DNA of 64,000 bases from Spirochaetota bacterium (GCA_050298055.1 JBNKTL010000013.1:30447-94446); one strand, 5' to 3'; shown: positions 1-64,000, numbered from the stretch's first letter. Notes: generated from the sequence alone by a model not told the origin. Numbers and translations are program-made.

Positions 1-2
1 TT

Positions 3-302
3 CAGTCGGGGATTAAGAGCATTACGGATAAAAACATTAATACCATAAACCTCCTGAAAAACGTAAACAGCGACGTATCAAGGATGCTTGAATCAATACA
101 TGGAGAGATAAAAAAACTCCCCAAAGATGTTGTCCGGCTTGTTGATACCGCATCCTCAGAAGTGGAAAAGATTGCCGCTGTCTCCGAAGAACTGACCGCG
201 AGCATAGAAGAGATAACCGCCAACGTTGATTCAATAAATAAAAACAGCGCCCAGACAATCAGCCAGATAGAACGGGAAAAGGAAGAACTTGCGGAACAAT
301 AG
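3..302 (+). CDS. C-terminal fragment of a probable methyl-accepting chemotaxis protein (truncated by window edge)
   Basis: Frame open from position 3; coiled-coil text 'IAAVSEELTASIEEITANVDSI' resembles an MCP methylation helix. Confidence 0.65.
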   Translation, partial: QSGIKSITDKNINTINLLKNVNSDVSRMLESIHGEIKKLPKDVVRLVDTASSEVEKIAAVSEELTASIEEITANVDSINKNSAQTISQIEREKEELAEQ

Positions 303-401
303 TACTTCGACTGCGTGATTTTTAACTAATTTCAAAATGTAACGACTGAATGAATCAGGGGTTACAAAATTTTATCGGTGTAAAATCACGCGGGCTCAGT
401 A
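303..401 (+). mobile_element. ~100-bp MITE-like element, family 1, copy 1
   Basis: Imperfect terminal inverted repeats (TACTTCGACTGCGTGATTTT ... AAAATCACGCGGGCTCAGTA); closely similar copy in reverse orientation at 30794-30893. Confidence 0.75.
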
Positions 402-411
402 CCAGGAGTTC

Positions 412-846
412 TTACCTGTACTTCCCGATCTCACCTCTGGCAAGCTCGTCGCACCTCTCGTTCTCAGGGTGGCCGCTGTGGCCCTTGATCCACTTCCACT
501 GAATATCATGCTTCTGTGAGAGTTTCCAGAGCTCTTCCCAGAGTTCCCTGTTCTTGACATTTTTTTTTGCCGACGTCTTCCAGTTGTTCCTCATCCAGGT
601 GTGGATCCATTTGGTAATGCCATTCTTTACATATTCCGAATCTGTAGTAATCTCAAGATTGCATTGCTCATTCAGGGCCCTGAGGGCCTCGATGACCGCA
701 GTGAGCTCCATCCTGTTGTTGGTTGTCTGTTTCTCTCCTCCTGAGAGTTCTTTCTCCGTACCGTTGAACCTGAGCAGGGCCCCCCAGCCCCCCGGACCGG
801 GATTCCCGCTGCACGCGCCATCCGTATATATATACACTTTCTTCAT
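412..846 (-). CDS. rnhA: Ribonuclease HI
   Basis: [44 protein letters not shown] motifs; start taken at ATG 846. Confidence 0.97.
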
Positions 847-889
847 AGACAAACCTTTAGTATTTTTGAATTTTATTTTCCACAAAAAA

Positions 890-914
890 GTTTCGGGTTC
901 CGGGTTTCAAGTTT
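890..914 (+). repeat. Heptamer tandem repeat (GTTYCRR units)
   Basis: GTTTCGG GTTCCGG GTTTCAA GTT; inverse array at 1075-1105. Confidence 0.55.
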
Positions 915-920
915 AAGACT

Positions 921-1058
921 CTGTCATCATGAGGAACGAAGTGACGTAATGATCTGTTCCCTCAATTCATTCAGTTATTTTTATACTGTTTGTGTCGCTT
1001 CGCTGCCTGTAACAACCGCAATTTAATACAGATAGCTACGCTGCGCTCGCTATGACAG
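921..1058. repeat. REP-like paired repeat, family 2, copy 1
   Basis: CTGTCATCATGAGGAACGAAGTGACGTAATGATCTGT ... ACAGATAGCTACGCTGCGCTCGCTATGACAG; matching ends at 23199-23293 and 45269-45487. Confidence 0.75.
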
Positions 1059-1074
1059 TACTATGAAAATACAA

Positions 1075-1105
1075 AACACGTAACCTGGAACTTGCAACCT
1101 GAAAC
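1075..1105 (+). repeat. Heptamer tandem repeat (AACnnGn units)
   Basis: AACACGT AACCTGG AACTTGC AACCTGA AAC; reverse-complement type of 890-914. Confidence 0.55.
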
Positions 1106-1816
1106 TTATCTCTGACCCATCAACTCACTGACTTTCCCTTCTATACTCTCCGCCAATATCCTGTAACCCTTTTCCGTAAGGTGCAGATAATCAAACATGA
1201 TATCCCTGTTCACCACTCCTTCGCCATTCAGGAATTTTTTTCCTATGTTCAGGGTGAAGACATTTTTCCTGTCCCGGAATTTCGATATTATACTGTTGCA
1301 TTTATCGATAAGGACTCTTTTTCTGTTAAATCCCCTGCCCCGGGGAAAAATATTTAAAAGGAGTATCTTTGTACACGGTGTTTTCTCCCCGATTATATCA
1401 AGGACCCTTTTTATCCCAGCAGCAATTTCAGCAGGTGAATTTTCACCGATATTGTTTGTTCCTATTAGAACAACCGCAAGTGCGGGCTTGATCTTCTCAT
1501 AGTTCCCGTTCTGAAGTCTCCAGATGAGGTTTTGTGTCCTGTCTCCCCAGATCCCGAGATTCAGGGCCTTTCTCCCGGAGTAGTATTTTTTCCAGACCCT
1601 CTTCCCGGCCTTTTCCCATCCCTGTGTGATGGAATCACCCATAAAAACAAGCCGTGCGTCACCGGCGGACACATTCTCCTTTATCAATGAAAACCTCTCC
1701 CGCCACCACTGTGCATCGACCGGGACAGGCTTTACTGCAGCCTGTTCTTCCTTACAGCCGCCGGATAAGAGTGTTAAGGATAAAAGAAAGAAGAACAACA
1801 ATTTATTTCCCGTCAT
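1106..1816 (-). CDS. SGNH/GDSL hydrolase lipoprotein (acetylesterase-like)
   Basis: Lipobox LSGGC; GDSIT, GIWGDRT, IGTNN and DYLH catalytic blocks. Confidence 0.9.
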   Translation of the reverse strand: MTGNKLLFFFLLSLTLLSGGCKEEQAAVKPVPVDAQWWRERFSLIKENVSAGDARLVFMGDSITQGWEKAGKRVWKKYYSGRKALNLGIWGDRTQNLIWRLQNGNYEKIKPALAVVLIGTNNIGENSPAEIAAGIKRVLDIIGEKTPCTKILLLNIFPRGRGFNRKRVLIDKCNSIISKFRDRKNVFTLNIGKKFLNGEGVVNRDIMFDYLHLTEKGYRILAESIEGKVSELMGQR

Positions 1817-1956
1817 TTCAGATCCCTCTCGCAGGGAAATCGAATAAAATTAATCTCCTCATAAAAAAATCATATCCGAAAAATAACCCTTGAATATTAA
1901 TAGTGCAAAACTCCCTTTTAACAGGACAAATATCAAGTATCTTTTTCACCGGGAAC

Positions 1957-4788
1957 ATGAACAGGAACCTTTTACTCATTGCCGTAACATTTGCCGCGTC
2001 TCTTCTCCTTTTCTCTTATCTTGACAGTGTATACCTTTCGGACCATACAAACCGGCTGGTACCCGCAATTGATGAACTTATCCCCGCATGGCCTGTCCCT
2101 GTAAAAGAAAAGAAAAAAATTCACCCGCAAGGAGAGGAAGAGACAAAAAATCCTCTTGTTGCCGGTAAGGAAAAATCCCGCCTCGGGAACTTCTTCCGGA
2201 AACTGAAGAAACTGGAAGAGGGTAAAACAGAGACCGTACGGATCATCCACTTCGGGGACTCCCTGCTCTGGGGAGACAACCTCACACACAGGCTGAAAAA
2301 GCATTTCCAGGACCGGTTCAGGGACGGGGGAAGGGGCCTGATCCCCGCAGTACAGTTTCCCCGGACACGGTTTAAAGACCTGGGAAACAGGACAATGGAG
2401 TCAGGGTTCCAAAGTTTTCACCTGGAACACCTTTTCGTCAAAGATGGGAGGATCAGGCTGGAACCGGAAACCAGGCCGGACCTCGGCATTACCGGTGAGA
2501 GTTCACGGCCCCTCTCCCTGAATTCAAAAATAAGGTTCTTTCAGCCGGAAGGAAAAAAGAAGTGGCGGAGAGTAGAGGTTTTACTCCGCTCACCCTGCCG
2601 GGAGAGGGAGGACCTCTTTGGCTACAGAATTAATGTAAGGCATGACAGCGGAGAATTATCCGAAAAAATCGAGCTTCCCCGGGATACAAGCAGGTTAATC
2701 TCCTTTCCTATTCCTCCCTCATCAGCTATCGAGATCGACTTCAGGGGATCAGGACTGCCGCTTCCCTATATCGACGCCGTAAATCTTGAAACCGGCGGGG
2801 GCGTGGTCTACGATACCGTTATTAAAACGGGAATCCACATGTCCTGGCTCAAGGCTATTCCCGAGAAACACTTTACCTATGCCCTGGAAAAGGCCCGGCC
2901 CGACCTTATGATTTTCCAGTTCGGCATTAACGAATCCGCAAGCATGAAAGCCTTTGGCAGTTTCACACCCGAACTCTACCGCCGGCAGATGAGAAGTTTT
3001 CTCAGCCTGCTCAAAAAAAAGATACCCCATACGGATATTCTCCTCTTCGGCCCTCTTGAGAGACAGGAGAAACTTAACGGCAGACTGCAGCCAATGAAGG
3101 AGGTCCTCCGGATCAGGGAGATTCAGAGAGAAGAAGCGGATAGACTGGGCATGGCGTTTTTTGACACCTACGGGGCCCTGGGAGGTGAAGACCAGATGAA
3201 GAAACTGGTTGGCCGGCACCTGGCAATGGATGACTATACCCACCTCACCCTCAGTGGCGGAGATTATCTCGCCGATATTTTTTATCATTCACTGACCGCT
3301 TCATACGGGGAATTTTGCGGAAAAGAAGCGGAAAGGAAACAGCTGGAGGAGATCAGGCTCAGAAAGGAGAAGAATATTCCCATACAGTTCAACTCCAGCT
3401 CCTACGCCTGGTTTCTCCTGATTGTCATTATTCTTACACTGATGTTTCACAGGATGCCCGGTTACAGGATCTTTATCCTCCTTCTGGCTTCATACTACTT
3501 CTATGCCACCTGGAAACTCTGGCCCCTTATCCTCATCATCGGCTCTACACTGATCGATTATTTCTGCGGTATCCGGATACAGAAGATGAGGCTCAGGCTC
3601 AAGAGAGGGACCCCTTACCTGCTCCTTTCACTTACGGGGAACCTCGGCCTTCTCTTTGTTTTTAAGTATTTCGATTTCCTTTCAAACATCCTGGAAAAGG
3701 TCATACGCAGTGCCGGGTTTGCTCTCGACCTTCCGGTGATGGACGTGGTCCTTCCCGTGGGAATATCATTCTACACCTTCCAGACCCTCTCGTATACCAT
3801 AGATATATGGAGGGGGCAGATGAAACCGGAGAGGAACTTTTTAAAGTTTGCTCTCTATGTTTCCTTTTTCCCCCAGCTGGTTGCCGGCCCCATTGTCAGG
3901 GCAAAGGACTTTATCACCCGGCTGGACAGTGACAACAGGCACTTCAGTGTGGACTCGGAGAAGGTGTCCGCGGCGCTCTTTCTCATCCTTACCGGGCTGG
4001 TAAAAAAGATCGGCGCGGACTGGCTGGCCGTTAATATCATCGACCGGGTCTATGACAACCCGGGGATGTTCACCTCCGCGGAGACACTCACCGCGGTCTA
4101 TGCCTACGGGCTCCAGATATACGGCGACTTTTCCGGCTACACAGACATCGCCCTGGGAAGCGCCATGCTCCTGGGATACAACCTCACGGAGAACTTTAAC
4201 AGGCCTTACGCGTCTCTCTCTGTTACCGACTTCTGGCGCAGGTGGCATATCTCCCTGGGAAGCTGGTTCAGGGATTATCTCTATATCAGCCTGGGAGGCA
4301 ACCGGAAACGTGTCTCTTTCAACCTCTTCATCACCATGCTTCTCTGCGGGCTCTGGCACGGTGCCGGTATTAATTTTGTTCTCTGGGGGATTTACCACGG
4401 AGCATTTCTGATACTGGAGAGGCATTTCAAAATATCATCGGCACCGGTAAAGGGATGGACGGCATTTTTCAGAAGGTTCCTGGCATTCCACATTGTCATT
4501 TTCGGATGGATAATTTTCCGGGCGGCCTCCTGGAACAATTTCACGGGTATCATGGATTCCCTTTCGGCAATGAACTTTAACACGCGGAACCTGGACCCGG
4601 TACTTCTTTCCACGGTTGTCCTTTTTTATCTCTACCACCTTACTCCTGTGAGCTGGAAAGACGCCGCGGGCAGGTTCTGGGAGCGGCTTGCGCCGCCGGT
4701 ACAGGGTTTCGCAACGGCACTGGTTTTTCTGTTTCTCTACAACATAACCATATCGGACGTAAGGCCCTTTATCTACTTTCAGTTTTAA
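1957..4788 (+). CDS. Fusion of an N-terminal SGNH acetyltransferase-like domain and a C-terminal MBOAT (AlgI/PatA-like) O-acyltransferase
   Basis: SGNH blocks FGDSL, FGINES, DYTH; MBOAT motifs GISFYTFQ, FFPQLVAGPI, FWRRWHISL, GLWHG and terminal FIYFQF; start taken at ATG 1957 (ORF track gives 1903). Confidence 0.88.
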   Translation: MNRNLLLIAVTFAASLLLFSYLDSVYLSDHTNRLVPAIDELIPAWPVPVKEKKKIHPQGEEETKNPLVAGKEKSRLGNFFRKLKKLEEGKTETVRIIHFGDSLLWGDNLTHRLKKHFQDRFRDGGRGLIPAVQFPRTRFKDLGNRTMESGFQSFHLEHLFVKDGRIRLEPETRPDLGITGESSRPLSLNSKIRFFQPEGKKKWRRVEVLLRSPCREREDLFGYRINVRHDSGELSEKIELPRDTSRLISFPIPPSSAIEIDFRGSGLPLPYIDAVNLETGGGVVYDTVIKTGIHMSWLKAIPEKHFTYALEKARPDLMIFQFGINESASMKAFGSFTPELYRRQMRSFLSLLKKKIPHTDILLFGPLERQEKLNGRLQPMKEVLRIREIQREEADRLGMAFFDTYGALGGEDQMKKLVGRHLAMDDYTHLTLSGGDYLADIFYHSLTASYGEFCGKEAERKQLEEIRLRKEKNIPIQFNSSSYAWFLLIVIILTLMFHRMPGYRIFILLLASYYFYATWKLWPLILIIGSTLIDYFCGIRIQKMRLRLKRGTPYLLLSLTGNLGLLFVFKYFDFLSNILEKVIRSAGFALDLPVMDVVLPVGISFYTFQTLSYTIDIWRGQMKPERNFLKFALYVSFFPQLVAGPIVRAKDFITRLDSDNRHFSVDSEKVSAALFLILTGLVKKIGADWLAVNIIDRVYDNPGMFTSAETLTAVYAYGLQIYGDFSGYTDIALGSAMLLGYNLTENFNRPYASLSVTDFWRRWHISLGSWFRDYLYISLGGNRKRVSFNLFITMLLCGLWHGAGINFVLWGIYHGAFLILERHFKISSAPVKGWTAFFRRFLAFHIVIFGWIIFRAASWNNFTGIMDSLSAMNFNTRNLDPVLLSTVVLFYLYHLTPVSWKDAAGRFWERLAPPVQGFATALVFLFLYNITISDVRPFIYFQF

Positions 4789-4809
4789 GTTCATTTTTTT
4801 TGAAAACAT

Positions 4810-4900
4810 GCCCCGTTTTTTGGAGAAGGCGGGATCATTTGGAGAAGGCGGGGTCACATGACCCCCCCTTCTCCAAAAAATATGCCCCGCCTTCTCCAAA
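4810..4900. repeat. Cluster of REP arms/palindromes upstream of the RAYT gene (family 3)
   Basis: TGGAGAAGGCGGG twice, GAAGGCGGGGTCACATGACCCCCCCTTCTCC, CCCCGCCTTCTCCA. Confidence 0.8.
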
Positions 4901-4986
4901 AAAAATCCATCAAAAATAAAATTTTTTTTTTATTTTTTTCCTCTCTCAATCGTATTAATTAAAAATATAACTTGGATTAAATAATT

Positions 4987-5433
4987 ATGAAATTACATAG
5001 GAATTCACAAAAGAGATACTATATAAATGGAGCCATATACTTTATCACAACTGTAACATATGACAGATACCCATATTTTCAAGATGAGATTCTTTGCAGA
5101 TTTTTTATTGAAGATCTTTACTTATGCAAAGATTTGAAAAAATTTGAATTATATGGATATTCTATTATTCCAGATCATGTGCACCTGCTAATTCAACCTG
5201 GAAATGATTTTACTATTTCAGAAATAATGAGGTCATTAAAAACAAATTTTTCAAGGAACATTAATAAAATTATGCCTTATAAATTCAAATGGCAACAATC
5301 TTTTCATGATCATATAATAAGAAACGGGGCCGATTATCAAAACCATGTGAATTACATCAAGAATCAAGTGAATATACATGATCTTCATGACGATATGTGG
5401 ATGTGGGTTTCTTCCGAAGGCGGGGTCACGTGA
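4987..5433 (+). CDS. REP-associated tyrosine transposase (RAYT, IS200/IS605-superfamily Y1 HUH)
   Basis: YFITTVT, IIPDHVHLLI (HUH), WQQSFHDHIIRN, catalytic-like YIKN; AT-rich; flanked by REP palindromes. Confidence 0.9.
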   Translation: MKLHRNSQKRYYINGAIYFITTVTYDRYPYFQDEILCRFFIEDLYLCKDLKKFELYGYSIIPDHVHLLIQPGNDFTISEIMRSLKTNFSRNINKIMPYKFKWQQSFHDHIIRNGADYQNHVNYIKNQVNIHDLHDDMWMWVSSEGGVT

Positions 5434-5447
5434 CCCCGCCTTCGGAA
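5412..5447. repeat. 36-bp perfect REP palindrome (family 3)
   Basis: TTCCGAAGGCGGGGTCAC|GTGACCCCGCCTTCGGAA; contains the RAYT stop codon. Confidence 0.9.
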
Positions 5448-5643
5448 AGCACACCCCCCACCTTCGGAAAAAATAATACCGTCGTCATGCAATAATTCTT
5501 CGGCAAATTTATGGGATTTAATTCTTGATTGACACGACCTGAATAAATAATATAGTGCAGAAAGTTCTGTTCGCTGAAGTGTTAGGAGAGAGCGCAGCAT
5601 AATAAACAGGGGAATACCTTCACCGGCTACTTAATCGAAAAAT

Positions 5644-6612
5644 ATGCTTAACCAGGAAAACAAAATACTTCTTTTGAATAAAGTTGATATATTCTCTCCG
5701 TTGAAAATCTATGAGCTTGATATCATTGCCCGGTACAGTGAATATGTCAGGTATAAGAAGGGTGATGTTATCTTTGCCCAGGACTCGGAATCCGACGGGC
5801 TCTATGTCATAGAAAGCGGAAGAGTGGGAATTGTCAGGAGAGAAAGCCGGGACAAATTTATGGTTGCCCAGATCATGTCCGGGGAGTCTTTCGGTGAACT
5901 TGACTTTTTCGGAAAGAGCAACAGGAGCGCGACGTCTTTTGCCGAGGAAGACACAACCGCATTAAAATTTCCCGCATCGGGCCAGAAGAGCAATCTTATT
6001 TTTCAAAAACACGCGTATATATCCGCCCGGATGCTGTTAAAGCTTCACCGGATTATTTCAGAAAGGATCAGGAAGATCAATGAGCACCTGAACGAAAAAA
6101 CAGACTGGCTGAAGGACCTTCGCAAGCAGCTCTACCAGGACAAGATAACCGGTCTCTATAACAGGGAATTTCTCAACGAAGATTTTATCAAACAGCTCCC
6201 CGATCCCGGAAAAGATGCCGCGTTTATTATGATTAAACCCGATAACTTCAAGCTTATAAACGATAAATACGGGCATACTGCCGGCGATAACGCCCTTAAC
6301 CTGCTCTCAATTTTCTTCCAGTCGGAACTGGGTGAAAACGATATAGGAATTCGGCACAGGGGGGATGAATACGCGGCCCTTCTCGCGGATACGGACAAAA
6401 ACAGGGCTGTAAAGAGGGCAAAGGAGATCGGTGCCGCCCTTAAATCCATAGACCTCACGGGGATAACAGGCCCCGGTTCAATAAGCATCAGCGTGAGTAT
6501 CGGAATATCCCTCTATCCCCTGAATACAACAAACAGCCAAATGCTTGTTGATATAGCATACAACAGGATGATGAAGGCGCGAAGCGCCGGGGGCAACAGG
6601 ATCTGCATCTGA
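5644..6612 (+). CDS. cNMP-binding domain plus degenerate GGDEF domain protein
   Basis: GESFGEL...RSA cNMP motif; DKITGLYNR; active site reads RGDEY and the first Asp is replaced (KPDNFK). Confidence 0.88.
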   Translation: MLNQENKILLLNKVDIFSPLKIYELDIIARYSEYVRYKKGDVIFAQDSESDGLYVIESGRVGIVRRESRDKFMVAQIMSGESFGELDFFGKSNRSATSFAEEDTTALKFPASGQKSNLIFQKHAYISARMLLKLHRIISERIRKINEHLNEKTDWLKDLRKQLYQDKITGLYNREFLNEDFIKQLPDPGKDAAFIMIKPDNFKLINDKYGHTAGDNALNLLSIFFQSELGENDIGIRHRGDEYAALLADTDKNRAVKRAKEIGAALKSIDLTGITGPGSISISVSIGISLYPLNTTNSQMLVDIAYNRMMKARSAGGNRICI

Positions 6613-6613
6613 T

Positions 6614-7585
6614 ATGCGAAAGATGAAAGAGATATTCAACGAACTGGCGCTCTTTTCAGGGATCAGCACTGAAAAGGTCAAAGAGATAGAGCCGTATTTT
6701 AAACTGAAAACCTTCGGGAAAGACGAGCTGATAATATCCCGGGATGACGATCTGAAGACTCTTTTCATCGTGGTCAGCGGATATGTGGCAAGCACACTGA
6801 ATATTCCCGGGCACATGGACCGAAAACTGAGAGATTATCTGCCGGGAGATTTCTTCGGGGGAAGTTCACTTTTCGGGGACATGCCGGCCACCGATACCTG
6901 CTATTCCCGGGAAGAGACAGAGCTCCTCACACTGGGTGATGCAGAGCTTTCAGAGATGATTGAAAAGAACCCGGAAACAGCCGTTGACGTCCTCTCTCAC
7001 CTCCTCGGTATGACCATACAGCGGTTCAGAAAATCAAGCAGGTTTCTTGCCGATGTTCTACAATGGGGAGAGAACGCCAGCAGACGCATTATAACAGATG
7101 AATTGACCGGGGTATATAACAGGGCGTTTCTCGATGACGCGGTAGAGAATTTTTTCAACATCTCACAGAGCAATAAAAAACCGCTGTCTCTTTTCATGAT
7201 GGATATAGATGACTTCAGGGCCATCAACGATACCCACGGGCATGACACCGGCAACAGGATCATTATTGAATTCGCGAAGATTATAAAAGAGATCATCAGC
7301 AAACATGGAATAATCGCGCGCTATGGGGGAGATGAGTTTGCCATTCTTCTCCCTGAAGCGGGCCTGGAAAAAGCGGAAAAGATAGCGGAAGAGCTCCGGA
7401 AGAGGATTGAGTCCCATTATTTCTCAGGTCCGGAGAAAACGAAAAAATTTGTTCTCACAACCAGTATCGGGATAAGCTGCCTTCCGGAAACCGCAACCGA
7501 TATCACCACTTTCAAAGAGAAAGCCGATTCCTCCCTCTACCTTGCAAAAGAACAGGGAAAGAACAGGATCGCCATTGTTTTTTGA
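6614..7585 (+). CDS. cNMP-binding domain diguanylate cyclase
   Basis: PGDFFG cNMP-like motif; DELTGVYNR, DIDDF, RYGGDEF, AKEQGKNR. Confidence 0.92.
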   Translation: MRKMKEIFNELALFSGISTEKVKEIEPYFKLKTFGKDELIISRDDDLKTLFIVVSGYVASTLNIPGHMDRKLRDYLPGDFFGGSSLFGDMPATDTCYSREETELLTLGDAELSEMIEKNPETAVDVLSHLLGMTIQRFRKSSRFLADVLQWGENASRRIITDELTGVYNRAFLDDAVENFFNISQSNKKPLSLFMMDIDDFRAINDTHGHDTGNRIIIEFAKIIKEIISKHGIIARYGGDEFAILLPEAGLEKAEKIAEELRKRIESHYFSGPEKTKKFVLTTSIGISCLPETATDITTFKEKADSSLYLAKEQGKNRIAIVF

Positions 7586-7597
7586 AGACGGCGTTTC

Positions 7598-7629
7598 CCG
7601 AAGGCGGGGTCACGTGACCCCGCCTTCGG
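7598..7629. repeat. 32-bp perfect REP palindrome (family 3)
   Basis: CCGAAGGCGGGGTCACGTGACCCCGCCTTCGG, identical to the core of 5412-5447. Confidence 0.9.
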
Positions 7630-8254
7630 CCCGAATGTCAAATATCATCTTCAGGCCTATGAGCAGGATAAGAAAACCCACAGGTCCCCGGAAAATTATC
7701 ACAAAGAACCCTCCCAGGATCACCAGGAGCTGCTGAATGGCCACACGCTTATAGGGAGCCATCATCAGCTCCGCGGGAGCGGTTCTTTTATACTCCTCCT
7801 TTCCCATATAATTTTTTTTGTAGGAATAGTAGTGGCTGAAGATGATTGCCAGCAGGTTTATGATAAAATCAAAGCTGAGAAAATTCCCGGGACCATACTC
7901 AGCTCTCAACAGGTGATTTGCCACCAGGACGAAAACATAGGTCTGCGCAATAACAAATCCGCCGTAGTGGGCAATGAAAAAGGGGACCAGGACAATCTTC
8001 ATCATGAAGGTGTCCTCCCCGTATGAACCGAGCTGCAGCAGGCGCCCCGTGAGACTGTCCGAAAACTCCCGGGACATTCTTCCCTGGGCCTTTACCATCC
8101 TGGCGGCATTGAATGCTCCGATCACAAGGGATTCCATACAGTAAAAGACCACAAGTATGACCGCGTCCCACTGCAGAAAGAGGACCCCTGCCAGGGGGAA
8201 GAGGTTGGCTGCCAGAAGCATGAGGACCGAATTGTTTTTGTTACTATGTGACAT
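7610..8254 (-). CDS. Integral membrane protein (DUF6498-like)
   Basis: LAANLFPLAGVLFLQWD...FY..ES..IG..N, FFIAHYGGF and PYKRV pattern; several TM segments. Confidence 0.75.
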   Translation of the reverse strand: MSHSNKNNSVLMLLAANLFPLAGVLFLQWDAVILVVFYCMESLVIGAFNAARMVKAQGRMSREFSDSLTGRLLQLGSYGEDTFMMKIVLVPFFIAHYGGFVIAQTYVFVLVANHLLRAEYGPGNFLSFDFIINLLAIIFSHYYSYKKNYMGKEEYKRTAPAELMMAPYKRVAIQQLLVILGGFFVIIFRGPVGFLILLIGLKMIFDIRAEGGVT

Positions 8255-8556
8255 TTTTCATAAACACCGGTAAAATCTCATTATTGTTTCTTTCGAAGTT
8301 TTTTCAACCGATATTTGTCTTTTAGGTCTTTGTCATCTCATATTTCCATATTAAATTCCATTTTCTTTGTCCAATTTTCCAATTGACATACATTAATTCA
8401 TTAAAGAGATCGGTGTTGACAGAAATAAAAATTTCGAAAGACATCCGGAAAAGAACAGAAAATATTAAAAAACATCAGCTATTATCTGCATTTTCAATTT
8501 TTTTTCTCATTAATTTTGTCGCACCGGTACAACAATTTACAATTGAAGTAAAAACT

Positions 8557-8918
8557 ATGGCAAGAAATGATTATATAATAGAAAAACCTGATAGCAGTGA
8601 TGTTAAAGAATTTGACTCTCTAATAAAAAAAGTATTGCTGGCAAAGAGAAAAATAGAAGACGGATTTTTAGAGTTGGCTGAAAGCATCTTTTATATTAAT
8701 AAAAAGAAATTATATAAATTACATTATAAAACTTTTAGTGAATTTTGTGAAGAAGGTCTTGGTTTTTCAAGACAAACAATATATGTTTATCTTGGGATTT
8801 TAAAATTAATTACTACATATCCAGATCATTTTCCGAGAAAAAAAGCAATTGAATTTGGACATAAAAAATGAGATATATTACTGAAGCATTTATTGAAGAT
8901 GTAATTGAAGAATTATAA
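8557..8918 (+). pseudogene. Short, probably frameshifted HTH protein resembling plasmid-partition (Borrelia PF49/DUF3102-like) proteins
   Basis: KLYKLHYKTFSEFCEEGLGFSRQTIYVYL; ORF 8557-8871 overlaps (ATGA) a 16-codon ORF 8868-8918 at an A6 run; AT-rich. Confidence 0.45.
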
Positions 8919-8943
8919 AAATGTCGCACCGGTGCGACATTTT
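8918..8943. repeat. 26-bp perfect palindrome; degenerate copy at 8516-8535
   Basis: AAAATGTCGCACC|GGTGCGACATTTT versus TTGTCGCACCGGTACAACAA. Confidence 0.8.
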
Positions 8944-9082
8944 ATCCTTTATCAACATTCATTTTATCCACTAAATTCAGAAAAAAACTTGTCACAACAA
9001 ACCTTATGTTAATCCTGTAACAATTATTGATGTCTTCCCGCTGCCGTTGGTGTCGGGAAGACAAAATTAAGAATTTACAAAC

Positions 9083-11299
9083 ATGAACATATACGAAAAC
9101 CTCAACAAAAACCAGAAGGAAGCGGTACTCCACACTGAGGGCCCTCTCCTCATTCTCGCAGGGGCGGGATCGGGAAAGACCCGGGTCATTACCCACAGGA
9201 TAGCCCATCTCATCGGGGAGAAAAATATCAGCCCCTCCAGTATCTTCGCCGTAACCTTCACCAACAAGGCCGCGGAAGAGATGAGAAACCGTGTGACAGG
9301 TCTTATCGGCGACGCGGGAAGACATGTTTTCATCAGGACCTTCCATTCGGCATCGGTCTACATCCTGAGGCATTTCGGGGACAGGATCGGCATCCCCCGG
9401 ACCTTCACCATCTACGACTCCGCGGACCAGCAGGCCGTCATCAAGGAGATCCTCCTTAACATGAAGATAGACCCTAAAAAGATCAAGCCCTCCATGATAA
9501 ACGGGAAGATATCGGAGATCAAGAACAAGCATGCCCTGACCGATGAATCAAACCTTCACCTCCACTTTCCCGATTTTTACATGTTCGATTTCCAGGAGGT
9601 CTACAAGAGGTATAACATCGGGCTGGAAAAGCAGAACGCCCTGGACTTCGACGACCTCCTGATCAAGACAGTCAGGCTCTTCAGGGACTCGCCGGAGGTC
9701 CTGCGGCACCTGCAGAGAAGGTGGAGGTACCTCATGGTGGACGAGTACCAGGACACCAACTTCGCCCAGTATCTCATCGCCAAGTACCTGGCTTCCGCCG
9801 AACGGAATATCTGTGTGGTGGGGGACGATGACCAGTCCATCTACTCCTGGAGAGGGGCGGACATCCGGAACATCCTCAACTTCGAGAACGACTACAACGA
9901 AGCAAAGGTCATAACCCTGGAAGAGAACTACCGCTCAACGGAACCGATCCTGAAAGTCGCTTCCCATGTGATCCGGAACAACATGAACAGGAAGGAGAAG
10001 AACCTCCGGGCCTTTAAGGGAGAGGGTGAACTTCCCGTATGGTGTGAGACTAATAACGAATACGGGGAAGCGGAATACGTGGTCAACTCAATACTCTCCT
10101 TCAAAAACCGGGAGGGGTTGAAGAACAGCGATTTTGCTGTTTTCTACCGGACCAATGCCCAGTCCCGGGTCTTTGAAGACTTCCTCAGAAAGGAGAATCT
10201 CCCCTATAAAATTATCGGGGGCCTCAGGTTCTACGACAGGAAGGAGATCAAGGACATCCTGGCCTACCTCAAGTTCATCTCCAACCCCGCGGACACGGTT
10301 TCCCTGAACAGGATCATCAACACGCCCTCACGGGGCATCGGGAACGCTACCATGGACAAGGTTAAAAACGCGTCCGTTGTAAAGTCCCTTACGCCCTGGG
10401 AGATCATCCGGGGAGAGCACCTTGAAGGGAAGGTCACCAAAGGGCTTAAAAACTTCAGGGAGATCATCAACAAGGCCCATACCCTGCTGAAAGATGTACC
10501 GGGAAAAATGAAACTCTCACGTTTTGTCAACGAAGTCATGGATATCTCAGGGTACCGTGACAGCCTCAAAGAGGAGAACTCCATCGAGGCCAATACCCGC
10601 CTTGAGAATATGGACGAACTCCTCAACAGCATTATCGATTTTGAAATACACGATCCCGAAGCGGGCCTTGACCATCTCCTCCAGGAGGTCTCCCTCTATA
10701 CATCTGAGGAGAATCCCCGGGAGGAGATCGACAACGCGGCAAATTTTGTCACGCTGATGACGGTCCACAACGCCAAGGGCCTGGAGTTCCCGGTGGTCTT
10801 TCTCTCGGGCCTGGAGGAGAATACCTTTCCTCATAAGTTCTCCATGGATACGGAGGAGGACCTGGAGGAAGAGAGAAGGCTCTTCTACGTGGGTGTCACC
10901 CGGGCAATGGAGAGGGTCATTCTCACCAGCTCCGAGATAAGAAGGTCCTTTATGGGAGTGGATTACCGGGAAGCATCACGGTTTATCGGGGAGATCCCGG
11001 AAGATCTCATTGAGATGAAGCGTTTCTCCTCAGGGGGATATTCCGAAAACGGCGGCAGCAGTTTCAGGGAGAGGAGCTTCAGGGAAACTCCACGGGAAAG
11101 GAACGATTTCGGGGAAAAGGATATTCCCGTTTCAGATTCGGATTTCAGGGTAAAGGAGAGGGTCCTTCATCCGAAATACGGGATGGGGCGGATAATCAGG
11201 ATCGAGGGGAGCGGTGACAACGTCAAACTTACCATCCTCTTCGGCTCTTCGTCCAAGGTGTTCCTTGAAAAATATACTCCCCTTGAGAAGATTAGTTAA
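9083..11299 (+). CDS. pcrA: ATP-dependent DNA helicase PcrA/UvrD
   Basis: AGAGSGKT, TFTNKAA, VDEYQD, GDDDQSIY, ENYRS, TVHNAKGLEF, EERRLFYVGVTRA; C-terminal Tudor-like RVLHPKYGMG. Confidence 0.96.
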   Translation: MNIYENLNKNQKEAVLHTEGPLLILAGAGSGKTRVITHRIAHLIGEKNISPSSIFAVTFTNKAAEEMRNRVTGLIGDAGRHVFIRTFHSASVYILRHFGDRIGIPRTFTIYDSADQQAVIKEILLNMKIDPKKIKPSMINGKISEIKNKHALTDESNLHLHFPDFYMFDFQEVYKRYNIGLEKQNALDFDDLLIKTVRLFRDSPEVLRHLQRRWRYLMVDEYQDTNFAQYLIAKYLASAERNICVVGDDDQSIYSWRGADIRNILNFENDYNEAKVITLEENYRSTEPILKVASHVIRNNMNRKEKNLRAFKGEGELPVWCETNNEYGEAEYVVNSILSFKNREGLKNSDFAVFYRTNAQSRVFEDFLRKENLPYKIIGGLRFYDRKEIKDILAYLKFISNPADTVSLNRIINTPSRGIGNATMDKVKNASVVKSLTPWEIIRGEHLEGKVTKGLKNFREIINKAHTLLKDVPGKMKLSRFVNEVMDISGYRDSLKEENSIEANTRLENMDELLNSIIDFEIHDPEAGLDHLLQEVSLYTSEENPREEIDNAANFVTLMTVHNAKGLEFPVVFLSGLEENTFPHKFSMDTEEDLEEERRLFYVGVTRAMERVILTSSEIRRSFMGVDYREASRFIGEIPEDLIEMKRFSSGGYSENGGSSFRERSFRETPRERNDFGEKDIPVSDSDFRVKERVLHPKYGMGRIIRIEGSGDNVKLTILFGSSSKVFLEKYTPLEKIS

Positions 11300-11371
11300 A
11301 GTTCTCCGCCATTTTAATCGAAATAGAGAACAGCCGGTCATACACCAGAAAATTCCCCGCTGGAGAAGATC

Positions 11372-12175
11372 ATGAAGAAACTGATACTTTTCATCCTGAT
11401 TATAATCACTCCCCTCTGTAAAACACCCAGGAAGGAGGCAGCCGTAAGTGAAAAACCTCGCAGGGACATCATTGTCCACAATCTCAAGGACTTCTTTGTA
11501 AGGTGCGAGCAGGATGTTCTGAGGGCAAAGAAGGTCATCGTGGATGAGGATATCGTGAAAAACCTCTCTCATCTTCTCAGGATGGATAACGGCGGGAAAA
11601 AATTCTATATTCTCGAACGGGAGAATATAACCAGGATGATCAGGTCCGTTACCAGGGGCGTCTACACGGATTTCATACTCATAAACCGTAAGGGCGTGGT
11701 CATCTATACGGCGGTGAACAACGATATCTTCGGAAAAAACGTCAGGTCCCATCTGAAGAGTACTCCCCTCTTTCACTGCTACAACAACATAAAGGAAGGG
11801 ATCTACTTTCACGACATATCAACACTCTCCCCGGAGATCGAGAGAAACTCGCTCTTTGTGGCAATAAAGGCAAAGGGGGGGATATCCTTCCCGGGCCTCT
11901 TTGTGCTTCAGGTGAGCACCGGAAAACTTACAGGCTACATGGAGAGGGGAAGCTTTGCCTTAAGCATGGACGGGGTCTACAGGCTCTCCCGGGACCCCGA
12001 AAAGATCCAGTCATCATATGAAGACTTCAATTTCATGAACCTCTCCGGTCACGCTCCGGGGAGTACCGCGCATACATATAAAAACAGGAAGGGGATAAAG
12101 TTCATCTACCGTCCCTTTACCCACAGGAACATCAACTGGATGATCGTCTCGGAGTCCCTGAACGGGAACGGGTGA
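11372..12175 (+). CDS. Exported Cache-like sensor-domain protein
   Basis: Signal peptide; YTDFILINRKGVVIYT..NDIFGKN resembles a dCache segment; no output domain. Confidence 0.6.
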   Translation: MKKLILFILIIITPLCKTPRKEAAVSEKPRRDIIVHNLKDFFVRCEQDVLRAKKVIVDEDIVKNLSHLLRMDNGGKKFYILERENITRMIRSVTRGVYTDFILINRKGVVIYTAVNNDIFGKNVRSHLKSTPLFHCYNNIKEGIYFHDISTLSPEIERNSLFVAIKAKGGISFPGLFVLQVSTGKLTGYMERGSFALSMDGVYRLSRDPEKIQSSYEDFNFMNLSGHAPGSTAHTYKNRKGIKFIYRPFTHRNINWMIVSESLNGNG

Positions 12176-12336
12176 TCAAGACCACATATAAGAACAGAGG
12201 AACCAGAGACTATATTAATAGTACCAGACCAGACAACATTTTTTTTCTCACCAAAACAATTTTTGAAAAAGTTGTTGTATATATTGTAAAATCTACAAAA
12301 CAATGGATATTACATATTAAATAAAATAATTAAAAC

Positions 12337-14079
12337 ATGATAACAAGAATTTATATAAAAAATTTCAAAAGGTTTGATGAAGCCAGCATTGATATCGGAA
12401 AATCTGTTGTATTAATTGGACCCAACAACTCGGGGAAAACAACTGCATTACAAGCTTTAGCACTTTGGGAAATTGGATTACGACGTTGGATTGAAAAGCG
12501 TCAAGGTAAATCAATAAAAACCCAAAGACAAGGTGTGGTTATTAACAGACGAGATCTTTCATCTTTACCTGTACCTGTAGCAAACCTGCTTTGGCGTGAT
12601 TTACATGTCAGAAATGTAGAACGTGACGAAGGAAAACAAAAAACACAAAATATTCGAATAGATATTCTTGTAGAAGGCATTACCAACGATAAAACTTGGT
12701 CATGTGGTTTAGAGTTTGATTATGCCAATGAAGAATCTTTTTATTGCAGACCTCTTAGATTAAATGATAATGATCCAATAGAGAGAATGCCAATAGCTGA
12801 GTCTGCTTTAGAGGTCGAAGTTGCTTTTTTACCACCCATGTCTGGATTAGCAGACCGAGAATTTATCAAACAATCAGGAGAAATCAGTGTATTAGTTGGA
12901 CAAGGACAAACTGCACAAGTTTTACGAAATTTATGTTATAGTGTTTGTTACCCAGGAGAATTAATATCACCATCTTCTGAATGGGATGAATTAACACAAC
13001 ATATAATACGCTTATTTGGAATTAAACTTCTTCCACCAACATTGATACAGGAAAGAAGTGAAATTACAATGCATTATATTGAAGAATCAGGTAAAGGAGT
13101 GAAACTTGATCTTTCATCGGCCGGGAGAGGTCTACAGCAAACTTTATTAATACTTGCTTACTTGTACGCCAACCCAAAAACAGTCTTATTATTGGATGAA
13201 CCCGATGCTCACCTTGAAGTTTTACGTCAACGTCAAATTTATCAATTGATAAATGATATTGCTAAAAATAATGGTTCACAAGTAATTGCCGCCAGCCATT
13301 CAGAGATAATTTTTAATGAAGCTGCAAATCAAGGACTCGTTATTGCTTTTGTCGGAAAACCTCATATAATAAATGATCGAGGTTCTCAAGTAATGAAAGC
13401 TCTCACCGATTTAGGTTGGGAACAATATTATCAAGCCGAACAAACTGGTTGGGTACTCTATTTAGAGGGATCGACAGATTTAGCAATTATAAAAACATTT
13501 GCTCGAAAATTACAACACCCTGTAGAACAATTCTTAGATATGGCTTTTGTTCATTATGTTTCTACAAATTTACCACAAAAAGCACGCGATCACTTCTTTG
13601 GTCTTTGCGAAGCAAAATCTGATTTAATTGGCATAGCTTTGTTTGATAGACTCGATAAAGAATTGAAATCAACTGATCGTTTGATAGAAATTATGTGGGA
13701 AAAAAATGAGATTGAAAATTATATTTGCACTAAAGATATTCTACTCGAATGGGCTGTTCATAATATACCAGATGATTTATTTGGACAAGCGGAGATTCGA
13801 CATAGGCGAGAAGTGATGCAAAAAGCCATAGAAGATGTAACTCATTTACTAGAAATTGATGAGAAATCCCCATGGTCAAATGAAGTAAAAGCAACAGATG
13901 AAGTTTTAGATCGCATATTCCGTATTTTCTTTAAAGAGTTAAATTTACCTTTAACATTTCGAAAAGTTGATTATTACAAACTTACAGATTTTATTGGAAA
14001 AAATAATATCGATAAAGAAGTTATTGAAAAACTCGATTTAATATATTCTGTAGCAAACAAAGCTGTTTCAAAATTTTGA
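12337..14079 (+). CDS. ABC-type ATPase with C-terminal TOPRIM-like domain (OLD-family-like ATP-dependent nuclease)
   Basis: IKNFKRF, GPNNSGKT (Walker A), SAGRG, LLLDEPDAHL (Walker B), ASHS; TOPRIM-like YLEGSTD, DRLD, EIENY. Confidence 0.8.
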   Translation: MITRIYIKNFKRFDEASIDIGKSVVLIGPNNSGKTTALQALALWEIGLRRWIEKRQGKSIKTQRQGVVINRRDLSSLPVPVANLLWRDLHVRNVERDEGKQKTQNIRIDILVEGITNDKTWSCGLEFDYANEESFYCRPLRLNDNDPIERMPIAESALEVEVAFLPPMSGLADREFIKQSGEISVLVGQGQTAQVLRNLCYSVCYPGELISPSSEWDELTQHIIRLFGIKLLPPTLIQERSEITMHYIEESGKGVKLDLSSAGRGLQQTLLILAYLYANPKTVLLLDEPDAHLEVLRQRQIYQLINDIAKNNGSQVIAASHSEIIFNEAANQGLVIAFVGKPHIINDRGSQVMKALTDLGWEQYYQAEQTGWVLYLEGSTDLAIIKTFARKLQHPVEQFLDMAFVHYVSTNLPQKARDHFFGLCEAKSDLIGIALFDRLDKELKSTDRLIEIMWEKNEIENYICTKDILLEWAVHNIPDDLFGQAEIRHRREVMQKAIEDVTHLLEIDEKSPWSNEVKATDEVLDRIFRIFFKELNLPLTFRKVDYYKLTDFIGKNNIDKEVIEKLDLIYSVANKAVSKF

Positions 14080-14090
14080 AATATCCTCCA

Positions 14091-14501
14091 TCAGCCCAGG
14101 TTGTCGCCCTTTGAACTCATGCTGAGGCTGGAATTCTTCACGCCCCGAAGGACCTTGAGTTTCTGGGAGAGCTCCTGAACCCGGGTGGAGGTCCCTTTGA
14201 CGATGATCACTTCCAGGCAGTTGTCATGGTCAACATGGATATGGGTGGAGGAAACAATAAATGAATGGTAGTCGTGCTGGAGTTCGGTTATCTTCTCCTG
14301 GATGTTATGGAGATGGTGGTCGAAAACCAGTGTAATGACACCGAAAACCTCCCTGTCCTCAGTCCACTCATCCAGAACAAGGGCGTCACGGATCAGGTCC
14401 CTGATGGCCTCGGAGCGGTTCATGTAGCTCTTCTTTCCGATATAGCTGTCAAACTTATCCAGCAGACTCTCTTCAAGTGATATGGAAAAACGCTTTAACA
14501 T
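14091..14501 (-). CDS. nikR: Nickel-responsive transcriptional regulator NikR
   Basis: RHH start RFSISLEESLL...NRSEAIRDLIR; QHDYH, THIHVDHDNCLEV. Confidence 0.95.
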   Translation of the reverse strand: MLKRFSISLEESLLDKFDSYIGKKSYMNRSEAIRDLIRDALVLDEWTEDREVFGVITLVFDHHLHNIQEKITELQHDYHSFIVSSTHIHVDHDNCLEVIIVKGTSTRVQELSQKLKVLRGVKNSSLSMSSKGDNLG

Positions 14502-14570
14502 TTGGTTACCACAAATCGTAATTTTGTATTTCTCTCATCCATTCCCTCTTTTTGTCAACGACAAATATAT

Positions 14571-15338
14571 TTAACTCTGTGAAAAGATCATGGCCGCGCC
14601 GTAGGCCACGGTAAATTGAGGGGACGGCAACACATGAACATGTGTAAGCAGTTCATTTTCAATGCACCGGACCAGTCCCGGGTTCATGGCAGGCCCCCCG
14701 TCAATATAGATATTTTCACCAAGGTCCATATTCCCGATCATGTTCACAACCCGTTTTGCCACGGATTCATGGAGCCCTTTGATGATTTTCTCTTTACCCG
14801 TTCCCTCCGCCAGAAGCGACACGATTTCACTTTCCGCGAAAACCACGCAGGTACTGTTTATTGAAACAGATGAACCGGGATTCAGGCTTAAATCCCCGAA
14901 CCGGGAAAGGGGTGTATCGATAATTCTGGCCGCTATTTCAAAAAACCTGCCGGTCCCGGCGGCACATTTATCGTTCATTTTAAAGTCCGCCACCTTCCCC
15001 CCGGGAGAGATCCTGATGACTTTGACGTCCTGGCCGCCGATATTAATGATCGTGTGGGCCTTTTGACCGCTCAGGAGATATGCCCCGCAGGCGTTGGCGG
15101 ATATTTCATCCACAACATTGTCCGTGCCGGCGATGAGCTTTCTCCCGTAACCGGTGGCAAAAATATTTTCCACGCATGACCTCTCCCGGGAAAGTTCCCG
15201 GAGCCCTTCGGATATCATTTTTTCAACAAGCTCCCCCTGGCCGGGAATTGTGGGAGAGACCTCTTCCCTGAGGATCTCACCATCCCGGATAAACACCATC
15301 TTTACGGCAGTGCTTCCAATATCAACACCTATCTTCAA
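14571..15338 (-). CDS. ASKHA-family ATP-dependent activase (2-hydroxyacyl-CoA dehydratase activator / DCCP-R-like)
   Basis: GVDIGSTAVK, TGYGR, IGGQDVK, MNDKCAAGTGRF, CVVFAESEIVSL. Confidence 0.93.
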   Translation of the reverse strand: MKIGVDIGSTAVKMVFIRDGEILREEVSPTIPGQGELVEKMISEGLRELSRERSCVENIFATGYGRKLIAGTDNVVDEISANACGAYLLSGQKAHTIINIGGQDVKVIRISPGGKVADFKMNDKCAAGTGRFFEIAARIIDTPLSRFGDLSLNPGSSVSINSTCVVFAESEIVSLLAEGTGKEKIIKGLHESVAKRVVNMIGNMDLGENIYIDGGPAMNPGLVRCIENELLTHVHVLPSPQFTVAYGAAMIFSQS

Positions 15339-15356
15339 ACTGTCTTTCCTCCTTCT

Positions 15357-16583
15357 TTACAGGGTATTTTTAAATGCTTCAAGACGCGTCAGGAGACCCT
15401 GACTGTCTTCCTCCACGTAATCGGTTTCAATCTTTATAAACTTGTACCCGCGCTCTTTCAGTTCTTTTTCAAGAGAGTAACTTTCAATATCATAGGGATG
15501 GCATCCTTTCAGCACATGGTAGATAACACCGTTGATGTCATGATTTTGCAGGGTATTTAAAATTCCTTTGAGCCGGTGGTCGTTGTCCGCGTAGGTGGGA
15601 CAGATACACGCTTTATGGTACCTGTGAGCAAGGGCTTTCATGAGGCCCTGTTCCGATGTATCATCGTAACATGCCCCCCCGGGGAATATCCGCTCCGAGG
15701 AACAGAGATCGTCCGCGGCAACAGACATACCCGCTTTTTCAACGAGAGAAAGAAGTTTCAGGTTCGGGAAAACAACCGGCGCCCCCGTAAGAAAGACCCC
15801 GGGGGTGTCCGGTTGACTTTTTTCAGTTTTTAACCGTTCAATCACGGGCCTGCAATTTCCCGTCCAGGTTTCGATATTTTCAAAGGGGAAGACGTTGGCA
15901 ATTATTGTAAAGAGCAAAGCGGAGATCTTTTTCTCTCTTCTCAGTTCAATGAGTTCATTAAAGTCCTTCCATGCGGCAAGGTACCTGTTGAGCGAATGCA
16001 GCATTTCTCTGCGCCTGACTCTTTTACCCGTTATTCTTTCAAAGAGTTTTTTTAATTCAAAAAGTTCCTGCAGCCAGCGGGACTCCCCTTTCTCACTCTG
16101 TTTCATATGGGGGAGCTCAAGGAAATGAATTTTTTCCCTGTCACAGTCCGCAAGCTCCGGGAATTTCACCACCCAGTCGCATGTTGTGGGGAGTATGATT
16201 CTTTCAAAAAGATTTTTATACGAATCATGACTCTTTAATATTCCCATTGTGGATTTAATCACCGGGCATGTGAGCGCGGGCAATGTTGAAGCGGAGAGGA
16301 GCTGGGCGGCATGAGAACCGCCGCATAATTTGAAAGGCTGAAGATCAAACATATGAAAAAGTTCATGAGGTGACTGAATGCAGAAAAAACCCACAAAGGG
16401 CCGCCCGGTCCTCTCCCTGATCTTTTCGGGAAAGAGGGAATCCGCAACCGTATCAAGGAAGGGGTCCAGTTCATGGATATAGTCAGGCCTGGATTTCAAA
16501 GAATCAATCCGGGAATCACACTCCCTTTTCATCAGTTCATTGGCATTCTCCAGCAGTCTGGAATGTCTTTTATTTTTTCCCAT
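15357..16583 (-). CDS. 2-hydroxyacyl-CoA dehydratase-family Fe-S protein (double-cubane reductase-like)
   Basis: Cys motifs FCIQSPHE, LCGG, CPVIKS, TTCD, DDLCS, CICPT, GCHPYDIE; C-terminal IETDY...TRLEAF; start taken at ATG 16583. Confidence 0.88.
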   Translation of the reverse strand: MGKNKRHSRLLENANELMKRECDSRIDSLKSRPDYIHELDPFLDTVADSLFPEKIRERTGRPFVGFFCIQSPHELFHMFDLQPFKLCGGSHAAQLLSASTLPALTCPVIKSTMGILKSHDSYKNLFERIILPTTCDWVVKFPELADCDREKIHFLELPHMKQSEKGESRWLQELFELKKLFERITGKRVRRREMLHSLNRYLAAWKDFNELIELRREKKISALLFTIIANVFPFENIETWTGNCRPVIERLKTEKSQPDTPGVFLTGAPVVFPNLKLLSLVEKAGMSVAADDLCSSERIFPGGACYDDTSEQGLMKALAHRYHKACICPTYADNDHRLKGILNTLQNHDINGVIYHVLKGCHPYDIESYSLEKELKERGYKFIKIETDYVEEDSQGLLTRLEAFKNTL

Positions 16584-17514
16584 GCAGCCTTCCCCACTTT
16601 TGAGCAACGTATTTTTTTGAAGAACTGAATATCCTGAAGTTCAAAAACTTTATCTGCAGAACATTGTCCCCTGGACATGATTCGGCGCACTTCATGCAGA
16701 GCATGCAGTCGTCTTTCATGACGTCCTTTCTCTTTTTTTCAAGATAGACCTCTTTGATGTCAACGGGACACATCCGCTGGCAGTTTCCGCAGCCGAGACA
16801 GGTCCCTATGGATTTTTCAAAACGCACAAACCCGATCTTTTTGAAGATATGCATCAGGGCCAGCAGGGGACAGAACATGCAGAAAAACCTGTCTTTAAAA
16901 AAGATCCCGATGACCATGCTGCCGGTAATGACCAGGGAAAGGACCGTAAAGGAGAGGGTAATTGAATTTGTAAAATCCAGTGAAAGATATTTTGTTTCTC
17001 CCGCAAAGAGGGGCAGGAGGGGCTTTGCCGGGCAGATCTGGCAGAAGGGGAGAGCAAAATCAGTGTGGAGCCCGAAATTCGCGATAAAAACAGGGATGAG
17101 AATCAGGACTGCCAGTAAAATGTACTTGATAATCTTCAACCTCTCCCGTGTTGCCCGGGAAAATCCCGACTCCCTTATCCCCAGCTTCCTTCTCAAAGCC
17201 GTGAACCAGTCCTGCAGTGTGCCAAAGGGACAGACCCAGCCGCACCAGGTTTTAGAGAAGGGGACAAAGAGCAGAATAAAAAACAGAAATACCAGCAGGG
17301 CATTGAGTCCCCATTGCGTAAAGAAATCGGGAAACGCCAGCCCAAACCCCATACGGTTCTGCAGTGCCATAAGATAGCAGTGCCCCGCGCACCCGCCCAC
17401 ATAGGGACAGGCGAAACAGGGCAGCGAATGACCCAGGCGTATCCCCAGCCGTCCCCCGTACATGAGAATGATGAAGAAAAAATTCTGTATATAAAACCGT
17501 AATTTTCCGACCAT
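16570..17514 (-). CDS. Membrane-bound 4Fe-4S protein (NapH/MauN/YccM-like)
   Basis: WCGWVCPFG, FCQICP, FCMFCP plus two CxxCxxCxxxCP ferredoxin motifs; several TM segments. Confidence 0.9.
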   Translation of the reverse strand: MVGKLRFYIQNFFFIILMYGGRLGIRLGHSLPCFACPYVGGCAGHCYLMALQNRMGFGLAFPDFFTQWGLNALLVFLFFILLFVPFSKTWCGWVCPFGTLQDWFTALRRKLGIRESGFSRATRERLKIIKYILLAVLILIPVFIANFGLHTDFALPFCQICPAKPLLPLFAGETKYLSLDFTNSITLSFTVLSLVITGSMVIGIFFKDRFFCMFCPLLALMHIFKKIGFVRFEKSIGTCLGCGNCQRMCPVDIKEVYLEKKRKDVMKDDCMLCMKCAESCPGDNVLQIKFLNFRIFSSSKKYVAQKWGRLHGKK

Positions 17515-18368
17515 CAGACTCTCTGCCGGTTTTTTTTCCCTCTGGCCCGTATGACCAGGAAGAGGAAAAAAGCCATACTCCCCGAAACAAGGAACAAACC
17601 TGATTTAAGATCATGATACGCGTCCCGTGAGCGGTGCAGCAGGAGTGTATAGGTTCTCCTGAAGATTCTGCCGCCCCTCTTTTCTTTTATCTGAATGAAA
17701 CTGTTCTTATACGCCGCTGCCCCCCGCGTATCCAGGTCCCTGTCATGGGGAGGAATACAGGTAAATTCCCCATTACTGTCTGGTTCCAGGGATAAGACAA
17801 TTCCCTTATCAACGGCCTTTATCTCCGGATAATTTCCGGTGTCCCTCCCGGAATTGAGTTTAAACCGGTACACCCGGCCTGTCTGTGGCCAGTAGTTATT
17901 CAGAGGGGAGAGAATGCTGACTGCCGGGAAATCTTCCGGTTGGTCCGTAAGACCCTCCCTTTCCGGAGGTTTATTCGATTGTCCAAAGAGAGAAAATGAA
18001 GTCTCCGCAGTATATACGGCATTTTTCATAACTGTAAAAATCCGGACCTCAAAGAAAGATGCCTTCCCGGCTTTGATCTTTATGAGCGCCCTGTTGTCGT
18101 GAGAGAGGACTGGAAGCGAATAACAGTTTTTTTTGTCCACCCTGCAGATTGCCTTAAATTCACTGTGTCTGAAAAGGGAATAGAAGTGTTTTGAACTGCC
18201 ATTTATCCATAAGACCTGGACAACCGAACCATCCTTGTTTTTCAACTGTTTTCCGTACTCTAACCGGATATATCTCTCTTCCGGTACCTGAAAAAGTTCT
18301 GCTGAATCTGACGGATATTCAAAGAAAAGACATTGAGATATGACTATGAGTGTAAATAACTTATTCAC
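17514..18368 (-). CDS. Hypothetical exported protein with C-terminal membrane anchor
   Basis: Long ORF within the operon; N-terminal hydrophobic stretch and C-terminal TM followed by basic tail; start uncertain (GTG 18368 avoids overlap, track gives 18467). Confidence 0.65.
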   Translation of the reverse strand: MNKLFTLIVISQCLFFEYPSDSAELFQVPEERYIRLEYGKQLKNKDGSVVQVLWINGSSKHFYSLFRHSEFKAICRVDKKNCYSLPVLSHDNRALIKIKAGKASFFEVRIFTVMKNAVYTAETSFSLFGQSNKPPEREGLTDQPEDFPAVSILSPLNNYWPQTGRVYRFKLNSGRDTGNYPEIKAVDKGIVLSLEPDSNGEFTCIPPHDRDLDTRGAAAYKNSFIQIKEKRGGRIFRRTYTLLLHRSRDAYHDLKSGLFLVSGSMAFFLFLVIRARGKKNRQRV

Positions 18369-18400
18369 TGTATTCTCATTACAATGGGGACTGCTTTTTT

Positions 18401-19183
18401 TTACAGGTACTCCGGGATGGGATAAATATACGGATTCCCCGTAACCGGGTTCTTCTTCATTGAACACTCCCTGTCGAAAAGTGAACTTACCAGCTCCCCG
18501 GTCAGGCAGTCCGCCGTTTTCCCGTGGCAGAATATCCCGCCCCCCTTGAGACCCATTATGCTGCTGCAGTAATCGGAGGCCATGTTTATGTCGTGCAGGA
18601 CCGTAATAATCGTGGAGCCCTCCCGGTTCAGCCTGTGCAGCAGGTCCATGATCCGGATAGAGTGTTTAATGTCCAGGCTTGAGACCGGTTCGTCACAGAT
18701 GATGACGTCCTTGTTCTGCGCTAATGCCCGTGCCAGGCAGACCAGCTGAAGCTCACCCCCTGACAAACGGGAGAGAAGGCGGTCCTTTAAGTGGACCGTT
18801 CCGGTTATCTTCATTGAATCATTTATTATTTCCCGGTCTTCCCGGGAATTTTTTTCCCAGAAATTCAGGAAAGGGAACCTTCCCATACCGATGAAATTTT
18901 CAACCCTGAAAGGATTGATGTTCGCGAGGAACTGCGGTAAAAATGCCATTCGCCGGGCTATTTCCATCGGCTCGTATGATGAAAGTTTTTGACCGTAAAA
19001 ATCTACAGAACCCTGCAACGGCTCAAGGAGACCGGAGAGTGTCTTGAGGAATGTGCTTTTCCCCGCGCCGTTGGGGCCGATAATTCCCAGAAAATCCTTT
19101 GGGGCAACGGAAACATTTATGTTCCTCAGTACCCGGATCGTGCCGTAACCCGAGTCAAGGGAGTCAACGTCAAATATGTTCAT
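18401..19183 (-). CDS. ABC transporter ATP-binding subunit (BtuD/FhuC-like)
   Basis: GPNGAGKS, LSGGELQ, CDEPVSSLD, LHDIN. Confidence 0.93.
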   Translation of the reverse strand: MNIFDVDSLDSGYGTIRVLRNINVSVAPKDFLGIIGPNGAGKSTFLKTLSGLLEPLQGSVDFYGQKLSSYEPMEIARRMAFLPQFLANINPFRVENFIGMGRFPFLNFWEKNSREDREIINDSMKITGTVHLKDRLLSRLSGGELQLVCLARALAQNKDVIICDEPVSSLDIKHSIRIMDLLHRLNREGSTIITVLHDINMASDYCSSIMGLKGGGIFCHGKTADCLTGELVSSLFDRECSMKKNPVTGNPYIYPIPEYL

Positions 19184-20154
19184 TACGCCACCCCCCTTCT
19201 CATCATGAGGACAAGGAAAAATATCCCCCCGAAAAAACCCGTGATGACACCGATGGGTATTTCGTAGGGAGGGGCAATACTCCTGCCCAGCATATCACAG
19301 AGAGCGAGAAAGACGGCCCCGGTTACCGCCGAGAAAAGGAGAAGCCTGCCGTGATCGGGACCGAAAATATTCCTGGTTATGTGCGGTATGATAAGCCCCA
19401 CAAAACCGATGACTCCCGCAAGGGACACGGAGAGGGCGGCCAGGAGTGAAGCGATCCAGAAAAGACTTTTAACGTCCTTCTGTGACACCCCCATGGACTG
19501 CGCCAGTTCGTCCCCGAAAGCTATGATATTCAGGTGCCGGTGATATGTAAAGGCAAAGACGATAATAACGAGGGACAATAATGCCGCCCTTCCCATCATT
19601 TCATACCGGGCTATGGAGAGGTCCCCCATGAGCCACATGAGCGCTTTATGGACCTGCTGGGAGGGCGAAAGGGCAAAGATCAGAAGCACCGTTGCCCAGA
19701 GGATAAAGCTGAGGGAAATTCCCGCAAGGATCAGCGTTGAGGAACCGAACCGTCTCCGCCTGGACACCATGTAGATAAATGATGCCGCCCCGAGACTTCC
19801 CATGAGGGCGCCGGATAAAATAAAAAGACTGCTTTTTGAAAAAATAATACCGAAACACGCCCCCAGGGAAGCGCCGCTGGAAACGCCGATCATATAGGGG
19901 TCCGCGAGGGGGTTCTTCAGAATAGACTGAAAGATAACGCCGCTCACCGCCAGGGAGGAACCGATAAGAAGGGCCATCCCCAGGCGGGGGACCCTGAGAC
20001 TGAGGAGCACCCTCATTTCATTTGTTTCCGGCCTTCCCTGCAGGGTCTTGATAATATTCGCCGGGGATATAAAGGAGGACCCCAGGGAGAGTGACAGCAG
20101 AATGATCACACCCCCAGCAAGCAGCAGGAGAATATACCTGGATTTATTGCTCAT
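19183..20154 (-). CDS. FecCD/BtuC-family ABC permease
   Basis: LRVPR, NPLADP..IGVSSGA, GVIGFVGLIIPH, EIPIGVIT. Confidence 0.94.
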   Translation of the reverse strand: MSNKSRYILLLLAGGVIILLSLSLGSSFISPANIIKTLQGRPETNEMRVLLSLRVPRLGMALLIGSSLAVSGVIFQSILKNPLADPYMIGVSSGASLGACFGIIFSKSSLFILSGALMGSLGAASFIYMVSRRRRFGSSTLILAGISLSFILWATVLLIFALSPSQQVHKALMWLMGDLSIARYEMMGRAALLSLVIIVFAFTYHRHLNIIAFGDELAQSMGVSQKDVKSLFWIASLLAALSVSLAGVIGFVGLIIPHITRNIFGPDHGRLLLFSAVTGAVFLALCDMLGRSIAPPYEIPIGVITGFFGGIFFLVLMMRRGVA

Positions 20155-21052
20155 TAAGTTTTTCCTTCTCTCTTTTAATGATCCCCGTTACCTGTTCAAC
20201 GGATTTCACATAATCTCCCGGTGTATAGAGGCAGATGTTTTCAGATTTCAAGGGATAGATACTTTTGTTTTTCATGACTTTTAAGTCCGGGAAGTCTTTC
20301 AACGATCTTACCAGGGACCTGTTGTTTGTTCCCGTATGGTACAAAATTGAGACGATAATATCGGGATCAAGTTTTACCAGGTGCTCCAGGGAGAGTTTCG
20401 GATAGGGACGGCCCAGAAGCCTCATACTGTTTATCCCCCCCGCGTCATTGATGACCTTCCCGATATAGGTAACGTTGCTCACTCCCACAATGGGTGTGTT
20501 TGACACAAGGAGCGCGATGGACGGTTTACTGCCGACTGAAATTATTGAGTCCAGCTTCTTCCTGTATTCTTTGAGTTTTTTCTCTGCCAGTTTTCTCTTC
20601 CGGATAATTGTTGCAAGTTCAAGATAATTCTCACAGATTGAATCAAAACTGCGGTTTCTTCCAAATTTATGGACCGCAATCTTCGTGGCCTTCAACATGT
20701 CAACAAACTGGACCACGTTGTCCTCTTCGGACATAAAGACAATATCCGGTTTTAATTTTACGATCTCTTCGATATTCGGCCGCACCAGTGTTCCCACTAT
20801 TTTGATCTTCCGCGTCAGGGGAGGATGATAGGATGTGACCCCCACAAGAAGGTGTTCCGATTCAAGATCAATGACCTGGCGTGTTATCGCGGGCGAAAGG
20901 GCGATGATCCTATTGACATTGCCGGCTGTTTTTGAAACTGCCGGTTTCTCATCCGGGGGGAAGAGAAAAACAGAGAAAGAGACCAGGAGGAGTAAAGGAA
21001 TTTGATATAACCGGATCTTCTTCAGGTGTATTAATAATATACTCAGTTTCAT
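20144..21052 (-). CDS. Helical-backbone periplasmic binding protein (BtuF-like)
   Basis: RIIALSPAIT, LVGVTSY, PNIEEIVKLKPD, LSLEHLVKLDPDII. Confidence 0.9.
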   Translation of the reverse strand: MKLSILLIHLKKIRLYQIPLLLLVSFSVFLFPPDEKPAVSKTAGNVNRIIALSPAITRQVIDLESEHLLVGVTSYHPPLTRKIKIVGTLVRPNIEEIVKLKPDIVFMSEEDNVVQFVDMLKATKIAVHKFGRNRSFDSICENYLELATIIRKRKLAEKKLKEYRKKLDSIISVGSKPSIALLVSNTPIVGVSNVTYIGKVINDAGGINSMRLLGRPYPKLSLEHLVKLDPDIIVSILYHTGTNNRSLVRSLKDFPDLKVMKNKSIYPLKSENICLYTPGDYVKSVEQVTGIIKREKEKLNEQ

Positions 21053-21064
21053 AGTGGATGCCGT

Positions 21065-21703
21065 TTAATATATTAAATTCAGGTTGTATACAAGCTGGAC
21101 ATTAAATTCCATGTTCTCATCCAGATAGACATCGGGAAAGGAGGGAAAAGGAAGCGATTTGTATATTGTCTTTACCCCCGCCCTGTTCAGCATTTCATGT
21201 TCACAGCCCTTTACAAGCTTTACGGAACCTGCCAGTGTTCCGTCCTTCCTCAGAATAAATCTCAATACAACAACTCCCTCCTGGTTCATGCGCCGGGCAG
21301 TAAGAGGATAGTATTTCATCCTCTGGATTCTCGAGAGGACCCTGCTTTTATATGTCTTCATGATCTTTTCCACGGGATTTTTTGAGAGGGAGGCGGGCGC
21401 CGGGGAGTTTCTGTTCTTTTCCGCCCCGGTTTTTCCCGCAGGCAGATCTCCCGGTTTTTTAAAAGCACTTTTTTCCCGGTCATCATTCTTGTTATCTTTC
21501 AAGTGACGAAATTCATGATGCCGCCCGTTATCATTAATGCTGAAGTTAATGAAAGTGAAACCGGCTTTTTTTGAAGGGAGCTCAATCTCCTTATCTGTCC
21601 GCCCGGACCGGGGATAGATGATTACAAGGTGTAATACCATTGATGCTATTAACGCGTAAAGGAATACCCTGTCCCGGCTTTTATTATTTGCCATTACTTT
21701 CAT
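21065..21703 (-). CDS. tonB: TonB-family energy transducer
   Basis: N-terminal TM with S..LH; C-terminal YPLTARRMNQEGVVVLRFIL..DG. Confidence 0.88.
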   Translation of the reverse strand: MKVMANNKSRDRVFLYALIASMVLHLVIIYPRSGRTDKEIELPSKKAGFTFINFSINDNGRHHEFRHLKDNKNDDREKSAFKKPGDLPAGKTGAEKNRNSPAPASLSKNPVEKIMKTYKSRVLSRIQRMKYYPLTARRMNQEGVVVLRFILRKDGTLAGSVKLVKGCEHEMLNRAGVKTIYKSLPFPSFPDVYLDENMEFNVQLVYNLNLIY

Positions 21704-22088
21704 GCGCGAGGCTGATCTCCTTTGCTCCGGAACTTTTTATTATTCCCATAATATTAATAAATTTTTTATAGAGTATATTTTCATCACCCTGGAAGATTAT
21801 TTTCTTCTTCTGCGTTTTTTCCAGCTTCTGTTTTAAGAGTGACGGGAACAGTTCAGCCTCCACTTCATTTCTGTTGAGAAAGATCTTTCCCTCTTTGTCA
21901 ACGGAAACGATAATCTCCCGGTTTTTTGCTTTTTCCCTGCTTCCGGCCACGGGAAGTTTCAGGGATATTGCGGGCCGGAGAAAAGACGATGTGAGTAAAA
22001 AGAAGAGAAGAAGCATGAACATAACATCCAGCAGCGGTGCAACGTCCGGTTTAATTGATGATTTTTTGGCCCTCCTGAAACTTTTCAC
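21684..22088 (-). CDS. exbD: Biopolymer transport protein ExbD
   Basis: APLLDVMFMLLLFFL TM motif; I.LP; GDENI.Y. Confidence 0.92.
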   Translation of the reverse strand: MKSFRRAKKSSIKPDVAPLLDVMFMLLLFFLLTSSFLRPAISLKLPVAGSREKAKNREIIVSVDKEGKIFLNRNEVEAELFPSLLKQKLEKTQKKKIIFQGDENILYKKFINIMGIIKSSGAKEISLAHESNGK

Positions 22089-22705
22089 CCCTGGCTTCTC
22101 TCCTTATCGTCAAAAAATATATTCAGTTCTGAAATCAGGTGCTGCATTTCATCGGACCTCTTGTTCACAAGAGTGTCAAAATAATGATGAAGCGCCGTTA
22201 CGGGAATTGCCACAATCAGCCCGAAGGCAGTTGTCAAAAGGGCCTCCCAGATTCCGCCTGCAAGCTGAGTCACATCCGCCTGCCCTCCTATTGAGTAAAT
22301 CTCCTGGAAACATTTAATCATGCCGATCACCGTACCCAGCAGACCCATGAGAGGTGTCAGGTGCGCTATTGCCGATAAAGACGGAAGCCTTGTTTCAAGT
22401 TTTTTTAACTCTTCGCTGCCGCGCTGGTAGAGTATTTCTTCCAGCTTTTTTTTCCTTGTTTTATAATTTGTGAGATAAGCCCCGGTTATTTCTCCGAAGA
22501 CAGTCCCGCTGTTTATTGCAAATCCAATAGCGCCCTGTATGTCATCAGCCCCCAGGAACGACTTTAAATCGTTAAGGAATTTACTATAAGAATTCCCTGT
22601 CCGTAAATAATAGAGTGATCTCTCAATTGCCACGGCTACGGCAACAACCGAACAGACCAGGATGGCATACATGACCCATCCGCCCCTGTTTAACATATCA
22701 AGCAT
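22085..22705 (-). CDS. exbB: MotA/TolQ/ExbB proton channel protein
   Basis: PLMGLLGTVIGMI, LAGGIWEALLTTAFGLIVAIP. Confidence 0.93.
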   Translation of the reverse strand: MLDMLNRGGWVMYAILVCSVVAVAVAIERSLYYLRTGNSYSKFLNDLKSFLGADDIQGAIGFAINSGTVFGEITGAYLTNYKTRKKKLEEILYQRGSEELKKLETRLPSLSAIAHLTPLMGLLGTVIGMIKCFQEIYSIGGQADVTQLAGGIWEALLTTAFGLIVAIPVTALHHYFDTLVNKRSDEMQHLISELNIFFDDKERSQG

Positions 22706-22780
22706 TAAAAAACCTCAAAAGTTAATAATTTTTACAACCACTCAACTATACAGAGCCGGGTAGTTTCTCCTCATATTAAT

Positions 22781-22811
22781 AAAAAAACCCGGACCAGTAA
22801 CGCGGCCCGGG
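22781..22811 (-). terminator. Intrinsic terminator in the riboswitch leader (candidate expression platform)
   Basis: Minus strand CCCGGGCC-gcgttact-GGTCCGGG followed by a T7 run, between the aptamer and exbB. Confidence 0.75.
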
Positions 22812-22876
22812 GATTCCCTTTTCTCTCCTCAAGTCAAGTGAACACGCTTTCTTCCCTCGAAAATCCGGTGTTCATC

Positions 22877-23056
22877 TATACAGGCAGGTCTTCTGGTTTC
22901 CGGATCATCCTACTGACCGCGCCTTCCCGTAAGCCTTGCCCGGTTAAAGGTCTGCTTACAGTGGCTTCCCTGCGGTTTTCGTCCCCGGCTACAGCGGCGG
23001 GTCCACACCCGATTTTGACGGGTTTCCCTCTTAGCTCACTGATGAGAACCTGTATA
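22877..23056 (-). promoter_or_regulatory. Cobalamin (B12) riboswitch
   Basis: Minus strand TATACAGGTT...AAGAGGGAAACCCGT...CCCGCCGCTGT...GCCACTG...GGGAAGG...CCAGAAGACCTGCCTGTATA; P1 ends TATACAGG/CCTGTATA pair; lies upstream of TonB/Btu-like genes. Confidence 0.93.
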
Positions 23057-23198
23057 TCATTAAATAAATATTATTTTAAAGATCAATAAAAACAACCTGC
23101 AACAAGCAAAAACCGCAGGGTAAATTTTGTCAATTTTATTCAGGCTTTATTCTAAAAAATTACTCATCTGCCATAAAGGCTTATTAACTTCCAGGTTG

Positions 23199-23293
23199 CT
23201 GTCATAGCGAGCAAAGCATGGCTATCTGTATTTAAATAACTGATTTTCTTGAGAAAACAGATCATTACGTCACTTCGTTCCTCATGATGACAG
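23199..23293. repeat. REP-like paired repeat, family 2, copy 2
   Basis: CTGTCATAGCGAGCAAAGCATGGCTATCTGT ... ACAGATCATTACGTCACTTCGTTCCTCATGATGACAG. Confidence 0.75.
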
Positions 23294-23457
23294 AATGGCC
23301 TTTGACTCAAAACCTGAAACTAAACTAATCGCCTCCGTGGATAATCTTTTGATAATAATTTGTAAATCAAGTTTTGTAATTAATACTTAATTTTAATATT
23401 AGTTTGACAAATAAAAGAGCATGAATCAAGTATTAATTGAATTCACGGGAAAAAATT

Positions 23458-23925
23458 ATGCCAAAGGAAATACTCACAGAAGATATTGTTAAACTGATCA
23501 CAGAGGTCTTTGAGGAAAAAGTTCCCTTTAACAAAATCATTGGAATGAAGCTGGAACAGATTGAACCGGGCCATTCAAAAATATCCTTTGAAATGAAAGA
23601 TGATCTGATTGGAAATTTTGCCCTGGGTATTCTCCATGGGGGCGTTATATCGGCCACCCTGGATGTTGCAGGAGGTCTTACCGCTTTCCTGGGGGTCCTT
23701 GGCACCATGAAGGGAAAATCCTTCGAAGAACAGGTCGGGCGTTTTGCAAAGATAGGGACAATTGACCTCAGGGTGGATTACCTCCGTCCCGGGAAGGGAA
23801 AGCACTTTACCGCCAGCGGATCGGTCCTCAGGACCGGGAACAGGGTGGCAGTTACACGAATGGAACTCCACAATGAAAAGAACCTGCTCATAGCCCTGGG
23901 TACCGGGACCTATATTGTGGATTAG
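23458..23925 (+). CDS. PaaI/YigI-family hot-dog thioesterase
   Basis: LIGN...ILHGGVISATLD..GG, TIDLRVDYLRPG. Confidence 0.92.
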   Translation: MPKEILTEDIVKLITEVFEEKVPFNKIIGMKLEQIEPGHSKISFEMKDDLIGNFALGILHGGVISATLDVAGGLTAFLGVLGTMKGKSFEEQVGRFAKIGTIDLRVDYLRPGKGKHFTASGSVLRTGNRVAVTRMELHNEKNLLIALGTGTYIVD

Positions 23926-23978
23926 CGCTTCTCTTTTTCCAGGAGGCTCCTTACTCCCAACAAATCTGTGTTTCTTTA

Positions 23979-24237
23979 GCCCCCAAATCCCCCAGGGGGG
24001 GACTTAAGATTGCAATTGATAATTTAACAATATGTTATTAAACCAATCCTGTAAGTAAAATTGATAGAAAGTCTCATAAAGAAAGAACTGATTATAATAA
24101 TCATAGGATGACTTTTTGAAAAATAGAGGGATTGCAATACTTCATTTCACTATATATAAAAATAGTACAGTGATTGATAAAATATAAAGTATATTATTAA
24201 AAGTTTCAAGGTCCCCCTCTGGGGGATTTAGGGGGAC
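23979..24237. repeat. Inverted pair of short C/G-rich REP-like units around an AT-rich spacer
   Basis: GCCCCCAAATCCCCCAGGGGGGGACTT at ~23979-24006 and GGTCCCCCTCTGGGGGATTTAGGGGGA at ~24210-24237. Confidence 0.6.
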
Positions 24238-24257
24238 CTTTGTGGGGAGAAATGCTT

Positions 24258-25520
24258 TCAGGAAAAAAGGTCTGATATCTTTTCATGTATGTCGCTGAAT
24301 ATGTCGGGAAGCTGGCATTCTTCGTTTATCATCCCGGTGAGTTTTTTCCCGATCCCGATCAGTTTTTCATCATCAAGGGTCCTGCTCCCCGATTCAATGA
24401 TCCCCCGGGCGAGCCCCGGGAAGAGAACAAGCAGGCCGGATTCATCAACCTGGATGAATTCCCTGATTCCCCGGTTTGTTATAAGATCCCTGTCGATCTC
24501 ACTTTCATCCAGAAGAGAGATAATATTCAGGCCGGGCCTGATTTTTTCAAAGTTCTCATGGGTGAAGCAGTTCTTCAGAAGAATGACAATGTCCGTGTTC
24601 CCGAAGATATTGTCCAGGGTTGTGGCGAGGCCCCCGTTATTTTCAAAAGTCAGCATCTTTTTCTCATTGTGATCATATCCCAGAACCCTGTAAAAACCGG
24701 CCTTTAAAAATATCCGGGCACAGCGCATTGCCACAAAATCAATACCCACAATACCTATTGCGGTCTCTGCGGGTTTAAGTCTTTTTTTTGAAGCAATTTT
24801 GCTGATTGTTGATAGAAGGTAGAGGGGGATATCATCATATCTCTTCGATGTGACCGGAAGATTAATATCCGAATATATCTGATCGTAGGAAAGTGATTCC
24901 GTATCGTCAATCTCGATAAATCTCAGGGAGGAGAATGAGTTTTCTATCCGTTGAACGGCTTTGATCAGGTCATCCAGCTGCCTGAAATTAATGATCAGGG
25001 GAATTGGATTCAGGTCGGTCATTCTGCTGATCACAACAGAGTCCCTTTCCGCCTCGGCATAGTATTTCAATTTTCTTACTCCGGCAGTTTCATCATCCTC
25101 CCTGACACAGCTTATGATGCCGATGTTCTTTGAAATACCGGAAAATTCAAGACCGGATCCTTTTTTTATTTTGCCCTGGATAAGCTCCGCGGCGCCGAGA
25201 AGCCCGATCTCATAATCAACCAGGTTCTCAAGGGGAAATTTTCCGGATACCCTGAGCAGCCCTCCCCTGATCTTTTCTTCCAGGGCATTGGCGACTTTAA
25301 TGACCCTGTACTTTCCGGGAAAGCTGTCCAGTTCATTGATCAGCTGAAGAAAACTGTTTCTCTTCCTGTAAACGATCTCCAGCCTGAACTGCTCATTCTT
25401 GTCAGAATCCATTACATATTCGGAATTCTGAATACCGCAGCCGCTTTTATAGATATCAAAAACAAGCTGGGGGAACATTCCCTTTTTTATTTCTATTATG
25501 ACTTCAGATAATAATCTCAA
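24258..25520 (-). CDS. Malic-enzyme-fold protein with N-terminal ACT-like domain, apparently catalytically degenerate
   Basis: Colinear by eye with ACT-MaeB enzymes (GGLLRVSGKFPLEN, NPIPLII, LPVT, LFPGLARGIIE, LPDIFS) but lacks YTPG, MEGK, LED, HDDQHGT and GAGAAG. Confidence 0.65.
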   Translation of the reverse strand: MRLLSEVIIEIKKGMFPQLVFDIYKSGCGIQNSEYVMDSDKNEQFRLEIVYRKRNSFLQLINELDSFPGKYRVIKVANALEEKIRGGLLRVSGKFPLENLVDYEIGLLGAAELIQGKIKKGSGLEFSGISKNIGIISCVREDDETAGVRKLKYYAEAERDSVVISRMTDLNPIPLIINFRQLDDLIKAVQRIENSFSSLRFIEIDDTESLSYDQIYSDINLPVTSKRYDDIPLYLLSTISKIASKKRLKPAETAIGIVGIDFVAMRCARIFLKAGFYRVLGYDHNEKKMLTFENNGGLATTLDNIFGNTDIVILLKNCFTHENFEKIRPGLNIISLLDESEIDRDLITNRGIREFIQVDESGLLVLFPGLARGIIESGSRTLDDEKLIGIGKKLTGMINEECQLPDIFSDIHEKISDLFS

Positions 25521-25531
25521 GAGATGTCCCC

Positions 25532-26527
25532 TTACTTAAGACGGGTAAATATCATTCTGCCCGCTGTTGTCTGCAGTACCGAAGTGACAGTTACATCAAC
25601 GTCCCTGTTCAGCATCTTTCTGCCGTTTTCAACAACGATCATTGTACCGTCATCCAGGTACCCGATTGCCTGGTCCGGGTCTTTCCCTTCTTTTATCAGC
25701 GATACATTCATCTCCTCCCCGGGAAGGACGATTGGTTTAAGGGAATTGGACAACTGGTTGATATTGAGTACGGGAACACCGTGAAATTCGGCAACCTTGT
25801 TGAGGTTATAATCGTTTGTGATGATCTTCGCATTCATGACCTTGCCAAGTTTCACAAGCTTGGCATCCACTTCAGATGTGTCTTTAAAATCCATATCCGA
25901 TATTTTTACCATAATTGACTGGTCCTTCTGCATTTTATTGAGGATATCGAGTCCTCTCCTGCCCCTGTTTCTCTTAATCGAATCGGCAGAATCGGCAATC
26001 ATCTGGAGTTCATTGAGCACGAAGTTTGGGATGACCAGTATGCCTTCAAGAAACCCGGTGTCGCAGATATCAGAGATCCTGCCGTCAATGATGACACTTG
26101 TGTCAAGAATCTTGTAGGATATTTCACTCCCTTTTTCATCTAAACCTGCGGGAAGGATCTTGTTGAAAAGACCAATGTTCTCATTATTTATAACAAAGAA
26201 CATCATCACGGCAAAACCGGAGATATGGTAGATCAGCGGTTGAATAATGCCGCTGTAGTCTTTAAGGGCTTCAATATTCATTGATGAAAAACCGAGACTG
26301 AGAAGATGACCGGTTATAAGCCCTGTGATAAGACCGATAATTGCAGAGAGAAGCAGCCTCACTGAGAAGGTGTGAGAAACATATTCCACAATCATTATTA
26401 TTATCAGTGAAACAATTGCGGCAATCAGCGCTGAAAGAAATGCGGTTTTCAGAGATATGTTGATATAGTATAAAAACGAAAAAACTGCCGAGGTCAATAT
26501 AAATAATATTCGAAATATAATAATCAT
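25532..26527 (-). CDS. Membrane PIN/TRAM domain protein (YacL-like)
   Basis: N-terminal TMs; [57 protein letters not shown]. Confidence 0.93.
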
Positions 26528-26564
26528 TATATAAAACTCCTTATAAAATGGTATAATATATATT

Positions 26565-26730
26565 GTAACAACTCAGCTATATAACTAAAAATATGTATAT
26601 TTAATAAAAACATCAACAATGTGTCCCCGCCGCCTTTGGCGGCGGGGACACATTAGCTATATTTTTTTTTGTTAATATGCCAATTTTAATATATTAACAA
26701 TATGATTATTCTTAAACATAGCTGAATCAC
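26565..26730. mobile_element. TIR + GC-hairpin miniature element, family 4, copy A
   Basis: GTAACAACTCAGCTAT ... TGTCCCCGCCGCC-ttt-GGCGGCGGGGACA ... ATAGCTGAAT. Confidence 0.75.
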
Positions 26731-27087
26731 CGGGATTATCCTGATAAAGAAAAAATTTTATGGAATAAAAGAATCAGGCAACAGTCCGGATTTTATTTAA
26801 ATGTATTTAAAAGATCAATAAATCAATCTGTCAGAAAGACAACAGATTATAAATTCTTTACAGTATCTAGACAATTACTCCGAAAGTGTATCATATAATA
26901 TTTTCTCTTGCAACACTTCAGAGCAAAAAAAACGATTTTTTTGGATTTTTTATAAAAAACCCGGGAAAACCGTTTCATTCAAAGAAAAAATGGAGCAATG
27001 TCATTAATAATGAACAATAACCAACTGATAAGTTACAGGGGAAAGCAGGCATGAGTAAAGAGAAAACGTGAAGAAAATAAAATACAG

Positions 27088-27585
27088 CTATTCCTTATCA
27101 GGCTTATATGAAGAGAGCGCTTCGGAAACAAAATTCCCCGCATCTTCAATATCAATTTTCTTTACCAGTGCTATTTCATGACAGAGAAGCTGATAAGCGT
27201 TCTCATACAGTTTCCTTTCCATAATTGAAAGTTCTTTTACCGAACCCCTCCTGAAAAGATCCCTGGCAACTTCCGCTACTTCAAAGATCGATCCGCTTTT
27301 TACTTTCTCTATATTGTTCTGGTATCTCTGCTTCCAGTCCTCTTCAAACTCAACCTTTCCCTTAGTTATGATCTTAACGACTTTTTTGATATCTTTCTTC
27401 GGGATGATGCTTCTGATACCGATAGTATCCGCATTTTTCACAGGTATCATCACCTTCATACCGCTGTTTATGATTGTAAACAGATAATATTCTGCTTTTT
27501 TACCTAAAACAACCTTTTTCTCAATTGCTTCGATTCTACCCACTCCATACATCGGATAGACTATTTCATCACCAACTTTATACAT
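27088..27585 (-). CDS. carD: CarD-family transcriptional regulator
   Basis: KVGDEIVYPMYGVGRI, MKVMIPV, DWKQRY, GSIFEVAEVARDL. Confidence 0.93.
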   Translation of the reverse strand: MYKVGDEIVYPMYGVGRIEAIEKKVVLGKKAEYYLFTIINSGMKVMIPVKNADTIGIRSIIPKKDIKKVVKIITKGKVEFEEDWKQRYQNNIEKVKSGSIFEVAEVARDLFRRGSVKELSIMERKLYENAYQLLCHEIALVKKIDIEDAGNFVSEALSSYKPDKE

Positions 27586-27667
27586 ATTCTTCTCCCTGTC
27601 TTCTGTTCACTCAAGATCACTCATCTATAGTAAACGGGTTTTAAATTTTATTAAAACCCGGAAACAT

Positions 27668-30076
27668 TTATTCTTTTTCTTCCTTATCTTCATCATCGTA
27701 ACCGGTAAGGCCTTCCTTTTCCATGTACCTCTCAATGACAGTCCTCATTTCGTAATGTTTTCCGTCACAGATTTTCCCTGTTCTGCCGCTTCCGGGAAGG
27801 CCATAACCTGAAGATATCTTTGTACAGTTCGGACCGGGCAGGAGGCCTGTATAGGCGCACACACCCTTTCCCACTACACCCGGGGGAATAACGGGAAAAA
27901 CGGGGTCTTTCATTCCGTTATATATCTCCCTCATATAGTTGCCCCAGATTGGAGCGGCTACCGATGAACCTGCCTGGTGCTTTCCCAGCGACATAAACTG
28001 TTTGTCATAACCGACCCAGACTACCGCCGCAACGTCACTGGTAAATCCGCAGAACCATGCGTCTGTCCAATTGGATGTTGTCCCGGTCTTTCCCGCGGCC
28101 CTTTTCGTGAATCTGGACTTGGTCCTCAAGGTAATTGATGCGGTTCCGTGGTTTACAACCTCCTCCATCAGTGTTCTCATGATGAAAGCGACCTGTTCGG
28201 ATATGACCTGGATGGAGCCGTTAAGCTCTTTCAGGGCAATGACTTTACCCACTTCTTCTTCAATATTCAGGATCTCATTGCCGTCCCTGTCCGTTACATA
28301 TCGTACGGCAAAGGGAATAACATCCCTTCCCCTGTTTGCGTATATCGCGTATGCCGTTGCTATCTCAAAGGGAGTCACCTCTGTTGAACCAAGTGCCAGT
28401 GACGGGTTGGGACTGAAACGTGACACGGGGATCTTCAGCATCTTGGCCCCATAATCGATTATCTTTTCGGGACCTACAATATCATAGATCCTTACGGATA
28501 TAATATTTATGGAATTGGCCAGCGCCCTCTTCACGGAAACCATCCCCCTGAAATCACCTTCATAGTTGCTCGGGGACCATGAATCTCCCTGGGCATCGAT
28601 GTCCATTATTGGAGCATCGGGAAGGACCGTTGCCGTGCTTATTCTCTTCGATTCAATTGCAGCTCCATAGACGAACGGCTTGAATGCCGAACCGGGCTGC
28701 CTCCGTGCCTGTACCGCCCTGTTATACTGGTTTGATACCTGGAACTCTGAACCTCCGATCATTGTGGTGATATAACCGGTCTTTGGTTCAATGGCCAGCA
28801 GCGCGCCCTCCACTTTCATTGATGTTGAAATTCCCGAAACAAGGGTCCTGAATGTTTCAAGAGAACTGTTTATCCCTGGACTGTCCACCAGGAGAGAGAG
28901 GATATCCGCAGAATCCACCATGGAATCTACCATTCTTTTCTTGAACTTGGTTGTAATATCATTCCTGATAATAACACCCGGCAGACTGAAGATCAGCCTC
29001 ATTGTATTATATGAACCTATGAGCCCTCTGTCAACAGCCTTGTTGTAGTATTCATTTGCAACCGAGGATATTTTGTTCTGTTCACTAATCCCTTCAGAGA
29101 GCTGTTTTACACCTATCTTCTGCCGCTTCAGATCAAGTGTTGTGTAGACCTTGAGACCTCCCCCGTATACTTCATCCTTACCAAACCGGGAAATGAGAAT
29201 CTGTCTCACATAGTCGGTAAAGTAGGGGGCGTTATCGATATTCTTCGATACTGCAGTTTTTGTGGGATACTCGGTTTTAATAGATTCAAGATACCCGGGC
29301 CAGAATTCCCGGAACAGCCTGTCTGCAAGTTGTTTCGGTAAAAATCCCGCATCAACCATCCTGTTGAAAGAGTCCCTGTTTTTATTATACGCTTCCTTAG
29401 GATACTTAAGAGGAGAGAAACCGCTCGGTTTTGACGGAAGAGCAGCCAAGAGCAGACTTTCTGTCACAGTCAGGTTCTTTACATCCTTGTCAAAGAAAAA
29501 CTCTGCTGCGGCTGAAATACCATGACATCCATGACCGAGATAAATCTGGTTGAGGTACATTTCAAGGATCTCATTTTTAGAGAACCGTTTTTCAATCTGA
29601 AATGCCAGAACCGCTTCCAGAGCTTTTCTGGCCACAGTCCTGTTACCCGAGGTAAAAAGTCTCTTTGCAAGCTGCTGTGTAATGGTGGAACCACCCTGTA
29701 CAACGGTCAGCCTGCCTCTTTTAACGGACGCAATCAGGTTCTTGAACATGGCCCGGGCAATTGAAACCGGGGCAATACCAAAATGATCATAGAAATCTCT
29801 GTCTTCAACAGCCAGGAAGGAATTTATCAGGCTTTGAGGAAGGTCCTCGAAAGAGACAAGGTCCCTCTTCTCCTGGAAGAGTTCCGCGATCAATTCCCCG
29901 TTAACATCGTAAAGCCTCGTGGGGATGCTGGGCTGGAACTTTTTCAGATTATCTATCCCGGAGTAATTTTTTATCTGGGCAGTTATATATCCAAAAATTG
30001 AACCGCCTGCTACAAGCAGGAGAGCAATGAGAACCAGTGCCGTTCTTTCAATAATTATTCTTTTTCTCTTGTTCAT
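27668..30076 (-). CDS. mrcA: Class A penicillin-binding protein (PBP1A family)
   Basis: Transglycosylase EDRDFYDH, QGGSTITQQL, YLNQIY; transpeptidase QPGSAFK, SIN, GKTGT; start taken at ATG 30076. Confidence 0.93.
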   Translation of the reverse strand: MNKRKRIIIERTALVLIALLLVAGGSIFGYITAQIKNYSGIDNLKKFQPSIPTRLYDVNGELIAELFQEKRDLVSFEDLPQSLINSFLAVEDRDFYDHFGIAPVSIARAMFKNLIASVKRGRLTVVQGGSTITQQLAKRLFTSGNRTVARKALEAVLAFQIEKRFSKNEILEMYLNQIYLGHGCHGISAAAEFFFDKDVKNLTVTESLLLAALPSKPSGFSPLKYPKEAYNKNRDSFNRMVDAGFLPKQLADRLFREFWPGYLESIKTEYPTKTAVSKNIDNAPYFTDYVRQILISRFGKDEVYGGGLKVYTTLDLKRQKIGVKQLSEGISEQNKISSVANEYYNKAVDRGLIGSYNTMRLIFSLPGVIIRNDITTKFKKRMVDSMVDSADILSLLVDSPGINSSLETFRTLVSGISTSMKVEGALLAIEPKTGYITTMIGGSEFQVSNQYNRAVQARRQPGSAFKPFVYGAAIESKRISTATVLPDAPIMDIDAQGDSWSPSNYEGDFRGMVSVKRALANSINIISVRIYDIVGPEKIIDYGAKMLKIPVSRFSPNPSLALGSTEVTPFEIATAYAIYANRGRDVIPFAVRYVTDRDGNEILNIEEEVGKVIALKELNGSIQVISEQVAFIMRTLMEEVVNHGTASITLRTKSRFTKRAAGKTGTTSNWTDAWFCGFTSDVAAVVWVGYDKQFMSLGKHQAGSSVAAPIWGNYMREIYNGMKDPVFPVIPPGVVGKGVCAYTGLLPGPNCTKISSGYGLPGSGRTGKICDGKHYEMRTVIERYMEKEGLTGYDDEDKEEKE

Positions 30077-30222
30077 TATTCGTAGATTATTCTCTCTGTT
30101 AAAATGACCTGAATTTCCCGTCAGCAAACTACAAATTTACAAAAAAATAAATAAACGGAAAATTATCAATAAAAAATCATTCAATTAATTAAATTTCGCA
30201 ACTAATAAACTCTATAGTAAGA

Positions 30223-30358
30223 ATAATCTTCATCAGCTATAAAATCATATCCATGAAAAAACATAACTGATATATCCCCGCCGCCCAGGGCGGCGGGGAT
30301 ATATTGTTTATATTTTAGTGTAAACAAGTCTATTTTGGTCATATAGCTGAATAGTTAC
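30223..30358. mobile_element. TIR + GC-hairpin miniature element, family 4, copy B
   Basis: TCAGCTAT ... ATATCCCCGCCGCC-cag-GGCGGCGGGGATAT ... ATAGCTGAATAGTTAC. Confidence 0.75.
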
Positions 30359-30366
30359 TTTTCATC

Positions 30367-30573
30367 TTATTCTTGGCCTTTCACAAGTCTTATGATGTAA
30401 ACCAGAAGAAAGAGTGCAGCAAGTCCGATCAATGCCCAGATGATAACAGAAAAAAGTGCACCGACCACAAAACCGAGTAATTTCAGCAGAAAGGGAAGTA
30501 CATACGCAAGAAATATATAGAGGGCCGCAATTGCTCCAAGAAGGTATATGACCTTTTTTATCGTTTCATTCAT
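30367..30573 (-). CDS. Small hydrophobic membrane protein
   Basis: 68 aa, two TM segments, GGAG RBS upstream. Confidence 0.7.
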   Translation of the reverse strand: MNETIKKVIYLLGAIAALYIFLAYVLPFLLKLLGFVVGALFSVIIWALIGLAALFLLVYIIRLVKGQE

Positions 30574-30793
30574 ATTCTTGCTCCAGTTTCTCTCTTAATA
30601 AAAACACTGTTTGTTACTACTCAGCAATGCTTAAATAAGCATATTCATCGAAAACATAACGGTTAATATTTATTCTAAATAAATTATTCTCGTCATAGAG
30701 CTGAGCAAATATTATTAATTATTCAAAAATATATCAGAAAAACTCTCTTTCCCCATAATTTACTTATGTAATAAAAAGAATTATCAAGTCTAG

Positions 30794-30893
30794 TGCTGAG
30801 CCCGCGTGATTTTGTACTAATCTGTTTTTGTAACCCCTGGTTCATTAAGTGGTTATATTTTTATAATGAGTTAAAAATCACGCAGTCGAAGTA
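30794..30893 (-). mobile_element. ~100-bp MITE-like element, family 1, copy 2, flanked by CTAG on both sides
   Basis: Reverse complement matches 303-401 over its length; CTAG at 30790-30793 and 30894-30897. Confidence 0.78.
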
Positions 30894-32027
30894 CTAGGGA
30901 CGTTCCGTAACCTTAACATTAAGGTTAACAACTCTCCTGTCCCTCCATACCGAGACCCTGACTGTTTTCCCAATTGGGGTCTCTCCGATTTTATTGAGCA
31001 GATCACGATATCCTTTTATCTTCTTCCCGTCAAGTTTAAGGATGACATCCCCCACACGGATTCCTCCTCTCTCTGCAGGGCTGCCTGATATTATCTCTCC
31101 CACAAGAGTACCGTCCGTAGAATCGAGACCAAGCTGTTTCGCATACTTCTCATTCAGCTCAATAATCGTAATACCGAAATATCCTCTTTTGACCTTTCCA
31201 AATTTTTTCAGCTGGTTAAGTATTGAATGGGCAATATTGATCGGTATTGCGAACCCTATACCCATATATCCTCCGCTCTTTGAGTAAATCATCCTGTTTA
31301 TTCCGATAACTTCTCCATATATATTGATCAACGGCCCACCCGAATTTCCCGGATTAATAGAAGCATCTGTCTGTAAATGAGACCCGCCCATCATATCAAC
31401 ATCGTTCCTGCCAATGGCGCTTATGACACCCACGGTAAAAGTCCTGTCCAGACCGAAGGGATTTCCAATTGCTACCGCCCAGTCACCTACCATGACATCA
31501 TCGGAGTTTCCGAAATATGCGGGTTTCAGTTCAGCATTTGATTTTATCTTTATCAGGGCAACATCTGTCCTCTCATCGGAACCTATCACTGTGGCCTCAA
31601 AATGTTTGTCGTTTATTTTTACAAAGACCTTATCAACACCGCTTACAACATGGTGATTTGTGCATATGTAACCATCCTTTGATATGACAAAACCGGTACC
31701 CAGCCCTGTACGTTTCTGAACACGGGACCCACTTCGTCTGCCGAAGAACTCCCTGAAAAAGGGATCATTAATATATGGATGAGAAGGGACCCTTACAAGC
31801 TGTTCTGTTGTAATGAATACCACACTATCCTTGTATAGGGTGAAAATTTCCCTGAAGGTATTCTGTATCTCCTCAGCCTTGACTGTTTTCTCACTTCCTT
31901 TTAACGGTGAACTATTGCTGTTACCAAATACGCCTGAAAAATCATGCCTCTGGCAGGAAAACTGGTTGCCGAAGAAAAATGCCGATACAAGGAGAATAAC
32001 AATAATGGGATAGGCCTGTTTTTTCAT
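30894..32027 (-). CDS. htrA: HtrA/DegP-family serine protease with PDZ domain
   Basis: TNHHVV, TDVALIK, AIGNPFGL, QTDASINPGNSGGPL; one PDZ. Confidence 0.95.
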   Translation of the reverse strand: MKKQAYPIIVILLVSAFFFGNQFSCQRHDFSGVFGNSNSSPLKGSEKTVKAEEIQNTFREIFTLYKDSVVFITTEQLVRVPSHPYINDPFFREFFGRRSGSRVQKRTGLGTGFVISKDGYICTNHHVVSGVDKVFVKINDKHFEATVIGSDERTDVALIKIKSNAELKPAYFGNSDDVMVGDWAVAIGNPFGLDRTFTVGVISAIGRNDVDMMGGSHLQTDASINPGNSGGPLINIYGEVIGINRMIYSKSGGYMGIGFAIPINIAHSILNQLKKFGKVKRGYFGITIIELNEKYAKQLGLDSTDGTLVGEIISGSPAERGGIRVGDVILKLDGKKIKGYRDLLNKIGETPIGKTVRVSVWRDRRVVNLNVKVTERP

Positions 32028-32066
32028 GACATAACTCCAAATAATTTTAGGTTTAAAAGTCTTTTT

Positions 32067-32267
32067 TTACTCAAAAGGATGTTTTTTATATCGCATTTCA
32101 CTTTTTTTTTCTTTCTCTATCTCTTCCCTGAAAATATATTTATCATTGAGCGAACCATCAAGATTGAAATTCTTTATATCAATACGGTTCGGTTTGGTAT
32201 CTTCACTACAGCATGCAAAATTTATCGTAGTGAATAAAAGGATTTGAAATAACAGGAAGAGTTTCAT
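32067..32267 (-). CDS. Small putative lipoprotein
   Basis: 66 aa with hydrophobic N-terminus and FACC; co-oriented between dtd and htrA. Confidence 0.45.
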   Translation of the reverse strand: MKLFLLFQILLFTTINFACCSEDTKPNRIDIKNFNLDGSLNDKYIFREEIEKEKKSEMRYKKHPFE

Positions 32268-32326
32268 AATCAGTTTATTCCATAAATATACAAACAGAGA
32301 GGGATTGAAGTTCTCCTATAAGATTA

Positions 32327-32776
32327 TTAAAAAACCTTTTTGCTGTCAATCAATATAGTGACCGGGCCGTCATTAATTAATCTGACTTTCATATCAGCAC
32401 CAAAAAGTCCCGTTTTTACACCGGGAAATTTGACTTTAAAGTGATCAATGAATTCCACAAAAAAATGCTCCGCTTTATGGGGCGGCATGGCACCGGCATA
32501 GGAGGGTCTGTTCCCCTTATGGGCATTTCCATACAGGGTAAATTGCGATACGAGAAGAACCTCTCCCCCCGTGTCTTTAAGAGAGAGGTTCATTATACCG
32601 TTACTGTCGTTGAAAATCCTGAGATTTATGATCTTATTGGTCATATAGTCCCTGTCTTTTTCTGTATCTTCGGGATGCAGTCCAATAAGCACAAGAAGTC
32701 CTTCTCTTATTTCTGACATAGTGCTTCCGCTTACATCAACGGCAGCACTTTTTACTCTTTGGATTACAGCTCGCAT
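32327..32776 (-). CDS. dtd: D-aminoacyl-tRNA deacylase
   Basis: MRAVIQRV, SQFTL, GNRPSY, NDGPVT. Confidence 0.96.
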   Translation of the reverse strand: MRAVIQRVKSAAVDVSGSTMSEIREGLLVLIGLHPEDTEKDRDYMTNKIINLRIFNDSNGIMNLSLKDTGGEVLLVSQFTLYGNAHKGNRPSYAGAMPPHKAEHFFVEFIDHFKVKFPGVKTGLFGADMKVRLINDGPVTILIDSKKVF

Positions 32777-32789
32777 TTTCAGCGAGATA

Positions 32790-33104
32790 CTACTTAAGTT
32801 TTTCTCTTAATACGTCTTCAGGCTGTACTCCGACAAATCTCTCCTGCTCTTTTCCGTCCTTGAAAAGTATAAGTGTGGGTATTGACACAATCCCCATCTT
32901 CTGGGCAATGGACGGGTTGTCATCTGTATTCAGCTTGGCGATTTTTACATCTATGCTATTATCCCCAGAAAGCTTCTCAAGTATCGGTGTCTGCATTCTG
33001 CAGGGCCCGCACCAGGGAGCCCAGAAATCCACAAGGACCCTCCCTTCAGCGTTCACTACGTCAGTATCAAAATTGTCATTGGTTAATTCAATAATTGAAC
33101 TCAT
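32790..33104 (-). CDS. trxA: Thioredoxin
   Basis: VDFWAPWCGPC, SIPTL. Confidence 0.97.
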   Translation of the reverse strand: MSSIIELTNDNFDTDVVNAEGRVLVDFWAPWCGPCRMQTPILEKLSGDNSIDVKIAKLNTDDNPSIAQKMGIVSIPTLILFKDGKEQERFVGVQPEDVLREKLK

Positions 33105-33113
33105 ACATCTCTC

Positions 33114-33806
33114 CTATTGTTTTAAAAAGTCTTTCCCTCTGGATCGTCTGATATAATACTTTTCGATATCATCAATTTTATCATGTACTAATTCAGAATC
33201 ATTAATTATTTTTTCAATGATTTTTTTCGATTTTCTATCCAGTATACTCAGTTTCATGGAATCGATTTTTCCGTTCCTGTACCTGAGGTAAAAATGCCCG
33301 ATTTGCATCGGTTTCCCTGTCCCCGGATTAACTTCGTATTCAATTATTCTCCGGGTATTGAGTTTCCCATCGCTGTATTCATACTGATCGAGGCCAAATA
33401 TGATAATCTTGTTCAGGGACTTTTCACGTTCGTAGTATTCAATACGAATCTGTTTGTTATTTGTATAGTAGTATTTAATCATACCCGTATTTAACCGCTT
33501 TTCATTTTTAAAGATAAAGAATGAAAGCTTTACCAGGTTGTTAGCCTCAAAAGAGTATTCTTCTTCTTTGTAAGGGACGAGCCTGTTCCCGGACCTGATC
33601 TTATAAATTATCCGGGATGGATTGTGCGAATTTCCGTAATACTTAATTTCTTCGGATTTGCTGATAAGATTTCCTTTGTAATAGAAAACGCTTGAAACCC
33701 TGTCAAGGTTGTCCTTTTTTTCAAAAACCCTGATTTTCATGCCTGAGCAGTTAACAAATACGAACAGGGAAAACAATATGGTTAATTTCAGAAAATTCAC
33801 AATCAC
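33114..33806 (-). CDS. Hypothetical lipoprotein
   Basis: Hydrophobic leader with FVNC lipobox-like site; 230-aa ORF. Confidence 0.7.
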   Translation of the reverse strand: MIVNFLKLTILFSLFVFVNCSGMKIRVFEKKDNLDRVSSVFYYKGNLISKSEEIKYYGNSHNPSRIIYKIRSGNRLVPYKEEEYSFEANNLVKLSFFIFKNEKRLNTGMIKYYYTNNKQIRIEYYEREKSLNKIIIFGLDQYEYSDGKLNTRRIIEYEVNPGTGKPMQIGHFYLRYRNGKIDSMKLSILDRKSKKIIEKIINDSELVHDKIDDIEKYYIRRSRGKDFLKQ

Positions 33807-33881
33807 TCCTCAGAATTTGAACAAGCTATAATATTACCCTGAACTTGACAAGGATTTTACTTTATTTTATGGCATGAGAAT

Positions 33882-34030
33882 ATACAGATCATTTTGTCAC
33901 TGCCCTCCTCATGACAGATCGAATTTAATACATTTCCGTCTCATTCTCTGAGAATTTACATTTTAAATAAATACATTTAAAAAAACAAAACTTATATCTC
34001 CCCTCCCCCTGCGGCGGCGGAGACATATTG
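33882..34030. repeat. Degenerate remnants of a family 2 end (33882-33917) and a family 4 hairpin (33993-34030)
   Basis: ATACAGATCATTTTGTCAC...CTCCTCATGACAG; ATATCTCCCC...GGCGGCGGAGACATAT. Confidence 0.55.
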
Positions 34031-34165
34031 TAAATATTTATGTAAATATGATTTTCTTATTTTACCTTTATAGAAATAATAAAAAACTGCCGATAATTTA
34101 TTATATTATTACGAGTAGAAAAAAATTATCTTTGATATTATCAACATCACTGTACAGGTGTTAAA

Positions 34166-34741
34166 ATGAAAAAATACGCTATTTTCGCCATAATCATCTT
34201 TTCCGCGTGTCATCTCTTTTCACAAAATGTGAAGAAGGATACAAAAGATGCAAAAGAAAAGAGAACTGAAAAAAAACAGCTTCCCGATGGTTTTGACAGC
34301 ATTAAGTGGGGAACCACGCTCAGTGATGCCAAAAAAAATATCAGAGGAAAGATCTATTTTACCGATGACAGGGAAATCATCATTACAAAAGACGGGGAAC
34401 TGGAATACAAATATGGGTTTTTCTTTGATGGCAAAGGAACAGAGGGTAAGTTTTTTTATCTTGCGGTCAGTTTTCCCTACCTGGCATTCAAAGATACCAG
34501 GGAAAAATTGGAAATGAACTATGGATCTCCCACAGCTGAAAATATCAATAAAAACCAGGGATCTATCGCGTGGGACTCGGAGAAGACGATAATAATCCTT
34601 CAGGTTGACAGGTATGAGAAGAAACCTTATACCAAGAGAATTGTCTATGTGAGCAAAGAAATTATTAAGGAAGTCAATGAATTCCAGACATCAATTTTTA
34701 ATAAAGCTGAAATTGAAACAATCAAAAAGATGAAGCCCTGA
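34166..34741 (+). CDS. Hypothetical exported protein
   Basis: Signal peptide; GFDSIKWG and YGSP motifs; 191 aa. Confidence 0.75.
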   Translation: MKKYAIFAIIIFSACHLFSQNVKKDTKDAKEKRTEKKQLPDGFDSIKWGTTLSDAKKNIRGKIYFTDDREIIITKDGELEYKYGFFFDGKGTEGKFFYLAVSFPYLAFKDTREKLEMNYGSPTAENINKNQGSIAWDSEKTIIILQVDRYEKKPYTKRIVYVSKEIIKEVNEFQTSIFNKAEIETIKKMKP

Positions 34742-34756
34742 TTCTTCTGAAAAGCC

Positions 34757-37700
34757 TCATTTCATCGAGAGAAAAACCGGGATAACTCCTATGCCCTCAC
34801 CAAGCCCGTCAAGAGCTTTCCCAATCACAGTTCCAACTTTATTAAAAGAGTCAATATCACCCGCCATTCCACAGCCGGGTGTATTTGATGTTACGATGAG
34901 ATCTCCCGGCGTTACAGGCCTGTTCCTCGCATCAACCTTACACATAACCTTACCCGCCAGCGCAACCGGGTAAAGTTTTTCTTTCTTTCCTGAATTATTC
35001 ATGATAAGAGCCGGGTTCCCTGCTACCACACCTATAACTCTTCTGTCATATTCATTTCTCGAATGTGAAAGAACAGAATTTCCCGTTTCACTGACTATAA
35101 GCAGATCACCGGAAGAGATAAATTCTTCATTATCAATTTCAAACATCTCCACAATAGACCCTGATAAAAGTTTGTCATCCCGGCTGTTAAGATAGATCTC
35201 CCCGTTAATGACAGTTTTACCGTTAACAAGAAGAGCATCTCCGTTTCCCATGAGATTTACATTTTTCTCATAATCACCGATTTTTCCGTATCCGTCAGCT
35301 ACAAGAGAGTAACTGTGTTCACTGGAAAAAACTCCCCCCGGGCCGAACCTCGATATCCCCAGGACACCGCACCCCCTGGTCTTTTCTCCGCCGGGAGATT
35401 CCCCCCTGACGCCAATATGCCTGCTGTAACCCACGACCCCGTATGACTTGATCTCCTTATCCGTTGACACCCCCGCCACACCGCTGATTCCCACGGAACC
35501 GTCTTTGTCAGAATCATTTACTCCCTGTATTATTGACGAGTTTTCCGGCGGCGGAACAATCTCGCCGAATATTTCACTCCTGGATTCCTTTATGGAGAGT
35601 GTTCCCGAATGACTGTTGAAGTCATGATCAAGAGGAGCGTAATCATGGTCATGAGGGAGCGGTTCTCTGGAATCAGACAGCCGGGAATCATCAGCCAGGA
35701 CCGCAGCATTCTTTACTTTCTTTCCGTTTTGAGCAAAGGTAACAATTCCAAAACTCCCGGTTGATGCTTTTTTCAGCCTTTTGTCATTTCCCTGGACAGC
35801 CACTCCTTCACTCTCTTCACCATCCTCGGCAAGTTCTACAATGCCTTTATATGTGGTTGTGGCATCCCTGAGCCTTTTATCATTTCCCTGGACGGCAACT
35901 CCTTCACTCTCCTCACCATCCTCGGCAAGTTCCACAATACCCTTTGTTGTGGTTGTGGCATCCTTTAACCTTTTATCATTACCCTGGACTGCCGCAAGCT
36001 GACTTGTCTCACCATTTGATGCAAACCTGATTATTCCTTTTGCCTTTTCGCTTGCGTCCCTGAGCCTGTGATCATCACCCTGGACAGCCACACCTGACTT
36101 AACCTCGCCGTTTTCCGCAAGTTCCACGATACCCTTTGAACCCACTGTGGCGTCCTTGAGCCTGCTGTCATTTCCCTGGACAGCCACACCTTCACCGGTC
36201 TCACCGTCTTCCGCAAGTTCAACGATGCCTTTGAATGTGGTGGTGGCATCCTTTAACCTTTTGTCATTACCCTGAACAGCAGTAAACGGCTCTTCCTCCC
36301 CGTCCCGGGCAAACCTTAAGATCCCCCGGGAAACTTCCGTTGCATCTTTGAGCCTGCTGTCATTTCCCTGGACAACAGTCCCCGGCATATCTTCACCGTC
36401 TTCCGCAAGTTCCACGATACCCTTTGAACCCACTGTGGCGTCCTTGAGCCTGTTATCATCACTCTGTACCACAACACCGGGTTTAACTTCACCATTCTCG
36501 GCAAGTTCCACAATACCCTTTGAGCCGGTTGTGGCGTCTTTCAGTCTTCGATCACTGCCCTGGACCACAGTTTCCGGCGTATCCTCGCCATCCTCGGCAA
36601 GTTCAATAATCCCTTTTGAATGAGTTGTTGCGTTCTTAAGCCGTTTATCATTCCCCTGGACAGCTGTTCCCGGATTCTCCTCTCCATCCTCGGCAAGCTT
36701 CACTATCCCGGGAAATTGAGTGGTGGCATTTCGAAGCCTTCTGTCATTCCCCTGTACAACAGTTCCCGGATCATTCCCGCCGTCCCGTGCCAGCCTGCAT
36801 ATCCCGTAATCATTTTCTCCCGCTTTCTTTAACCGTCTGTCACTTCCCCGGACAACACCATAAATTGACTCATCCCCATCCGGACAGAGCTTAACAATTC
36901 CAAAACTCTCTTCCGTTGCTTCCTGCAGTCTCGAATCGCTCCCCTGTACCGCCGTTCCCTGCTTGTTCTCTCTGTCATAGGCAAACCTGACAATGCCCGG
37001 CTTCTCATCAGTTGCTTCTTTCAACCGGGAATCCGACGCCTGAACCACAAGACCTTCCGTTTCATCGCTGTCACCTGCAAGCTGCACGATTCCCTTAAAA
37101 ACCGTGGTGGCGCATCTCAGCCTCCTGTCACTCCCCTGTACCACAGCTGCCGACGAATCATCACCATCCTTTGCAAGCCTGACTATACCCGACTGAAAAA
37201 TAGACGCATAGGGAACAAGGTCCCCCACATTATGGGTATGTGACGGATTGGGCACCGCGGAAAATATCCTGATCTCTGAAACCTTCACAGAGTATTTATC
37301 ACTGTTATTCTTTACGCTGTCCGTATCAATCCTTATATACCTGGCCGGTGTAATATCAAAGTCCCAAAAATATTTCTGGTTTTTTTCGGATTTAAAGCCC
37401 TTCTCTTCAAAGAGCCGTATCCACACGTTCCTGTCCGTACTTGTATCAAAAGTGAAATTTTCGGGAAAACCCGAATCTGCCGAACCGAGGATTATTCTGT
37501 TAATATGTTCAACCTTTCCAAGATCAATACTTAAATATTCCCTTGACGCCGATGATTTTTCCTCCGATTCCCAGAATGTGTCCATATTGTTATCGACCAG
37601 GTTCTCCGGCCTGCTGTCACCTGACGAACTGCTTGATGCTATCTCGCTGATGCCGGAAATGCCCACATTGCACCGTGCAATCTCAGAGTAGTAGAGGGAA

Positions 37701-38086
37701 TTGTTCCTGTTGTGGTCCGTTATCAGAAGTTTCAGATAGCGTATACTGTTAAGAGGAATATCAAGGACATAACTTTCACCGTCCAGGGAAAAGTCTTTCT
37801 CGGTATGAATGACCTTCCAGAAATCACCGTTTATGCTGGACTCAATTCGAAAACCCCGGGGAAAAAAAGAAGCACCTTTTTCAGAGGGAACAATCTCAAT
37901 AAAATCAATCAGTTTAATATTCTGCAGGTCCAGGACAAAGAACTCCATCCGGTTATCATCATTTTTCCCGGTACTCCAGATCCCTTCCTCCTTCAACAGG
38001 TTGTGGACGGAACATTCACTGTCTCGTTCACTGGAGAAATCTGAGATCTTTCCCGTAAATATTTTTTCATGGCTGATATTCATCAC
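34757..38086 (-). CDS. Large protein: two F5/8 type C (discoidin)-like domains, 16 x 32-aa tail-fibre-like repeats and a conserved C-terminal domain
   Basis: FPRGFRIESS..G..W and PENLVDNNMDTFW...IDLG...ARYIRI; repeats LKDATxxxKGIVELAEDGE..G.AVQGND.R; C-terminal PVALAGKV.CKVD...PGDLIVTS..PG...VIGKAL. Confidence 0.85.
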   Translation of the reverse strand: MMNISHEKIFTGKISDFSSERDSECSVHNLLKEEGIWSTGKNDDNRMEFFVLDLQNIKLIDFIEIVPSEKGASFFPRGFRIESSINGDFWKVIHTEKDFSLDGESYVLDIPLNSIRYLKLLITDHNRNNSLYYSEIARCNVGISGISEIASSSSSGDSRPENLVDNNMDTFWESEEKSSASREYLSIDLGKVEHINRIILGSADSGFPENFTFDTSTDRNVWIRLFEEKGFKSEKNQKYFWDFDITPARYIRIDTDSVKNNSDKYSVKVSEIRIFSAVPNPSHTHNVGDLVPYASIFQSGIVRLAKDGDDSSAAVVQGSDRRLRCATTVFKGIVQLAGDSDETEGLVVQASDSRLKEATDEKPGIVRFAYDRENKQGTAVQGSDSRLQEATEESFGIVKLCPDGDESIYGVVRGSDRRLKKAGENDYGICRLARDGGNDPGTVVQGNDRRLRNATTQFPGIVKLAEDGEENPGTAVQGNDKRLKNATTHSKGIIELAEDGEDTPETVVQGSDRRLKDATTGSKGIVELAENGEVKPGVVVQSDDNRLKDATVGSKGIVELAEDGEDMPGTVVQGNDSRLKDATEVSRGILRFARDGEEEPFTAVQGNDKRLKDATTTFKGIVELAEDGETGEGVAVQGNDSRLKDATVGSKGIVELAENGEVKSGVAVQGDDHRLRDASEKAKGIIRFASNGETSQLAAVQGNDKRLKDATTTTKGIVELAEDGEESEGVAVQGNDKRLRDATTTYKGIVELAEDGEESEGVAVQGNDKRLKKASTGSFGIVTFAQNGKKVKNAAVLADDSRLSDSREPLPHDHDYAPLDHDFNSHSGTLSIKESRSEIFGEIVPPPENSSIIQGVNDSDKDGSVGISGVAGVSTDKEIKSYGVVGYSRHIGVRGESPGGEKTRGCGVLGISRFGPGGVFSSEHSYSLVADGYGKIGDYEKNVNLMGNGDALLVNGKTVINGEIYLNSRDDKLLSGSIVEMFEIDNEEFISSGDLLIVSETGNSVLSHSRNEYDRRVIGVVAGNPALIMNNSGKKEKLYPVALAGKVMCKVDARNRPVTPGDLIVTSNTPGCGMAGDIDSFNKVGTVIGKALDGLGEGIGVIPVFLSMK

Positions 38087-38131
38087 TCACTCCTGATCAA
38101 AAAAACTGAATTTTGAGTTGTTATCTTATTC

Positions 38132-38163
38132 GTAACTTCTCAGCTGTATGGCTGAGTAGTTAC
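38132..38163. mobile_element. Minimal family 4 element (TIRs only)
   Basis: GTAACTTCTCAGC-tgtatg-GCTGAGTAGTTAC. Confidence 0.7.
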
Positions 38164-38182
38164 TCTTATTCTTTTTTTTATC

Positions 38183-38959
38183 TCACTGTGTCAAATAAAA
38201 TCCTGTCAGCCATTCTTTTATATGACCTTTCAGGGTGTTGATATGATTAATGCTGTTCAGGCAGTGATCTCCGCCGGATATTATGATTTGTCTGCCGGAT
38301 GATTTAAGATGTTCCCTTATGAGATTGAGGTTCATGATATCAACGGTTTTATCGGCATCTCCCTGTATGCTCAGCACGGGAATTTCAATATCTTTAATAG
38401 ATTGAATAATATCCGTTTTACACAATTCACTGATAAACCTGTTGTTCACTGTCACTCCGTCAATCTCACTTGCGCCGTTTTCATCAAGCGATTCCGTATC
38501 ATCAAGACCGGCTAGTTTCCTTACAAGCCCGCAGAGGTCTACCGGTGCTGCAATGGTCACCAGTGATCTCAGCAGACTTCTCTTTTGAAACAGCCTGTCT
38601 CTTGATGCTGCAACAAGTGACACCGTCCCTCCCATACTCGATCCGATAATGTGGATGTCTCCGGCCCCGGTGGAAGCAAGGTAGTTAAAAACATATTTCA
38701 GGTCCAGGACTTCCTGCTCAAGAGAAAGATTAAAGAAAACATCTTCCGATTCACCGGAAAAGGAAAAGTCAAATGTAAACAGGTCAAATCCCCATTGTAT
38801 AAAATCATCTCTCATTCCTGATATTTTGTACCCGTCCTGGGTGGAGAAGAGCCCATGACAGAAAACCACTGTTCTTTTATCCGCAGAACCGGACCTGAAG
38901 AGCCTTCCGGATATGGTTTTCTCCCTGTTATTTTTAATTCTGATGTTTTTATAGTTCAT
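38183..38959 (-). CDS. Alpha/beta-fold hydrolase
   Basis: FCHGL, GSSMGG nucleophile elbow, QGDAD, GGDH. Confidence 0.9.
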   Translation of the reverse strand: MNYKNIRIKNNREKTISGRLFRSGSADKRTVVFCHGLFSTQDGYKISGMRDDFIQWGFDLFTFDFSFSGESEDVFFNLSLEQEVLDLKYVFNYLASTGAGDIHIIGSSMGGTVSLVAASRDRLFQKRSLLRSLVTIAAPVDLCGLVRKLAGLDDTESLDENGASEIDGVTVNNRFISELCKTDIIQSIKDIEIPVLSIQGDADKTVDIMNLNLIREHLKSSGRQIIISGGDHCLNSINHINTLKGHIKEWLTGFYLTQ

Positions 38960-39507
38960 TTGAATTTTTTCATTAACTTCAGTTTTATCAGGGGCTCAAA
39001 GTAACCATGGGAACTCTTTCCGTCTATAATGATCTTATCAGGCTTGATAAGAAGTCTATTTTTCCCGTCCCTGCTCTTCCGGTTTCCTTTGAAAATAAAA
39101 TAGGACCTTTTGGTTTTTGCGAAACCTCTTTGTGTAAATATCTCCTTTAATGATCCCGCAGACTTCATTTCAAAGATATTGACCCGGATATTATTTGTTT
39201 CCTCAAGGGTATAGACTCCCTTAAAGACAATAGCGCTCTTCTTAAGATAGAGAACAATCAGGGACTTATAATTTTTGTAAAAGCTGAATCTGTACCCGTA
39301 ACCGGTACCATACTTCAGTTCCCAGATCCCCGTTAAATCGCTGAAACCCAGTGGAGTACCAGTTTCATTTTCTTCACTGCTTTTCTCAGGTGTTTTTTCA
39401 TAGGGATCGTCTTTCTCCGATATGCCTCTTTCACTGCCGCATGAGGAGAAAAACGCCGCTGTTATAATTAGGGCTGCTAGAAGAAATTTTTTGATATATT
39501 CATTCAT
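38956..39507 (-). CDS. Hypothetical lipoprotein
   Basis: MNEYIKKFLLAALIITAAFFSSC lipobox; start taken at ATG 39507. Confidence 0.75.
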   Translation of the reverse strand: MNEYIKKFLLAALIITAAFFSSCGSERGISEKDDPYEKTPEKSSEENETGTPLGFSDLTGIWELKYGTGYGYRFSFYKNYKSLIVLYLKKSAIVFKGVYTLEETNNIRVNIFEMKSAGSLKEIFTQRGFAKTKRSYFIFKGNRKSRDGKNRLLIKPDKIIIDGKSSHGYFEPLIKLKLMKKFK

Positions 39508-39681
39508 GATATTTAAAGTGTGATATGGTTCTTTCATGGAAGATAATAGATCGAACAGAAGGTAAATTGTCAATTATCATTTAAACTGTAATACCGGAAA
39601 GACTTATGGCTGGTGAATATTGAGAAAATAACAGGGAACCCTTTAATACAGGTTTACCCTTAGCTTTATGTTATAAACCCT

Positions 39682-39828
39682 TTATTGCAAAAAGTAGATA
39701 TAAAGATATAAAAGTCCCACGGCAATAATCACCGCTGCTGTCAAAATTGTTTTAATTGTTGCGTTTACAGAGTCCGGCCATAACCGGAGGTGCCTGCGTT
39801 TTTCATTGTAATTAAGTTCGAATCTCAT
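39682..39828 (-). CDS. Small single-TM protein (48 aa, below the ORF-track cutoff)
   Basis: MRFELNYNEKRRHLRLWPDSVNATIKTILTAAVIIAVGLLYLYIYFLQ; purine-rich GAGGGAAAGG upstream. Confidence 0.5.
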   Translation of the reverse strand: MRFELNYNEKRRHLRLWPDSVNATIKTILTAAVIIAVGLLYLYIYFLQ

Positions 39829-40005
39829 CTTTTTTACCTTTCCCTCATTAAGGTCAAAATTGAGATTTTCCTGTACATTTTTGAAAGTCCCAATCCCTGA
39901 AACAGGTAAAAACCTGATGTGTAATTAAAAATAATAAATGAGTGATCCGGAAGCAAAAAATATGAAAGTTATTGTCACCTGATTTTGTAATTTTTCCTGC
40001 AGGAA

Positions 40006-40257
40006 TCAGCCCTTTTTCGCCTTTTCAATAATCTCAAGGAGTGAGGATATTTTATTACCGCCCGGTTTAAAAACAGACTGCAGGTCACTCTCCGAATAAT
40101 TTTCTCCAAGAAAACCGTTAATATCTATTCTCTCAAACCAGCAGTCCCGGATCTTGCTGCAGGGAAGGCTTCCCTTTTCAACACGGCAGTAGCTGAATGT
40201 AAGTCTGTGCCCCAGTTTTCTGCAATAGATCTCCTGGGAATCGTATTTTTCAATCAT
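40006..40257 (-). CDS. Small Cys-containing hypothetical protein
   Basis: CRKLGH...YCR...LPC.KI.DCW pattern, possible metal binding. Confidence 0.75.
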   Translation of the reverse strand: MIEKYDSQEIYCRKLGHRLTFSYCRVEKGSLPCSKIRDCWFERIDINGFLGENYSESDLQSVFKPGGNKISSLLEIIEKAKKG

Positions 40258-40278
40258 CTTTATTTTATATTGGCGCGC

Positions 40279-40324
40279 CGTCGTTAAATAGGCGCGACGA
40301 CGTCGTCGCGCCTATTTAACGACG
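40279..40324. repeat. 46-bp perfect loopless palindrome
   Basis: CGTCGTTAAATAGGCGCGACGAC|GTCGTCGCGCCTATTTAACGACG. Confidence 0.9.
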
Positions 40325-40335
40325 TCATATTTTTT

Positions 40336-41727
40336 TTACCACTTACCGGTTTTCATAACCTGCGGCCTGGGAAATCCATCAATAGCATTAAGGGCCCTCT
40401 GTATCTCCTCCTGGGGAAGTTCATAGTCATGGAGCTTGCCTTCAAAGAAGCTCTGATACCCCTGAAGATCCATGAGACCATGCCCGCTGAGGTTGAAAAG
40501 GATAACCTTCTCTTTTCCTTCCTCTTTGGCTTTTTTCGCCTCCTGTATGGCCGCCGCTATGGCATGGCTTGTTTCCGGGGCACAGATAATACCCTCAGTC
40601 CGCGCAAACATTACGGCGGCTTCGTAGCATTCCAGCTGGTGGATTGCCCGGGGGGTCACAAGCCCTTCAACCACGAGCTGACTCACCAGGGGAGACATCC
40701 CATGGTACCTGAGACCGCCCGCGTGAATGGGAGGAGGGACAAAGTCATGTCCCAGAGAATGCATGGGCAGAAGCGGTGTCATCTTCGCAATATCCCCGTG
40801 ATCATAGGCAAAGGGGCCCTTAGTCATTGTCGGGCATGAATACGGTTCAACAGGGATCACATCAATATCCGCGCCATTGATCTTATCAAGCACAAAGGGG
40901 AAGGAAAGACCGGCAAAGTTGCTTCCTCCTCCCGCGCAGCCGATAACCACATCAACCTTCTCTTCATTGATCTTTGCCAGCTGTTTCTTGGCCTCAAGCC
41001 CGATTATGGTCTGGTGAAGCATCACATGGTTGAGAACACTCCCCAGGGCATACCGGGTCTCTCCGCTCTGATCGCTTACCGCGGCTTCAATGGCTTCACT
41101 TATGGCTATACCGAGACTTCCCGGCGAATCCGGAAATTTGGCAAGAACCTCCTTTCCCGCGTTAGTCTGGGTACTGGGACTGGCAATACAGTTTGCATTC
41201 CATACCTGCATCATGACCTTTCTGAAAGGCTTCTGGTCAAAGCTTATCCTTACCATGAAAACCTTGCATTCCAGCCCCATCAGGGCACACGCAAAGGAAA
41301 GGGCGCTTCCCCACTGACCGGCCCCTGTTTCCGTGGTGATCTTCTTGATCCCGAACTGCTTGTTGTACCAGGCCTGGGGGACCGCAGTGTTGGGCTTATG
41401 GCTCCCTGCCGGTGAAAGGCTCTCATTCTTATAATATATCTTCGCAGGAGTATCCAGTGCTTTTTCAAGAAAGGTCGCCCTGTGAAGGGGAGACGGCCTC
41501 CACCTGTAAAGGATCTCCAGAACCTCTTCAGGGATATCGATCCAGCGCTCCTGGCTCACCTCCTGTTCAATCAGGTTCATGGGAAAAACCGGCGCAAGCA
41601 TATCCGGTGAGACAGGATTGCCGTCCGGCCCAAGGGGCGGCTGCATGGGGGAAGGGAGGTCCGCAACAATATTGTACCATTGACGGGGAATTTCATCTTC
41701 CTGTAACAAAACTTTAATCTGAGACAT
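40336..41727 (-). CDS. trpB: Tryptophan synthase beta chain, TrpB2 type
   Basis: SPAGSHKPN (PLP Lys), [31 protein letters not shown]. Confidence 0.95.
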
Positions 41728-41745
41728 AAAATCCTCCTGATTTAT

Positions 41746-42018
41746 TTATTTTTCGAGATAATCTCTAATGACTTTCTTAAACGCGGAGTTTTCCTTTTTG
41801 AGTTCTTTGGACCCCCTGGTTATCTTACAGAGGCTGAGTTTCAGTTTATCGGCTATCTTTCTCTGGCTCATCCCCTTATCCAAAAGCTTTACCAGTTCCC
41901 ACCGGGAGGAGATGTCCCTGGCTTCATTATCCGTAAGAATGCTCTTCAGGAAATTTTCAATAAGTGCCGGATCATCTATTTTTGACAGGGACTCTGCTAT
42001 TTCATTGAGCTTATACAT
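41746..42018 (-). CDS. trpR: TrpR-like (YerC/YecD) transcriptional regulator
   Basis: ILTDNE...RW..VKLL..G.SQRKIA..L..S..KITRGSKEL; directly upstream of trpB2. Confidence 0.85.
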   Translation of the reverse strand: MYKLNEIAESLSKIDDPALIENFLKSILTDNEARDISSRWELVKLLDKGMSQRKIADKLKLSLCKITRGSKELKKENSAFKKVIRDYLEK

Positions 42019-42149
42019 TTTTCCGTTTCGATTCTATTGATAGAAACACTTCTCTCGAGAGAAACAGAAATGTCAAGATTTTTTTCTTTACCTGAGGTGT
42101 TGAATATCCCGAAAAAGTATTTCGTTTAAGTATTTTTACTTGACTGATA

Positions 42150-42178
42150 TTGACGTATCCCGATTCTTTTGTTACATT
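42150..42178 (+). promoter_or_regulatory. Sigma70-type promoter of ssrA
   Basis: TTGACG-N17-TACATT ending 8 nt upstream of the tmRNA 5' end. Confidence 0.6.
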
Positions 42179-42186
42179 ACAGATAA

Positions 42187-42535
42187 GGGGACGATTTTGG
42201 TTTCGACTGCATTTTCGGAACTGTAGCTGCATGCCGATTGCGCTGTCATATCGTAAAAATGGCAGAACTAAATTAAACGCAAACGATAACTTTGCTCTAG
42301 CAGCTTAAGCTGCTGGCGTGCTTTGGGAATCTGCTCCTCTGGGAACTCAAAGGGCGTAAAATACAGGGGATATTCTTTGCTTTTCTTTCGCAGTAAAGGA
42401 GAAACTTAAGAAAGTACGGCTTTAAGGAATGGTTCCTGTTCCCGGTCTTTTTAGCCAAAATTAAAAGAACAGGATAAGCATGTAGACGCTGCCGGGCTGG
42501 CTTGCAGGACGCGGGTTCGACCCCCGCCGTCTCCA
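42187..42535 (+). ncRNA. ssrA: tmRNA; tag peptide (A)ANDNFALAA
   Basis: 5' GGGGACG...GGTTTCGAC; tag frame GCA AAC GAT AAC TTT GCT CTA GCA GCT TAA at 42279-42308; 3' GCGGGTTCGACCCCCGCCGTCTCCA T-arm and acceptor. Confidence 0.96.
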
Positions 42536-42539
42536 GATA

Positions 42540-43235
42540 TCAGTCAATCTCTTCGATAAAATCCAGGTCAAGCATCACCTCAATGAACCTGTGACTTATC
42601 TTGTCCAGGAGTGCTTTTTTCAGCATATCTCCGCTGTAATTATCATAATCACCCTTGACCTCCCCGGTCATAATTGTGTTCCAATTAATCATTTCTTTCT
42701 CGGGGTAGGAATCCTTCTGGTGGTCAAGGTAAATCATCCTGAGATTTTTATTGAGGATAACAACCACTGTCTCCATGTCAAAAATCAGCATCTCCCGTGA
42801 GAAGCCGCCGTTTATTTCATAGATAATAATGCTATCAAGATTTTTTTCCTGCATCAATTTTTTCAGTTCACCCTCATTTTCCCTTACGTAGAGCTTGATC
42901 ATCCCTATGGACTTGTATTTGAGGAAGGTATCGTTCACAGAATGCTGGTAGAACCTGTTCCGGATACTGTTAAAAATCCCTATTTTGTCGGAAGCGTCAG
43001 TGATGATGCTGATATTATTGATCCTCTTATGCCCTTCAAGCCACTGGTTGAAATTTGAAGAGAAATCCTTAATGCTCACCGTGGAATTTAAATCATTACG
43101 AAAGAGAATTCCGCTGGATTTCATTTTAGACAGATCTGAACTGTTTTCCACCTCGGTTTTAACGTCATAGGTTGAGCAGGAAAATACTGATAACATCAGT
43201 ATTACAAGGAAAGATATGTTTTTCATTATTGTCAC
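42540..43235 (-). CDS. Hypothetical lipoprotein
   Basis: MKNISFLVILMLSVFSC lipobox. Confidence 0.75.
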   Translation of the reverse strand: MTIMKNISFLVILMLSVFSCSTYDVKTEVENSSDLSKMKSSGILFRNDLNSTVSIKDFSSNFNQWLEGHKRINNISIITDASDKIGIFNSIRNRFYQHSVNDTFLKYKSIGMIKLYVRENEGELKKLMQEKNLDSIIIYEINGGFSREMLIFDMETVVVILNKNLRMIYLDHQKDSYPEKEMINWNTIMTGEVKGDYDNYSGDMLKKALLDKISHRFIEVMLDLDFIEEID

Positions 43236-44077
43236 CCTAAGTTTGAGAAAAGCTTTCTGCCAGTGTCAGTCAACTGCATGGATACCGGAGAGTTACGGGT
43301 ATCGGCATAATACCTCATGACCCCGAAGTGTTTAAGCCATGTAAGGAGATAAAAGTCAAGAAAAGAAATCCTGAAAATGTCGTTTTTTTCCGCAAAACCT
43401 GTAAGTTCAAAGAGGTTATTGGAAAATGCGCTTATTCTGGTCTTTTTTTCACAACCCAGAATCAGGTCCCTGATAAATGTTCTGGATTCATACAACTCTG
43501 CGGCAGCATGGGGATCCGAAGGAAATATCTCTTCCCAGTTAGTATAAAACCAGAAGGAATGAAAAAGTTTCATATAGAGTGTGGTGTCTGATAGTGGAGC
43601 TTCTCTCTTTGTTCCTGAACCCTGTTCACAGGAGATGAGTTCCGCCCCGCGCATCAGGTGGACCATCTGCTTCATATAGATAAGCATGAGTTCCGGATCA
43701 TCAACTTCGTCCAGAGTTGCATCATGAAGAGAGGAAAGATAGAATTCCTCCGGAAAGCTCCCACTGCTCTCCCGAAGAGTGTTATCCGCATCAATTTTAT
43801 CATGAAGGTACCTGCAGAGTCTGAGAGCGAAGCAGTCCAGATCAGCATACTCTTCGATGCCGCTGTAACTCTCTGAATAATTAAAAAATTCCCTGACAAT
43901 GTCTAATGCTGCGGGCGCGGGCACCTTTCGTCTTCTTGAATTAAAAAGGTGGAGAGAAGACAGGTCTGTTTGATTTAAGTAAAAGTAATCATCAACATGA
44001 GAACAGTTTTTCTTAATTATTCTTTCAGTCATATTCCTGAGTTTTTCTTTGTCCTGGTTTAACCTGGTCCCCATCAC
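43232..44077 (-). CDS. Hypothetical protein
   Basis: 281-aa ORF, stop overlaps next start region; C-terminal L.WL.HFG...LT..G resembles a winged-helix end. Confidence 0.7.
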   Translation of the reverse strand: MMGTRLNQDKEKLRNMTERIIKKNCSHVDDYFYLNQTDLSSLHLFNSRRRKVPAPAALDIVREFFNYSESYSGIEEYADLDCFALRLCRYLHDKIDADNTLRESSGSFPEEFYLSSLHDATLDEVDDPELMLIYMKQMVHLMRGAELISCEQGSGTKREAPLSDTTLYMKLFHSFWFYTNWEEIFPSDPHAAAELYESRTFIRDLILGCEKKTRISAFSNNLFELTGFAEKNDIFRISFLDFYLLTWLKHFGVMRYYADTRNSPVSMQLTDTGRKLFSNLG

Positions 44078-44336
44078 TTCTGTTATTAATTAATCTAACT
44101 CTATTAATTACAAAAAATGATGTCTTCCCTGACATCTTGAAAAAAACATGAGCGTTTTTTTAATTAACAGTTTTCTTCCCTACTTTGAAAACAGCGGACC
44201 AAATTGGAATCATCTATACAAATTAATTAATAAAAGTCAAGATAATTTAAAAAAGTATTAAAAAAAAATTAAACATATTTCCCAATTAATGAAAAATAAA
44301 ATGAACAATTATTAATAATAAAATTTTCTTAATTGT

Positions 44337-45041
44337 TCAGCCATAAAGGTTAACATGCGCCCGTCCGGCATGAAGGCTGTTATGCGATTTTACGGCACTT
44401 CCGGGTGAACCGGAAATCACACCGGCAGTCCTTCTGCTCAATACGGCAATATCTGCATCATTAAACGCAGGGTATTCTGCCAGGATTTCTTTCATTGATT
44501 TCCTGAGAACTTCGATCTCCTCTGTATGAGACCTTTCCAGTCCGGAAAGTTTCTCGAGCTGATTATTTATCGCTTCAAGATTGGTGCTGTTGACCGGGTT
44601 CATCTTCCCTGCCGTTTCCCTTGTGCTTTTCAGGTTTTCAAGAACGGCCGTAACGCCGGAACCGCTCCCCTGTCTCCCCGTAACCGCAGGGAGTGAAACA
44701 GATTCCCCGTATTCGCCAATGAGATTATCGATCTGTGATACCACCTGGTTGAGATCGGCTGAATTAACACCACCTCCGCTAAAGGCCTGTGATGCAATAC
44801 TACGAAGTCTCGACGTGACATTCATTGCTTTCTGAATGACAGCCTGTGACATCTGCGCAATACTGAGAGCATCGCCCAATGCTCTTTCCCTCTGTAACCG
44901 GGAAACCAGGGAATTCTGAATGTTCTGACTGGCTGGAACAGGCTGGCTTCTTCTTTTCGCATTCCTGCCTAATATACCGGCACTCTGCTTAACATTGATC
45001 CCATTGGGAATTACAGAATTAACATCCGCTGTTATCCTCAT
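44337..45041 (-). CDS. Divergent flagellin-like helical protein
   Basis: RALGDALSIAQMSQAVIQKAMNVTSRLRSIASQA resembles the flagellin N-terminal RNAxDGISxAQTAxxAL...RMRELAxQA; RBS GGAGG before ATG 45041. Confidence 0.6.
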   Translation of the reverse strand: MRITADVNSVIPNGINVKQSAGILGRNAKRRSQPVPASQNIQNSLVSRLQRERALGDALSIAQMSQAVIQKAMNVTSRLRSIASQAFSGGGVNSADLNQVVSQIDNLIGEYGESVSLPAVTGRQGSGSGVTAVLENLKSTRETAGKMNPVNSTNLEAINNQLEKLSGLERSHTEEIEVLRKSMKEILAEYPAFNDADIAVLSRRTAGVISGSPGSAVKSHNSLHAGRAHVNLYG

Positions 45042-45067
45042 GGTATACCCTCCCTTGTACACTATTA

Positions 45068-45095
45068 ATTATACAAATAACGCTGTATATGTCAA
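45068..45095 (-). promoter_or_regulatory. Consensus sigma70 promoter for the flagellin-like gene
   Basis: Minus strand TTGACA-N16-TATAAT. Confidence 0.7.
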
Positions 45096-45127
45096 TTTTA
45101 ATATTAAAAAAGTGAATTTTTTATAAC

Positions 45128-45239
45128 ATAACTATTCAGCTATGTGAAAAATAAACTGTTCCCGCCGCCGAAGGCAGCGGGGACATATTGCTGATATTTT
45201 TTGAAAATACAATATTTTAAACATATAGCTGAGTAGATA
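45128..45239. mobile_element. TIR + GC-hairpin miniature element, family 4, copy E
   Basis: ATAACTATTCAGCTATG ... TGTTCCCGCCGCC-gaa-GGCAGCGGGGACA ... ATAGCTGAGTAG. Confidence 0.75.
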
Positions 45240-45268
45240 ATTTATTCCGGCAAGGTAGTTACTGATTA

Positions 45269-45487
45269 CTGTCATAGCGAGCGAAGCTTGGCTCATCTCG
45301 ATATGTTCCTGCTCATGAAGTATCCGGAAACTGGTATATTGAGATGCAGAATCAATTGATGAACACCTGTTGTGCTCCCCGGGTGATTTGCCGCTTTATT
45401 AATGTAGTTTTTTTTTCTCCTCATAGAGTGCGGCAATTGTATCGAGGGGAACAGATCACCACGTCGCTTCGCTCCTCATGATGACAG
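45269..45487. repeat. REP-like paired repeat, family 2, copy 3
   Basis: CTGTCATAGCGAGCGAAGCTTGGC ... GGAACAGATCACCACGTCGCTTCGCTCCTCATGATGACAG. Confidence 0.75.
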
Positions 45488-45502
45488 AGTAAAGAATAAT
45501 AT

Positions 45503-46480
45503 TCAGGATTTAAAATAGTCTTTAAAAAGGGACGGATCTATCTCTGAAAGCCTTTTTTTTATTTCACCGATATTGTCACTGTTGAAATTTTGAAATTCAT
45601 AATAATCGAGCATCCAGAGATACCTGTTTATGAGACGGGGCAGAATATTGGAATTTGCCTTCTGTTCGCTGTCCATCTTCTGAAAGCTCTGTTCCAGGCT
45701 GTATATATCAGCCTTTAACCTCTCAACCTGGTGCTTGCTGAGATTTCTCCTGGCATAGAATATATCTTTAAGGAACCCGTAAACAGGTATCCACTCCCTG
45801 ATGTCATTATACTCGTTCCTCTCATTTTTGATCATATCAACAAGATCGATGATCGGCTGTGCTTTCAGGAGCTCCATGTCTATCTCGGACGCATTGACAT
45901 AAAAAGCTTCCCTGAAGTAGAGGAGACTCTTCGGGTATTCCTTTATATGATAATAGGCTTCTCCCAGTATTGAGAGGAGCCTCGCATTGCTGTTATAGGA
46001 ACTCCGTGCGTACTCAAGAGTGTCAATGGTATGATTATACTCTTCAAGCCTGAGAAAACAGTCGCCAAGGTTTAATAAAAGATCAAAATTATCTATTGAA
46101 TCCTGCTGTTTTTTGAAGGCTGTCTTATAGTGCTCGGAGGCTGTGAAGAATATGTACCTCATCACAGACTTGAAGGCCGAAGTATTATCTATCCCCTTGT
46201 CTTCGGCATATTCACGAAACAGGTCCCACTGGCTCATGAGATAGTCAGCAGTTTCCTTTCCCTCCCTCCTGCTTCTGATCTCATTCTCCCTGTTCATCCA
46301 GAACCTGGCAGTCCTGTAACAATCGGCAAGTCCCGGATAATCGGGATTTATATTAAGAAGGTTGTCAAGAATCTCAACCGCCTTGCCAAATTCCCCGTTT
46401 TCAATTAACTGGAATACATTATTTGTTGCATTCAGAAGCGGATCATCTGAAAAAGTGAGCTGACCTTCATTATCCATCAC
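45503..46480 (-). CDS. Tetratricopeptide repeat protein
   Basis: TPR-like helices (LLNLGDCFLRLEEY, LSILGEAYYHIKEY). Confidence 0.82.
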   Translation of the reverse strand: MMDNEGQLTFSDDPLLNATNNVFQLIENGEFGKAVEILDNLLNINPDYPGLADCYRTARFWMNRENEIRSRREGKETADYLMSQWDLFREYAEDKGIDNTSAFKSVMRYIFFTASEHYKTAFKKQQDSIDNFDLLLNLGDCFLRLEEYNHTIDTLEYARSSYNSNARLLSILGEAYYHIKEYPKSLLYFREAFYVNASEIDMELLKAQPIIDLVDMIKNERNEYNDIREWIPVYGFLKDIFYARRNLSKHQVERLKADIYSLEQSFQKMDSEQKANSNILPRLINRYLWMLDYYEFQNFNSDNIGEIKKRLSEIDPSLFKDYFKS

Positions 46481-46484
46481 GAAT

Positions 46485-48629
46485 TTAAATCTCGATAAAA
46501 TTTCCCCAGTCTTTTTTATCCCTTCTATGAGTAAAAATAATAATCTGTCTCTGCCGGGAGATATAGGTAATTAACTCTCTGAATCGATTGATTCTGTCAT
46601 CATCCATAAAAAGAAACGGATCGTCAATAATAAATGGTAAAGAGAGATTGTTATCCTTTAAAAAATCCGTCAGAGCCAGTTTTACTGAAAGATAGAGCAG
46701 GTGAACTGTCTGTGCATTAAATTCAGCGGGCTTTGTATTTTCAACAAGAATTCTTTTAATAAGTTTTTTATCCACATTCCCGATCTCCTTGTTCTCGGTA
46801 AGAAAATTAAATCTCTCATATGAAAGATTAACCAGCCGGGAAAGCTGCTTCTCCTCGTTGTGCAGTACAGCTTCCTCCATGATCTCCATAATAAAATGAA
46901 GTGACATCTCTGTGGATTTTATCATACTGAGCCTTTTGGTTGTTTCTTCCCTGGATCCGTCAAGAATTTCAATACTGCTTCTGTCTTCAGGATTTTCACC
47001 GATCTCAGCATCTATCTGGCCGAGTATCTTTTTTTTCAGCTCAATCTCCCTGCTGATCTTTCTGATATCCGTTTCAGCCAGTGTTATCAGCTCCCTGATC
47101 TTACGTGATTCAAGTTCAATATCACTGTTATCTTCAAGTGAATTTATACAGTTGTTTATCTCGCTCCTTGTTTCATCATCGAGTTTCTTCAGCTGGTTTA
47201 ATTCATTTTTTATTTTTTTTAAATGTTCATTGTCCTTTAATGAATCTTCCATTGTGATAAGATCTTTCGACTTTTCAGTAAACTCAATATACTCCTCAAA
47301 ATACTGCAGGAGAAACTCATAGAGTTCACTCAACTTGTATCCTTCAAGGTCTACATTGTTTTCATTTAAGACCTTTTTCAGCTTATCTTCAAGGTCATTT
47401 TTTTCATTGCCGAATAAAACAACTTTATCAGATTTTGATGAAATTATTGAATGAAGCAGCAGGAGCAGAGATGATATCAGGGAAAATCCAAAGATCCCTG
47501 CAAGGACAAAAAGATCTTCTTTAAAAGAAAAACCGTTGTGATACAGGATTGAAAATATTACGGAAAAAGCGGAAAGATTTATGGCAAGACCCACTTTTTT
47601 CAGCCGGTTCCTTGTCACTTCCCTTTTGTTAAAAAATTTATCAATTTTCTCATTGAGGTTTCTTATTTCACTGTATATTTCCTGAAGTTTATCCAGACTG
47701 CTGTTATCAATATCCCGTATATTCCGGAACTGGGGAAAAAGCTTATCAAGCTCCTTTCTTATCTCAGTAACAGTTTTCCTTTTTCTCTTCTCATCCTCAA
47801 ACTCGTTCCTGATCCGTTCATAGTTCTCCCTGAACTCGCTGGCTTTACCGAGGTTTTCCAGAATCCTGTGAAGGACCTCATGCCTGCTGTTAAGTCTCTT
47901 GAGGCTGCCTTCCATCTCCTTCAGTTCATTGAGAACTTCATTTCTCTCATTATGAAGTTTGCTGACCCGGGAATTTTTCATATCGAAAATCTGGACTTTC
48001 TTATCAATTTCATGCAGCTGGTTTTCCAGATCTTTTATATTCTTATCAAGAATATTCCGGGAACCTTCGGTTCCGGAGAGCCAGGCCTTAAGATCATTAT
48101 ACTTTTTGTAAAAGCCCGTGCTGTCAGAGAGTATAATGTCCTTAATACTCCGGTAGTCGAGGTTATGGACCGATTCCATCTCTGTTGGAGAAGGGATAAA
48201 AGAGGTGCTGGTAAATGAGTTGATGTTCACATTGCTGATAAAGCTTTTAAGCATGTTTCCATTGGAGAGTTTTTCAATATCAATCCTGCCGTTTTTCCCG
48301 TTTTCGGTCACATCATCGGAGTAGATAATGTGGTCCTTTGAATTATCCAGGGACCTTATGGTCAGGTACCGGGAACTGTTGTTTGAAAACTGGTAACTGC
48401 TTTTTTCATCAAGCTGAAAGCGCACATCGATAAAGAGGGAGTTCCAGAGGTCATCGGGAAGCAGTCCATTTCCGCTGAACCTTCTCCAGATCCCTTCAAT
48501 AAGACATCTTGCGATAAGGCTTTTGCCCGATCCGTTCTTTCCGCTCACCAGGGTCAGACTTTTGTCAAAGTCAACAACCACGTTATCCAGGAGACCCGGT
48601 TTTGATACTATGCACCTGTTATACTGCAA
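46485..48629 (-). CDS. SMC/Rad50-like (YhaN-type) coiled-coil ATPase with central TM pair
   Basis: GKNGSGKS Walker A, long coiled coils, two hydrophobic segments, LPFIIDDPF Walker B, QIIIFTH. Confidence 0.85.
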   Translation of the reverse strand: MQYNRCIVSKPGLLDNVVVDFDKSLTLVSGKNGSGKSLIARCLIEGIWRRFSGNGLLPDDLWNSLFIDVRFQLDEKSSYQFSNNSSRYLTIRSLDNSKDHIIYSDDVTENGKNGRIDIEKLSNGNMLKSFISNVNINSFTSTSFIPSPTEMESVHNLDYRSIKDIILSDSTGFYKKYNDLKAWLSGTEGSRNILDKNIKDLENQLHEIDKKVQIFDMKNSRVSKLHNERNEVLNELKEMEGSLKRLNSRHEVLHRILENLGKASEFRENYERIRNEFEDEKRKRKTVTEIRKELDKLFPQFRNIRDIDNSSLDKLQEIYSEIRNLNEKIDKFFNKREVTRNRLKKVGLAINLSAFSVIFSILYHNGFSFKEDLFVLAGIFGFSLISSLLLLLHSIISSKSDKVVLFGNEKNDLEDKLKKVLNENNVDLEGYKLSELYEFLLQYFEEYIEFTEKSKDLITMEDSLKDNEHLKKIKNELNQLKKLDDETRSEINNCINSLEDNSDIELESRKIRELITLAETDIRKISREIELKKKILGQIDAEIGENPEDRSSIEILDGSREETTKRLSMIKSTEMSLHFIMEIMEEAVLHNEEKQLSRLVNLSYERFNFLTENKEIGNVDKKLIKRILVENTKPAEFNAQTVHLLYLSVKLALTDFLKDNNLSLPFIIDDPFLFMDDDRINRFRELITYISRQRQIIIFTHRRDKKDWGNFIEI

Positions 48630-49744
48630 AAATACTCCTCCAGTGACTCAACCCCATCGTTTACATAGATTTTAATGAGTTTGTACAGATCAAATTTGTC
48701 AATGATATCGGGGACTTCATTCTTCTCAATTTTTCTGTTGAGTACCCGGGAGAATTCACCCCTTATGCTCTCCTCCCCGGTATATTCTTCCAGAAATATG
48801 CCAAACGAGGGGACCGAGCTGTCTTCTATGATAAGATCCAGGTAGAGCTCCCTGTATTTTTCTATCTCATCCGTATCAATTTTAAAAGTTCTGATTCCAT
48901 TAAGCTGGAGTCTCAATATTATTTTGCCTGACGCGTTTTCTTCAATCTTTTCAAGGACCTGTTCAAAGCTGCCGGTCTCTGAACAGTCAATCTTCATTTC
49001 CTGGATTTTAATTGAATTTATTGAGAGCCTCCTGATATTCTCAATCCTGTTCTCCTTTGCATAGATGGATATTATATATCTCTCTCCTGTTTCTTCAATT
49101 GATACCGGTTCCGGAGTCCCCGGGTGTACGCCAATAATCCTGTCCATCACTTTAAAGATCCTGAAGTTATGATTATTCCCCATAGCATAAAAATCGAGGC
49201 CCATGGATTTAATATCCTCCCTCTGGATAGTCCTTGGGGATACTTCAGAATTTCCGTTTTTTGAAGAAAAACCCGCATAGAACAGCCCGATATTTATCCC
49301 TCCCGATTTAATGCATCTGATACTCGACAGGTCATATTCCGCTGATGCCGGGTATCCATGGACCGTAAGCAGCTGATCACCTTTACTGAAACCATAGGAC
49401 ATATCCTTTTCATCACCGCTGAAAAGATGGGAAAAACTGAGATTTTTAATTTCATCGGCGACTTTCCCGCTTTTATCCAGGTCTCCCGCCCCGGGTGAAA
49501 AGAGAACCTCAGTCCCTGATTCCTGCAGGTATTTGAGTTCCCTTTCAAGTTCACGAAAGACTTTCCGGTCAATATCAACAGTATGAAAAAGGTCACCTGC
49601 TATCATCAGGATATCAAACTCCCGTGCAATGGATACAATTCTTCTAAAGGTATTCATTCTTTCATCATTGGAGATTTTCAGCTTTTCGGAATCAATCCCA
49701 AGGTGAATATCAGAAGTAAAGAGTAATTTGATAACTTCTTCCAT
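48608..49744 (-). CDS. Mre11/SbcD/YhaO-family metallophosphoesterase with divergent motifs
   Basis: SDIHLG, IAGDLFH, PGTPEP...ETGER; GNHD and GHxH motifs altered. Confidence 0.82.
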   Translation of the reverse strand: MEEVIKLLFTSDIHLGIDSEKLKISNDERMNTFRRIVSIAREFDILMIAGDLFHTVDIDRKVFRELERELKYLQESGTEVLFSPGAGDLDKSGKVADEIKNLSFSHLFSGDEKDMSYGFSKGDQLLTVHGYPASAEYDLSSIRCIKSGGINIGLFYAGFSSKNGNSEVSPRTIQREDIKSMGLDFYAMGNNHNFRIFKVMDRIIGVHPGTPEPVSIEETGERYIISIYAKENRIENIRRLSINSIKIQEMKIDCSETGSFEQVLEKIEENASGKIILRLQLNGIRTFKIDTDEIEKYRELYLDLIIEDSSVPSFGIFLEEYTGEESIRGEFSRVLNRKIEKNEVPDIIDKFDLYKLIKIYVNDGVESLEEYFCSITGA

Positions 49745-49916
49745 AGTGATTACTTGTTAAAATAATGGTTTTTACTACCTGGCTTTATGATTACAAATAT
49801 ATATTAATATTAATAATATTTTTTTACGCAGAATTATCCTTATAGTTATTTTCGTACAGAATATTACAATTCTGAAGCAATAATAATCAAGTAAATAATA
49901 ATTAAGAGGATTTTTG

Positions 49917-50028
49917 GCCACAGAGGCACAGAGAGACAGAGAAGAGGGAAGAAGAGTTTTTCACACAGAGAAAGAGAGATAAAAATAAAAGGGAAAAGTC
50001 AATGAATGACAATGAAACCCTCTGTGGC
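49917..50028. repeat. Purine-rich CACAGAG repeat element with 10-bp inverted ends
   Basis: GCCACAGAGGCACAGAGAGACAGAG ... CACACAGAG ... CCTCTGTGGC. Confidence 0.6.
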
Positions 50029-50042
50029 TACTTTTAAATAAA

Positions 50043-50624
50043 TTAAATCGCTTCATGATCCAGGAGGAAGTCCTTGATCTTCACTCCCCCGGAATAGAAC
50101 CCCCTGGTTCCGTCACTCTTAATAATCCTGTGACAGGGGAGCATAATGGGAAAAAGATTTTTTGCCATTGTTGTACCGATAAAACGCGCAGCACCGGGAT
50201 TACCCGATTTCACTGCAAGTTCACCATAGCTCAAGGTCTTTCCCGGTCCCACCCCGAGTAGGGATTCATAAACTTTCTGCTCATTTTCGGTAAATCTGCT
50301 GATATCAAGGAAAAGCTTCTCCCCGGTTTTTCCCGTCATCCCCCCCCTGTTTTTCAGGAGAGAGATTTTTACCGGCATGGTATGGCCGTTCCCCTGAAAA
50401 TAGGCATCAAGATATTTTCCGGCCAAATCCACCTGAAGTCCCTTTTTCCCCTGGAGGAAAATGGTATATCTCTTTTTATTTGAGAGGCTTGAATCAAAAA
50501 CCACTGCCTTGAGGGATCTGTCATCACCGAAAATGTATATTTCACCCAGAGGGGCGCTGTATTTGCCGCATGATATACACTGAAAGCTCCGGAGATAGTG
50601 TAAAAGGTCAGTTCCCTTTTTCAT
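50043..50624 (-). CDS. ogt: Methylated-DNA-[protein]-cysteine S-methyltransferase
   Basis: GKTLSYGELA...AAR.IG, LPCHRII active site, LL.HE. Confidence 0.92.
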   Translation of the reverse strand: MKKGTDLLHYLRSFQCISCGKYSAPLGEIYIFGDDRSLKAVVFDSSLSNKKRYTIFLQGKKGLQVDLAGKYLDAYFQGNGHTMPVKISLLKNRGGMTGKTGEKLFLDISRFTENEQKVYESLLGVGPGKTLSYGELAVKSGNPGAARFIGTTMAKNLFPIMLPCHRIIKSDGTRGFYSGGVKIKDFLLDHEAI

Positions 50625-51553
50625 GTTTTTTCAAAAAGCTTCATTATCCTGATTTTGTCCGCATTCAGCTGTTTCGCGAGTTCTTCGGAAGATCCAAATT
50701 TCATTTCACTCCTGATCCTGCTGTAAAACTCAACAGAGATATCCGTACCGTAAATATCATGGTTAAAATCAAAGATATTCACTTCGATGCTTCTCTTTCC
50801 CTGGGAAAAAGTCGGGTTGTAGCCGATATTTACCATCCCCTTTTTTCTTTTTCCATCCCCGAGGTTAAGGAAAACCGCGTAAACACCGTCACCGGGGATA
50901 ATCTTCTCAGGATCGTATGAGATAATATTTGCAGTGGGGAACCCGATCTTTCTTCCTCTTCCCTCTCCCTGTATGACCTTGCCGGTAAAGGAATACTTTC
51001 TGCCCAGGAGCGAATTTACAGTTTCCATGTTTCCCTTAAGAATCTCATCCCTGAGCCATGTTGAGGAGACCGGCCGGGAATCGTAAATTTCGGCATCGAC
51101 CCTTGTTACACCAATCCCGGTGGATTCCGAAAGCTCCATGAGAAGTTCAACATTTCCTTCACGGTTTTTGCCAAAGGCATGATCGTATCCGATGACAATC
51201 TCCTTTGCCCCTATCTTTTCCACCAGGAATCTGTGAAAAAACTTCCGCGCATCAAGGGCCGCAATCTCCCGGGAAAAATCAAGGAGGATCGTATACTTAA
51301 TCCCGAAATCCTCCATGGCCTTAAGCTTCTCCTCGGTTGTAGTGATCAATTTTGGCCCCTCATGGGGACTGATCAGCTTCCGGGGATGAGAGGAGAAGGT
51401 GAGCACAATGGATTCGCCGCTGCAGCAGCCTGCCATCTCTAAAAGTTTTCTGAATATCTTCTGGTGCCCGATATGCACACCATCATATGTTCCAATTGTA
51501 ACTACCGGACAATTGAAATAGAGCTTTTCGGGAAGTTTTGTAAAGACCTTCAT
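50621..51553 (-). CDS. ribF: Bifunctional riboflavin kinase/FAD synthetase
   Basis: IGTYDGVHIGHQ, GYDHAFG, VSST, GFPTAN, NIGYNPTF. Confidence 0.96.
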   Translation of the reverse strand: MKVFTKLPEKLYFNCPVVTIGTYDGVHIGHQKIFRKLLEMAGCCSGESIVLTFSSHPRKLISPHEGPKLITTTEEKLKAMEDFGIKYTILLDFSREIAALDARKFFHRFLVEKIGAKEIVIGYDHAFGKNREGNVELLMELSESTGIGVTRVDAEIYDSRPVSSTWLRDEILKGNMETVNSLLGRKYSFTGKVIQGEGRGRKIGFPTANIISYDPEKIIPGDGVYAVFLNLGDGKRKKGMVNIGYNPTFSQGKRSIEVNIFDFNHDIYGTDISVEFYSRIRSEMKFGSSEELAKQLNADKIRIMKLFEKT

Positions 51554-51580
51554 GTGTAAAAGTTGTTTTATTTATAAATA

Positions 51581-51709
51581 GTAACTGCTCAAGCTTAGTA
51601 TATTCAATAAAAAAGATAACTGATATGTCCCCGCCGCCTTTGGCGGCGGGGACATATTGTTGATATTTTAGTCAATAGGTTGATTATAGCCATATAATTG
51701 AGTAGTTAC
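51581..51709. mobile_element. TIR + GC-hairpin miniature element, family 4, copy F
   Basis: GTAACTGCTCAA ... ATATGTCCCCGCCGCC-ttt-GGCGGCGGGGACATAT ... TTGAGTAGTTAC; abuts the aroC stop. Confidence 0.78.
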
Positions 51710-53037
51710 TATGAATATTTTTTATTCATCTCCTGGTATGCGAGGTTGAGAATATACTGGTCCAGAACAATCATAGCGGTAAAAGCCTCGGCAACCGGCC
51801 AGATTCTTGATACAATTGTCGGGTCCCTTCGTGTAACCGCAGAGAGGGTCGCGTCCTCAAGGGATACCTTATCTATTGTCTGCTGGTCCCTGGCAATTGT
51901 CGGAGTGGGTTTGATTGCGAGCCTCACAACAATATCCTGGCCTGTCGTGAGTCCCCCTGTTATGCCACCGCTGTTGTTTTTTGTAAACGCGACTTTACCG
52001 TTCTCCATATGCATCTGGTCGTTGCACTGGAAACCGGTCATATCCTTTACGTTCATTCCGGCACCGATCTCCACAGCCTTGACCGTACCAATACTCATCA
52101 GCCTGCCAAGCTCACCGTCAAGCTTGCTGAAAACAGGCTCCCCAAGCCCGGCGGGAACGCCTGTTACCACAACTTCAACAATACCGCCGCTGGAATCTCC
52201 CGAGTCCCTGATTTCAAGGATCTTCGCATGCATGGCCCTGGCCGTCTCAAAATCGGGACAGTTGAGAACGGGATGGATTCCCTTCTCCGCAAGTTCGGCA
52301 ACAGTGCTCTCTTCCAGCTTGCCCCTTTTAATCTCCGGGATCATCTTCTCCACTTCAGCCAGTACCTGCATCTTTTCCAGGAACCTCATTCCCGGTTTAA
52401 ATCTCTTTTCTCCGAAAATCAGCTGATAGATGGGATCGTTATCTCTCCTGAACTCCTTAAACTCCCGGACCCTCTCTCTTGCCGTATCATAATCCATTGA
52501 AGGCATTTTGATGCCCGCCGCTTCTTTTACATATGAGAACACCTCTACGCCATGATCTTTTAAGATCTTCTTCGCCACAACACCCGCGGCCACAATTGTG
52601 GATGTATATCTCCCGCTGAATATCCCCGCACCGATGGAATCGTCCCACTGCCCGTACTTCTGGTATGACGCGTAGGAAGCATGTCCGGGCCTCGGGGTCC
52701 TGTTCGTGGTCCTGTACTGTTCAATGTGCTCGAAATGCCTGTCCAGGTTTGGGATAAGGATAACAAAAGGAGTGCCGTTTGTGTATCCTTCATTCTTGAA
52801 TCCGGTCATGGTATCGGCGGCATTCACTCCGCTGTAGATGACCGGAATATCCGGTTCTCTTCTGGGTGATGAGAGTTCCCCCTGTCCCGGTTTTCTCTGA
52901 AGAAGCTCCGAGTAGATCTCACTCTCCTCGAAAAAGAGTCCGGAGGGCACTCCCTGTATATGTGTTGTCAGACCCTCCTGGTATGAACCACCGGCAACTG
53001 TGACCTGAAAGAACTTTCCGTAATTACAGCCAATCAT
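51709..53037 (-). CDS. aroC: Chorismate synthase with an internal insertion
   Basis: RKPGQ..SSPRREPD, PRPGHA, SGRYT, GDSSGG, GLGEPVF.KLD, N.SGGITGG, KPTPTI, RRDP; start taken at ATG 53037. Confidence 0.93.
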   Translation of the reverse strand: MIGCNYGKFFQVTVAGGSYQEGLTTHIQGVPSGLFFEESEIYSELLQRKPGQGELSSPRREPDIPVIYSGVNAADTMTGFKNEGYTNGTPFVILIPNLDRHFEHIEQYRTTNRTPRPGHASYASYQKYGQWDDSIGAGIFSGRYTSTIVAAGVVAKKILKDHGVEVFSYVKEAAGIKMPSMDYDTARERVREFKEFRRDNDPIYQLIFGEKRFKPGMRFLEKMQVLAEVEKMIPEIKRGKLEESTVAELAEKGIHPVLNCPDFETARAMHAKILEIRDSGDSSGGIVEVVVTGVPAGLGEPVFSKLDGELGRLMSIGTVKAVEIGAGMNVKDMTGFQCNDQMHMENGKVAFTKNNSGGITGGLTTGQDIVVRLAIKPTPTIARDQQTIDKVSLEDATLSAVTRRDPTIVSRIWPVAEAFTAMIVLDQYILNLAYQEMNKKYS

Positions 53038-53208
53038 ATTACACTCCTTAAAACAACTTTCAAGATATAGTATTATTTCTGCAAACAAAATTGAATCTTT
53101 ATTTTCGCAGAACCATTGTCAAGTGTATTAATGGATAAAATGAATTGACGCTTCCAGCAACTCAATCTTATAATTAAAATAAATGTTACAACTTAGCTAT
53201 GTATAAAA

Positions 53209-54132
53209 ATGCAACCCTCATATATAAAACTTTACGAAAACGGAAAACTCAGGGAAATATCAGACACTCTTTATAAGAGTCTCGGGAACTGCAGGCTCTG
53301 TCCCCATAATTGCGGCGCGGACAGAATTGCCGGCAAAAAGGGAAAATGCAGATCGGGAGTGGAACCGGTTATTTCATCTTTCCATGCGCACTTTGGTGAA
53401 GAGGCATGTCTTGTGGGAAGAAAGGGTTCCGGGACAATATTCTTTACTCATTGCAACCTCTCATGCATCTTCTGTCAGAACTACGAAATATCCCAGCTTG
53501 AAAAGGGCGATACCATAAGCTGTGACGAACTTGCCGGTATAATGCTCCGCCTTCAGGGGAAGGGCTGCCACAATATCAACTTTGTTTCACCCACACATTT
53601 CATCTACCCTGTTGTTAAGGCCCTGGAAACCGCGGTCCCCGGGGGACTCACTCTTCCCCTTGTCTACAATTCCGGGGGATATGACTCCGCGGATACACTG
53701 CGGCTTCTGGAGGGTGTTTTCGATATCTACATGCCCGATTTCAAGTATATGGACTCGGAGAGAGGAGAAGAACTCAGCGGCGCCCGGGACTATCCCGGGG
53801 CAGCCATGGAAGCGCTCAGGGAGATGCACAGGCAGGTCGGAGACCTTAAACTCAACAGCATGGGGATTGCAGAGAGGGGACTCCTGGTGAGGCATCTCGT
53901 ACTTCCCAACAACCTGGCCGCTACGGACAGGGTTATGGGTTTCCTCGCGTCACTCTCAAAAGACACCTTCGTAAATATCATGGACCAGTACAGGCCTGAG
54001 TACAGGGCACGGGAGTGCTTTGATCTGAAGAGACGAATAACCCTGGCGGAATATGACAGGGCAAGAGAAAATGCAAAAGCTGCAGGACTTCACAGGCTCG
54101 ACAGCAAAGGAGCCGGGCTGAAATTCTTCTAA
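53209..54132 (+). CDS. Radical SAM protein, PflX-like
   Basis: CRLCPHNC, GSGTIFF, CNLSCIFCQN, DIYMPDFKY, LLVRHLVLP, NIMDQYRP. Confidence 0.92.
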   Translation: MQPSYIKLYENGKLREISDTLYKSLGNCRLCPHNCGADRIAGKKGKCRSGVEPVISSFHAHFGEEACLVGRKGSGTIFFTHCNLSCIFCQNYEISQLEKGDTISCDELAGIMLRLQGKGCHNINFVSPTHFIYPVVKALETAVPGGLTLPLVYNSGGYDSADTLRLLEGVFDIYMPDFKYMDSERGEELSGARDYPGAAMEALREMHRQVGDLKLNSMGIAERGLLVRHLVLPNNLAATDRVMGFLASLSKDTFVNIMDQYRPEYRARECFDLKRRITLAEYDRARENAKAAGLHRLDSKGAGLKFF

Positions 54133-54150
54133 CAAGGGATTCGGCTGGTT

Positions 54151-54510
54151 TTATTCTGACTCATTAAAGTACTTTTCCGAAGCTTCGATATTGGGAAACA
54201 CATGGATAAAATTCTCAATCTGGACAGCGTCAAAAACCTGGAGTATTGTCTCCCTCTTGCAGACAACTGCCACTTTCCCTCCCTGGGATTCAAACTCCCT
54301 GCCGATCATCACAAGATATGATATTCCCGTTGAGTCAATATAGGAAAGCCTGTCAAGAATGATTATGACCCGGGGTTTTTCAATGCCCTGAAGCAGCTCT
54401 TTGATTTTTTTTGATACGGAAGGGGTTTTAACGAGATCCAGTTCGTCGATTATGATCTCGATCAGGTAGATTGAATTATATTGAATAAGTTTTACTATCT
54501 CTTCATCCAT
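54151..54510 (-). CDS. STAS-domain anti-sigma factor antagonist
   Basis: LSYIDSTGI phosphorylation motif. Confidence 0.9.
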   Translation of the reverse strand: MDEEIVKLIQYNSIYLIEIIIDELDLVKTPSVSKKIKELLQGIEKPRVIIILDRLSYIDSTGISYLVMIGREFESQGGKVAVVCKRETILQVFDAVQIENFIHVFPNIEASEKYFNESE

Positions 54511-54519
54511 CTATTTTCT

Positions 54520-55149
54520 TTATTCCCGGTATATGCTGAAAATATAGTCAAGGATCCTGTTTCTCTCCCTGTCATGTATTCCCGTAAAAGTCACCTCATA
54601 AACATCTTCCGAACCGGTCAGGCTGCACTTCCCAATAAGTTCAAGATCAAAACCGTTTATGTCAATATGCCCCTTGTAAAAAGCTTCTTCCCGGAGGCTG
54701 TCACTGCATTTTAACCTGGCACTTCTGTCTCCCAGTTCAATGATCCTTCCTTTATGGAATTTGACCTTTTCCGTTGAAAATGTTTTCCCCCTGTCCCCTG
54801 TATCAAACAGGAAAAATTTTATGGGAAGATCAACCTCTGCGGCAATACATCTCCTTTCTCTCTGCCACTCAATCTCTTCCGTGTGGCCCAGGAACACAAT
54901 TCTGTTTTCAATCTCTATCTTACCCAGGACTTTTGAACGAAAGTCATAGGAAGCAACATCCTCAACCCAGAGATAGACATCAATTTCATCTCCCGGGTTG
55001 ATAAATTCCATAAATTCAGCATGCGCAAAGGCGGCGATATAATATTCATTTACTTCTATTACACTGAGCCGGGAATATCCGAAACCCTTTTTATAGACGC
55101 GCAATAGTGCATTCTCATCTATTTTTCTGGTTGATTCAAGTCTTTTCAT
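54520..55149 (-). CDS. PilZ-like (flagellar-brake type) protein
   Basis: QRERRC...ELGDRSARL resembles the PilZ RxxxR / DxSxxG region; C-terminal RNRILDYIF. Confidence 0.6.
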   Translation of the reverse strand: MKRLESTRKIDENALLRVYKKGFGYSRLSVIEVNEYYIAAFAHAEFMEFINPGDEIDVYLWVEDVASYDFRSKVLGKIEIENRIVFLGHTEEIEWQRERRCIAAEVDLPIKFFLFDTGDRGKTFSTEKVKFHKGRIIELGDRSARLKCSDSLREEAFYKGHIDINGFDLELIGKCSLTGSEDVYEVTFTGIHDRERNRILDYIFSIYRE

Positions 55150-55186
55150 TATCTTAAATTAAAAAATTGGAAAATAGAAAATATTC

Positions 55187-55328
55187 ATAACTGCTCAGAT
55201 ATGTATAAACTTCGCATGTTAATAAATAAAATATAACTGGCATGTCCCCGCCGCCGTAGGCGGCGGGGACATATCGTTGAAATATTGTTAAATATGCATA
55301 TTTTATCCATAATTAACTGAGAAGTTAC
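55187..55328. mobile_element. TIR + GC-hairpin miniature element, family 4, copy G
   Basis: ATAACTGCTCAG ... ATGTCCCCGCCGCC-gta-GGCGGCGGGGACAT ... CTGAGAAGTTAC. Confidence 0.78.
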
Positions 55329-55338
55329 AAAGATTCTT

Positions 55339-56508
55339 CTACAGGCTCTCCAGTGCTTCTTTGAACCTCGGGATGGAGTTTTCAATAACTTTGTCGGGGA
55401 TACAGAATGCAAGCCTAAAGTAACCGGGCTTCCCAAAACCCGTACCGGGTACCGCGAGTATATTGTATTTGAGAAGGTGATTAACAAACTTCATGTCATC
55501 CGGGACCGGTGATTTTACGAAGATATAAAACGCGCCTCCGGGCCTGTTAAACTCATAACCTGCGGAACTCAATCCAGAGGAAAGAATGTCTCTCCTCCTC
55601 TGGTAGGCTTCCCGGTCAACTTTCGATCCGGTCAACAGAGAGACCGCTCTCTGCATAAGTGCGGGAGCGTTCACAAACCCGAGGATCCTGTTACTGAGAA
55701 CAAGTCCTCCCATTAGCATGCTGAAATCCCTGCACTCCGGGTTAACCGCAACATATCCGATTCTCTCACCGGGAATGGAGAGTGTTTTGGAATAGGAGGT
55801 TGTAACAATTGAGTGACTGTACGCTTTAAGAACACTGGGGACTTTTATCCCGTCATAAACAATATCCCTGTACGGTTCGTCTGAGATAAGGAAGATCTCA
55901 CCATTGCTGTATTTTCTCAATGTATTGGAAAGGGCATCAATCTCCTCACTGCCGTAAACCTTTCCGGTGGGATTGTGAGGTGAAGTGATAAGGACTGCCT
56001 TTGTTTTGCTATTAATGGCATTTCGGATGTTATTGATATTCAGGCTGAAATCGTCATTTGTTTCAACGAGAACCATCTCTCCCCCATGATTATCGATGTA
56101 GAAACCATATTCCACAAAGTAGGGGCTGGGAACAATGACCTGGTCTCCCGGATTCAGCAGGGTCTTGAAGATGATATTCAGTCCCCCTGCCGCCCCGCAG
56201 GTCATGACAATACTCTCTTGAGTCAAAGAGATGCCATGATCCGATGAGACCTTTTCCGCTATCTTTGACCTTACTTCGGGAAAGCCCGCGTTTTGCATAT
56301 ACCCATGCACGCCGGGAGCGCTTTCAGCAACAAGGTCTTTAAGGGCATTAAAAAAATCCGCAGGTGGTTCAATATCAGGATTTCCCAGGCTGAAGTCAAA
56401 AACATTCTCTTCTCCCACTTGGCCCTTGAGCCGCGCCCCCTCTTCGAACATCTTCCTTATCCAGGATGACTTTTCAATTGAGGTTTTTATTTTATCCGAT
56501 ATGCTCAT
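55339..56508 (-). CDS. Class I/II PLP-dependent aminotransferase (aspartate aminotransferase-like)
   Basis: SWIRKMFEEG, FSLGNPD, PHNPTG, SDEPY, SYSKTLSIPGERIG; start taken at ATG 56508. Confidence 0.93.
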   Translation of the reverse strand: MSISDKIKTSIEKSSWIRKMFEEGARLKGQVGEENVFDFSLGNPDIEPPADFFNALKDLVAESAPGVHGYMQNAGFPEVRSKIAEKVSSDHGISLTQESIVMTCGAAGGLNIIFKTLLNPGDQVIVPSPYFVEYGFYIDNHGGEMVLVETNDDFSLNINNIRNAINSKTKAVLITSPHNPTGKVYGSEEIDALSNTLRKYSNGEIFLISDEPYRDIVYDGIKVPSVLKAYSHSIVTTSYSKTLSIPGERIGYVAVNPECRDFSMLMGGLVLSNRILGFVNAPALMQRAVSLLTGSKVDREAYQRRRDILSSGLSSAGYEFNRPGGAFYIFVKSPVPDDMKFVNHLLKYNILAVPGTGFGKPGYFRLAFCIPDKVIENSIPRFKEALESL

Positions 56509-56512
56509 TCTT

Positions 56513-57262
56513 TTACTTTTCTTTTTCCAGTCTCTCAATATTTTTTAGTATTATCTCATTCTTGCTGTTCAGTTCAAGGGCCTCCCTGTAGTATTTCAGG
56601 GCTTTCTTTTTCTTCCCCATGAGTTCGTATGTCAGTGCCAGGTTATTGAGGGTCTCAGGGACATCTTCCCTGATGGCGCTTGCCGCGGAAAATGCCGTAT
56701 TTGCCTGGCTGTATTTTTTCAGTTTGAGAAGGGCAATCCCCAGGTAATGGTAGGAGATAAAATTCTCAGGATCAAGGGAATTGGCCATTTCAAAAAATTG
56801 TTTTGCCCTCCAGTAGTTTCTTATCATAATTGAGGACCTTCCCAGGATAAAGTAGAGCATCGCATCCTTTTTTATACCGAGCCCTTTCCGGGCGATCCTT
56901 TCGGCATGTCCGGTTTGTCCGTTTTCCAGAAGCATCAGGGAGAGATCAATATAGGGATCGACCCTGGTCTTCTCTATCTCCATGCATCTTCTGAAATGTG
57001 AAATAGCAGACTCCACATTGCCCAGTTTCCAGTGGTTATGGGCTGCGAGAAACCTGATTTTGTAGTTTGGCGAACCGGTTTTCATGTCATCTTCAACAAC
57101 CAGGAGATTTGCGCATTCCTTCAGGGATTCACTGTACTTCTTTTCGTTGAAAAGCCTGAGTGCGTCATCATACGATGCGTATGCTCCCTTCACTGTAAAA
57201 AGAAAAATCAATAACAGCGCACTCGTTTGAAAAAATCTGCCCTGTCCCGTATCACGTTTCAT
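56513..57262 (-). CDS. Exported TPR protein
   Basis: Signal peptide AYA; multiple TPR units (YLGIALLKLKKYSQA, NNLALTYELMG). Confidence 0.87.
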   Translation of the reverse strand: MKRDTGQGRFFQTSALLLIFLFTVKGAYASYDDALRLFNEKKYSESLKECANLLVVEDDMKTGSPNYKIRFLAAHNHWKLGNVESAISHFRRCMEIEKTRVDPYIDLSLMLLENGQTGHAERIARKGLGIKKDAMLYFILGRSSIMIRNYWRAKQFFEMANSLDPENFISYHYLGIALLKLKKYSQANTAFSAASAIREDVPETLNNLALTYELMGKKKKALKYYREALELNSKNEIILKNIERLEKEK

Positions 57263-57281
57263 AGTACTCTTCCCTGTCTCT

Positions 57282-59996
57282 CTATTTTTTATTGTTGATG
57301 GAAGCCTGAGCGGCAGCCAGCCGCGCGATGGGGACCCTGAAAGGGGAACAGCTCACATAATCAAAACCTGCGAGATGACAGAACTCGATTGAACTGGGCT
57401 CTCCTCCATGCTCACCGCAAATGCCGATTTTCAAGTCTCCTTTAACTCCTCTTCCTTTTTCAACACCGATCTTGATAAGCTGTCCCACACCATCCCTGTC
57501 AATAGCACTGAAAGGATCGCCGGGAAGGATCTTCTTGTCAATATACTCCGGCAGAAAAGACCCTGAGTCGTCCCTGCTGTAGCCGAAAGTCATCTGGGTC
57601 AGGTCATTGGTCCCGAATGAAAAGAACTCCGCTTCACCGGCAATCTCGTCCGCGGTGAGCGCGGCCCGGGGGATCTCGATCATTGTGCCCACCAGGTAAT
57701 CGATCTCAACTCCCTTCTCCTTCATAACCTCTGCCGCAGTCCTGACAATTATCTCCTTCTGGATCTTCAGTTCTTTGACTGTGCCAACAAGGGGAACCAT
57801 GACCTCCGGTTTCACATCCACCCCTTCGCTCTTCAGCTGGCACGCGGCTTCAAAAATTGCCCTGGCCTGCATCTCCGTTATCTCGGGATATGTGATACCC
57901 AGCCTGCATCCCCTGTGTCCCAGCATGGGATTGAATTCATGGAGGGACTCAACCTTGGCCTTAACATCCTCAAGGGAGATCCCCAGTTCACTGGCCATCT
58001 CCTTCTGGTTTTCATCTTCATGGGGAACAAATTCATGGAGGGGGGGATCCAGAAGCCTTATGGTAACGCCATAACCTTCCATGGCCTTCAGAATCCCGGT
58101 GAAATCCTCCCTCTGCATGGGAAGTATCTTTTTCAGGGCTTTTTCCCTCCCTTCTTTTGTGTCAGAGAGGATCATCTCCCTCACAGCCTTGATCCTTTCA
58201 CCCTCAAAGAACATATGCTCGGTCCTGCAGAGCCCTATACCCTGGGCCCCGAAATCCCTGGCCGCCCTGGCATCGTGAGGCGTATCGGCGTTAGTCCTGA
58301 TTCCCAGACCTTTGGCCTGGTCCGCCCACTCCATTATAGTCCCAAAATTCCCGGAGAGCTTTGCCTCAATGGTCCTGACCTCACCCCGCATCACCTCGCC
58401 GGTTGAACCGTCAAGGGAGACATAGTCCCCTTCCTTTATAAGAATATCTCCAACCTTCAGGGTCTTTTGAGAGTAATCAATCTCAATGGAGCCGCATCCT
58501 GATACGCAGCACTTTCCCATCCCCCGTGCGACCACAGCGGCATGGGACGTCATACCGCCCCTCTGGGTAAGGATACCCTTTGAAGCTGACATTCCCTTCA
58601 GGTCCTCCGGAGAGGTCTCTATCCTTATAAGTATGACACTTTCGCCCCTGCTGTTCCATTCGTCAGCGTCATCGGCATTGAAAACAGCTTTTCCCGTGGC
58701 CGCTCCCGGAGAAGCAGGGAGCCCCTTGGCTATGACATCTTTTGAAGCATCGGGATCGAATGTAGGATGAAGCAGCTGGTCGAGAGACTCCGGCTCAATC
58801 CGGGAAAGGGCTGTTTCCCTCTCTATAAGACCTTCCTCTACCATCTCAACCGCGATCCTCACGGCCGCGGCCGCGGTCCGCTTTCCTGTCCGGGTCTGGA
58901 GCATCCAGAGTTTATTGTCCTGGATAGTAAATTCTATGTCCTGCATATCCCTGTAATGCTCTTCGAGCCTTTTGTAGGTATCCACAAGGTCTTTATAAAC
59001 ACCGGGCATATACTCCTCGAGAGAGGGGAATTTTTTCTTCCTCTCGTCCTCGGAAACACCGTTCTCGGAAGCCCATTTTTTTGAACCTTCCAGGGTAACC
59101 TGCTGGGGTGTCCTGATCCCCGCCACAACGTCCTCGCCCTGCGCGTTAACAAGGTATTCTCCATAGAAAATCTTCTCGCCGGTTGAAGGGTCCCGGGTAA
59201 AGGCAACACCGGTTGAACATGTTTCCCCCATGTTCCCGAAAACCATTGCCTGGACATTAACGGCCGTGCCCCATGAATCATCAATACCATTCATCTTTCT
59301 GTAGAGGATAGCCCTCTCATTGTCCCATGAACCGAAAACAGCGCCAATGGCCCCCCAGAGCTGTTCCCATGGATCTGTTGGAAATTCAACACCCAGTTTC
59401 TCTTTTATGATATTTTTAAACCTCTGTACAAGTTCTTTGAGATCATCAACAGTAAGCTCAAGGTCCTCTTTCACCCCTTTCTCTTCCTTGAGCCCGTCCA
59501 TTATCTCCTCGAACGGATCAATATCCTCCTTGTTTTCCGGTTTCATTCCCAGTACAACATCACCGTACATCTGTACAAATCTTCTGTATGAATCCCATCC
59601 GAACCTTTCGTTATTTGACTTCCTGATAATACCCTTAACCGTCTCATCATTCAGCCCGAGGTTAAGAACAGTGTCCATCATACCCGGCATGGAGACCCTG
59701 GCACCGGACCTTACGGAAAGAAGTAACGGGTTATCCAGATCACCAAAGGTGGCATTCATTATCTTTTCAACTTTTTTCAGTGATTCCTTAACTTCTTTAT
59801 GGAGATCTTTCGGGAACTCTTTGTTGTTATCATAATACTCAGTGCAGACATCTGTCCCTATTGTAAAGCCCGCAGGGACGGAAATACCGAGATTTGACAT
59901 CTCAGCAAGATTTGCTCCCTTGCCTCCAAGGAGGTTTTTCATTCCAGCATTCCCGTCGGCTTTTCCTCCGCCAAAACTATAAACTCTCTTTTTCAT
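57282..59996 (-). CDS. ppdK: Pyruvate, phosphate dikinase
   Basis: [30 protein letters not shown] (phospho-His), [15 protein letters not shown]. Confidence 0.98.
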
Positions 59997-60215
59997 CTAA
60001 GCACCTCTGTGAAAATATGATTCAATAATCCAGATAAATTTATATCTTTTTGCCGGATCTGATAATTCGGCAGTATATGTTTATGAATGAAAACCCATCC
60101 GAAGATGATTGAGCATAGAAGTTTAATAAACTCTCTCTTTCTCTATACAATTTTTATAAAAATATCTTACTGTGTAAATAAAAATTTAACCGGAATGTAA
60201 TTTTAAATTAAAAAA

Positions 60216-60358
60216 GTAACTACTCAAGCTCAGTATAAAAAATGGCATGTTAAAAAATTAAACATAACCGATATATCCCCGCCGCCTTGGGCGGCGGGGA
60301 CATATTTTTAATATTTTAATACAGAAGTTATATTGGACAGAGAGCTAAGTCGCTGAAT
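60216..60358. mobile_element. TIR + GC-hairpin miniature element, family 4, copy H (right end uncertain)
   Basis: GTAACTACTCAAGCTCAGTAT ... ATATCCCCGCCGCC-ttg-GGCGGCGGGGACAT. Confidence 0.72.
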
Positions 60359-60518
60359 GAAAAATTGTCACTCTGATGAAAATGTAATTTACTTTAATTA
60401 AAAAATAATATTAAATGACATTATTGTCATTTGGTACATATATATGGTCTATCTTTCAACTGAGACCATAATCAGAAAATTGTATCGATTAATGTGAAAT
60501 AATACAATTATTGACAAC

Positions 60519-61604
60519 ATGATAAAGATAAATAATACCCACAACATGGAAAAAGAACCGGAAGTCACCAGTGAAGAGCTTGAAAGGAAAATCTATGACC
60601 TGAAAAACCTGATCGGTCTGGGGATCAGTCTCTCTTCCAACCTCGAATTTGACAGCCTTGTTGAATCAATCCTCTATAGCTGCATCGGGCAGATGATAGT
60701 TGACAAAGTTGCCATATTCCTCCTTGGTGATCTCGATGATGATAACATCACGCTTCATATGATGAAGGGCTACGAGATGGAAATTAATCCGGGTAAATAT
60801 AAAATAAACGAACATTCAAATCTCTATAAATACCTTAAAGACAATATCGATCCCGTTGAATTTGAAATACTCTCCAACCTTCCTGAACTGAGGAAAGACC
60901 TGGAAATCTTCAAACCGTTTTCACCGAAACTTATTATACCCATGAAATCAAAGAACTTTCTCAACGGTCTGATTTTGCTGAGCAAGAAGATGAACAGCTC
61001 ACAGTATACAATGAACGATAAGGAATTCATGCGCGACCTGGCAAAGTTCGCGGCAATTGCCGTTGAGAATTCACATCTCTACCAGATGGCCACAATGGAC
61101 AGGATGACCAAGCTCTATATCCACCACTACTTTCAGGAGAGACTGAACGAGGAACTGAAAAGAAGTTCACGGGACAGCACTCCTATCTGCCTGATCATGG
61201 CCGATATTGACCACTTTAAGTCCTTTAACGACAGTTATGGCCACCAGCAGGGAGATAGCGTTTTAAAGGAAACAGCGCTTCTTTTCAAAAAACATACACG
61301 AAACATCGACATAACCTCACGGTACGGAGGGGAAGAGTTTACCGTTATCCTCCCGCGAACTGAACTGAGAGACGCCGTCCATGTTGCGGAAAGGCTCAGG
61401 AAGGGGATTGAAGAGCACGAATTTCCTGGACAGGATGACCCTCTGCATGTAACTATCAGCCTTGGCGTTGTCCAGTATGATCCTGAAATTGATAAAAGTA
61501 AAAAAGATCTCATTGAAAGAGCCGATAAAGCCTTATACACTGCAAAAAAAGAAGGAAGAAACAGGGTCATTTCTTTCAAAGGAAAGGGACCGGGGACAAA
61601 ATAG
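60519..61604 (+). CDS. GAF-domain diguanylate cyclase
   Basis: GAF (AAIAVENSHLY), DIDHFK, I-site RNID, RYGGEEF; start may be ATG 60546. Confidence 0.93.
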   Translation: MIKINNTHNMEKEPEVTSEELERKIYDLKNLIGLGISLSSNLEFDSLVESILYSCIGQMIVDKVAIFLLGDLDDDNITLHMMKGYEMEINPGKYKINEHSNLYKYLKDNIDPVEFEILSNLPELRKDLEIFKPFSPKLIIPMKSKNFLNGLILLSKKMNSSQYTMNDKEFMRDLAKFAAIAVENSHLYQMATMDRMTKLYIHHYFQERLNEELKRSSRDSTPICLIMADIDHFKSFNDSYGHQQGDSVLKETALLFKKHTRNIDITSRYGGEEFTVILPRTELRDAVHVAERLRKGIEEHEFPGQDDPLHVTISLGVVQYDPEIDKSKKDLIERADKALYTAKKEGRNRVISFKGKGPGTK

Positions 61605-61607
61605 AAT

Positions 61608-62444
61608 ATGCCGGGAAAAGGGAAAATAGTTACAGATAAATTCCATACAGCATTAAAATTCGAACAGGAAGGAAAGTTCAGGGAAGCAATGGATATCTAT
61701 ATCTCCATTGTCAGGGAAGATCCTGACTGCAGGGAAGCGTATATAAACCTCGGTTCACTCTTTTCCCGGATGAACAGGTTTGATGATGCCATGGCTTTCT
61801 ACCAGAGAGCCATGAAAATCAGGAGTGATTATATAACACTTTTTAATATTGGCTGTATTTTTTATAAGATGAACAAGTACAAAAAGGCTGTTATCAGCCT
61901 GGAAAAATCCAGGTCTTTGAAGAGTAATTTTAACCTCTCATCACTGGTTATAGGACTCTGCTACAGCCGAATGGACAACCATAAAGCCGCAGAAACCAAC
62001 TTTATCAATGTGTTGAAGATCACTCCCGATAACAGGGTGGCCCTCACGGCACTGGCAATTCTCTACTACAATCAGAATAAACTTGATAAATCACTCTTCA
62101 TAATCAACAGGCTTATCAAACAGGATAGGAGCAATATAAAGATTAAGGAACTGAAATCCAATATTCTTTACAAGAAAGGCAGGTTCGATGAATCCATAGA
62201 GGAAATAAAATCAGTTAAGAAAATATCTGACGGGTACCGGTTCTACGATGAATTCATCAAGTCTGTTCCGGTTGAAACATATACGGACAAATATGGAACA
62301 ATAAACGAAAAGATAGACTTTCTCAGAGAAAATGGTTCAAGCGATAAAAACAGTCTCATGTCCCTGAGTCTCTGTTACCTCTTAAAGGGAGAAACCGATC
62401 TTGCCCTTGATTACCTCTTTAAAGTAAAAAAACAGTTTAAATAA
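61608..62444 (+). CDS. TPR protein
   Basis: AYINLGSLF, LFNIGCIFY, VIGLCY, LTALAILY repeats. Confidence 0.88.
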   Translation: MPGKGKIVTDKFHTALKFEQEGKFREAMDIYISIVREDPDCREAYINLGSLFSRMNRFDDAMAFYQRAMKIRSDYITLFNIGCIFYKMNKYKKAVISLEKSRSLKSNFNLSSLVIGLCYSRMDNHKAAETNFINVLKITPDNRVALTALAILYYNQNKLDKSLFIINRLIKQDRSNIKIKELKSNILYKKGRFDESIEEIKSVKKISDGYRFYDEFIKSVPVETYTDKYGTINEKIDFLRENGSSDKNSLMSLSLCYLLKGETDLALDYLFKVKKQFK

Positions 62445-62569
62445 CTGGTCAAGCTTAGTATGAGAATATTTAATTTAATGTAACGACTCAGTTATATGAT
62501 TATAATCAACTTATTTACTCATAATATCAACAATATGTTCCCGCCCAGGGCGGGGACATATCAGTTATC
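62441..62569. mobile_element. Family 4 element, copy I (two left-TIR-like motifs, shortened hairpin)
   Basis: ATAACTGGTCAAGCTTAGTA, GTAACGACTCAGTTAT, ATATGTTCCCGCC-cag-GGCGGGGACATAT. Confidence 0.68.
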
Positions 62570-62643
62570 TTTTTAATAAAGATGTGATTATTCTTGTATA
62601 TATCTGAATAAATACAATAATTGACTTTACAGGAGTATCTGAA

Positions 62644-63468
62644 ATGCCTTTAATTACCATTGATGAAAACAGGTGTACAAACTGCGGCGGCTGTGTGGAT
62701 GAATGTCCCACAAGAATTATTATCTTTGAGGAGGAAGGCTCCACACCTGTTTCAGTGAAGAACAATGAGCCTCTCTGTATAAACTGCTGGCACTGCGTAT
62801 CGGTCTGCCCGGTCGACGCCCTTGAACACAGCAGGATGTCCCCCGGTTCATGCCCCCCTGTTGAAAAGGACATGGTCATAAGCAGTGAACAGGCAGAACA
62901 GTTCCTCAGATCCAGGCGCTCCATAAGGAAATACAGCGAAAAGCCGGTGGATAAGGATATTTTGAGTAAGCTGATAAAAACCGCCCGTTTCGCTCCTACC
63001 GGTCACAACAACCAGAATTTAAAATGGCTTGTCATCCATGACAGAACCAGGCTTGATAAGCTGGAAGATATGGTTATAGACTGGATGAGTTATATGATAA
63101 AGGAGATGCCTGATATGGCAAAGACCTGGAACATGGATGCCATTGTAGCAGCCCATAAGCTCGGTATAAGAACAATCTGCAGGGGAGCGCCTCATCTTAT
63201 CATAGCTTATGGGATAAAGGGTGACGCCACTGCACAGACGAACTCCACTATTGCCATGAGCTACCTGGAACTTGCGGCTGTTTCCCTGAAACTGGGTACC
63301 TGCTGGGCCGGTTTTTTTAATATAGCATCACAGCACTGGCCGCCCTTACAGGAAGCAGTGGAACTCCCGGAAAATCACGCTGTCTGTTCATCAATGATGG
63401 TGGGATACCCGGTACACACCTACAGCAGGCTTGCTCCGAGAAATGTGCCTGATATTAAATTTGTATGA
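62644..63468 (+). CDS. Nitroreductase with N-terminal 2x[4Fe-4S] ferredoxin domain
   Basis: CTNCGGCVDECP, CINCWHCVSVCP, RRSIRKY, APTGHN.Q, LGTCWAG. Confidence 0.93.
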   Translation: MPLITIDENRCTNCGGCVDECPTRIIIFEEEGSTPVSVKNNEPLCINCWHCVSVCPVDALEHSRMSPGSCPPVEKDMVISSEQAEQFLRSRRSIRKYSEKPVDKDILSKLIKTARFAPTGHNNQNLKWLVIHDRTRLDKLEDMVIDWMSYMIKEMPDMAKTWNMDAIVAAHKLGIRTICRGAPHLIIAYGIKGDATAQTNSTIAMSYLELAAVSLKLGTCWAGFFNIASQHWPPLQEAVELPENHAVCSSMMVGYPVHTYSRLAPRNVPDIKFV

Positions 63469-63471
63469 TCT

Positions 63472-63561
63472 ATGACTACTCAGCTAAATAAAAATTACCT
63501 TATTTGCTTAAATATTAACAAGCTGTCTCCGTCGCCCATGTCGGCGGGGACATTGAGTAAT
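63472..63561. mobile_element. Family 4 element, copy J (degenerate)
   Basis: ATGACTACTCAGCT ... TGTCTCCGTCGCC-cat-GTCGGCGGGGACA-TTGAGTAA. Confidence 0.65.
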
Positions 63562-63634
63562 TTAAAAAAAATTTAAAAATTATTTGACAAAAATTACTCT
63601 TAATTTCTTATGTACATAAATACAGGATAATTTT

Positions 63635-63752
<118 letters not shown>

Positions 63753-63768
63753 TCAGCAATTATAGATT

Positions 63769-63798
63769 AAAAGGCATCCCTCAAGGGATGCCTTTTTT
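63769..63798 (+). terminator. Intrinsic terminator after rrf
   Basis: AAAAGGCATCCC-tcaa-GGGATGCCTTTTTT. Confidence 0.9.
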
Positions 63799-64000
63799 AT
63801 TTACATTTCTTATTGTCCAAAAGTCAATTCCCTGCTTTCCGGGTTTTGAACGGTACCTTCATTTTTTCTCCCGGCTCAGGTAATAGTTTTTTTGAAAAAA
63901 GACTTGTTTCTTCAGGGAAAAAGCAAAAAAAAGAGGATGTCCCTCTCGGAACACCCTCTCTCTATTCAAAAATCTGTTCTTTTCGCTACTTGATTTCCGC

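Follow-up and report, generated by a model that had tools for sequence, protein, structure and literature searches.

In a stretch of 64,000 nucleotides from a Spirochaetota bacterium (hereafter, the window), a B12-sensing riboswitch appears to control a single operon in which genes for B12 import are united with a four-protein redox set. The four genes that follow the importer, encoding an exported protein, a NapH-like membrane protein, a DCCP-like protein and an activase, constitute a conserved cassette that is newly recognized here; no published description of it was found in the literature. The best reading of the cassette, to which we give an even chance, is that of an ATP-driven, very-low-potential reductase that sends electrons across the membrane and acts on imported corrinoid at a periplasmic site.

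Organization and regulation of the operon

Eleven genes share the minus strand behind the riboswitch and its terminator (Table 1). The aptamer starts 12 nt past position 23056, where the first reading of the region had ended, and is followed after 55 nt by a hairpin (22811..22788) with a run of seven T residues behind it, 83 nt before the start of exbB. The riboswitch and terminator that the preliminary description had placed ahead of the operon are thereby borne out, and the gene order that it gave (exbB, exbD, tonB, btuF/C/D-like genes, genes for exported, membrane Fe-S, dehydratase-family and activase proteins, then nikR) was recovered in full. Its estimate of gaps of about 30 bp or less holds for most junctions, which are overlaps or gaps of at most 32 nt, but not for activase-nikR (69 nt) or for the interval between aptamer and exbB (160 nt), inside which the terminator lies. 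Promoter-like matches within the region show no excess over shuffled sequences (10 versus 12.2 ± 3.9). Terminator-like matches are in excess (25 versus 12.7 ± 4.6), yet besides the riboswitch-linked hairpin only one of them, which precedes the riboswitch, is strong.

The importer genes belong to the Pfam families Peripla_BP_2, FecCD and ABC_tran but miss the NCBIfam equivalog cut-offs for BtuF (53.4 versus 234), BtuC (209.5 versus 461) and BtuD (115.3 versus 281), although BtuC is the top NCBIfam match of the permease; specificity for corrinoids is therefore suggested by the riboswitch context.

Table 1. Features of the operon, with positions counted from the first letter of the window
Feature	Position	Strand	Basis
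Cobalamin riboswitch aptamer	22866..23068	-	Rfam RF00174, 100.4 bits (gathering score 31.5), full model 1-189
Intrinsic-terminator-like hairpin and T-run (expression platform)	22778..22811	-	9 pairs, 7 GC, loop of 6, then TTTTTTTATT
ExbB/TolQ-family proton-channel protein (exbB)	22085..22705	-	PF01618, 102.9 bits
ExbD/TolR-family protein (exbD)	21684..22088	-	PF02472, 93.9 bits
TonB-family protein (tonB)	21065..21703	-	PF03544 TonB_C, 42.2 bits
BtuF-like periplasmic binding protein, class Peripla_BP_2	20144..21052	-	PF01497, 60.5 bits
BtuC/FecCD-type ABC permease	19183..20154	-	PF01032, 287 bits
BtuD/FecE-type ABC ATPase	18401..19183	-	PF00005, 99.6 bits
Exported protein, predicted DUF4198 fold, C-terminal membrane anchor (cassette gene 1)	17514..18368 (longest ORF to 18467)	-	Fold (AF2)
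NapH-like membrane polyferredoxin (cassette gene 2)	16570..17514	-	PF12801 Fer4_5 and 2x[4Fe-4S] domain
DCCP-like 7-Cys protein, HGD-D (cassette gene 3)	15357..16583 (longest ORF to 16607)	-	PF06050, 220.9 bits
ATP-dependent activase / DCCP-R-type reductase (cassette gene 4)	14571..15338	-	TIGR00241, 241 bits (cut-off 125.4); PF01869, 167.7 bits
NikR nickel-responsive repressor, last gene on the strand	14091..14501	-	NF003381, 171.9 bits (cut-off 105); PF08753 and PF01402 present

Conservation of the cassette

Homologues of the DCCP-like gene were compared across 80 loci, in which those cassette genes that were found stand in one and the same order. The NapH-like protein was found by phmmer in 75 of these, the activase in 74 and the exported protein in 41 (61, 64 and 47, respectively, by clustering), and in one natural fusion (P0017) a NapH-like part (residues 2-315) is joined to a DCCP-like part (residues 323-724). 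The preliminary description had overlooked that this conserved cassette includes, as integral parts, both the exported protein and the membrane 4Fe-4S protein. Recurrence behind cobalamin riboswitches was seen: of the 80 loci, 28 have a riboswitch of this class upstream of the cassette and on its strand, or 28 of the 54 with a visible upstream boundary. Rfam confirmed the riboswitch in 20 of 28 loci to which it was applied. None is seen upstream in 52 loci, 26 of which end at a contig edge. Riboswitch-bearing cassette loci are spread over at least six phyla and often include a BtuB-like receptor and corrinoid-salvage genes. Sporomusa and Desulfospira joergensenii are among the culturable carriers of the cassette. 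Across the whole set, a TonB-dependent receptor is present in 42 of 80 loci and some B12 salvage or transport gene in 29 of 80 (the neighbor types being BtuF-CbiZ, CobN-like, CbiK, CobD, CobQ, BtuR and CobT), which agrees with the earlier proposal that the redox genes belong with corrinoid uptake and clearly contradicts the refuting case named there, that homologues are never found together with genes for corrinoid or metal uptake. Metal-type contexts are found instead in a 12-row subclade of the comparison and in an outlying group of Hyphomicrobiales and Desulfovibrionales, with DUF2946/DsbD neighbors in the outlying subgroup. None of the 80 other loci has nikR beside the cassette. A close homologue occurs in only one of 30 relatives; B12 uptake in general can therefore do without the module.

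CobN-like ORFs adjoin the cassette in 14 of the 80 loci (two confirmed by Pfam), and three of four such proteins checked carry N- and C-terminal anchors, as does HmuS. In the hmu operon of Bacteroidota, similarly, a CobN-like protein accompanies a TonB-dependent receptor, along with DUF2162 and DUF2149, the last two of which we take to correspond to Hmu proteins; the operon in the window, in contrast, has no CobN-like gene. HmuS also differs in acting on haem with NADH-linked membranes and without a need for ATP, its de-chelatase activity requiring the membrane fraction and a reductant (PMC12583661).

The DCCP-like protein and its activase

The seven Cys-containing motifs previously noted in a single subunit (FCIQSP, LCGG, CPVIKS, TTCD, DLCS, CICP and GCHPY) are all present in the translation and align with the seven Cys of 6ENO (E 1.2e-40), the residues concerned being Cys 76, 95, 114, 143, 302, 334/336 and 369. 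The spacings are 18, 18, 28, 158, 33 and 32; relative to the motif given in PMC7317905, CX19CX18-19CX29CX166-170CX32-34CX32C, four of the six gaps fall outside the ranges, two by 1 residue, one by 1-2 and one by 8. Six Cys are invariant among 24 sequences, and the seventh, a non-ligand Cys, varies within the clade. The top NCBIfam match, double_cubane NF040772, which stands for DCCP as cluster IV of IPR010327, is scored at 231.4 bits, under the equivalog cut-off of 350, and the protein is consequently filed as a member of a divergent DCCP-like clade, not as an equivalog, with cluster type and reactivity assumed; in the same genome, a canonical paralogue (contig C17) scores 494.7 and another, located behind a NikR box, 325.2. 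The activase gene lies 18 nt downstream, and as far as the 7-Cys motif and this adjoining activase go, the DCCP assignment is sound.

The protein resembles DCCP of Carboxydothermus hydrogenoformans (PDB 6ENO; complexes 7YYL and others), described in PMC7317905 as part of an ATP-dependent two-component reductase, DCCP/DCCP-R, in its length of about 420 aa, its N-terminal extension, the seven motif Cys and the activase-type ATPase encoded next door. The physiological substrate of the Carboxydothermus protein is given there as unassigned, as it is for the protein considered here, which differs in its constant partners, an exported protein and a NapH-like membrane protein that is in some cases fused to it, and in its predicted control by a B12 riboswitch. 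According to the same source, the cluster of the solved DCCP is accessible via narrow channels only. A corrinoid could therefore not be the direct substrate, and a relay role would be required. Such a role has a parallel in BzdN of class I benzoyl-CoA reductase (PDB 8S02; E 2.1e-13), a protein of related fold: in BzdNO, an [8Fe-9S] cluster, supplied by an ATP-dependent module, stores and relays electrons below -600 mV (PMC11971306), which is the role proposed for the DCCP-like protein. BzdN, however, works in the cytoplasm with the catalytic BzdO on a CoA ester, whereas the cassette lacks a second HGD-D subunit and its next carrier would be a membrane polyferredoxin.

Assignment to the 2-hydroxyacyl-CoA dehydratases (HgdAB/HadBC) was rejected, given a single HGD-D gene and a HadC score of 96.5 bits against a cut-off of 700. 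Those enzymes are heterodimers of two HGD-D subunits, with a 3-Cys motif per cluster. We likewise regard as highly improbable the option, raised in the preliminary description, of a B12-independent substitute enzyme, a dehydratase or reductase that would replace a B12-dependent reaction when B12 is scarce, in the manner of metE or nrdDG. Riboswitch control of B12-independent isozymes is established, as for NrdDG in delta-proteobacteria (PMC545781), and the HGD-D family does include 2-hydroxyacyl-CoA dehydratases; yet the protein is one 7-Cys subunit and no alpha/beta dehydratase, it has no metabolic pathway partners, and its constant link is to the membrane Fe-S protein, the exported protein of predicted DUF4198 fold and TonB-dependent receptors.

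The membrane and exported proteins

The NapH-like protein contains a Fer4_5 domain (47.1 bits versus 22) but misses the NapH cut-off (NF007013, 63.9 bits versus 234), and by sequence it has the NapH architecture without being NapH itself. With NapH, NosR and PceC-type proteins it shares the Fer4_5 domain, several transmembrane helices and a C-terminal 2x[4Fe-4S] domain. It differs in falling under every NapH or NosR NCBIfam cut-off, in having no FMN-binding domain and in carrying extra invariant Cys in predicted outer loops; 16 Cys are invariant among 34 NapH-like sequences. Predicted to lie on the periplasmic side, these Cys-rich loops would depend on a cofactor or on dithiol chemistry, which weighs against the reading favored here. 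NapH has been called a putative quinol-binding subunit, and transfer of electrons over the membrane to extracytosolic partners has been proposed for NapH-like proteins (both in 10.1101/2021.01.07.425746); in the cassette, the partner would be the DCCP-type, ATP-driven reductase, not the quinol pool.

The exported protein, for which the start giving 284 aa was chosen after P0121, has no match in Pfam (E 0.01), DUF4198 (PF10670) included, or in NCBIfam. Its AF2 model (pLDDT 90.3) has VIA Z scores of 13.4 to Zcp 9mhi_A (rmsd 3.1 Å over 178 residues) and 11.8 to DUF4198 9gcb_C, the next being 5.4, and the top Foldseek match is 9mhl_B (E 8.1e-6). As modeled, the protein is of the DUF4198 fold of metal-capture proteins, with 6-11% identity to the solved DUF4198 chains. 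The exported families of the window cassette and of the paralogous cassette are linked by hhalign at 99.2% probability; for the window family, the probability against bona fide DUF4198 neighbors is only 28.6%, and the exported protein of the paralogous cassette matches PF10670 with E 5.6e-7 and 30.3 bits, under the cut-off of 34. Zcp of Neisseria gonorrhoeae (9MHI) and the Ideonella DUF4198 protein with Ni (9GCB) have in common with the exported protein of the window the two-sandwich fold, export and TonB-dependent uptake contexts. The protein studied here differs from both in the missing Pfam match, a C-terminal membrane anchor and motifs of its own (YWxQTG, PPHD and LHRSR); His208 and His245 are conserved in it.

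A predicted complex supports binding of the exported protein to the NapH-like protein, with an ipSAE of 0.75 compared with 0.00 for the best control. Of 157 solved complexes, 116 attain the mark of this model; of 215 mismatched pairs, two do. Three runs gave at least 98% contact agreement and a partner pLDDT of at least 75. In the exported protein, the anchor helix and the conserved HRS and G47 regions make the predicted contacts; in the NapH-like protein, loops 63-71 and 150-183 do.

This predicted contact bears on an alternative that we consider unlikely, in which the DCCP-like protein and its activase would form a cytoplasmic reductase that yields the Co(I) state of imported cob(II)alamin or cobinamide, which BtuR/CobA would then adenosylate, with the NapH-like protein serving as a feed from the quinol pool or a tether to the importer and the exported protein as a periplasmic partner in corrinoid hand-off or sensing. 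BtuR is found in four of the 80 loci and CobD and CobQ are among the neighbors; the putative quinol-binding role of NapH (10.1101/2021.01.07.425746) and the fusion order, which puts the ferredoxin domain of the NapH-like protein in the cytoplasm, are also in keeping with it. ATP-driven reduction of Co(II) to Co(I) is, moreover, an established need, served by RACE-type activators such as RACo (PMC7317905), which solve the same uphill chemical problem but are of an unrelated protein family and act on corrinoids that are protein-bound in the cytoplasm; in Sporomusa, the RACo gene near the locus is probably unrelated to the cassette. Such a reductase, however, would leave unexplained both the constant exported partner, predicted to sit on the outer loops of the NapH-like protein, and the NikR-box paralogue, and the narrow DCCP channels (PMC7317905) speak against a corrinoid at the cluster.

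Corrinoid salvage and nickel in the host genome

No match to CbiC or CbiD was found in the host genome (98.3% complete), which encodes the salvage proteins CobD, CobQ, BtuR and CobT; the host must therefore import corrinoids, and free cobalt is without evident use in ring synthesis. Only three cobalamin-class riboswitches are present in 4.7 Mb, and a BtuB-like receptor gene, overlooked in the earlier work, lies about 45 kb away behind a second one. The only CobN-like gene of the host (contig C66) is of the cytoplasmic type and accompanied by ChlI/ChlD-like genes. The paralogous cassette elsewhere in the genome stands behind a perfect GTGTTAC-N13-GTAACAC box, the NikR consensus being that of PMC545781. 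The link between the nikR gene of the window and this NikR-box cassette had also been overlooked.

The NikR box, together with the binding of Zn, Co, Cu and Ni ions, not corrinoids, by characterized DUF4198 proteins (PMC12663993), would fit uptake of a metal ion or metallophore, in which a receptor would import a Co (or Ni) chelate, the exported protein would capture the ion, the reductase would free it by destroying or reducing the chelator or by reducing the metal, and the riboswitch would report cobalt demand. CbiK and CobN-like chelatases near the cassette in several loci and the DUF2946/DsbD neighbors of the outlying subgroup fit this picture. According to 10.1101/2021.01.07.425746, DUF4198 is often encoded in PepSY-like clusters, and VciB, the sole characterized PepSY-like homologue, is a reported extracytosolic iron reductase. 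We nevertheless judge such metal uptake quite improbable for the cassette in the window, as cobalt ions would be useless for B12 synthesis in a host lacking CbiC/CbiD matches, the cassette shares one operon with a BtuFCD-type importer, and BtuF-CbiZ, CobD, CobQ and CobT salvage genes lie beside it in other loci; simple Ni(II) or Co(II) ions would, besides, require no low-potential reduction.

A proposed transmembrane reductase for imported corrinoids

It is about evenly balanced, in our estimate, that the operon is a B12-repressed corrinoid import system, with ExbBD-TonB serving a BtuB-like receptor encoded elsewhere and with BtuFCD, joined to the redox cassette. For the favored transmembrane reductase, homology, the gene fusion and the predicted complex suggest that the activase with ATP would drive single electrons into a double-cubane-type cluster of the DCCP-like protein, that this protein would dock on the cytoplasmic ferredoxin domain of the NapH-like protein, with which it is fused in some bacteria, and that the Cys and Fe-S sites of the latter would carry the electrons to the outer face. 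The flow could also be the reverse, with the NapH-like protein as donor to the activase. Regulation and gene neighborhood are what point to the remaining steps: the membrane-anchored exported protein may hold freshly imported corrinoid at the outer face, where the cobalt center would be reduced at very low potential, towards Co(II) or Co(I), and its ligands stripped or loosened, so that the corrinoid could be handed on, imported or remodeled. The paralogous cassette under NikR would do likewise for nickel species. An enzyme family of unassigned purpose would thereby acquire a likely role in the scavenging of B12.

Results

The preliminary description of this region proposed a B12-riboswitch operon that joins corrinoid import to a reductase module resembling the double-cubane cluster protein (DCCP), and all the features that it named are present, on the minus strand, according to Rfam, ORF, Pfam and NCBIfam analyses (see table). 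The riboswitch and its terminator-like hairpin are followed by eleven same-strand genes whose junctions are overlaps or gaps of at most 32 nt, except for 69 nt ahead of nikR, on which a plus-strand gene converges from beyond the end of the operon. The 10 internal promoter-like matches in the operon region are no excess over shuffled sequence (12.2 +/- 3.9), and none of the internal terminator-like sites there is near the quality of the riboswitch terminator. Genes 7 to 10 are referred to below as the cassette.

The gene convergent with nikR (window 12337-14079, plus strand) encodes a 580-aa AAA_21/AAA_15 ATPase, the N-terminus of which resembles the MADS3 anti-phage ATPase at a score far under the cut-off (47.6 bits). 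Elsewhere in the window, the plus strand carries a tmRNA gene (42187-42538, 170 bits) and a 5S rRNA gene (63636-63752, 102 bits).

Features of the operon and of related loci on other parts of the host genome (C13, C49 and C66, host contigs; L093, L098 and L099, the corresponding loci)
Feature	Location	Strand	Details
Cobalamin riboswitch, full length	window 23068..22866	-	Rfam 100.4 bits; gathering score, 31.5
Terminator-like hairpin	window 22811..22788	-	9 pairs (7 GC) and seven T, 55 nt past the riboswitch
Genes 1-3: exbB, exbD, tonB		-	
Genes 4-6: Peripla_BP_2 binding protein, FecCD permease, ABC ATPase		-	
Gene 7: exported protein		-	zero matches in Pfam and NCBIfam
Gene 8: Fer4_5/NapH-like membrane protein		-	
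Gene 9: HGD-D protein (DCCP-like)		-	top NCBIfam model "double_cubane", 231 bits against a cut-off of 350
Gene 10: activase		-	TIGR00241, 241 bits
Gene 11: NikR		-	end of operon
Second cobalamin riboswitch and 637-aa TonB-dependent receptor	C13:6222-8469 (L093), upstream of the window		Rfam 115.9 bits
Paralogous cassette	C49 (L098:2628-10700)	-	receptor, DUF4198-like, NapH-like, DCCP-like, activase, exbB, exbD, tonB
NikR-box-like palindrome GTATTAC-N13-GTAATAC	C66 (L099:3032-15730)	-	upstream of a CobN-like gene

Conservation of the cassette was examined in 80 loci around DCCP-like homologues, the ORFs of which were compared with the operon proteins. Using phmmer, homologues of the NapH-like protein were found in 75 loci, of the activase in 74 and of the exported protein in 41, and the transport proteins had homologues in 20 (btuD-like), 18 (exbB), 9 (btuC) and 6 (btuF) of the 80; nikR was next to the cassette in none, so that its adjacency is not conserved. 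Gene clustering of the same 80 loci yielded DCCP in 74, the activase in 64, the NapH-like protein in 61, the exported protein in 47 and a TonB-dependent receptor in 42, the commonest order being receptor, exported protein, NapH-like protein, DCCP and activase. A close DCCP-like homologue occurs in one of 30 related genomes searched, and the cassette is an accessory element with a patchy distribution.

The neighbours that recur by Pfam include BtuF-CbiZ fusions and CobT. CobN-like proteins of about 1300 aa are encoded in 14 loci, with Pfam confirmation for two, and the other neighbours comprise DUF2162 (14 loci), DUF2149 (11), CbiK and CobD (5 each), and BtuR and CobQ (4 each). BtuF-CbiZ fusions with N-terminal signal or anchor segments are encoded at L063:8459-10396, L060:6577-8592 and L045:2096-4201, the domain pair being Pfam-confirmed in L063 only; these segments suggest that the cobinamide amidohydrolase is periplasmic in the three organisms. 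Of the CobN-like proteins checked in four neighbour loci, three have N- and C-terminal anchors like those of HmuS (PMC12583661). Given the signal peptides of BtuF-CbiZ and these HmuS-like anchors, processing of the imported macrocycle in the periplasm is plausible.

A cobalamin-class riboswitch was detected by Rfam upstream of the cassette, on the same strand, at 20 of 28 loci examined. In Sporomusa it lies immediately 5' of the exported-protein gene, and at most other riboswitch loci it precedes a receptor that heads the operon. Four of the eight Rfam-negative loci have a contig end just upstream of the cassette. L029 has a riboswitch directly 3' of the cassette, ahead of a receptor, and none upstream; L018 has two short, weak upstream nhmmer matches that Rfam did not confirm; and, of two loci for which Rfam reports no upstream riboswitch, L039 has a receptor at the edge of the stretch examined and L062 presents another context (B12-binding radical SAM, U32 peptidase, DUF2079). 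When all 80 loci were scanned by nhmmer, with a profile made from 19 Rfam-confirmed aptamers, and the matches were combined with gene maps, an upstream same-strand riboswitch was assigned to 28, that is, 28 of the 54 with a visible upstream boundary; the third Rfam run removed L018 and added L068, which left the total at 28. L052, where a long opposite-strand ORF separates the nhmmer match, located before the receptor, from the cassette, is not counted. Among the closest homologues with a visible upstream boundary, 16 of 22 loci have a riboswitch. Since the host genome contains just three cobalamin riboswitches in 4.7 Mb, the enrichment at cassette loci is far beyond chance. The preliminary description had also entertained a B12-independent substitute enzyme; we judge this option, a B12-independent isozyme, very unlikely.

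The third host riboswitch, on contig C62 (L094:3830-6233, minus strand), is of the AdoCbl type (RF01482) and scores barely over threshold (50.3 bits); it lies upstream of genes for a HAD-family hydrolase and a MazG-like pyrophosphohydrolase, which are unusual targets of B12 control. A separate observation concerns L020 of Sporomusa sp. KB1, where six cobalamin riboswitches are found within 21 kb on a single strand (2781-19360); one after another, they stand ahead of a RACo-like activator, CbiK, the cassette, a TonB-dependent receptor accompanied by an RND/HlyD efflux-type set, and other genes.

The DCCP-like protein aligns over residues 66-413 with the solved DCCP structure 6ENO (E 1.2e-40), with a match for each of the seven Cys in the family motif. 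This motif is described as six ligand Cys and one nearby Cys (PMC7317905); when the protein is aligned with 23 homologues, the ligand Cys are invariant at all six positions and the seventh Cys is variable. Because the protein scores under the NCBIfam cut-off, it is marked as a member of a divergent clade; with the same double-cubane model (NF040772), the canonical DCCP of the host (contig C17) scores 494.7 bits, the C49 paralogue 325.2 and the Sporomusa orthologue 246. The account of NF040772 proteins in the Haft preprint ties them to the SAO locus and SelD, and B12 is not among the links that it names there. A word-indexed search yielded 418 relatives, the best 120 of which show 38-99% identity (44-54% for most) and belong to Sporomusa, Desulfobacterales, Spirochaetes, Omnitrophota and other groups. 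In a maximum-likelihood tree of 62 proteins, obtained by a quick search with SH-aLRT support only and omitting 22 of the 80 loci whose DCCP ORF is outside 380-470 aa (fused or truncated), all 25 riboswitch-labelled rows fall inside one 54-row clade (SH-aLRT 99), and the canonical DCCP, the C49 paralogue and five Hyphomicrobiales/Desulfovibrionales rows fall outside it.

Among the best 120 of the 418 relatives are two fusions of about 725 aa, in one of which, P0017, residues 2-315 are NapH-like and residues 323-724 DCCP-like. Based on this order, the ferredoxin end of the NapH-like protein would contact the DCCP-like protein on the cytoplasmic side of the membrane. A function of the module as a cytoplasmic cob(II)-to-cob(I) reductase is, in our estimate, rather unlikely.

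NapH-like proteins are thought to carry electrons over the membrane to extracytosolic partners (10.1101/2021.01.07.425746). When the PDB was searched by sequence with the protein of the operon, the ferredoxin domain was the sole part matched. With that domain placed in the cytoplasm by the fusion order, hydropathy puts loops 29-67 and 148-184 outside; these predicted outer loops bear the invariant Cys36, Cys46, Cys158 and Cys161, which may hold a cluster or function as dithiols, and Cys91, Cys95, Cys212, Cys215 and the eight ferredoxin Cys are predicted to be inside. A complex prediction for the exported and NapH-like proteins gave an ipSAE of 0.75, compared with 0.00 for the best of three controls, the ipSAE mark being one reached by 116 out of 157 complexes of solved structure and by 2 out of 215 mismatched pairs. 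Three runs share at least 98% of contacts, with partner pLDDT of at least 75, and the prediction supports an interaction in which the exported protein binds its NapH-like partner. In the model, the anchor helix of the exported protein (254-276) packs on NapH-like helix 186-206, and its conserved regions at about 43-47, 213-218 and 246-253 contact NapH-like loops 63-71 and 150-183.

The exported family, with 340 members at E <= 0.001 in a profile search of 1.84 billion representatives, combines a signal peptide, about 230 periplasmic residues, a C-terminal hydrophobic helix and a basic tail, and displays the conserved motifs YWxQTG, PPHD and LHRSR; no Pfam family covers it. An AlphaFold2 model (pLDDT 90.3, 41 sequences) has as its top-ranking Foldseek match Zcp, the DUF4198 zinc-capture protein of Neisseria; the predicted fold superimposes on Zcp with Z 13.4 and an rmsd of 3.1 A over 178 residues and on a nickel-bound DUF4198 protein with Z 11.8, all other structures scoring at most 5.4. 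In profile-profile comparison the family matches the exported proteins of more distant cassettes with 99.2% probability, and one of the latter has a sub-threshold DUF4198 match in Pfam. Because direct hhalign comparison with six bona fide DUF4198 neighbours is weak (28.6% probability), the relationship to DUF4198 is drawn from the fold and the paralogue family. In vitro, Zcp is reported to bind Zn, Co, Ni and Cu; its proposed role is to buffer periplasmic metal (PMC12663993). The reading that the cassette unloads metal ions or metallophores appears quite improbable to us.

Distant cassettes in Hyphomicrobiales and Desulfovibrionales MAGs (L082-L092) show 31-34% identity and are arranged as DUF2946, receptor, DUF4198-like protein (about 400 aa), NapH-like protein, DCCP, activase, DsbD-family protein, exbBD and tonB. 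They contain no riboswitch, and their context looks metal-type, the metal possibly being copper or nickel.

In the host genome, which is 98.3% complete, CbiC and CbiD have no match and CobD, CobQ, BtuR and CobT were found by tblastn, so the organism looks like a corrinoid salvager that would be obliged to import the ring. A BtuB-like receptor encoded on the contig of the window, at a distance of about 45 kb and directly behind the second cobalamin riboswitch, is the likely BtuB partner of the operon; further downstream of it are genes for a CorA-type transporter and a subtilase. The paralogous cassette on contig C49 shares 42% (NapH-like), 30% (DCCP-like) and 46% (activase) identity with that of the window. 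About 70-95 nt upstream of its receptor gene is GTGTTAC-N13-GTAACAC, which has no other perfect match in the genome and is identical to the NikR consensus given for delta-proteobacteria (PMC545781). As the contig of the window has no NikR-box site with two or fewer mismatches, the nikR of the operon appears to control the C49 and C66 loci. At C66, the palindrome is followed by a CobN-like gene (cytoplasmic-type, 1299 aa) and then a NikABCDE-like ABC transporter; the locus, whose upstream region includes a short run of N, also encodes ChlI- and VWA(ChlD)-like proteins and a membrane protein with a Gate domain, and it may represent a class I chelatase system regulated by nickel.

Discussion

By computation, the cassette is conserved, has two members that are naturally fused, and has an exported member predicted to bind the membrane member at its outer face. 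It is found in operons for the uptake and salvage of corrinoids that are headed by B12 riboswitches and, in one case, behind a NikR box. Activases of the DCCP-R kind use ATP to put low-potential electrons into the DCCP cluster (PMC7317905), and in BzdNO an [8Fe-9S] cluster is described as having turned into an electron relay and store that operates below -600 mV (PMC11971306). The best reading, to which we give about an even chance, is that the cassette delivers electrons across the membrane to reduce a corrinoid held by the DUF4198-fold protein. Electrons would pass from the activase to the DCCP-like protein and on through the NapH-like protein to its outer face, where the cobalt of the bound corrinoid would be reduced ahead of BtuF/BtuCD uptake or of remodelling by periplasmic enzymes. 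The chief rivals of this reading are the cytoplasmic cob(II)-to-cob(I) reductase and, with a little less probability, the unloading of metal ions or metallophores.

A more general proposal, which we put forward as an outside chance, is that the cassette is an ATP-boosted electron exporter, operating below about -500 mV, to a periplasmic DUF4198-fold site. It would drive the cobalt of imported corrinoids towards +1 and, in the NikR-controlled paralogue, would act on the nickel of an imported chelate or tetrapyrrole of that metal, as a general step of "reductive unloading". Such a step might strip axial or organometallic ligands; alternatively, it might ready the macrocycle for periplasmic HmuS-type (de)chelatases and signal-peptide-bearing BtuF-CbiZ, the genes for which adjoin the cassette in many loci.

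A literature search found no description of the cassette or its B12 link, although clusters of this kind may be listed in supplementary material to the flavinylation and SAO preprints. Judged by titles and abstract openings, none of the double-cubane papers among the matches listed concerns B12 uptake, and those listed on B12 riboswitches, activases, dehydratases and BtuB deal with no such cassette; no paper was found that combines a cobalamin riboswitch, 2-hydroxyglutaryl-CoA dehydratase and TonB, and the B12 section of PMC545781 does not mention the cassette genes. Each part comes from a known family; what is new is the combination, its regulation and the implied role.

DCCPs are widespread, nitrogenase-like ATP-driven reductases, described as having no known physiological substrate (PMC7317905; PMC11971306). 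One clade of them now gains a regulatory signal (the B12 riboswitch or, in the paralogue, the NikR box), fixed partners (a polyferredoxin in the membrane and a protein of metal-capture fold in the periplasm) and a place in a cellular process, the TonB-dependent uptake and salvage of corrinoids, which makes the question of DCCP function directly testable in culturable carriers. If electrons do leave the membrane at such potentials, this would be a new route by which anaerobes handle scavenged B12 and nickel compounds, with a bearing on how cobamides are shared in sediments, in guts and in anammox or dechlorinating communities.
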